This document shows, piece after piece, positions 1 to 33,857 of a stretch of 33,857 bases of DNA. How positions within the stretch are numbered: position 1 is the first letter of the stretch; each line of letters opens with the position of its first letter. The notes under the pieces are model-generated. The model saw only the letters and a list, made by a program, of their open reading frames with translations. It was not told the DNA's origin and searched no databases. Origin of the DNA: a virus (lineage: Duplodnaviria; Caudoviricetes); the IMG/VR virus record IMGVR_UViG_3300026260_000015, positions 1 through 33,857 of that record, one strand, 5' to 3'. The position numbers and the translations under genes are program-made.

Positions 1-100
1 TTCCAATACTAACTTCTTTAGTTACATTCGCCGGTAATCCTGAATAAAATCTAGGTTTTCTAGTACTAATTGCATCTTTAGGATTTGTTTCTTTCGACAC
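1..100 (-). CDS. Partial CDS (5' end only; runs off the window): probable dATP/dGTP diphosphohydrolase N-terminal domain (DUF5664-like)
   Basis: Not in the ORF track. GTG at 100-98 is preceded by AAGGAG. It translates MSKETNPKDAISTRKPRFYSGLPANVTKEVSIG with no stop. The TNPKDA..K...LP pattern resembles the start of phage DUF5664 proteins. Overlaps the end of the 78..458 ORF. Only 33 codons are visible. Confidence 0.6.
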   Translation of the reverse strand, partial: MSKETNPKDAISTRKPRFYSGLPANVTKEVSIG

Positions 101-458
101 GTTCTCTCTCCTTTTTATATTCGTTTGACATATCCCTCCCACACTTCTGGCTACAAAACTTTGTATTTCTTTTATTTGTAGCATAATATGTCTTTTTACA
201 CATCATACATTTTTGTTTTCTAGCTCCAGGAGCATACTTAGTTATTTGTGAATGAGTTGCAGGTTTTGATTTCGTATGGTTAGGGTGTGTTTTCTTCCCT
301 GAATTTTTATACCTCGAACCACTAAGATTTATATGTGAATCACTTTTATCTAATGCTGAATCATATATTATCTTGACTTCTTCCTTTGAAATTGTTTTAC
401 AATGTTCAAGTTTGTTAGTTTTTTTATTTGGTTTATATATTTTAACTTCGGATAACAT
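78..458 (-). CDS. Basic hypothetical protein with C-terminal zinc finger (CxxC-x14-FCSxxC)
   Basis: 126 aa, Lys-rich. CMMCKKTYYATNKRNTKFCSQKC is the treble-clef-type Zn motif common in small phage DNA-binding proteins. Confidence 0.65.
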   Translation of the reverse strand: MLSEVKIYKPNKKTNKLEHCKTISKEEVKIIYDSALDKSDSHINLSGSRYKNSGKKTHPNHTKSKPATHSQITKYAPGARKQKCMMCKKTYYATNKRNTKFCSQKCGRDMSNEYKKERERVERNKS

Positions 459-785
459 ATGAATTCCTTAGAGTTTAGTTTTACAGATCAAGAGTTTCTT
501 TCTGTCATTAATATGATAATTAAACTAGACGCACCATTAGGAGAAGAGTACATTCCCTTAAAATCTATGGACGAACGGATTGATATGGGTCGGCTAGATA
601 GTTTAAGCATGATCGTATTTTTTGTATGGTTATGCCATATGTTTGGTATTCCGGAATCTAAACTACAGGATTTTGTTAAAAAAGAAAACTTAACTATTCA
701 ATCAATAAAAGAATTTGTTACAGCAGAAGCTACTAAAACTTACACATATGCTGACGCAGAAGAGTATTCTAAAAGATGTATGTAA
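459..785 (+). CDS. Acyl carrier protein (ACP)-like
   Basis: 108 aa. Phosphopantetheine-site motif G-R-L-D-S48-L-S-M, followed by helix II ending in FGI, then an ACP-like TIQSIKEFV C-terminal helix. Adjacent to a ketosynthase. Confidence 0.82.
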   Translation: MNSLEFSFTDQEFLSVINMIIKLDAPLGEEYIPLKSMDERIDMGRLDSLSMIVFFVWLCHMFGIPESKLQDFVKKENLTIQSIKEFVTAEATKTYTYADAEEYSKRCM

Positions 786-1783
786 CCCACACTAATTCAG
801 TATATTCTGAGGATATAACTTTATTAGATCATGTTCCTTATCCTCAATATGGGCACCAAATAGCTAATGGTGGGGGTTTTACTGTTGAACAAGGCATAAA
901 AATTATGCCCGGAGAATTAGTTGATTATGTTTTAAAGGGTAAGCATGGAGCTAGTTCTGGGACCTATCAATTTATTCAATCATTAACACAGCTAAATAAC
1001 TATAAAATAGGGCTAATATTAGCTGGAGGAAATAATATCTGGACGGGGTACTTAACAACCGTTTCTCGTACAGCGCAATATCCTTCGTATAGAGTACCTG
1101 TAATGGGGATTACACAGGTATACGCAGGATATATTGCCAATAAAATTGGGTCTTTTGATTACATATCAACTGATAGTACTAGTTGTATTAGCGGCCACTC
1201 TGCTTGGTATACAGCTTACAATATGTTAGCCTTAAAACGATTAGATGCTGTAGTAGTTATTTCGGTAGATAATGGACTTTCAGAAGATTACTTAACTATA
1301 TTTGGAGAAAATAGATTAACTAAATTAGCCGCCGAGGAAGACGACCCATCTATTACTAAATTTAGATTAGGTCAAGGTTGTAATATATCAGTATTTGAAA
1401 CTACACCAGCACTATGCAGGCATTCAATATTAGCTAAAATTACTGATATGTATATTGCATCTGAATCATATTCTAGTCCCTTGGGGATATCAGAAACTGG
1501 GGAAGGGTATAAAAAAGTTATTAATATGGTAAATACAAATGACATTAATTTTGTTAAAATGCATAGCACGTTTTCTGCGGATAATAGAATTGAAGAAGAA
1601 ATAATTAAAGATAAGTTTGGAGATATTAAATTAATTAACTATAAATTACGTATTGGACACACTATGGGAGCAGCTACTGCTATAGAAACAGCATTGGCAA
1701 TACAGGAAGAATCTGGTAAATTTCTTAGCTTAGGAGCCGGTATGGGTAATGTATATTCATCTGCTGTAGTGGAGATTTTATGA
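776..1783 (+). CDS. Beta-ketoacyl-ACP synthase (FabB/FabF-like condensing enzyme), compact form
   Basis: Catalytic triad in the expected order and context: STSC137ISG, FVKMH263ST (cf. YINAHGT), YK290LRIGH295TMGAA (cf. KSMTGHLLGAA). Also FRLGQG (cf. FVLGEG) and C-terminal SLGAGMGN (cf. SNSFGFGG). Confidence 0.9.
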   Translation: MYVTHTNSVYSEDITLLDHVPYPQYGHQIANGGGFTVEQGIKIMPGELVDYVLKGKHGASSGTYQFIQSLTQLNNYKIGLILAGGNNIWTGYLTTVSRTAQYPSYRVPVMGITQVYAGYIANKIGSFDYISTDSTSCISGHSAWYTAYNMLALKRLDAVVVISVDNGLSEDYLTIFGENRLTKLAAEEDDPSITKFRLGQGCNISVFETTPALCRHSILAKITDMYIASESYSSPLGISETGEGYKKVINMVNTNDINFVKMHSTFSADNRIEEEIIKDKFGDIKLINYKLRIGHTMGAATAIETALAIQEESGKFLSLGAGMGNVYSSAVVEIL

Positions 1784-2124
1784 TATTTACGCATGCTAGT
1801 ATGATACAAGAAGGAGAATCTGCTTTATTTTATAGATTTGATAGATCTTTAAATGGTTATATGATAGCAGGAGTATTTATTGCTCCTAATACGGCAGCTA
1901 AGTTAAACTTTGCTAAGGTATGGAAGTATTTCGTATCTGAAATAGTACAAGCAGATGATATATACTGTTCTATACCTTTAGGAGTAACAAGTTCTATGTT
2001 TGAGAATTATTTAAATTATCATGATACAATAAATGGCTTTAAGATATATAAGGTTGATAATTTTCTTAAAAAGCAATACAGTAGCTATGATAAACATAAA
2101 GAACAAGCTGGGAGCACCACATGA
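1780..2124 (+). CDS. Hypothetical protein, possibly a minimal GNAT-like acyltransferase
   Basis: 114 aa with ATGA overlaps at both ends, so the CDS is well supported. The beta-beta-helix-beta pattern is loosely compatible with a GNAT fold, but there is no clear CoA-binding motif and the function is speculative. Confidence 0.6.
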   Translation: MIFTHASMIQEGESALFYRFDRSLNGYMIAGVFIAPNTAAKLNFAKVWKYFVSEIVQADDIYCSIPLGVTSSMFENYLNYHDTINGFKIYKVDNFLKKQYSSYDKHKEQAGSTT

Positions 2125-4220
2125 GCCACGCAGACGATCCTAATTTAGATACAACTGAAACAGATGCTTCTACTTTAGTTCCTGATTGGAGTAATCCACC
2201 TAGTCTTGCTGATCTTAAACAAGATCATGAATCTGCCCAGGTAGCCCATCAAGTTCATGTTGATGAGGTTGATGCTTGGTTAAGAGTACTTGATGGCGAT
2301 CAGACTATTAATGCTAAAAGAGGACGTTCTAAATTAGTACCTAGATTAGCACGTAGACAAGCAGAATGGCGTTACGCTGCTTTATCAGAACCCTTCCTAT
2401 CCACAGACGATCTATTTAATACTTCTCCTCAAACATTTGAAGATAAAGATTCTGCAGTACAGAATGGTATGTTATTAAACTACCAACTTAACTGCCGCAT
2501 GGATAAAGTATCTTTTATTGATGAGTATGTTAGAACAGCAGTTGATGAGGGCACTGTAGTTGTACGTGTTGGTTGGGAATTTGAAGAAGATAAGCGTAAG
2601 GTCTATAAAGATGTAATGGAGATGCAAGTAGTTGCAGGTCCAGATGGTCAACCTGTTCAACAAGAAATTAAAGTAGGTGAAAAATCATCAATAAAGACTA
2701 TTACTACTAAGAATCAACCTGTATTAACAGTGTGTGATTATAATAATTTAGTATTAGATCCTACTTGTGAAGGGGATATAGAAAAAGCTAATTTTGCTGT
2801 TTATAGCTTTGAAACATCTTTATCAGAACTTAAGAAAGACGGAAGATATAAAAATCTTGATGATATTAATTTTGAAAGTGCTTCAGTATTATCTGAGCCT
2901 GATCATGCAGTTAATACAGATGATGATGCTTTTACATTTCAAGATAAAGCCCGTAAAAAAGTTATTGCTAGAGAATACTGGGGGTTTTGGGATATTGATG
3001 ATACTGGGGAGGTTAAACCTTTTGTAGCTACCTGGGTAGGTGATACTTTTATTAGAATGGAAGAAAATCCTTACCCAGATAAGAAACTCCCTTTTATATT
3101 AGTTCAGTATTTACCTAGACGTAAGAATATTTATGGAGAACCCGATGCAGCTCTTATTGAAGACAATCAAAAAATCGTGGGTGCTGTTACTCGTGGCATT
3201 ATCGACATTATTGGCCGTAGCGCTAGCGGGCAACAAGGTATTAGAAAAGATGCCCTTGATGTAACTAATGCACGTAAATTTGAACGAGGTGAGGATTATA
3301 AGTTTAATGCTAACGTAGATCCTAGACAAGCATTCCATATGGAAGTATATCCAGAGATTCCTAGATCTGCATTAGAAGTATTAAACATGCAGAATAACGA
3401 TGCTGAAGCATTAACAGGCGTTAAAGCATTTACTCAAGGTATTTCAGGGCAAGCATTAGGAGTTACGGCTACTGGTATTAGATCAGCACTTGATGCTACG
3501 TCTAAACGTGAATTGGGTATTTTACGTAGACTCTCTAATGGATTAAATCAGATTGGTCGTAAAGTTATTTCAATGAATTCAGAGTTCCTGGAAGACGAAG
3601 AAATTATTCGTATTACCAATGAAAAGTTTATAGCTATTAATCGAAATGATTTAGGAGGGAAATACGATATTAAGCTTAATATTTCTACTGCTGAAGCTGA
3701 TGAACAAAAAGGTAGTGAACTAGCATTTATGCTACAAACTATGGGTAATACTATGCCTCCAGAAATGAGCCAGATGATATTAGCTGATATCGCTAAATTA
3801 CGTAAGATGCCTGATTTAGCTAAACGCATTGCCGAATACCAACCTCAACCCAATCCATTAGCACAACAAAAAGCACAATTAGAATTAGCATTACTCCAAG
3901 CACAAGTTCAGAATGAAACTGCTAAGGGTCAAGAGAATGCAGTTGATGTTGAGCTTAAGAGTGCCAAGACTCAAACAGAACTTGCTAAAGCACGAAGTAT
4001 GCATAGTGATTCTGATAATAAGGATCTAGACTTTGTTGATAGAGAGTCTGGAGCCAGAGATATGAGAGAAATGGATATGGAAGGCAGAAAGCATGCTCAA
4101 AACATGGAGAGTAAAGAATACGATAGACAAGCTAATATGGAAACAAAGGAGCACGATAGGTTATCTAATCTTGATAAAAGTGCATTTGATCAACTAACTA
4201 AAACACAAGGGGGAGTATGA
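2121..4220 (+). CDS. Portal protein (N4 gp59-like)
   Basis: 699 aa. N4-type portal motifs DWSNPPSLADLKQD, RRQAEWRYAALSEPFL, RMEENPYPD, TATGIRSALDATSKRELGILRRL. Heads the capsid module. Confidence 0.93.
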   Translation: MSHADDPNLDTTETDASTLVPDWSNPPSLADLKQDHESAQVAHQVHVDEVDAWLRVLDGDQTINAKRGRSKLVPRLARRQAEWRYAALSEPFLSTDDLFNTSPQTFEDKDSAVQNGMLLNYQLNCRMDKVSFIDEYVRTAVDEGTVVVRVGWEFEEDKRKVYKDVMEMQVVAGPDGQPVQQEIKVGEKSSIKTITTKNQPVLTVCDYNNLVLDPTCEGDIEKANFAVYSFETSLSELKKDGRYKNLDDINFESASVLSEPDHAVNTDDDAFTFQDKARKKVIAREYWGFWDIDDTGEVKPFVATWVGDTFIRMEENPYPDKKLPFILVQYLPRRKNIYGEPDAALIEDNQKIVGAVTRGIIDIIGRSASGQQGIRKDALDVTNARKFERGEDYKFNANVDPRQAFHMEVYPEIPRSALEVLNMQNNDAEALTGVKAFTQGISGQALGVTATGIRSALDATSKRELGILRRLSNGLNQIGRKVISMNSEFLEDEEIIRITNEKFIAINRNDLGGKYDIKLNISTAEADEQKGSELAFMLQTMGNTMPPEMSQMILADIAKLRKMPDLAKRIAEYQPQPNPLAQQKAQLELALLQAQVQNETAKGQENAVDVELKSAKTQTELAKARSMHSDSDNKDLDFVDRESGARDMREMDMEGRKHAQNMESKEYDRQANMETKEHDRLSNLDKSAFDQLTKTQGGV

Positions 4221-4549
4221 CAGATTTAGAACAAGTTGAAATCCAAATTGAAATGGCTGAAAAGTTAAGAAAATTAAGGGATAATTGTGTTAAATTAACA
4301 GCTAGTGAATCATGGAAGGATGTTATTGGTGAGGGGTATTTTAAAGAAGAAGCAGCTAGGTTAGTTATGGCTAAAAGTTCTAATCTTACTCCTGAACAAA
4401 TGCAGTTAATTGATAACATGCAATATGGTATTGGAGCTTTAGCTAATTATATTGAATCTGTTATGAGACGTGGTGCCGAAATGGATCAAGCTATAGGTGA
4501 ACATGAAGAAACTCGTGAAGAAATTTTAGCTGAGGAGATTAGTGTATGA
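4217..4549 (+). CDS. Conserved hypothetical protein (N4 gp58-like)
   Basis: 110 aa, helical, VIGEGYFKEEAARLV motif. Syntenic between portal and gp57-like. ATGA overlaps on both sides. Confidence 0.8.
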   Translation: MTDLEQVEIQIEMAEKLRKLRDNCVKLTASESWKDVIGEGYFKEEAARLVMAKSSNLTPEQMQLIDNMQYGIGALANYIESVMRRGAEMDQAIGEHEETREEILAEEISV

Positions 4550-5685
4550 CACAAACCTCCTTAGGCTTATCTGATACAGAATTTTTAGAAAAAGATCCTG
4601 CTGAGCTTTTAGCTGAAACAGACGAAAAGCCAGCTGAACAAGAAATTGAATCATCAGATAAAACTGATGAGGATAAGGTTGCTACCTCCGAAGAGGAGGT
4701 AAGTGAAGCACAGGAGCAAACTGAAGCTACACCTGAAGAGAAAGAAGTAAGCCAACCTGAAGGGGATACCCAGAAGGCGCATGAACCTTTCGCTGATAGT
4801 GGTACGACAGAATCTCTTGATACTAGTAACGCAGACTCGACTGATACAGAGGAGGATACTCCGGAAACTACAGAGTTTGATTACGAAAGTGCTTACAAAA
4901 AGGTATCTGAACCTTTCAAGGCCAATGGCATTGATATGCAGGTTAAGAGTCCTGAGGATATTATCCGTCTAATGCAGATGGGTGCTAATTATCAGAAGAA
5001 GATGGGCAAATTAAAGCCCAATATGAAGATAATTAAGATGTTAGAAAACAATGAGCTTCTTGATGAAGCTAAATTGAATAATCTAATTGATTTATCCAAA
5101 AAGGACCCTAAAGCTATTGCTAAGCTTGTAAAAGAAAGTGATGTAGATCCTTTAGAAATCGACAAAGATGCACCCACAGACTACGAACCAACTAATTATT
5201 CTGTTACAGATAAAGAATATAATTTGGATCGTGTACTCGATGACATCAAAGATACCGAAACATTTAATAGAACCATTAATGTTTTAACTAAGGAATGGGA
5301 TACAGAAAGTAGAAGCACTATCTCAGACCAACCTGAAATTATTGGGATTGTTAATGCACATATGGCTAATGGTATTTATGATGAAGTAAACGCATTATTA
5401 CAACAGGAAAAAGCACTAGGTAAACTAGATGGAATTCCTGATGTAGAAGCGTATCGACAAGTTGCAGAATATATGAATAAAAATAATATGTTTAAGCAAC
5501 CTGAAAAACCTGTTGGGAAGTCGAAAGTATCAAGTAAAACTGACGAAAAAGCTGAGGCTGATCGTGATAAAAAACGAAAAGCAGCAGCACCGGTCAAGCA
5601 AGCTACTACACAAAAATCTAAACCTGATGATAACTTTTTAGGTTTATCAGATGAAGATTTTATGAAGAAGTATGCTGTCCGGTAA
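4546..5685 (+). CDS. N4 gp57-like protein (probable scaffolding protein; often annotated tape measure)
   Basis: Acidic disordered N-terminus, PFKANG...LMQMGANYQKKM core, C-terminal LSDEDFMK. Immediately upstream of the major capsid gene. Confidence 0.82.
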   Translation: MTQTSLGLSDTEFLEKDPAELLAETDEKPAEQEIESSDKTDEDKVATSEEEVSEAQEQTEATPEEKEVSQPEGDTQKAHEPFADSGTTESLDTSNADSTDTEEDTPETTEFDYESAYKKVSEPFKANGIDMQVKSPEDIIRLMQMGANYQKKMGKLKPNMKIIKMLENNELLDEAKLNNLIDLSKKDPKAIAKLVKESDVDPLEIDKDAPTDYEPTNYSVTDKEYNLDRVLDDIKDTETFNRTINVLTKEWDTESRSTISDQPEIIGIVNAHMANGIYDEVNALLQQEKALGKLDGIPDVEAYRQVAEYMNKNNMFKQPEKPVGKSKVSSKTDEKAEADRDKKRKAAAPVKQATTQKSKPDDNFLGLSDEDFMKKYAVR

Positions 5686-5714
5686 TTTATCACTATTTAA
5701 AATAGGACAATACA

Positions 5715-7043
5715 ATGGCTGGCGAAACTTTATATAACTCCCCCGTACAGGGTACCCCTGCTGGAACAGCTTCCAGTATAGGTCCCCAAGCGGTAATGGA
5801 TTATTATTTTAAGAAAGCCCTTATTGCTGTCCGGGATCACCAGTACTTTATGCCTTTGGCTGATGTACGGGCGATGCCTAAGCATATGGGTAAGAAAATT
5901 AAACAAGATGTCTATGTTCCTCTAGTTGATGTAGCTAACACAGGTTCTCAAGGACTAGGTGAAGATGGACTTGCAGCTGGTACTGAAGCAGGTACTTGGA
6001 CTGCTTGGAATTCTGCTGGTGCAGTAATATCTACTGATACTACTACAGAAGCTTTAGCTATAGCAGAAACCGGCGCTGTAGACGTTGCACAAAATGACCA
6101 AAATTTTTATGGTTCATATAAAGATGTTGGTGCTATTAAAAAGAAGATTCCAACTCTTCGTGAGAACGGCGGTCGTGTTAACCGAGTAGGTTTCACGCGT
6201 ACTCAAGTTGAAGGGGATTTGCTTAAACGTGGTTTTTTTACTGAGTACACTCAAGAATCAATGGACTTCGATTCTGATGCAGATTTGTTGTCTCATATTG
6301 TTGAGGAAGCTCTTGTTGGTGCTAATGAATTGACTGAAGCTGAGCTTCAGAATGATTTGATTACTACCGCAACTTCTAGTGGTACTGCTTATTACTGTTC
6401 TGGTGCAGCAGCTGTTACTACTGGTAGTGCTCTAGATGTTGATGAAGTTGTTACCTATAATGATTTGATGAATCTTTCTATTGCTTTGGATGATAATAAG
6501 ACTCCTAAGCAAACAAAGATTATTAGTGGTTCTCGTATGGTTGATACGAAAACCATTAATGGTGGTCGAGTCATGTTTATAGGAACTGACTTAATTCCTG
6601 TAGTACGTAAAATGACGGGAATTGATCCTAGTTCTGCTGTAGGTTCCGGCTTTGTTGGTGTAGAAAAATATGCTGATGCTGGTACTATTATGCATGGTGA
6701 AATTGGTTCTGTTGATCAATTTCGTATTGTCGTAGTTCCAGAAATGCAGTATGACGTAAAAGGTGGTGCTTCTGCCGCTGACACTGCAGGTACCGGTAAG
6801 AATGGTGCAGATGTCTTCCCAATGTTGGTTGTTGGTGATGGTGCTTTCACTACTATCGGTTTCCAGACTGATGGAAAGAGTGTTAAATTTACCGTTAACC
6901 ATAAGAAGCCTGGTAAAGAAATAGCTTCTTTGGATGATCCATATGGTGAGGTAGGGTTCTACTCCATCAAATGGTATTACGGTTTTATGGCACTCCGTCC
7001 AGAGCGTCTTGGTATTATTTGGACATGTAAAACAGCAGTATAA
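5715..7043 (+). CDS. Major capsid protein (N4 gp56 family)
   Basis: YFMPLADVRAMPKHMGKKIK, PTLRENGGRVNRVGFTR, GFFTEYTQESMDFDSD, DPYGEVGFYSIKWYYG..LRPER. SD AGGA upstream. Confidence 0.96.
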   Translation: MAGETLYNSPVQGTPAGTASSIGPQAVMDYYFKKALIAVRDHQYFMPLADVRAMPKHMGKKIKQDVYVPLVDVANTGSQGLGEDGLAAGTEAGTWTAWNSAGAVISTDTTTEALAIAETGAVDVAQNDQNFYGSYKDVGAIKKKIPTLRENGGRVNRVGFTRTQVEGDLLKRGFFTEYTQESMDFDSDADLLSHIVEEALVGANELTEAELQNDLITTATSSGTAYYCSGAAAVTTGSALDVDEVVTYNDLMNLSIALDDNKTPKQTKIISGSRMVDTKTINGGRVMFIGTDLIPVVRKMTGIDPSSAVGSGFVGVEKYADAGTIMHGEIGSVDQFRIVVVPEMQYDVKGGASAADTAGTGKNGADVFPMLVVGDGAFTTIGFQTDGKSVKFTVNHKKPGKEIASLDDPYGEVGFYSIKWYYGFMALRPERLGIIWTCKTAV

Positions 7044-7059
7044 TTAACATTGTTTGATC

Positions 7060-7106
7060 GTCCCTCCGACCGCTGCTCGCAGAGTAGCGGGAGGAGGAGA
7101 CTTTTT
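7060..7106 (+). terminator. Rho-independent terminator after the major capsid gene
   Basis: GTC-CCTCC-GA-CCGCTGCTC-[GCA]-GAGTAGCGG-GA-GGAGG-A-GAC followed by TTTTT. A GC-rich island in AT-rich DNA. Confidence 0.85.
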
Positions 7107-7120
7107 AATAGGAGACAGTC

Positions 7121-7399
7121 ATGGCTGGTAGTTTAATGGGTAAAGTTGCTAAATTAGCAAAAGGTAAGGGTAAGAAGACACCTCAAAAAGCTAAAAAAGC
7201 TTCAAAAAAATCAAAAAAGATACCAAAAAGACAGCTAAAGAAAAATATGAAAAATTTAGGAAAAAAGCAACCTGAAGTATGGCTTGAACGAGCTGAAGAA
7301 TCAATGATGACAAGTAAGAAAGATATGGACGATATAATAAAAGATCGTAGATCATGGGGCTCAAAAGGTAGAATGAGGAAACATGCTCGTCTTTTATAA
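7121..7399 (+). CDS. Small Lys-rich basic protein
   Basis: 92 aa, AGGAG SD. KGKGKKTPQKAKKASKKSKK tract. Confidence 0.75.
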   Translation: MAGSLMGKVAKLAKGKGKKTPQKAKKASKKSKKIPKRQLKKNMKNLGKKQPEVWLERAEESMMTSKKDMDDIIKDRRSWGSKGRMRKHARLL

Positions 7400-7427
7400 A
7401 GAGTATCAATTTTAAAGGAGAATAGTT

Positions 7428-7766
7428 ATGTGGCAAGTACTACCACATTTAGCGAGACAAGCAGGAAACGCAATCAGAGCAGCTGGGGGAGGAAAAAAAG
7501 GTTTCGACAAAGTTAGAAAAGCACATCCCAGTTGGTTTAAAGACACTGGTAAAAGAACAACAACTAAATTAGATAATAGAACAGGTAAACCAGTATCTGG
7601 ATCAGGTGCAAAGAAATCTGCACCTAAAGCTGCATCTACATCTAGAGGAGGCTGGAACAGTGTACCTGCCAATATTAAAAAGAAACTTCTAGCAGGAAAT
7701 ACTAAAGGAATGAGCCCAGAACAAGTAGCAAAGTACAGAACTCTGTATAAAAATAGAAACCAATAA
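7428..7766 (+). CDS. Small basic Gly/Lys/Arg-rich protein
   Basis: 112 aa, AAGGAG SD, same strand as the operon and fills the gap before the gp55-like gene. Confidence 0.75.
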   Translation: MWQVLPHLARQAGNAIRAAGGGKKGFDKVRKAHPSWFKDTGKRTTTKLDNRTGKPVSGSGAKKSAPKAASTSRGGWNSVPANIKKKLLAGNTKGMSPEQVAKYRTLYKNRNQ

Positions 7767-7778
7767 ATAGGAGGAAGC

Positions 7779-8390
7779 ATGGAAGACACTACATCAGCAG
7801 TTCCCATTAACTCAATGACAGACGAAGAAATTCGACAAGAATTGACAGATAATGGAGTTACGTTACATCATAAAACTGGAACAAAGAAGCTTGCTTCTAC
7901 TCTAGCTGACGTTAGAAATAAAGAGTATAAAGAAGATCCTGAAAAGCCTATTTCTAGTTCTCTCCCTGGATCTACTGAAGCATCTAGAGCTGCGAAAGCA
8001 AAACATTTAGCAGCTATGCAAACTCCAGAAAAAAGAGCTATGAAGCTTACTCGAGTAGTGGTTGTTCCTAATGATTCTAGTATGGCTAATTACCCAGGAC
8101 TTATTTTTACTGTCGGAGCTTCAGGAATTAACAATGGTCAAATGATTAAAAAGTTTGTACCATTTAATAACGAAGAGGGCTGGCATGTTCCACAGATTAT
8201 TCTTGATCAAATTGAAAATGCTCAAATGCAAAAATTTAAAACTGTTACTAGAGCTAATGGTGAAAAAGTATTAGAACCATACAATGCCAAAAAATTTAAT
8301 GTACAAATTTTGCCTCCTCTCAATAAAGAAGAATTAGAAACACTTGCTGCAGCTAATAAAGCTGCAGGTTTTAGCGTAGGAGCTACCTAA
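7779..8390 (+). CDS. N4 gp55-like protein
   Basis: N-terminal HeH-like segment (IRQELTDNGVTLHHKTG), then AMKLTRVVV, KKFVPF...GWHVPQII, ILPPLNKEEL. AGGAGG SD. Syntenic. Confidence 0.82.
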   Translation: MEDTTSAVPINSMTDEEIRQELTDNGVTLHHKTGTKKLASTLADVRNKEYKEDPEKPISSSLPGSTEASRAAKAKHLAAMQTPEKRAMKLTRVVVVPNDSSMANYPGLIFTVGASGINNGQMIKKFVPFNNEEGWHVPQIILDQIENAQMQKFKTVTRANGEKVLEPYNAKKFNVQILPPLNKEELETLAAANKAAGFSVGAT

Positions 8391-8911
8391 TGGCTATAAC
8401 TATTGCTAATTTAACTGCTGGTGTTGCTACAGATGCCAATAATGTAGTAACAGGTACCGGTATATTTGACGATATGATGGAAACTGTTAATGCGCATATG
8501 GCTGCCCAGTTTAATCTAGGTAGAATTACTGGTAGTGATTACGCGACAGTATATTTAACAGCTATACAGGCTACTGTGCAACAAGCTGTAGCTTATACAA
8601 TAGGCGTACAAAAAGGTAACGCTGAGGAATCTCTATTATTTCAAAAAGAGATCACAGAGTTTGCTCAAACTGAACAAGCAACTAAAACAGCCCCTACGGC
8701 TACTAGTGTCGTTGGTAAAGCAAATAGTTTAGTTACTGAACAGGCAAAAGGTTTTCAATGGAATGCAGATCAGAAATACCTTAAAACTCTCTTAGATGCC
8801 TGGGCTATTAATATTTCTACCGCAGGTACAGCTTCTACAGGCGTAAATGCCTTAAACACAACAGGTACAGGTAATATTAATACCCAAATAACTAACGCCG
8901 AGCCTACTTAA
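8390..8911 (+). CDS. Virion structural protein (N4 gp54-like, short form)
   Basis: GTGIFDDMM...HM..QF..GRITGSDYATVYL motif. TAATG coupling to the upstream gene. Confidence 0.8.
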   Translation: MAITIANLTAGVATDANNVVTGTGIFDDMMETVNAHMAAQFNLGRITGSDYATVYLTAIQATVQQAVAYTIGVQKGNAEESLLFQKEITEFAQTEQATKTAPTATSVVGKANSLVTEQAKGFQWNADQKYLKTLLDAWAINISTAGTASTGVNALNTTGTGNINTQITNAEPT

Positions 8912-8925
8912 TAGGAGGGCGTTTA

Positions 8926-11745
8926 ATGGGTTTTATTGCTAATATTTTTTCAGCAATAGTAGATGTTATTGTATCAATAGTCGAAACTGTTATACAAATA
9001 GTTGAGGTAATTATACAAGCCATCATGGTGCTACTTGGTTTTGATGGTGGAAGTACCCAAGTTATTGAATACTTTGAAGTACATAATATCCCTCTGTTTG
9101 AAGATGTAGATAAGAAGAACCCCCTCCTAAATTCACTTATCCGTAGTATTTTAAACAATCAAGATCTTATCAGTAATCTTATTTATCACAGTGTATTTCG
9201 TAGTCTTAAGGGTAATGTACAAGATTTTATGAATTTTATAGATAATGGGAATTATTTCGAAAATTTCCCTACTGTAGAATCCTATATTTTAACTATAGAT
9301 TACACTGAGTTAACAGCTGCATTAAATACTCTCAACGGTGTTCCGTGTACTCCTGAAGGTTCTTATTTAAGAGCATTGTCAAAAGTTGATTGGGCTAAAT
9401 ACTGGCTTCAAGAGAATGCAGGATATAACGTAGGAACTAACACAATAGGAGTAGATCACTCTACAACGAGTACTAGTCCTATTACCCCTGCTACAGATAC
9501 GGTTACAGTAACCCCATCTCTTAATCACTTTGATATTGATATAACTAGTGAAATAGCTACTGAAGATGAAGTATTTGCTGATGAACGATGGCAAGCTGAT
9601 CTTAATACAATTGTTTATAATTCAGGACTGGATACCTATACAGTTGAAGTATACAATGCAGCAACTGTTGGGGGTATAACTAGAACCTACACAGCACCTA
9701 CTAAACCTACTCAATTACACTACGTTTCCTTTTATTACAGAGACAGTGCTCCTTCTAGGCAATACCTATTTATATATCAAGCAGGATCGGGAACATATAC
9801 TGATCTAGATACTATAGAAGAACCTATTGATATAGACGGTGCTACTATTGAAGCACTTCCTTGTGTTCCACTAAGACTAAGTAATTCTAATTACACTACT
9901 TTTGGGACAACTAAAAAGGATCAAATTGAAGACTTACTAGATATAATCCATTTAGATGCTGAAACAGTTCTTGATACGATTTTAGAGGAATCAGGTATTC
10001 CAGGGGGGGATTTAGATCACATTTATGTGAACTTTGGTGTACGAATGTGGGATACCTCTCAGGCAGGAATGTCGTACCTGTTCACCATGTTTGAAAATTT
10101 ATATCCTGCACAGGGAGTTACACAAGGTACTTACAATGATTCCCCAATAGGAGATGACAAACCACAGAATAATATATTAATTACAACAGATGATAATAAA
10201 TTAGCGTACCAATGGTCATATATTACATTCGAACACACTAGCTTAGCTACTATTGATGCAAATAGTGGAAGTGTTGAAAATGGCATATATTATTCAGATA
10301 TGTCTAAATTCGATTCCTCTAATATTTTAGTATATAACTATTACGTTTCTTCTGGAAAAGGGACCTATAACGTAGGTTATAAAGCAGATGATCTGGATGA
10401 AGTACAAGATTTTCTAGACGGCAATGGTGTACCTAATCCAGGTACTACTAGCGGAGAAGCTACTAATTGGTTACAAGTAACTACCCGCCTTTCTTATAAT
10501 AATCCCAGTCCTGTTTTACAAGAAGCAGATGGTTCTACTGCTGATTTAAAACATTTAACCCCTGATTTAGTATATGAAAATAATGGTTCAGGCGTATTAC
10601 GACTAGTCGAATCAGCTTCAGATGAAACAACCGTAGGACAATCAATTACTTACTATTGTTGTAAGCCTTCAGGACTAGATGCCTATACAGTAGTTGCTCC
10701 AATTTCTACTTGTAGAGTTGTTGATGGGTCTAGCGGGCATTTTAGAGTAGTTAAATTTAATCTTGGGAATAAAGGGGATTTAATGGTCCCATTTATTCAT
10801 ACTTTTATCAAAGACTTATCCAATGATAGAGTTAGTAAACTCTTTTTAGCAGGAGCTCACGCATCCATATATGTAGCTCATTATGAAGTTATTGTGCACG
10901 AAGGCATGAGTTTTCTTCAAGCTCTGGTAATTATTGTTATTGTTGTAGTTATAATAGTGTTCGCACCGGAAATTGCAGCTTATTTAGGAGAGACATTAGG
11001 AAGTACTTTAGCAGGTCAGATAGTTACAGCTATAGGAGCAGGGGCATCTTTAGGTACTATTGCAGGTATTATACTTGCAGCATTACCTGGCTTACTTTTT
11101 GATTTCGTTGTTCAAATAGCTATTCAGATGATTATTACAGAAATAGCTGGAGATAATGAAGGACTAGCAATGCTTCTTAATTTAGTTGCTATGGTAGGTA
11201 TGTCCGCATACCAGGGTAATGTTACATATGGATCAGCTCCAAATACAGCACCAGTAGGTAGTTATGGAAATACAGGAGGCTGGCAAATAGGACAGGGAGG
11301 AGGTAGTTTAAATACAATTTCTTCAGGTGGGTCTATAAATCCTCAAGGATTTCAGTTTACTAATATGACATCCTTTAATTTTAGTAATGTTTTAAATCCT
11401 ATGAATCTTACAAAGATTGCTATGGCAGCTTTAAAAGGCATAGGATCTATGTCAAGTATGAGTGTTAATACATTAGCTGAAGAAATGTCTGCAGAAAGAG
11501 CTGCTTGGAATAGAGAAAGACTAGGATTGCAGAGTGAAATCGATGCAATAAAAGATTCTACTGATGTATATTCAGGTAATGATCCTCTCAGAGCTCCTCT
11601 TGGAACAATGAATAAAATGAAAAATACACGATTATCAGGAGAATGGTTTTATAGAGCAACAGTAACTGATTGGCATGCAATGAATACTCTAGCTCCATTC
11701 ACTGATCCATTCGCTTTAGATCACTATAGTTCTATATATGGATAA
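8926..11745 (+). CDS. Large virion protein (N4 gp53-like) with hydrophobic N-terminal helix and C-terminal membrane segments
   Basis: 939 aa, AGGAGG SD. PCVPLR and DLDHIYVNFGV motifs. Several long hydrophobic stretches at about 10907-11210. Syntenic position. Confidence 0.75.
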   Translation: MGFIANIFSAIVDVIVSIVETVIQIVEVIIQAIMVLLGFDGGSTQVIEYFEVHNIPLFEDVDKKNPLLNSLIRSILNNQDLISNLIYHSVFRSLKGNVQDFMNFIDNGNYFENFPTVESYILTIDYTELTAALNTLNGVPCTPEGSYLRALSKVDWAKYWLQENAGYNVGTNTIGVDHSTTSTSPITPATDTVTVTPSLNHFDIDITSEIATEDEVFADERWQADLNTIVYNSGLDTYTVEVYNAATVGGITRTYTAPTKPTQLHYVSFYYRDSAPSRQYLFIYQAGSGTYTDLDTIEEPIDIDGATIEALPCVPLRLSNSNYTTFGTTKKDQIEDLLDIIHLDAETVLDTILEESGIPGGDLDHIYVNFGVRMWDTSQAGMSYLFTMFENLYPAQGVTQGTYNDSPIGDDKPQNNILITTDDNKLAYQWSYITFEHTSLATIDANSGSVENGIYYSDMSKFDSSNILVYNYYVSSGKGTYNVGYKADDLDEVQDFLDGNGVPNPGTTSGEATNWLQVTTRLSYNNPSPVLQEADGSTADLKHLTPDLVYENNGSGVLRLVESASDETTVGQSITYYCCKPSGLDAYTVVAPISTCRVVDGSSGHFRVVKFNLGNKGDLMVPFIHTFIKDLSNDRVSKLFLAGAHASIYVAHYEVIVHEGMSFLQALVIIVIVVVIIVFAPEIAAYLGETLGSTLAGQIVTAIGAGASLGTIAGIILAALPGLLFDFVVQIAIQMIITEIAGDNEGLAMLLNLVAMVGMSAYQGNVTYGSAPNTAPVGSYGNTGGWQIGQGGGSLNTISSGGSINPQGFQFTNMTSFNFSNVLNPMNLTKIAMAALKGIGSMSSMSVNTLAEEMSAERAAWNRERLGLQSEIDAIKDSTDVYSGNDPLRAPLGTMNKMKNTRLSGEWFYRATVTDWHAMNTLAPFTDPFALDHYSSIYG

Positions 11746-11748
11746 GGA

Positions 11749-11777
11749 TAGACAATTAAGATAAATATAGGTAATAT
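11749..11777 (+). promoter_or_regulatory. Putative sigma70-type late promoter
   Basis: TAGACA (11749-54), 17 nt, TAATAT (11772-77) in a 71-nt intergenic gap, followed by an AAGGAG SD. The AT-rich context lowers specificity. Confidence 0.45.
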
Positions 11778-11816
11778 TACATACTATATTAGTAGTAGTA
11801 AATAAGGAGATAAATT

Positions 11817-12395
11817 ATGGCACCCCCATTAACATGGCAACAAAGAAATCCTGGAGAGAATAGAAGTTATAGTGCAGTGAACGATCCAGAGTGGCAAGCT
11901 AAAGCATGGCGACAGTTACAGCAAGGTTCAAGTCCTAGCGTACTTAGTAGAGTGCAAGGAACTGCTGGTATGAGTGATGGAAGTTATCTTAATCCTCAGC
12001 GTTTTGCTAATATATGGAGTCCTCGTAATCAATCACGTTTTAATAGTAATCCAGGTGATCCTGGTTTTGATCCTTTACCAAAAGATAAAGGTTGGCTTGG
12101 TGATCTTGGAGATTGGGCAGGAGGAAATGTTGGAACCATACTTGATGCACTTGGAACAGGGTATGATATATGGCAAAATGAAAGTTTCAAAAAACCTATG
12201 ATGTTAGAAGAACATAAAAGAGCTGGGGAATTGCATGGTATGAATATGGATACATTAAGGTATAATTTAGCAGGCGCAAAAAGAGATGAAGGAAGAAATG
12301 TGCAAAACCAAGTACGTCTTTGGAATAACTTGAGTCGTAAAGAGGGTGAAGCGGAAAGAACCATTGATAATTGGACTCCAACAACTTACGCTTAA
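11817..12395 (+). CDS. Putative ejection/internal virion protein (N4 gp52 position)
   Basis: 192 aa, Gly-rich amphipathic segment GWLGDLGDWAGGNVGTILDALG, no Cys seen. Called mainly from synteny. Confidence 0.65.
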   Translation: MAPPLTWQQRNPGENRSYSAVNDPEWQAKAWRQLQQGSSPSVLSRVQGTAGMSDGSYLNPQRFANIWSPRNQSRFNSNPGDPGFDPLPKDKGWLGDLGDWAGGNVGTILDALGTGYDIWQNESFKKPMMLEEHKRAGELHGMNMDTLRYNLAGAKRDEGRNVQNQVRLWNNLSRKEGEAERTIDNWTPTTYA

Positions 12396-12404
12396 GGATT
12401 TATT

Positions 12405-14369
12405 ATGGCCTATAGAAATGCAGCAAAACAAGTATCTGCAGCAAACCCCGCTGGTACATTAAGCGTATCACGACAAATTCTTGGTGATCTTATAGATCTA
12501 GATGAAAAAAATGCAGCAGGTCTTAAAGGATTTGCTAATAGACAAAAAGAGAGAACTACACAAAATTTACTTGGTGAGATGCAAGCTGTTAATACTGGAA
12601 ATCCTATGCAGGATGAGCAGATACGTCAGACTCTGTTAAAAGACAGAGGTATAGGTCTTTTTGACATGGGAAAAATTAATCCAGCAATGCAAAAATTTAG
12701 AACAGAAGGTCAAGAGGATTATTTAGAAGATGTAAAAGTAAAAAATAAACTTCTAAGCGAAAGCCATAAAAAGATCGAACGAGAACAAGCATTTGATCTT
12801 AATAAACATATGCCTGGAACACCTGAGTATGAACAGGCATTATCAGGAATAACACAATATAATCTTCAGAATGATGTTACAGCTCCAGGAATGACAGCTG
12901 CTTATAAAAATTTAGCTGATCGACACAATTTTGTTCTTTCACCTGAGACTATTACTCAAGGAGTTGGTGTTGAAAGTCTTGGTGAAGATGGCAGTATATT
13001 AGTTAAAGAAAATTTTACCCCAGATAATTACGAGAAAACAGTTCAAATTGCTGAAGCTAATATAAGAGAAAGATTTCCTTTCCTGAAAGATCAAGCAGCA
13101 ATTAGAAGTAAAGCTGAAGCAATGATTAAGAACTCTCGGTATGGTCCTGAGTTTGCACGTCAAGGAGCATACACTGCGGGAGATAGGGAGATAAATACTT
13201 TAGGAAATAATTTAGACGCTTCTATGCTTACGAATAATTCAGTAGCAATTAATAGAGACGTAAATGCATTACTAAGTCATTTCAGAAGAAACAAAACATC
13301 TAAAGAAGTTAAGGAACGCTATACACCGCAAATAATGCAAGCATTAAAGAGTACAGATATAAATCCTGGAAGTGGTTTAGGCGGCAGATTTGGTGAAGCA
13401 AGAACATTATTTAATAGAATAATACCTACGGTTACAAGAACTAGAGCTGAAGATGGGCCTGATTGGAAAAAGGGAGATAAATACGAAGTATCAGGAATGG
13501 ATCAAATTAATAATCTTGTTCGAGGAGGAGAAGTACCTGTTGGGATTCAAGCACGATTTAAAGATGCACTACGTAAAGTGTATAGAGATAAGTTTAACCA
13601 AGGATTACCTGATGAGCTTTTAGATCGACAAATAGATAATATTATTAATGGAGATACAAATTTAAGTACTGCTTTTGCAAGAGGCCAACGAACAGCTCAA
13701 GTTAGAACAGAACATGAGGAAAAGAAAATTAAAGGATTATTAGATTTTAAAGGCCGTCAAATAGATAGACTAATTTCTCTTAGAAAAGAAGAGGGGTTAA
13801 CAAATACTATTAATCGTGAATTATTAGAGAAATGGGAGAAAAAAGGATACTTGAAAGGTGATGTTAGTGGAACGGCACTTATAGGTCCAAATGAAGAATA
13901 CAAACTTGGCGTACAAGTAAGTGAAGTAACTGATAAGCTTAATAATTTCTTCTTAGATGAGGACGGGAACGATCTATTATCCAAGGAAGCACGAGATGCG
14001 TATTTATTAACAGTAAGACGTATGTTAGTAAATAATGTTCATATAGACCCAGATACTATGACTAGATTTCTTGGGGACAAGCCGGATTTTATTCTTACAC
14101 GTAAATGGTCTGATATGGGTGGGGATAATATAAGAAAACTCATACAATTATTTAAACGAAATATACCAGACCATAGAAGATCTGTAAGTTCTAAAGATGG
14201 AAATGCAGCATTTGATATTAAACGGGGAGCTAAAGACTTAGAAGAAGCTTTGGCGTATAAAGCTAAACAATTGAGAGATTGGCAAGCTGCAAATAAAGGA
14301 AAAGCGCAACCTACCATGGGTAATCCTTTTTCTGAAATTATAATGTCATTCATGGCAGCTACAAAGTAA
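12405..14369 (+). CDS. Putative ejection/internal virion protein (N4 gp51 position)
   Basis: 654 aa, helical, no Cys seen, directly upstream of vRNAP. Size and position match N4 gp51. Confidence 0.65.
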   Translation: MAYRNAAKQVSAANPAGTLSVSRQILGDLIDLDEKNAAGLKGFANRQKERTTQNLLGEMQAVNTGNPMQDEQIRQTLLKDRGIGLFDMGKINPAMQKFRTEGQEDYLEDVKVKNKLLSESHKKIEREQAFDLNKHMPGTPEYEQALSGITQYNLQNDVTAPGMTAAYKNLADRHNFVLSPETITQGVGVESLGEDGSILVKENFTPDNYEKTVQIAEANIRERFPFLKDQAAIRSKAEAMIKNSRYGPEFARQGAYTAGDREINTLGNNLDASMLTNNSVAINRDVNALLSHFRRNKTSKEVKERYTPQIMQALKSTDINPGSGLGGRFGEARTLFNRIIPTVTRTRAEDGPDWKKGDKYEVSGMDQINNLVRGGEVPVGIQARFKDALRKVYRDKFNQGLPDELLDRQIDNIINGDTNLSTAFARGQRTAQVRTEHEEKKIKGLLDFKGRQIDRLISLRKEEGLTNTINRELLEKWEKKGYLKGDVSGTALIGPNEEYKLGVQVSEVTDKLNNFFLDEDGNDLLSKEARDAYLLTVRRMLVNNVHIDPDTMTRFLGDKPDFILTRKWSDMGGDNIRKLIQLFKRNIPDHRRSVSSKDGNAAFDIKRGAKDLEEALAYKAKQLRDWQAANKGKAQPTMGNPFSEIIMSFMAATK

Positions 14370-14405
14370 TTTCATTAACTACAAAGATATGATTGATATA
14401 ACAAT

Positions 14406-17400
14406 ATGGCTAATGGAAACGGTACACTTAATCACGCAGAAACTATACAAGCTTTAACAGAATTTAATAACCCTCCTAATGGTAATGGTCAAAATACAGT
14501 AGTAACTCCTTCTCGGCATGATATATCTAAAGCACGAACTTTAGAGAATAAAGCTCTTGCTATACAAAAGCTTCAACAAGCTGAAACATTAAGACAAGCG
14601 AATGAAGCTTTTAATAAAACCCTATCTACAATACCCCAAATATCCCTACCTGATTCAGGCTTTCAATTTAGAGAAGAACCAAGTACTGAAGAACTACCTA
14701 CTGTAGATCTTCCAACAGCACCTACAAAAGAGGATATGCTGAAGCCTTTAGGTCCACAACCACCAGATCCTGCCTTGGTACAACTAGCTGATCAAGCGGC
14801 ATTAACTAATAATGTTCCTCAAGCCATATTCAAACAATTAATTGAACAAGAATCCTCTTGGAATCCTAGAGCAAAATCAAATGCGGGTGCTATGGGTCTT
14901 GGTCAATTTATGCCAGATACTGCAACTAAAGATATGGGGCTTACTTTAGATGAAGAGGGTGGACCCGGATCTGTTTGGCATCCTGAATCTAATCTGAATG
15001 CTTCCGCAAAATATTTAAGAGCAGGTTTTGATAGATATATTAAACAAGGTTTTTCACCAACTGAAGCATGGAAAATATCTGCTGCAGCTTACAATGCAGG
15101 AATGGGTAATATTACTAACGCAATGAAACGAGTTAGTGGTCCTGTCAAAAGCTGGGAACAAATTGCAGCAGTTTTACCTCAAGTTACAGGAAAAGATAAT
15201 TCTACTCAAACTATTGACTATGTTGATAAGTTAACGGGAAGTATTACGTCTTCTATAACTGATACCGCTGATATAGAACGTCAAAACATTGAGAGAACTA
15301 AACGTCAAGAAGAGCTAGTTCCTGATGAACCTGGAGCATTAGCAAAATTAAGTGACAGCATAACTAATTTTTCAAAGAGTCTTATACAAGCTACTAATAA
15401 AGCTGAGCTTAATATTACTGAATTTGCTAAATCAGTTATAAAAAAACATGGTAAGAAATTAGGTATAAGTTGGGACTCAAATAAACCAGATAATTCTGAA
15501 GGAAATAGAAAAGCAGTTGAGCAATGGGTAGAGAATTATGGACCTGAATTCGGAGTAAGTCTTAAATATCCTGATACTAGTATTGATGCAGAAAAGCAAC
15601 ACGAATTAGCTGTACAAGCTGAGCGTCTATTAGAGTTCAAAAAGAAAATGCAGGACTCAACATTAAATAGACCTCAAATAGTAGCTTTAGGTCATGAATT
15701 AGCTGCTCCAAGTAAAGAACCCGCGAAAAGTCAAATAGGAACTCCTACCGAAAGAGCTGATGCTGCTGATCTAGCTGCTCAAGATAAAGAAAATGATACA
15801 GCTAGACTAAGAGCGCTACAAGATACAGCTAAATTTCAAAGTGATAGAACTATACTTGATGTTGTTGGTGATGCTTATAATAAGGCAGGAGATCTTGCGA
15901 ATAAGGCTTATGATGCCGTAGTCGGGTCATCTTTAGTAGAATCAGAAGAAGAAGCTATTACAAGACAAATAGAACCTCGTAGACCTCCTACCAAAGGTCC
16001 TGATCAAGCCATAGATGTTATAGAACAAAGCATTACTGGAGATACATATTCCGATCCTTTAGATATCGGAGGTATTGATTCAGGTCTTGGTGATCTTAGT
16101 TCGTCTTTAGATTCACTGGATGACGCATTAGGACCTACTACTTTAGAAGGATCTGCTGAAAAAGTAACTAGAGGACCTGAATTTACTGAACCTTCTAAGA
16201 TTAAACGACAACACGGAAGAGTAATTGAATACGAGGATGGTTCTTGGGGAGTAAAAGGATTTGGTGGGTCATCAGATTTAGTAGGACTAAAAAAATATGA
16301 TGCTTTGGCGATAGCTGCTTTTGAAGCTGCAAATTTTAAAGGTGTAAGAGAAGGTGCTCCTCAACCAGGTACAATAGGAGCAGTTACTAATCAAACAATA
16401 GCCAGTCTTATAACTCCTGTTGCAAGTGTATTTCAAGGATTTACAGGTCCAACAACTTTAACAGAATTAGCTGATGATAACGATCTTACCCCTGAAGACG
16501 TACAGCGGTATAAAGCTATTCAAAAAAGCACTACCTTATCTGCTGAACAACAAAGATTTATAAATAGTGAAAACTATAAATTACTTGCTAGGTTAGATTT
16601 AAAAGCTAAAGAAAATCAAAAAGAATCTGATTGGATTGAAGAATTCGCTGAAGAACAAAAAGGTAAATGGCCGGTAAATAGAGAAAATATGGCAGGTGCT
16701 ACTGCAGCCTATAAAGCAATTGCAGAGAGTAAAGGTGCACTTGAAGCTCTTATATATACTTTAAAGAATGATAAATCAGCAATGGCTGCGCATGGTTGGG
16801 ATAGTGTTGGGTACACTATTGCTCTTACTGCTGGTTCTATTCCTGTACAACTAGGTATGTTTGTTGCTTTAGCTAATGGAATGGCTCAAGACAGTATTAG
16901 AGAATGGAAGCAAAAACATAAAGGAAAAGAGCCATCTGCAGAAGTAATTCGAGATATTAAAATGCTATCTGCTGCTCGACTAGTTGTTGAAAAAGCAAGT
17001 GCAGGACTACTAACTAAATATATCGGGCAAATCCCTGGATTAGGAGGAACAGTTATATGGGCTAAGAAGACCCAAGAAGCAATAGCAAAAACAGTTAATC
17101 CTACAGTTCGTGAGTTAAGTGGTTTTACCGGAAAATACGTTATTACACCTACTGCTAAGACTATTAAAGCAATGGGAGCTGAGGGATTGCAAGAATTAAC
17201 TGATGAGTATATTTCAGGTGTAGCACTCAAAGATCCTGAAAATTTAGAAGGTAGATCACGATGGACTGCTAATCCAAGTGATTTAGGTCTAAGTTTTGTT
17301 CTTGGATCGTTTGGAATATTTAGCACAGGTGCTGGAGTAAAAGCCGTTGATCTGACAACTAAAACAGCCATAGGTATTGGTAGTGTAATAACAAGTGAAT

Positions 17401-20400
17401 CAAAAGCAGCACAACATAATCGGTTATGGGCAATAAAACTTGATACAGAAATAGAAAATATAACGAGTAAATTACAAAAAATTGAAAATTACAAGAAGAC
17501 TGATCCAAAAATTGCAAAAGAATTAGAAACTATTAATGCAGAGATAAGAGACCTATCAGATATAGATCGTGAAGGAGCAGAAATAGGACCTAATGGAGAA
17601 TTAGTAACTGATAGTACTTATATTAAAGAAAATTTTTTAGCATTAAGTTTACAAATTGAAAGAGGAGAGCTAACTCCACAAGAAGCTCTTGAACGAGTTG
17701 TATCTGATTTAGAAGCGGAACTGTCTTCTAAAATGGAGACACGAGATAATTTAGCAAGTCAAATACCTAAAGCTTTAACATTTGGAGAAACTGCTGCAGG
17801 TCTGACAGATATAGGAACACTTAAAAGCGCTCTAGCTGATATTAAAGCACTTGAACAAGAAACTGAATTATCTGAGGAACAAGAAGCTCAATTAAGTGGG
17901 CTTCGTAAAGAAGCAGAACGACTTAGAAACAAATTAAAACAACCAGCTAATCCAGAAATAACAGAAACAGAAGTAGCTGGATTAAAAGCTGCTCTTAAAG
18001 AAGTAACAGAATTTAGAGACACTAAAGCTTATGAAGTAAATTGGAGAAATGAGCCAATAAGTCAGCTAAAAGAAAAAACTAAAGAAAAAGTAAAAAAAGA
18101 TAACACTATAACAGATGAAAAATTTGAGGAAGGATTGAAGGGAGTAGGAGTTGTCGATGGTGCAATCACATTAGAAATGAAAGTACCACAAGGAGAAATG
18201 GAAGTTGAAACAGGTGATTTAAATTATGCTAATTTTGACCCATCAGGAGAGTGGAGAGTAGGAGATATTGTTACTATAAAGGGTTCAAAAGATCCTAAGA
18301 TACAAGAAGCTCAAGGATTTACTATAGAATATATATTAGCAGAACAAGTAAGAGATGGAAAAATTCATGTAAAACTTAAAGGACTATCTGAAACTGTTCC
18401 GATAGATCAATTAGAAGAAGTAGTTGAACGTACTGATAGATCACCTGAAACACCAGCAGAGCGTTTAGAAGTATTAAGTAAAAAAGATCTAACTGATGAA
18501 CAAAGAACTAAACTTCTTGCTGCATATGGCAAAGAGATAGATGCTCTTAAGAAAAAGTTAAATATAAAAGTACAGAAGCTGGGGTCTATTGAAAGCTTTG
18601 AGAATATAGATAAAGAATCTGATGATAGTGTAGATAAAAAAGCTAATGATTCTTCTCTTCCTCCAGCTAAACAACAGTTTTATAAAGATGTAGTTGCCCT
18701 CCGTAAAGCAAAAGCTATAAGAGCTCAACAAGAGAGTCTAAATCCTAAATTAAAGACACTAGCAGGAGTACACGGTGAGATTCTTCAAGGTGAATCTAAA
18801 CAGTGGAAAGGCCTATACTCCTACTACACAGATCTAGTAAACGCTTACACAAAATTTAAAGGTGACAAAGTATTACGTGATCAAAGTGTTGATACTATTC
18901 TTTCACGAATGGAGACCCATTCTACTAATTTAAATAAAAAATTAGATAAGTTTAAAGAAGCTAGAAGCATAATGGGCACTGTTCCCCCTGGTAAGGTTGC
19001 TGCTGTTGTCGGTACATCTACAAGAACTGATAGCGGTATGAGGACTATGAGATATAACGTAGTCACAAATATGACAGAAGCAGAAGTTAAAGCAGAGCAA
19101 GATAAAGGTAAATTCATTACACAAATTGATCAAAATTCTGACAGCTTAATTAGGACTCTTGAACAAGAAGCAACATACGGAAATTATATTATGGGAGTAG
19201 TTAGGGGATATGAGAAATCTCCCATGAAAGGACAAGTTTCTGACCAAGAATTAAGCATTGAAAAGCATGAAGAAGTTCTTAGAAAATTAACACAAGCTAG
19301 AGACGGTATTGAAAGAGTTATTAAACCAATTTCAAAAGAAACTATAAAAGGTATTGGTGTTCCTAAAGGTGAGGAAGCTCCTCCTACTGGTGAAGCAGCT
19401 CCGCCTACTCTTGACAAACAATTAGAAGACACTGTAAAGAGGGCTAATGAACTTGCTGATAAAAAAGGAAAAACTAAGGAGGAGTGGAATGAACTTAATA
19501 AACTTGGCATCAAAATGCGAAGTCTCAACGAACAAATCGAAAAACGTGACGCTGAAGGTAGAGAGCCTGAAGGAGAGGATATTCCACCTGAAGGTCCTCC
19601 TCCAGTTTCTGATGAAGCTCCTCCTGTTGTGCGAACGCCTTCTGAACAAGAAGCCAGGGAACAAGGAGAAGCAGATACATTTATAGGTCCCAAACCTTTA
19701 CAGACATTTATTGAGGGAGCTACACAGATCTACAGAAATGTTGTAGGACGAGCATTAGATATAGTTCTGGGATTAGCAGGTGCAACATTCGCTGATTTGA
19801 TTCAAATAGGTCCTCTGAAGAAAGTTAAAGGAATAAACACCCTCCAAGATATCGATTTTAATAATGATAAAACGCTGACTGCTGCACTTATTGATTTAGG
19901 CGTAAAACCAGAAACAGCTAGCGTATTAGTTGGAGCTTTTAATTCATTTAAAGCTAGATACGATAACATAATTCATGATGAGATACGTTTTGATGACGAA
20001 GTATTTTTAGTAGAAGATGGGAAAACAGTATCAGATACTCTTTACACAATTGTAGATGGTGGTCTTCATGTAGAAAAAGGAGGAGCATATAACGTCAAAG
20101 GTGACTACACAAAGATAATAGATGCCGATAAAAATGAGAAGGTAGTTCTTACAAGTGAACTAGTAAATGCCAGAGTTGATGCTCTTAATAAGCCCCTAAG
20201 TCTATTACTCAGAGATGATCCTAAAAATCCTAAGAACACTCAAGGCAGATTACCTGATCAAATAGTATTTACAATGATGTTAAGTAATCTGATATTTAGA
20301 CAACAAACTCCTAATAATAATAGATGGGGAGATAAAGATTTTGCTAAACAATCTTTCTTATTTGGAGGAGATAATAAAACTCTTAATGATACCGAGGAAG

Positions 20401-23400
20401 GTGAAGTTAGTGAATTAGGGTATGGATATCATGATACTGGTGCAGATCAAGGTGCTAATATCATAGCACTCATGGATTTTTCATCTAAAAAGATAGCTAA
20501 AGACCACCCACACATAACTCAAGCAGGTGCAGATGCATACTTTGATTCATTAGGTCCAGGTCTTGGAATGATGGCTATGGAGATAGCTAATGGTGCAGAT
20601 ATGCTCTTTACGATTGAAACGCATATATGGAATTTTGGTAATTACGACCCAGAGAGAACTTACAACGATACAAAAGATATAACAGAAGAAGACATTAGAG
20701 ACCCAGAAACATATGGTTATAAGCATCTTAAAGTTAACCCAGGTGTTTACAAACAGTTTGCGGATAAATTTAAAAAGCCTCTTAAAAACATAATTGAAGT
20801 GGTTGGGGCTAATATAGATCCTAGTGCTGGACCTCTACAAAAACCTCCAGCAGTTAGTACATCTATTAGAGGAACTTTTAGCAGTATATTTGAAGAAGGA
20901 GAAGTATTCAGTGCCCTGAGAAAACTTCAAAATGCTAAATGGGAAAAGAATGCAACCATGGATACTGTTAGTGATCTACAGGATTATAAAGCAATGCTGT
21001 ATGAACTGATGGATATTGAGAGTGAGCATGAAACAGAAATGAAAGATGGAAAACTCCAATGGAAATTAGATTCTGAAAATAAGAAAATCCCTCTGCATCA
21101 TGACAAGAAGATGAAATCTATAAAGTCATCTAACAAGGATAAAAGGGATGTACTAGATGAACTTCTTGCTGCAAATACACGTGAGGAACTAAATGAATTC
21201 TATTTTAAATACGAACTACAGAATCATCATAGACTTATGATGACAGGTCGTGTTAATCCTCAACAAAGTAAAGTTGCTAGATTTCTATTAAAATCCTGGA
21301 AAGCGCAGAAATATAATAAAAATAATATTGGGCAATTTAAATTAGCAATTGCTCAGAATTTTGGGGAGAAAGTAGATAAAAAAGAATTCAACGATACACT
21401 AGCTGATTTTAATACTATTACCAGTAATGAAAATGTTTTAACAGCTATTAATGCTTTAACAAGACTTAATTCAGCAAAAGAACGTAATTCTGCTAAAGAT
21501 AAAAAACAAGCAGCTAAAGATTTAGCTACAGCTATGTCTGCAGTTAAGAAGGATTTTCCAAAAGGAAACATATCTCTCTTACATGCTGTAACTGCTTTAT
21601 CTCAATACATGAGTGTAAATGCTATTAAAACTACTAAAGATGGAACTCCTGACAAACGATTCAAAAACAATTTTAAAAGTGAAATTAACTCATCTTTTGA
21701 ATCTGACGTAGTATTTCAAATTGATGGAATAGCCAATGGCTGGGCTATGAATGTCCTACAATTTCCTATGTGGGAAGGTGACGAACTAGTAAGGAAACTA
21801 GCTCAGGTTGCTAACTATTTTGGTAAGAATAACCAGCATGATTTAGAGCAAATAGGTGCTTATGAAGAATTAGTTAAGTTAGTTAGAGACGCTGAGAAGC
21901 TAGGTAATGGTTATTCAGTTGCTTGGAAGTATTACCAAAAGAACTACCGTAACAAGAAATACCCTAAATTAGCTGACAGTTACCTAAATGATCAGGGAGA
22001 ACCTGATTTTAATAAGTTTGCTAATCAATATAAGTTATTAAATAGTTCATTAAATGCTCTATATCCTGCTCTTAAAGATGATGAGGCAATGCGTGATGTC
22101 TTAAAATACCCCTTCATGATGAAGATGTATGGTGGCGGAATGAAACGTATTTCCGGAGATGTTAGCACTGATATCATTAAAGACATCTACTCACAAATAG
22201 GAGATATGCAAAGAGTCTATAACGAATTACAGAAGTCTAAACCTGACCCTAAAATTGTAAAACAATTTAAAGCAGAGTACGACATAACTGTAGAAAATAT
22301 AGATCGAGAAGTGGAATCATTTGGAAATTCATTAAAACACTTAGGAGGAATTGCAGAGGCTGATGAATTTATAAGCGCCATAAAATCAAATACAGCACGT
22401 AATCTAAAAATTAATGATCAAACACTACACGCAAAAATAAGTACAACTATTGCTCCTAGAATAGATTATGGACTAAATGAATTACTTGGATCTAGTGTTA
22501 TAGCTCCTCGTACATCCGTAATTCAAATGGGAGAAATGTTGCACGGAGTATTCATAACCCATTATGAAAGAGCATATAAAGATAAACTAGCTGAAGTAAA
22601 TGCAGAATATGAAGAAAAATCAGCTCTTAAAGATGATTTAGAAGGATTAGTTGATCTAGCTCTTGGACAAGATGAACTTGAATTTTATTATAAGAGTACT
22701 GGACAAACTTATGTTGTTACTCGTGATAACAAAATATTCAATGCTAAAAATAGAAAAAGAGAAATTTTTAAAAAGGAGAATGAATCACGAAAACAAGTAC
22801 TTGATTATGCTAAAGAACTTTCTAAATCTGAACGTGCAAATAGAACTGAACTAACCTCAAGAGAAATTCGTGATCTTATTCAAGATACGACTGGTGACTT
22901 AATTAAAGTATATCCTCAATTCGCAGGACCTCTATCCAGCCTTGCAAAAAATGGAAGTTTCTACGAAGGATTTGTAGATTTAGCTAAGAGTAAACGAGTA
23001 CGTAAGGAAAAAGATTTTACAGATACAGGAATACAGGAATCAAAAGTTAGTGTTTTTCTTAAAGGTAAAGATGGAAAGAGAACAGAACGTCTAACCACTA
23101 CAGCACAATTACAGTTTATTGAACCGGGAGTTAGTGCTCTAATCCGACAGATTATTAATATGGATGCAGCTATCCTAACTCAAACGGTAAATGGAGATCC
23201 TAATCTTAAACTAGGTAAAAAATTTAGACTTAAAGATAAAGGTCAGCTATGGCAAGGAGATGCTAATTTACTACTTCTCCATGATGCTGCTATGGGAACT
23301 CCAGGACAGCTAATTCCATTCGGTAAAAACTACAATGGAAACTACATGCAGTTTAATAAGGATAACAGCATTATAGAAAAAACTTTTGATCAACTAGAGA

Positions 23401-26400
23401 AAGTCTTAAAAATAACTGAAATACTGGATAATGCTGATATAACCGCCTTACAGAAATCTGATAAGAAAGAAGATAAGAAAACTTTAGAAGACATTAGAGA
23501 AGGAGAAGCTCGTACTAAAGAAGGATTAGTTACAATAAGGGAAATTAAAAAGTTACATAAAAAAGCGATTGGGTTATATAGAGATGAAGATAGCTATGAG
23601 CGAGAAGCTATTGAAAAACAGATTTCAGAGTTAGGAAAAAAATTAACTCGCTTTGCAAAGCAACATGGTCTTGATTATGACAAGCTAAAAATGGAGTACA
23701 ACAACGCCCGCACAACAGCTACTCCTACTAGAATGGATGAGATAAAAAAGTTTATATTTAATGAATCTCGTGACAATAAATTTAAAGAGAACTGGAGAGA
23801 AAGAAAAACTCTTGATGACTTAGTAGCTCAAAATAAGGCAGTTAAAAACAATGTATTAAAATTTAGAGAACAGCTGAATCAGACTGTTTCAAAAAAAGGT
23901 GGAATGGAATCATTCCAGATGTATATGCCACCCGGCAGTTTGAATGATAACGGTACTATATATAAGGCAGAGAAAGCTAAGGTTAACGAGTCTGTTAGGA
24001 AAGCTCGTAAAAAGAAAGAGAAGAAGCCTAAAGCTCCAGAACCCCCTACAACTAAACCATTAAATATATGGGCAGGAGCAGGACAGAATACAATTCTTAG
24101 TAATCTTGCTAATAGGCCTTTTACATATGAAGAAAAGAAATATAAATCTGTAGAACATGCTTATCAAACTTTAAAGTCTGGTGAATTTGACGCGGGTATC
24201 TACAACAAAAGATGGGGCTTCAATAATAAAATTCGTAATCCTAAACCAGCAAAGACAGACAATAGATACAATATAAAATTAATGGAAAAACTAATAGAAG
24301 CATCTCTTTCTGCTCAATCAAAAGAATCTATTGCTGCTAGAGATGCTTTAAAAGAATCAATTGGTAGAACCATTACTCATACTGGTGGAAGACAGGATAT
24401 TTGGGTATCTGAGTTTCCTCGTATATTAACTAAATTAAGAGATAAGTTATTCAAAGAAGAGAAGAAACCTAAAACAAAGAAAACTAGATTTAAAGCAGAT
24501 GATTTTAAAGAACAGAAAAGTGCAGACCAAATAGCTCTTGAAAAAATACAAGATAGACTTATCGCTGGAAATATTACAGATGACGAATTTATAGATAATG
24601 AGAATTTTTTAAGAGACCTATCTAAAAAAGATACAGTAGAAGGTAGAGCTGTTTTAAAAGCTTTAGAGGAACAATTTCCAGAAGGGTATGATCCAGCAAA
24701 CCCAGGGGATTTTGGTATGCCAGAAGATTTTGTAGAACCAGAGCCAGAAACTAGGGAGGAGCATGAAAATAAACAGGATGACATACCCCCAGAAGACGTA
24801 GATGAGTTATTATTCGCTTTAAAAGGTACATATAAAGGAGAAGTATACTCTACTTTAGATGCTGGTGATATTACTGGTGAAAATGCAGGTGAATTATTTA
24901 ACCGAATGAATTCTCTTTCTCGCAACTACTACGATAGTAAAGAAGCGATGGATGAGCACACTAGCGTACTAAATGAGGTTATGGGTATTGTATCTGAGGG
25001 TTTCGAGGTAACTAGAGGCATTCAATTGACAGAGGAGCAAATTGAAGGAATCACTCAAGGAACATATGAGGTTGAATCTGAACGTATGACACTTTCATTT
25101 AGCCAGGGAAGTCCTGTAACACGTAATGGAATGTCACCTCAGGAAGTATACGCCCATGAAATGGTACATGGAATGACTGCTATTGCAGTAAATGAAAAAC
25201 CATTAGTAGCTGATCGTATTGAAAAACTATACGCACATGTTCATAAAAGCTTAGGAAAAGAATACGGAAAAGGTAATGAGTGGAAAGTATTTCGCCCCGC
25301 AGGAACTGGACCAACTAGCTTAGCTACAGCAGAAGAAATTGATATGGCAAAAAAACAATATAATCATGCATTTAATGCAAGAGAAGAGGATAGACTAATT
25401 GAGTTCTTAGCGTATTCCGGTACTAATAAGCAGTTAATTGCTTTTATGACGAAGAATCCTGTCGGTCAAAGAGAAGGATTAATGGGTAAATTAATGGACG
25501 TTATTCAGGCAGTTGTAAACACTGTTAAAGAATTACTTGGATATAAAGTATACAGAGCCCAGAATAGTTCTTCACTCGCAGAAGCACTTGCAATTATGGA
25601 GCATCTAGTTGCAATTCAAAATAAGCATAAAAGTAAGCATGCGCAAAGACAGAGTAAAACCTATAAATTTCTAGATAAATCAGATCAAATTGTAAGAGAT
25701 TTTTCAGATAGAGTAGGTCTTAATATTAGAAGAAAAACCATGCAAGCTATTTCAGAAGAAACAAAAGATGGGAAGAGACGAATGAAAAGTGGTATGACAA
25801 ACGTGCTTACAACATATGCTACTGGAATAATTAACGTCCCGCATATTACTCTTAGTAATCACGCCTCAGTTCAGATTCATAGAATGGGACTTATGAGTAC
25901 GTTAAATCATGCATTACGTGGTGTAGCTAACGAAGTTGGCGGAGGAGCATTAAGTAATGAGTTAAAAGAACAATTATTAAATGCTAAAATTACTATATCT
26001 AAATTAAGACAAGAGACTGAGAGATTCTATATAGACTGGTTTAATAATGCTTGGAAATCCATGTCTCCTGATGAATTAGAAAATGGAGCAATGTCTTTTG
26101 AAACCAGGGAAGCACTTACTGATGTAATACTAAGAACAGACTTAGCAAGTCTTCGTTTAACATCTGGTTTAGGATTAAATGGTCCAGGTAGTACTCAAAA
26201 AATTATGAACTTAATAGGTAAAGACAACAATGCTGTAGCACAAAGAGGTACTCTAAAAAAGACTATTAAACAAAAATTAAATCTAACAGCAAATGATCCA
26301 GCTATAGCATACGCAGATGAACTGGGGCACTGGATTGCTACAGGTCATACTGAAAGAATATCTGGTGCGTACAATAGTGCAGCTTCAATTGCTTTTGATC

Positions 26401-28400
26401 ATCTAGAAGATCCTACTGAAGAACAAGTTGGGTGGTTAGATGCATTTGCTACGCTGGTTGCTTTAGATGATGTAGATGAAAGGAAGATTGCTTTAGTTCA
26501 AGGTTTATCTAAAAATGAATTTAATGCTAATGCTACTGATAATGGAATTATTGATTTACTGGATACTCATATACATTATAAAACAGAATCCCGTGAGGAA
26601 TTATTTGATGGTGATGCTGTTCCAATGATGAAAGGATATATCGTTGAACGTATGGATAATCTGACTGATATAAAAATTAAACCAGCTGCCGATAAAGAAA
26701 GAATGGCTGATGCTGGGTATGCACATTCATATCCTATTAGCACTACAGATAAAGATCAGACACACGATACGATGTATATCAATAGAAATATGCCAGAAGT
26801 ATCAGACATTTCTGGAATTATGTCTACGACTAATCAACGAAATATGGGAACTACATTAACTGAAATACTAATGAAGAACCCTAAGTACATAGATCCTGTA
26901 ACTAATAAACCAAATTTTGGTCAAGTAAAAAATACAATTGATAGATTTAAAACAGACCAGGCAGCTCTAGCTAAGCAATTAAAGATTGATCCTAGGTTTA
27001 AATTTCGTCCTGTTCGTCATCCGGAAACAAATGTAATTACGGATTTTCGTATAATGATGGATCATAAATCTACAAAAGAACTACTACGCCCAGATTTAGA
27101 ATTCCAAAACGTATTTGCTCACATGCAATCCAGATTAATAGATCGTAAAAATACAATTAAAAATGATATAGAAACAGTCAACCTTCTAGTTCATGAACAA
27201 GCAGATCTGTTAAAGGTTCACCCAGAACAGTTCATTGATCTCCTAGATCCGGATGGACCATATATTGATCGATACAGAAAACTTCCTAAAGCAGTTCGAG
27301 AATATATACAGGAGTTTGCTAAGAACGATACATTTATGGTCAGGCACGATATCGTTGAAAAAGTATTTGGGTTTAAGCAACTAGATATTACTCAGTTAGG
27401 AGTATTTCAAGGTGACCATCCTCTACAACTGCGAGCTAAACAGATAGCTGGATTGACTCATTATGCTGTTAGACAGACAGTTGGGTACGGTAAAAATAGA
27501 ATAGTACTGGCAATGCCTGAGGTAGTATTTGGAAATATGTTTTCTAATGTTGCGCAGCTAAGTATGAGAAAGATTTCTTTACCTTATATTATTAATAAAG
27601 TTATAGAAGGTATTCACGAATATCGTAAATATAGTCGAGACAGTCAAGAAATTGCAAAATTACAACATCTTATAAATACTAAAAAATTAGATAAACAAAA
27701 GAGTCCTGAAGCACTTAAAGTAGCAAGACTGAAAGTACGACTCAAACGAAATAAATTAGACAAGATGGTTAAAGCAGGACTGGATTCACTAATTGTAGAA
27801 GATCTAAATGAAGCGCAGATTGACGGGTATTTTAACCGTATGAAGCGTGTTTTATTTAAAGGAGCATTAAAAGACGTTGGGGGTAAAATTCCTAAAAGTC
27901 TACAAACAATAGCGTCTACCTTATTTTGGGCTAAAGGAAGTATAGGGTATAACTTCTCTCGACAGATGGTTCAAATGACAGACTTTTTAGGTAGGTATGT
28001 AATGATAGAACATGCTATGGCTATTCAAGGCCATACTTTTAAAAGAGCTATGCATGATGCTCTTGATGCTTTTGTACTATTTGATGAGTCATTAATTGCT
28101 TCATTAGAAGCATTAGAGATGACTGGGGCCACAGCTTTTCTTTCATATTGGCTAAGAAACCAGAGATCTTCTAGACAATTACTCCAAGCTAGTCCTACAG
28201 CAGTAGGAATCTCTGCAGCTTTACAATATAGTACTGGAGTAGCTACGCTAGGTAATGTAAATAGTTCATGGCTAGGCGGAGATTTCTCACCAAATCTTAT
28301 GCAGTTCCCTAATCTATTTGATGAAGCCAATAATCTAACTGGCTTCGAAATTGGTTCTGATATCATGCAAGGTGGACTATATAAAGGACTGCTTAATTAA
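14406..28400 (+). CDS. Virion-encapsidated RNA polymerase (N4 gp50-like), multidomain
   Basis: 4664 aa. Single-subunit RNAP motifs: HRLMMTGRVNPQQSK, motif A QID2440GIANG, motif B R2563xxxK2567x7Y2575GGG, motif C LHD2960A. C-terminal QMTDFLGRY motif. No Cys seen. Confidence 0.95.
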   Translation: MANGNGTLNHAETIQALTEFNNPPNGNGQNTVVTPSRHDISKARTLENKALAIQKLQQAETLRQANEAFNKTLSTIPQISLPDSGFQFREEPSTEELPTVDLPTAPTKEDMLKPLGPQPPDPALVQLADQAALTNNVPQAIFKQLIEQESSWNPRAKSNAGAMGLGQFMPDTATKDMGLTLDEEGGPGSVWHPESNLNASAKYLRAGFDRYIKQGFSPTEAWKISAAAYNAGMGNITNAMKRVSGPVKSWEQIAAVLPQVTGKDNSTQTIDYVDKLTGSITSSITDTADIERQNIERTKRQEELVPDEPGALAKLSDSITNFSKSLIQATNKAELNITEFAKSVIKKHGKKLGISWDSNKPDNSEGNRKAVEQWVENYGPEFGVSLKYPDTSIDAEKQHELAVQAERLLEFKKKMQDSTLNRPQIVALGHELAAPSKEPAKSQIGTPTERADAADLAAQDKENDTARLRALQDTAKFQSDRTILDVVGDAYNKAGDLANKAYDAVVGSSLVESEEEAITRQIEPRRPPTKGPDQAIDVIEQSITGDTYSDPLDIGGIDSGLGDLSSSLDSLDDALGPTTLEGSAEKVTRGPEFTEPSKIKRQHGRVIEYEDGSWGVKGFGGSSDLVGLKKYDALAIAAFEAANFKGVREGAPQPGTIGAVTNQTIASLITPVASVFQGFTGPTTLTELADDNDLTPEDVQRYKAIQKSTTLSAEQQRFINSENYKLLARLDLKAKENQKESDWIEEFAEEQKGKWPVNRENMAGATAAYKAIAESKGALEALIYTLKNDKSAMAAHGWDSVGYTIALTAGSIPVQLGMFVALANGMAQDSIREWKQKHKGKEPSAEVIRDIKMLSAARLVVEKASAGLLTKYIGQIPGLGGTVIWAKKTQEAIAKTVNPTVRELSGFTGKYVITPTAKTIKAMGAEGLQELTDEYISGVALKDPENLEGRSRWTANPSDLGLSFVLGSFGIFSTGAGVKAVDLTTKTAIGIGSVITSESKAAQHNRLWAIKLDTEIENITSKLQKIENYKKTDPKIAKELETINAEIRDLSDIDREGAEIGPNGELVTDSTYIKENFLALSLQIERGELTPQEALERVVSDLEAELSSKMETRDNLASQIPKALTFGETAAGLTDIGTLKSALADIKALEQETELSEEQEAQLSGLRKEAERLRNKLKQPANPEITETEVAGLKAALKEVTEFRDTKAYEVNWRNEPISQLKEKTKEKVKKDNTITDEKFEEGLKGVGVVDGAITLEMKVPQGEMEVETGDLNYANFDPSGEWRVGDIVTIKGSKDPKIQEAQGFTIEYILAEQVRDGKIHVKLKGLSETVPIDQLEEVVERTDRSPETPAERLEVLSKKDLTDEQRTKLLAAYGKEIDALKKKLNIKVQKLGSIESFENIDKESDDSVDKKANDSSLPPAKQQFYKDVVALRKAKAIRAQQESLNPKLKTLAGVHGEILQGESKQWKGLYSYYTDLVNAYTKFKGDKVLRDQSVDTILSRMETHSTNLNKKLDKFKEARSIMGTVPPGKVAAVVGTSTRTDSGMRTMRYNVVTNMTEAEVKAEQDKGKFITQIDQNSDSLIRTLEQEATYGNYIMGVVRGYEKSPMKGQVSDQELSIEKHEEVLRKLTQARDGIERVIKPISKETIKGIGVPKGEEAPPTGEAAPPTLDKQLEDTVKRANELADKKGKTKEEWNELNKLGIKMRSLNEQIEKRDAEGREPEGEDIPPEGPPPVSDEAPPVVRTPSEQEAREQGEADTFIGPKPLQTFIEGATQIYRNVVGRALDIVLGLAGATFADLIQIGPLKKVKGINTLQDIDFNNDKTLTAALIDLGVKPETASVLVGAFNSFKARYDNIIHDEIRFDDEVFLVEDGKTVSDTLYTIVDGGLHVEKGGAYNVKGDYTKIIDADKNEKVVLTSELVNARVDALNKPLSLLLRDDPKNPKNTQGRLPDQIVFTMMLSNLIFRQQTPNNNRWGDKDFAKQSFLFGGDNKTLNDTEEGEVSELGYGYHDTGADQGANIIALMDFSSKKIAKDHPHITQAGADAYFDSLGPGLGMMAMEIANGADMLFTIETHIWNFGNYDPERTYNDTKDITEEDIRDPETYGYKHLKVNPGVYKQFADKFKKPLKNIIEVVGANIDPSAGPLQKPPAVSTSIRGTFSSIFEEGEVFSALRKLQNAKWEKNATMDTVSDLQDYKAMLYELMDIESEHETEMKDGKLQWKLDSENKKIPLHHDKKMKSIKSSNKDKRDVLDELLAANTREELNEFYFKYELQNHHRLMMTGRVNPQQSKVARFLLKSWKAQKYNKNNIGQFKLAIAQNFGEKVDKKEFNDTLADFNTITSNENVLTAINALTRLNSAKERNSAKDKKQAAKDLATAMSAVKKDFPKGNISLLHAVTALSQYMSVNAIKTTKDGTPDKRFKNNFKSEINSSFESDVVFQIDGIANGWAMNVLQFPMWEGDELVRKLAQVANYFGKNNQHDLEQIGAYEELVKLVRDAEKLGNGYSVAWKYYQKNYRNKKYPKLADSYLNDQGEPDFNKFANQYKLLNSSLNALYPALKDDEAMRDVLKYPFMMKMYGGGMKRISGDVSTDIIKDIYSQIGDMQRVYNELQKSKPDPKIVKQFKAEYDITVENIDREVESFGNSLKHLGGIAEADEFISAIKSNTARNLKINDQTLHAKISTTIAPRIDYGLNELLGSSVIAPRTSVIQMGEMLHGVFITHYERAYKDKLAEVNAEYEEKSALKDDLEGLVDLALGQDELEFYYKSTGQTYVVTRDNKIFNAKNRKREIFKKENESRKQVLDYAKELSKSERANRTELTSREIRDLIQDTTGDLIKVYPQFAGPLSSLAKNGSFYEGFVDLAKSKRVRKEKDFTDTGIQESKVSVFLKGKDGKRTERLTTTAQLQFIEPGVSALIRQIINMDAAILTQTVNGDPNLKLGKKFRLKDKGQLWQGDANLLLLHDAAMGTPGQLIPFGKNYNGNYMQFNKDNSIIEKTFDQLEKVLKITEILDNADITALQKSDKKEDKKTLEDIREGEARTKEGLVTIREIKKLHKKAIGLYRDEDSYEREAIEKQISELGKKLTRFAKQHGLDYDKLKMEYNNARTTATPTRMDEIKKFIFNESRDNKFKENWRERKTLDDLVAQNKAVKNNVLKFREQLNQTVSKKGGMESFQMYMPPGSLNDNGTIYKAEKAKVNESVRKARKKKEKKPKAPEPPTTKPLNIWAGAGQNTILSNLANRPFTYEEKKYKSVEHAYQTLKSGEFDAGIYNKRWGFNNKIRNPKPAKTDNRYNIKLMEKLIEASLSAQSKESIAARDALKESIGRTITHTGGRQDIWVSEFPRILTKLRDKLFKEEKKPKTKKTRFKADDFKEQKSADQIALEKIQDRLIAGNITDDEFIDNENFLRDLSKKDTVEGRAVLKALEEQFPEGYDPANPGDFGMPEDFVEPEPETREEHENKQDDIPPEDVDELLFALKGTYKGEVYSTLDAGDITGENAGELFNRMNSLSRNYYDSKEAMDEHTSVLNEVMGIVSEGFEVTRGIQLTEEQIEGITQGTYEVESERMTLSFSQGSPVTRNGMSPQEVYAHEMVHGMTAIAVNEKPLVADRIEKLYAHVHKSLGKEYGKGNEWKVFRPAGTGPTSLATAEEIDMAKKQYNHAFNAREEDRLIEFLAYSGTNKQLIAFMTKNPVGQREGLMGKLMDVIQAVVNTVKELLGYKVYRAQNSSSLAEALAIMEHLVAIQNKHKSKHAQRQSKTYKFLDKSDQIVRDFSDRVGLNIRRKTMQAISEETKDGKRRMKSGMTNVLTTYATGIINVPHITLSNHASVQIHRMGLMSTLNHALRGVANEVGGGALSNELKEQLLNAKITISKLRQETERFYIDWFNNAWKSMSPDELENGAMSFETREALTDVILRTDLASLRLTSGLGLNGPGSTQKIMNLIGKDNNAVAQRGTLKKTIKQKLNLTANDPAIAYADELGHWIATGHTERISGAYNSAASIAFDHLEDPTEEQVGWLDAFATLVALDDVDERKIALVQGLSKNEFNANATDNGIIDLLDTHIHYKTESREELFDGDAVPMMKGYIVERMDNLTDIKIKPAADKERMADAGYAHSYPISTTDKDQTHDTMYINRNMPEVSDISGIMSTTNQRNMGTTLTEILMKNPKYIDPVTNKPNFGQVKNTIDRFKTDQAALAKQLKIDPRFKFRPVRHPETNVITDFRIMMDHKSTKELLRPDLEFQNVFAHMQSRLIDRKNTIKNDIETVNLLVHEQADLLKVHPEQFIDLLDPDGPYIDRYRKLPKAVREYIQEFAKNDTFMVRHDIVEKVFGFKQLDITQLGVFQGDHPLQLRAKQIAGLTHYAVRQTVGYGKNRIVLAMPEVVFGNMFSNVAQLSMRKISLPYIINKVIEGIHEYRKYSRDSQEIAKLQHLINTKKLDKQKSPEALKVARLKVRLKRNKLDKMVKAGLDSLIVEDLNEAQIDGYFNRMKRVLFKGALKDVGGKIPKSLQTIASTLFWAKGSIGYNFSRQMVQMTDFLGRYVMIEHAMAIQGHTFKRAMHDALDAFVLFDESLIASLEALEMTGATAFLSYWLRNQRSSRQLLQASPTAVGISAALQYSTGVATLGNVNSSWLGGDFSPNLMQFPNLFDEANNLTGFEIGSDIMQGGLYKGLLN
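14770..15240 (+). other. Lytic transglycosylase (SLT) domain within vRNAP
   Basis: IEQE149SSWNPRAKSNAGAMGLGQFMPDTA...NLNASAKYL...AAAYNAGMG...TIDYV, i.e. all family-1 lytic transglycosylase motifs. Confidence 0.93.
24016..24473 (+). repeat. 17-nt imperfect direct repeats flanking the NADAR domain
   Basis: AAGAGAAGAAGCCTAAA (24016-24032) and AAGAGAAGAAACCTAAA (24457-24473): 16/17 identical, 441 nt (147 codons) apart, both encoding EKKPK. Confidence 0.7.
24060..24450 (+). other. NADAR/YbiA-like domain within vRNAP
   Basis: LSNL..RPF....KYKSVEHAYQTLK...LMEKLI...DIW...RILTKLRDKL follows the NADAR pattern LSNF..SVEHYYQAxK..M..DxxW..LMxVR. Confidence 0.78.
25050..25430 (+). other. Zincin-like metallopeptidase motif within vRNAP
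   Basis: EVYAH3584EMVH followed downstream by LIEFLAY (third-ligand Glu context). Confidence 0.7.
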
Positions 28401-28618
28401 CGATCAGGATCTGTAAATCGTAGCTTATAAAATATAAAAGCTACTACCCCGCCGAATAGTATAATAGCTACTGGTAACAACAACAAGCTAGCAAGAAGTC
28501 CTATAACTGTTACTACAGTAAAGAACATAGTCTTTATATTTACCCAAGTACCCGTAATCCTTGTATTACGTTGGTGTAGCTTTTCTTGTAGGTATTTCAG
28601 TTCGTTGTCTGGGTTCAT
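28397..28618 (-). CDS. Small membrane protein
   Basis: 73 aa with a roughly 35-aa hydrophobic stretch (1-2 TM). ATGA-coupled to the upstream gene. Its stop overlaps the vRNAP stop. Confidence 0.7.
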   Translation of the reverse strand: MNPDNELKYLQEKLHQRNTRITGTWVNIKTMFFTVVTVIGLLASLLLLPVAIILFGGVVAFIFYKLRFTDPDR

Positions 28619-29085
28619 GAGAATAAGGAATCTATATTAGCTAGATCTTCAGTTTTTGGAATTGTAGCTTCTTTTTTATCTTCTTCTCTTTCCATTATCC
28701 CATTTCCATTTACAGAATCAGGATCTCTGCGTTCTTCTTCAGCTAGTTCTTTAGAAGCTGCAGCCATACCTTCAGCAGTCATAGTATCTATACGAACTTT
28801 CTTAATAGTTGCTTCTTTAACTTGATTTTCTGTAGTTGTATCTATTTCAACTAATGCTTTAGCCTCACCTTTCTCTTCAGGAGTTAGCCTACGGCCCTTC
28901 TCTTTTTCTAGATCATGTAAAGCCATTTCCTCTGGAGTACGTCTTCTTCCATTCCTACGGCTAAATTCCCATTTAGATCTACTATTAGTAGCTTCTACAG
29001 GAACAGGAATTGTATCTCCTGCTTGTTGTTTCTTGAGTGCTTCTTTTACTATAGATTCAATATCTATGTCTATTTCTATCTTCAT
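28615..29085 (-). CDS. Hypothetical protein
   Basis: 156 aa, AAGGAG SD, ATGA overlaps. Charged, with RRTPEE/RRLTPEE repeat and C-terminal SLFS. Confidence 0.75.
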   Translation of the reverse strand: MKIEIDIDIESIVKEALKKQQAGDTIPVPVEATNSRSKWEFSRRNGRRRTPEEMALHDLEKEKGRRLTPEEKGEAKALVEIDTTTENQVKEATIKKVRIDTMTAEGMAAASKELAEEERRDPDSVNGNGIMEREEDKKEATIPKTEDLANIDSLFS

Positions 29086-29585
29086 ACTTTCTCCTTATTA
29101 TGTAGCCCATAATAGGCAATCATTAAAGCATCTGATCTCCCATCAAGTAAGCCTCCTCGTTTACCATGTAGTTGAGCTCGTGGGTACAAGTACTGAGCTA
29201 TCTTAGCTACTTGTTTTTTCACAGCTTTACCTTTAGCAGTTACGCCTATATATTTTTGCCATATCTTAGGAGTAACTGTATTAGGTAGTTTACCTGCAAT
29301 TAATTCAGCAATAGTTGTAACTGTTCCTAGATTCTTACCAAAACTAAAATTAGATTTTGCTGACATACCATACATAGAATGTATATCTTCTACCCATATT
29401 TTATATTTAGGCTTAGTAGATAAAACAGATCCATCCCATTGGATAGTAAGATGTACACGTATAAAATTATGAATCTCTTTAATACTATTTTTCTTTAAAT
29501 CTAACAGAGCAACACTGTCTGGATTCTCTGAATCCAGAACAGCGACTGCTCCATTAGCCCCCGGATCAATCCCACAGACTCTCAT
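29082..29585 (-). CDS. RuvC-like Holliday junction resolvase (N4 gp46-like)
   Basis: GIDPGANGAVAVL, WVED, FSFG, VTPKIWQK, DGRSDALMIA: RNase H-fold acidic catalytic residues. Confidence 0.9.
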   Translation of the reverse strand: MRVCGIDPGANGAVAVLDSENPDSVALLDLKKNSIKEIHNFIRVHLTIQWDGSVLSTKPKYKIWVEDIHSMYGMSAKSNFSFGKNLGTVTTIAELIAGKLPNTVTPKIWQKYIGVTAKGKAVKKQVAKIAQYLYPRAQLHGKRGGLLDGRSDALMIAYYGLHNKEKV

Positions 29586-30322
29586 TAGATCGGAGGGTCT
29601 GTTTGAAACAATGAACCTGTATCTGCAGATGCACTACCCATAATATCAGCAGCAGAACTATTGCCTTTCTTATTGGTAGATTTATCAATAACTGTACCCG
29701 TATTCTTCTGGGCCCACTTATCGAATCTAGCAGCAGGTTCTTTGTTGGTAATTTCTTCAGCAGTCTTACCTTCGGCATTACCAAAGAACTTACACTGATT
29801 TACAGTACGAGATGCACCAGTTGGTACATATTCGCCTTTGTCGTTCTTAGCCTGTCTGTCTTCAATAACTTGATGAACAGCTACTTTGACAGGTTTACCG
29901 ACTAAGCTCATTATTACTGGACGTTCTGTAGGTGCCTCCTTCTTTAATTCAGGATTCCATACATTTACTTGCTTCTTTTCTGCAGATTCCATGCATTTAG
30001 GTAGGCTTTCACCTGTAATAGCTACACACATAGAATTTGCAATTGAATAACCAGGAAGCGGATAGTCTTTACCATCCTTCGTGTAATAAGTCTTATTACC
30101 CTTAGCTTTACCTGATTTAATCCAGAAATTTTCTCTAAGCTCAGAGAAGTTTCCGCCATTCTTTTCCAGAATAACATTGAAGCTTACTGCTTCAGATGCA
30201 GACTGGTTTAGATACACCATTTTCACGGTAGCATCGTATACACCAGATTCCCATGCAAACCCACCGCCTACTCTTTCAATAGACTGTGTTTCTACATTCT
30301 TTGGGAGTTCCCATTCACTCAT
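29585..30322 (-). CDS. ssb: Single-stranded DNA-binding protein (N4 gp45-like)
   Basis: GGGF.WESGVYDATVK..Y, KGNKTYYTKDGKDYPLPGY, WAQKNTG.VID and C-terminal SLF. AAGGA SD. Syntenic between AAA ATPase and RuvC. Confidence 0.87.
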   Translation of the reverse strand: MSEWELPKNVETQSIERVGGGFAWESGVYDATVKMVYLNQSASEAVSFNVILEKNGGNFSELRENFWIKSGKAKGNKTYYTKDGKDYPLPGYSIANSMCVAITGESLPKCMESAEKKQVNVWNPELKKEAPTERPVIMSLVGKPVKVAVHQVIEDRQAKNDKGEYVPTGASRTVNQCKFFGNAEGKTAEEITNKEPAARFDKWAQKNTGTVIDKSTNKKGNSSAADIMGSASADTGSLFQTDPPI

Positions 30323-30362
30323 AAGTTATATCCTTTCTTAGTTGAGTGTTAATAAACCACAA

Positions 30363-30593
30363 TTATTTATCTGTGGCGTTGTTTACCAGCTCTCTCTGTC
30401 TTTCGAGATACTGATCTAATACTTTTGTAAATTCTTTAACCTGCATTCCTGGTTTTCTTTTTAAAGTCTCAGCAGCAATTTCCTGTACCATTTCAATTCC
30501 CATTTCTGTTACCGCAAATACCATATTTTTAGATAACTCTAATCGATTATCTCGTTCATTATCTATAATTTCATCATTACCTGGATGACTCAT
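30363..30593 (-). CDS. Hypothetical protein
   Basis: 76 aa, AAGGAG SD, helical, co-oriented with its neighbours. Confidence 0.7.
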   Translation of the reverse strand: MSHPGNDEIIDNERDNRLELSKNMVFAVTEMGIEMVQEIAAETLKRKPGMQVKEFTKVLDQYLERQRELVNNATDK

Positions 30594-30606
30594 AATTCTC
30601 CTTTTT

Positions 30607-30753
30607 GGTTATAAAATAAAATGCCTCTCCCGTGAAGAAGAGGACTAGTGTTTTATAACTCTTCAGTTAGGACAGGTCTTATAAGGGAGGAGACCCTATA
30701 AGGCGTATAAGGCCTATCCTGCAGTAGATGGATTAATGTGGCTCTAATACTGC
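30607..30753. promoter_or_regulatory. Structured intergenic region with three consecutive inverted repeats
   Basis: Arms at 30608-18/30649-59, 30669-83/30706-20 and 30721-26/30748-53, plus three TATAAGG copies. Function unknown. Confidence 0.55.
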
Positions 30754-30777
30754 GGTACCACCACGTTATTATATCAT

Positions 30778-31503
30778 TTATTTATAATACTCATGCAGTC
30801 TGTTGATAACATTTTGTAAGTTGTTATCTATATACGTTTCATTCATAGGCCACATTCCCATGGGACTACGAATTCGTTCATTAACTGTTTCTTTAGTTAA
30901 TCGAGTTTGAAATACGTATTTAAATCCATTAGCTTTATCATCTGCACTAGTTTTAAATAGTGGAGATTTTGCAACTTTATCTTCTAGTTTAGTTAAAGTC
31001 ATTTTCTTAGTTGAAATTACACAAGTGAAAAAACTTTCAATACCTTGATTCATCAAAGAACCTTTAACTTTAACCATGGTTTCGTTAACCATCTCGGCTT
31101 CATTGAGAACATCTGAAGTATGAGCTAGAAATACTACATTCTTGGTAGATTTAGCTACTACTTGAGACATTAGTATTTTCATATACTGTGCATATTGCCC
31201 CCATGCCTGCATCGTATTTGTTGAATTTAGCACCTTGGTACTTTCGTACATATCCATTAGATACGTAAGACTATCAATAACGATAGTGTGTATATCTTTC
31301 ATTTTTTCTGCTTCGGCAAAAGCCTCATACACCTGAGTTGGATCAACAACAGTGTATTCTTTGAATTTACTTTTAAACGGTAACTTCTTACCATTTTCGC
31401 AATTCAAATACATAACCCCTTCAGGCTTATCCATATCAAGTAAGCTTGCACTTTTACCTGAACTAGATTTACCTGATACTAATACTAAATGGTTATTATT
31501 CAT
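30778..31503 (-). CDS. AAA_24 / Sak4-like ATPase (N4 gp44-like)
   Basis: Walker A GKSSSGKS, YLNCE, Walker B IVIDSLT, FLAH, RIRSPMGM. Confidence 0.9.
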   Translation of the reverse strand: MNNNHLVLVSGKSSSGKSASLLDMDKPEGVMYLNCENGKKLPFKSKFKEYTVVDPTQVYEAFAEAEKMKDIHTIVIDSLTYLMDMYESTKVLNSTNTMQAWGQYAQYMKILMSQVVAKSTKNVVFLAHTSDVLNEAEMVNETMVKVKGSLMNQGIESFFTCVISTKKMTLTKLEDKVAKSPLFKTSADDKANGFKYVFQTRLTKETVNERIRSPMGMWPMNETYIDNNLQNVINRLHEYYK

Positions 31504-31706
31504 TTATTTTTCTCCAGTTTTTTACGTCCTTTACTAAGTACTTGCACTTGTTCTTCAAGATCCCAAATCTGTTTTTTAAGTTCTTGAATTTCTTCTTCAG
31601 ACTTGTCATCAAATAGGTTATTCCACATGTTTCCACATACGTCACCTAATGTTGAAAAAGCATCTTTTATATTTGTTTGATCTTTATCTGATAATCCTAT
31701 TCTCAT
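31500..31706 (-). CDS. Small coiled-coil hypothetical protein
   Basis: 68 aa, GGAGG SD within the end of the primase gene, ATGA overlap with the ATPase, heptad pattern IQELKKQIWDLEEQVQVL. Confidence 0.65.
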   Translation of the reverse strand: MRIGLSDKDQTNIKDAFSTLGDVCGNMWNNLFDDKSEEEIQELKKQIWDLEEQVQVLSKGRKKLEKNK

Positions 31707-31707
31707 A

Positions 31708-33857
31708 TTACCTCCCTCGTTTTTGATATTCCTTACTGATTGATTTAATCGTACTATTCCTGAATTGATCCTCAGGCAATGGTGTATCTAAGGAATTGTT
31801 AAAATTTTCAAGTTTTTCCACTATATCCCCTAATACCCATTTGGCATCTATTAACACCATTCCAAATCGATATAAGTGGTTAGCTCTGTTACCTTTAACC
31901 GTATGGGCCATAAACCATCGTTCAATATTACCAGCACCAGCAGCACTAATTTGTGCTTTTGTTTCGTCAGATCGTTTAGTTTCTGGAATGAACATAGTCG
32001 CATCTATGACTGCTCCATCGTTATATTCATAATGCCCTGGATATCCAGCCCATTTTCTAGCAATATCTTTAGCTCCTTCATCCACAGGAAATGGTAACCA
32101 TTCAAATACATTCTCCATAAATCGAGAATAGTCACTAGTTGTTAATTTAATCCTGTGCGATATAGGGAGAATAAGTCTAAATCGATTAATACTTGCAGTA
32201 TGTCTCTTAGTGGTAGATATCAGAAATTTGTAACCTTCTAATAAGTTTTTAACCATAGATATAGGCGCATCCCCATCACAATCTAGAATAAGTAGATCAA
32301 ATCCTGGAATAACATTTTCACTTTTACGATGCCCATTAACAAATGCATGGGCAGTATAATGCCATCCATCTGTAGTAGTTAATTTATGTAATAAGTCAAA
32401 TGGAGGTCTTATATCCGGTACTGCAAAGTTATATGCAATATCTTGACTCATTGCTACTGTTAGATTATTTAAATCAGTCTCCATAAGTGTCTCCCCATTA
32501 AAGAACTCAATATCATCTAGTAACCTCTTTTTGATGATAATGTTATTTCTATACCCAAAAGACGTAGCTAGAGTCATTAAATCCTTTCTTTGAGCCTCTG
32601 AGCCTTTGTAGAATGGCAGTTCTTCCATCAACTCATGCTGAGTCACGTCATTATCACAATCGGCTAAATAATGCGCTAAACGCTCATACGGGCCTTGTTT
32701 ACGCATTAATGTGTGAAATGCCTCTCCTGAGTCTTCTACTACGCTAATAGCATAATCTAGATGATCTTGTGTTATTTCAGTTGAATTATCCGCAAATGTG
32801 TATGCTCCTGCTAGTTTAATAGCTTTATAGTATCTATGTGACATCTCTGCTTTGTGAATACTCATATGATCTTTCATATCATCAGCTAAATCTTCACACT
32901 TCATCTGATATTGTATTAAATAAACAGAATTAGCCTCTGACATTTGTAATACTGGATTAAATGGTCTTTTAGCAAAATTAGTGAATGTTTGTTGGATTGC
33001 TAGCATATCCCTAGCTAGACTAGCATCTACCATTTGTTGGTATCGTTCCTGTGCAGATGCGTATTTAGTCCTGTGACTATCTACTGTATATCCAAATAAT
33101 AATCTACGAGCATAACCAGTTTCCAGGAATTGCCTAAATTCCTCTTCAACTCTTCCACCATCTAAGAGCTTAGTAGGCGTACCAAACATCATTAGATTAG
33201 TAGGCGTATTGCCTGGTAATTCTTCTGATCTAATGTTCTCTACAGTATTTTTGATAAGTTTTTGTTTTACCAAACCAACGTCATATAGCTCAAGAAATGT
33301 ATTTAGTACATCTGTATTCGCTGATATGTGAGATCCGACTTCATCTAGCTCTAGATTCATAGAACCTGCAGAAGCTAGTAACAGTTTTTCACGCATTTGC
33401 TTTACAGCTGGAGAGGTTCCACTGTCAAAACTGAAAGCCAATTCTCCTAAACGGTCAAAATGTCTTTGAAATTTATCTAGTTGAATCTCGTATTCCTCAT
33501 TTAACGGCAGAATACTTTGACCATTGTTAAGACGTGCTTGGCTTCTTTCCTGAGCCAGAGTTTGAATATTTTCCTCAGCTTTTCTGGGAAATATATTATT
33601 TAGAAATTCTTTCTTGAAGTGAGCTACAAACTCACGTTCCAGAATATTAGTAGAGTGCCCCTTACCTGTTCCTGATACCATCAAATTTAGTACATAAGTA
33701 TTAACCGGGATTACATCTCTATCATTTGTTTGAATGTTACATCGCATCATGGAGGCTACTTTAGATAAGTAATACCCAGTTAGAATGCGAAAAAAATGTC
33801 GATTATCATTGTTAACTTTACGAACAAGGATATCGACTATTCTTTCAGAAAACGGAT
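31708..33857 (-). CDS. DNA primase/helicase-like protein (N4 gp43-like), 5'-truncated by the window edge
   Basis: The frame stays open upstream of the tracked ATG at 33750 (PFSERIVDILVRKVNNDNRHFFRILTGYYLSKVAS-MMR). N-terminal P-loop SGTGKGHS and LELDEVG, C-terminal AEP-like LDCDG, TTKRH, RFRLILP, and PriCT-like GNRANHL. Confidence 0.9.
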   Translation of the reverse strand, partial: PFSERIVDILVRKVNNDNRHFFRILTGYYLSKVASMMRCNIQTNDRDVIPVNTYVLNLMVSGTGKGHSTNILEREFVAHFKKEFLNNIFPRKAEENIQTLAQERSQARLNNGQSILPLNEEYEIQLDKFQRHFDRLGELAFSFDSGTSPAVKQMREKLLLASAGSMNLELDEVGSHISANTDVLNTFLELYDVGLVKQKLIKNTVENIRSEELPGNTPTNLMMFGTPTKLLDGGRVEEEFRQFLETGYARRLLFGYTVDSHRTKYASAQERYQQMVDASLARDMLAIQQTFTNFAKRPFNPVLQMSEANSVYLIQYQMKCEDLADDMKDHMSIHKAEMSHRYYKAIKLAGAYTFADNSTEITQDHLDYAISVVEDSGEAFHTLMRKQGPYERLAHYLADCDNDVTQHELMEELPFYKGSEAQRKDLMTLATSFGYRNNIIIKKRLLDDIEFFNGETLMETDLNNLTVAMSQDIAYNFAVPDIRPPFDLLHKLTTTDGWHYTAHAFVNGHRKSENVIPGFDLLILDCDGDAPISMVKNLLEGYKFLISTTKRHTASINRFRLILPISHRIKLTTSDYSRFMENVFEWLPFPVDEGAKDIARKWAGYPGHYEYNDGAVIDATMFIPETKRSDETKAQISAAGAGNIERWFMAHTVKGNRANHLYRFGMVLIDAKWVLGDIVEKLENFNNSLDTPLPEDQFRNSTIKSISKEYQKRGR

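Follow-up and report, generated by a model that had tools for sequence, protein, structure and literature searches.

Systems that acylate small molecules or glycans are built from an acyl carrier protein (ACP), a ketosynthase (KS) and an acyltransferase; in the NodF/NodE/NodA system of rhizobia, which combines a dedicated ACP and KS with an N-acyltransferase, the acceptor is a chitin oligomer. Among phages, T7 gp13 and P22 gp14 are products of small GNAT-fold late genes with an assembly-chaperone-like role, and AcrVA5, a minimal phage GNAT, is presumably an active acetyltransferase acting as an anti-CRISPR protein. CdiC and the RTX toxin-activating acyltransferases (TAATs) are acyl-ACP-dependent enzymes encoded beside the delivery protein that they lipidate; the accessible text of PMC8510554 describes a His/Asp dyad, the use of host ACP and modification of internal Lys residues, and for the pair CdiC/CdiA a lipidation that helps the bacterial delivery protein to bind the target envelope. 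Lone phage ACP genes have been listed as 'auxiliary metabolic genes' (AMGs) in Alteromonas phage R22Y, a schitovirus, and Erythrobacter phage R6L, and the accessible portions of the reports mention no KS or GNAT partner for them (PMC11705849, PMC5463345). In phage N4, according to the accessible part of PMC13434306, gp54 is the tail tube and gp53 the tail plug, and gp52 and gp51 are ejection proteins that insert into membranes. No description of the cassette presented here was found in the literature searched, which was mostly without subscription papers and supplements; new are its nested gene content, an apparent swapping of its alleles and a candidate substrate, gp53.

The window, i.e., the whole stretch of DNA that was analysed, comprises the 33,857 nt of a linear virus record, from a marine N4-like phage, that is about 47% complete. 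PHROG and Pfam matches revealed an N4-like late module on its + strand in the order portal, gp58-like, gp57-like, major capsid, gp55-, gp54- and gp53-like, two genes without assignment and a virion RNA polymerase (vRNAP) of 4,664 aa. By PHROG the virus is Schitoviridae-like, with portal, gp57, major capsid protein, gp55 to gp53 and the giant vRNAP in N4 order. Gene order is the same in the cultured schitoviruses Pollock and MS02, in which no such cassette is annotated ahead of the portal. The following features are referred to below:

459..785, + strand: divergent ACP of 108 aa with the putative phosphopantetheine site Ser48 (LDSLS), from the motif and weak carrier matches
776..1783, + strand: short, divergent FabB/FabF-type KS of 335 aa, from matches to PF00109, TIGR03150 and PDB KAS entries and from catalytic residues
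1780..2124, + strand: ORF3, predicted minimal GNAT fold of 114 aa, candidate acyltransferase and core gene of the cassette, from an AF2 model and structure matches
2121..4220, + strand: N4-type portal (phrog_1216, E 2e-227; PF23899), ATGA-coupled to ORF3
4217-4549, + strand: gp58-like ORF directly after the portal
4546-5685, + strand: gp57-like ORF directly after the gp58-like ORF
8390..8911, + strand: gp54-like tail tube gene (phrog_2050)
8926..11745, + strand: gp53-like tail plug of 939 aa, candidate acyl acceptor (phrog_2220, E 2e-52; tblastn matches to schitovirus genes)
8926..9039, + strand: N-terminal leader of gp53, about 38 residues, putative acylation site judged from sequence
11817-14369: gp52/gp51-like ejection genes

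A sequence-only reading of the window had described three overlapping genes running into the portal gene, and this arrangement was borne out: ACP and KS overlap by 10 nt, ATGA is found at the KS/ORF3 and ORF3/portal junctions, and the ATGA chain runs on through the portal/gp58-like and gp58/gp57-like junctions. Since ORF3 lies directly ahead of the portal in all 80 viral loci retrieved by ORF3, the arrangement is not due to chance. All three genes are under purifying selection (dN/dS 0.13-0.38 against five relatives each; ACP 0.16-0.38, KS 0.13-0.18, ORF3 0.13-0.38), and their PHROG matches (28189, 35856 and 28689 for ACP, KS and ORF3, respectively) are all of unknown function. A promoter scan returned 9 sites versus 11.4 expected. 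Window ACP, KS and ORF3 gave no tblastn match in cultured schitoviruses; in 50,697 GenBank phage records KS and ACP matched only the uncultured spring phage MW202545, and ORF3 matched none. As had also been read from the sequence, no phosphopantetheinyl transferase, reductase or dehydratase family was matched by the 24 window proteins scanned, which stem from a record covering about 47% of the genome. A FabZ/FabA motif had 0 matches in 370 loci plus the window, the terminase region lying outside the window and most flanks.

The cassette may represent a phage-owned lipidation module in which GNAT-fold ORF3 would acylate the N-terminal leader of gp53 from acyl-ACP, with KS tuning the chain and the host priming the carrier. 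Gene linkage and the co-occurring N-terminal leader suggest lipidation of a virion protein. That some virion protein is the acceptor is somewhat probable; the specific reading with gp53 is put forward tentatively, at a little less than an even chance.

Gene content at related loci was compared in two sets. Among 114 distinct ORF3 genes the upstream neighbour was KS in 83 and ACP in 27, with a 4-nt ACP/ORF3 overlap in 21 of the latter; three loci were truncated, and one had neither neighbour. The second set was selected by portal similarity (80 loci, 69 of them with at least 500 nt upstream; not deduplicated). Here 42 of the 69 loci carried all three genes, nine KS and ORF3 near a contig end, 11 ACP and ORF3, six ORF3 alone and one none of them; ORF3 was thus found ahead of the portal in 68. 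The idea of an obligate three-gene cassette had to be abandoned, as 27 of the 114 distinct ORF3 loci have no KS and six of the 69 portal-selected ones have neither ACP nor KS. This nested content marks ORF3 as the core and KS as optional, and because 27 of the 114 ORF3 genes directly follow an ACP, the latter is linked to the GNAT as well as to KS. The ACPs of the KS-less loci form a clade of their own in 25 of 27 cases (support 100/100). The KS-less phages themselves are dispersed over the portal tree (14 changes versus 15.7 when shuffled; single clade rejected, p-AU 1e-7); their dispersal over the ORF3 tree is smaller (9 changes versus 24.4; p-AU 0.008). The simplest reading of these trees would be that ACP and ACP+KS alleles have been swapped by recombination among close relatives.

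The core gene, for which 201 clusters of homologues were retrieved, is predicted to encode a minimal GNAT fold. Based on a diverse alignment of 65 rows, the AF2 model of ORF3 reached a pLDDT of 85.5 and a pTM of 0.78, superseding an earlier model built from nothing but close homologues, which had a pLDDT of 57, a best Z of 4.5 and no match in Foldseek. When it was compared with 48,161 solved chains by VIA, the 50 matches listed were without exception of GNAT type (Z 5.9-7.7), most assigned from their titles and a few from their known families; N-terminal acetyltransferases were frequent among the matches listed. The best match was AcrVA5 (PDB 6iuf; Z 7.7, rmsd 3.6, 85 aligned residues, 7% identity), which like ORF3 is devoid of the N-terminal GNAT elements and differs in being an anti-CRISPR protein with no ACP partner. 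Foldseek against the PDB likewise returned a list consisting mostly of GNATs (best 3bln, E 0.018), and several acetyltransferases were among the matches in a viral library (best E 8e-4). Because no single Z reaches 8, the case for a GNAT rests on the uniform match list. The ESM Atlas yielded no usable match for ORF3 or for the third gene of locus L203, and PDB sequence searches with the ORF3 and A8 profiles returned nothing relevant.

By eye, CoA-binding motif A, the pyrophosphate loop of acetyl-CoA-using GNATs (R/Q-x-x-G-x-G/A), was not seen in ORF3 residues 28-46 (alignment A10). H5 and D60 are conserved in 103 and 105 of 110 aligned sequences, respectively, and no catalytic dyad is evident among the conserved residues. 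The absence of motif A would suit an ACP-borne, non-CoA donor, and it would equally suit a non-catalytic role. In the latter case ORF3 would be a GNAT-fold assembly chaperone, modelled on T7 gp13/P22 gp14, that binds the hydrophobic gp53 leader with acyl-ACP as ligand or cofactor and no covalent transfer. Such a role is consistent with the absence of the N-terminal GNAT helices and, by eye, of motif A, with the occurrence of GNAT-only loci and with one viral fold match named 'Internal virion protein A' (TM 0.55, E 0.017). However, AcrVA5, the nearest solved fold, is equally truncated and presumably active all the same, and ORF3 has retained as neighbours a dedicated ACP whose serine does not vary and a KS whose catalytic residues do not vary either; the chaperone role is regarded as unlikely. 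ORF3 resembles T7 gp13 and P22 gp14 as a small GNAT-fold late gene but comes with its own ACP and KS ahead of the portal, and it matched no Pfam family of Internal virion protein A and no PHROG other than phrog_28689. HMM scans of the window gave no match to the TAAT (HlyC/CdiC) family.

The carrier serine had been proposed from the sequence, and Ser48 indeed lies within LDSLS. This motif (L46-S50), which contains the D-S-L serine typical of carrier proteins, is invariant in 30 aligned ACP sequences, and D-S-(L/F/M) occurs in 215 of 224 ACP-profile matches, a count that is partly circular as the profile was seeded with DS-containing proteins. The homologue search returned 30 clusters. Window ACP had no Pfam match, its positional homologue at L086 matched PF00550 below the cut-off (E 0.0022), and the best PDB match of the ACP profile was a peptidyl carrier with aligned DSL at an E of only 0.1. 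An ACP-like gene was found at most two genes upstream of KS in 178 of 182 distinct KS loci; the four loci scored without ACP are L020 (in which it is in fact present), L236 (whose KS groups with cellular KS), L180 and L185.

For KS, the homologue search returned 196 clusters. The intact Cys137, His263 and His295 of the earlier reading were found again, accompanied by Lys290. All four residues are kept in each of 215 full-length family members, from which it follows that KS is very probably an active condensing enzyme, and they align with the sites of PDB KAS entries (E 6e-6). Matches to described families are weak: PF00109 was matched with an E of 4.6e-4 (20.3 bits; curated cut-off 20.8) and TIGR03150 with an E of 1e-10 over residues 107-310 only, at 40.9 bits versus the cut-off of 493.75 for FabF equivalogs. 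In common with FabF/FabB and AcpP the window genes thus have the Cys-His-His set, the conserved Lys and the DSL motif, together with weak HMM and PDB matches. By contrast, KS has 335 aa versus about 410, carries a C-terminal GAGMGN in place of the usual FGFGG loop, belongs to a separate phage clade and is dispensable in the cassette, and no other gene of fatty acid synthesis (FAS II) was found. A small polyketide, suggested at first as a possible product, found no support: KS is a single gene between ACP and ORF3, and neither the window nor the neighbourhoods inspected contain a chain-length factor or tailoring genes.

Like-built cassettes were found in two further lineages. Another N4-like lineage has its genes arranged as gp54-like, ACP, KS (~285 aa), an ORF of ~160 aa and gp53-like, with PHROG identities confirmed for L190 and L203. 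In a podophage lineage ACP, KS (~370 aa) and an ORF of ~145 aa precede a leader protein of 500-1,000 aa and a phrog_4287 DNA-ejection protein, so that the ORF3 analogues occupy the same slot before ejection genes as T7 gp13 and P22 gp14. The third-gene families of the three lineages share no profile-profile similarity, a Pfam scan of 30 third-gene products gave no GNAT family match, and GNAT matches for the other two families had E 0.1 or E 0.0065-0.017 or were absent, ORF3 being the only one that was folded; the cassettes are therefore called like-built and not homologous. About 10 of the 182 KS loci have surroundings of another kind, for instance ferritin-like genes or a replication region, and are devoid of a GNAT-sized neighbour and leader protein.

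The link to the portal is limited to the clade of the window; in the two other lineages the cassette directly precedes gp53 or a large protein of the tail/ejection region. A position next to the portal was discarded as a pointer to function, since in those lineages the cassette is found between the genes for tail tube and tail plug or ahead of ejection genes. Of the initial proposal of a dedicated acylation system, the argument from portal placement thus falls, and the system itself is supported by the phage clade of KS, the ACP upstream of 178 of 182 KS and the predicted acyltransferase fold of the third gene. A dedicated system could also act on a host target or make a small molecule late in infection, e.g., change envelope lipids or LPS so as to block superinfection, or produce an acyl-amide signal, for which NodF/NodE/NodA and LuxI/FeeM-type systems serve as models. 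The three-part architecture is that of small-molecule and glycan acylation systems, a sister KS group (L229, L230, L232) lies beside ferritin-like and desaturase-like genes, and in the window's clade the cassette opens the operon without adjoining gp53. Yet the two other lineages wedge the cassette into tail/ejection blocks, directly before one type of structural gene, and the gp53-type leader co-occurs with it, which makes a host target or small molecule unlikely.

In the window gp53 is located 6.8 kb downstream of the cassette. It starts with MGFIANIFSAIVDVIVSIVETVIQIVEVIIQAIMVLLG, a Lys-free, Val/Ile-rich, acidic and amphipathic extension with Gly at position 2, and cassette-linked tail proteins generally begin with a Gly/Ser/Ala-led acidic amphipathic helix. 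A leader rule (at least 7 Val/Ile and net acidic charge in residues 2-31), set by eye after viewing the sequences, was applied to several groups. It picked out 30 of 31 portal-type gp53 proteins, 59 of 68 podophage proteins following the cassette and 11 of 16 gp53 proteins from KS loci without a called ORF3 (one of which, L085, is actually portal-type), versus none of nine gp53 proteins of cultured, cassette-less schitoviruses and 38 of 970 background proteins. As the nine controls are distant relatives, the correlation of leader and cassette rests on about three lineages; their cassette-less status derives from searches that would miss divergent GNATs, and no closer controls, i.e., uncultured leaderless gp53, were found when looked for. 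The leader is present with all three gene-content states and is kept in L469, the one ORF3-only contig that reaches gp53. Residue 2 is Gly, Ser or Ala in all 31 portal-type gp53 proteins. Gly2 as a myristoylation-like marker was rejected because Ser and Ala are common at this position and cassette-less cultured gp53 proteins also begin with MG(L/I)F.

The same chemistry might be directed at another acceptor, namely a gp52/gp51-like ejection protein, the vRNAP, or Lys or Ser elsewhere, with the gp53 leader as a separate lineage trait. N4 gp52 and gp51 insert into membranes (PMC13434306, accessible part), podophages of the lineage described above have ejection genes close to the cassette, and TAATs modify internal Lys according to the accessible text of PMC8510554. 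Against this stands the finding that in both non-portal lineages the leader-bearing protein directly follows the third gene, and by eye gp52-like proteins have no evident shared N-terminal feature. Another acceptor for the same chemistry is accordingly judged quite unlikely.

If gp53 is the substrate, a pathway can be outlined that starts from an ACP-type serine, an intact KS residue set and a predicted GNAT fold, encoded by three conserved late genes that overlap one another. A host phosphopantetheinyl transferase would prime Ser48, and KS would load an acyl chain of host origin onto the phage ACP, or extend it there, through a single decarboxylative condensation, thereby setting chain length or the 3-oxo/3-hydroxy state; KS-less relatives rely on a different ACP type, and GNAT-only relatives would rely on a host donor. 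After removal of Met, the exposed alpha-amine of Gly, Ser or Ala in the gp53 leader would be acylated. Lipid and amphipathic helix together could then tether the plug to the envelope of the host during entry, or guide it while the tail is assembled. The proposed logic, a transferase dependent on acyl-ACP and encoded beside the delivery protein that it lipidates, in aid of envelope binding, is that of CdiC and the RTX TAATs (PMC8510554, accessible text). The latter differ in their His/Asp dyad, host ACP and internal Lys from the private ACP and KS and the Lys-free leader of the phage, and no sequence match links the two. With NodF/NodE/NodA the parallel is one of architecture, and no sequence test tied ORF3 to NodA. 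By analogy the cassette may thus work like CdiC/HlyC or NodF/NodE/NodA in its logic, and membership in either group is not claimed.

In a more general form, put forward with slightly greater reserve than the gp53 reading itself, tailed phages might own a protein-lipidation pathway in which a minimal GNAT attaches an acyl chain to the N-terminus of an amphipathic leader, carried by the tail plug or first-ejected protein, and swappable donors (host ACP, private ACP, or private ACP plus KS) set the chain. This would be a virion modification of a kind not yet described for tailed phages, and a phage-encoded counterpart of N-terminal acylation on a part of the tail that comes into contact with the host envelope. 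Such a pathway would provide a testable function for the small GNAT-like genes before podophage ejection genes and, in hundreds of aquatic podophages and schitoviruses, would make the lipid anchor an entry determinant that can be exchanged. ACP and ketosynthase genes of viromes that are counted as fatty-acid AMGs could then be morphogenesis genes. A three-protein, host-primed kit with natural KS-plus and KS-minus alleles could be tested in E. coli with no need of a cultured phage.

The ancestry of KS bears on the reading of such genes as an auxiliary metabolic pair of general fatty-acid function, with which the phage would raise or adjust the production of membrane lipids by the host. Phage ACPs have been interpreted in this way before, as stated in the accessible portions of PMC11705849 and PMC5463345, and some ACP-KS pairs are found in non-structural regions (L106, L292). 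A metabolic pair is nonetheless very improbable here, given that KS is short, belongs to a phage clade and misses the FabF cut-offs by a wide margin, that ACP stays with the GNAT where KS is gone, and that the overlapping genes are part of a late operon. The homologues had been expected to nest within host FabF/AcpP clades if recently captured; instead, 53 phage-type KS were placed on one side of a branch with SH-aLRT 99, and 23 cellular KS together with the stray viral L236 on the other, in a quick search without bootstrap of 77 rows hand-picked from the fetched loci. The cellular sample stems from a scan of half of the genome collection, in which only four matches were members of the KS family (three come from phage-like contigs, the fourth from a contig of 2.6 kb); the other 76 cellular matches were at most 36% identical to the KS query. 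With KS in a phage clade and cellular matches this distant, recent capture of a host fabF is not supported. No bacterial protein-lipidation neighbourhood was present beside the nearest cellular KS among the top four genome matches. The KS group of L229, L230 and L232, sister to the others, adjoins ferritin-like and desaturase-like genes. The family as a whole is common, with about 600 IMG/VR stretches matching the KS patterns.

The genes for an acyl carrier protein (ACP) and a ketosynthase (KS) were found with different neighbours among the viral loci retrieved for comparison:

L229, 5161-7243 (likewise L230 and L232): ACP-KS, then one or two ferritin-like, desaturase-like genes
L106, 5722-7115, and L292, 4378-5791: ACP-KS pair relocated to a replication or recombination region
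L191, 9796-13870 (also L231): further podophage layout, with ACP, KS, an ORF of about 100 aa and an internal virion protein

In the first group, the genes following ACP-KS matched PF02915 (E = 8e-4) and PF03405 (E = 0.008), and the KS proteins form the sister group to the KS clade of the window in the tree. This arrangement possibly represents a phage module for acyl-ACP desaturation. Neither a GNAT-sized gene nor a gene for a leader protein adjoins the pairs of L106 and L292. In the podophage layout, the internal virion protein of L191 matches phrog_511, and the protein encoded after the ~100-aa ORF is without the usual leader.

Upstream, the ACP gene of the window is flanked by a divergent ORF:

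458-78, minus strand: ORF of 126 aa, start codon abutting that of ACP (459)

The two start codons leave no intergenic space, and no Shine-Dalgarno sequence is evident at 452-466. In relatives, by contrast, approximately 50-90 nt separate the aligned ends. A conserved gene for a hydrophobic, membrane-like protein (112-161 aa) abuts ACP or lies slightly upstream of it in one sub-clade (L248, L252, L260, L270, L274 and L278).

Portal regions of two further loci were inspected:

L091, 5985-6535 (Vibrio phage MS02, a cultured schitovirus): pair of short hypothetical ORFs, of 105 aa and 78 aa, immediately upstream of portal
L479, 1079-3778: nucleotidyltransferase-like N-terminus (labelled by eye) joined to the C-terminal part of portal

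With ACP and ORF3 (the candidate acyltransferase) of the window as queries, neither MS02 ORF was matched. The cassette is absent from the L479 portal locus, whose joint is either a chimeric assembly or a fusion.

Two other regions of the window are listed here:

7121-7766: pair of short, Lys-rich ORFs, 92 and 112 aa long, separating the capsid gene from the gp55-like gene
14406-28400: virion RNA polymerase (4,664 aa) with an N-terminal SLT transglycosylase domain

The Lys-rich ORFs had no family match; the 112-aa ORF recurs in few relatives (L040, L049 and L065). The transglycosylase domain matched PF01464 (E = 7e-20), and the polymerase exceeds that of N4 by more than 1,000 aa.
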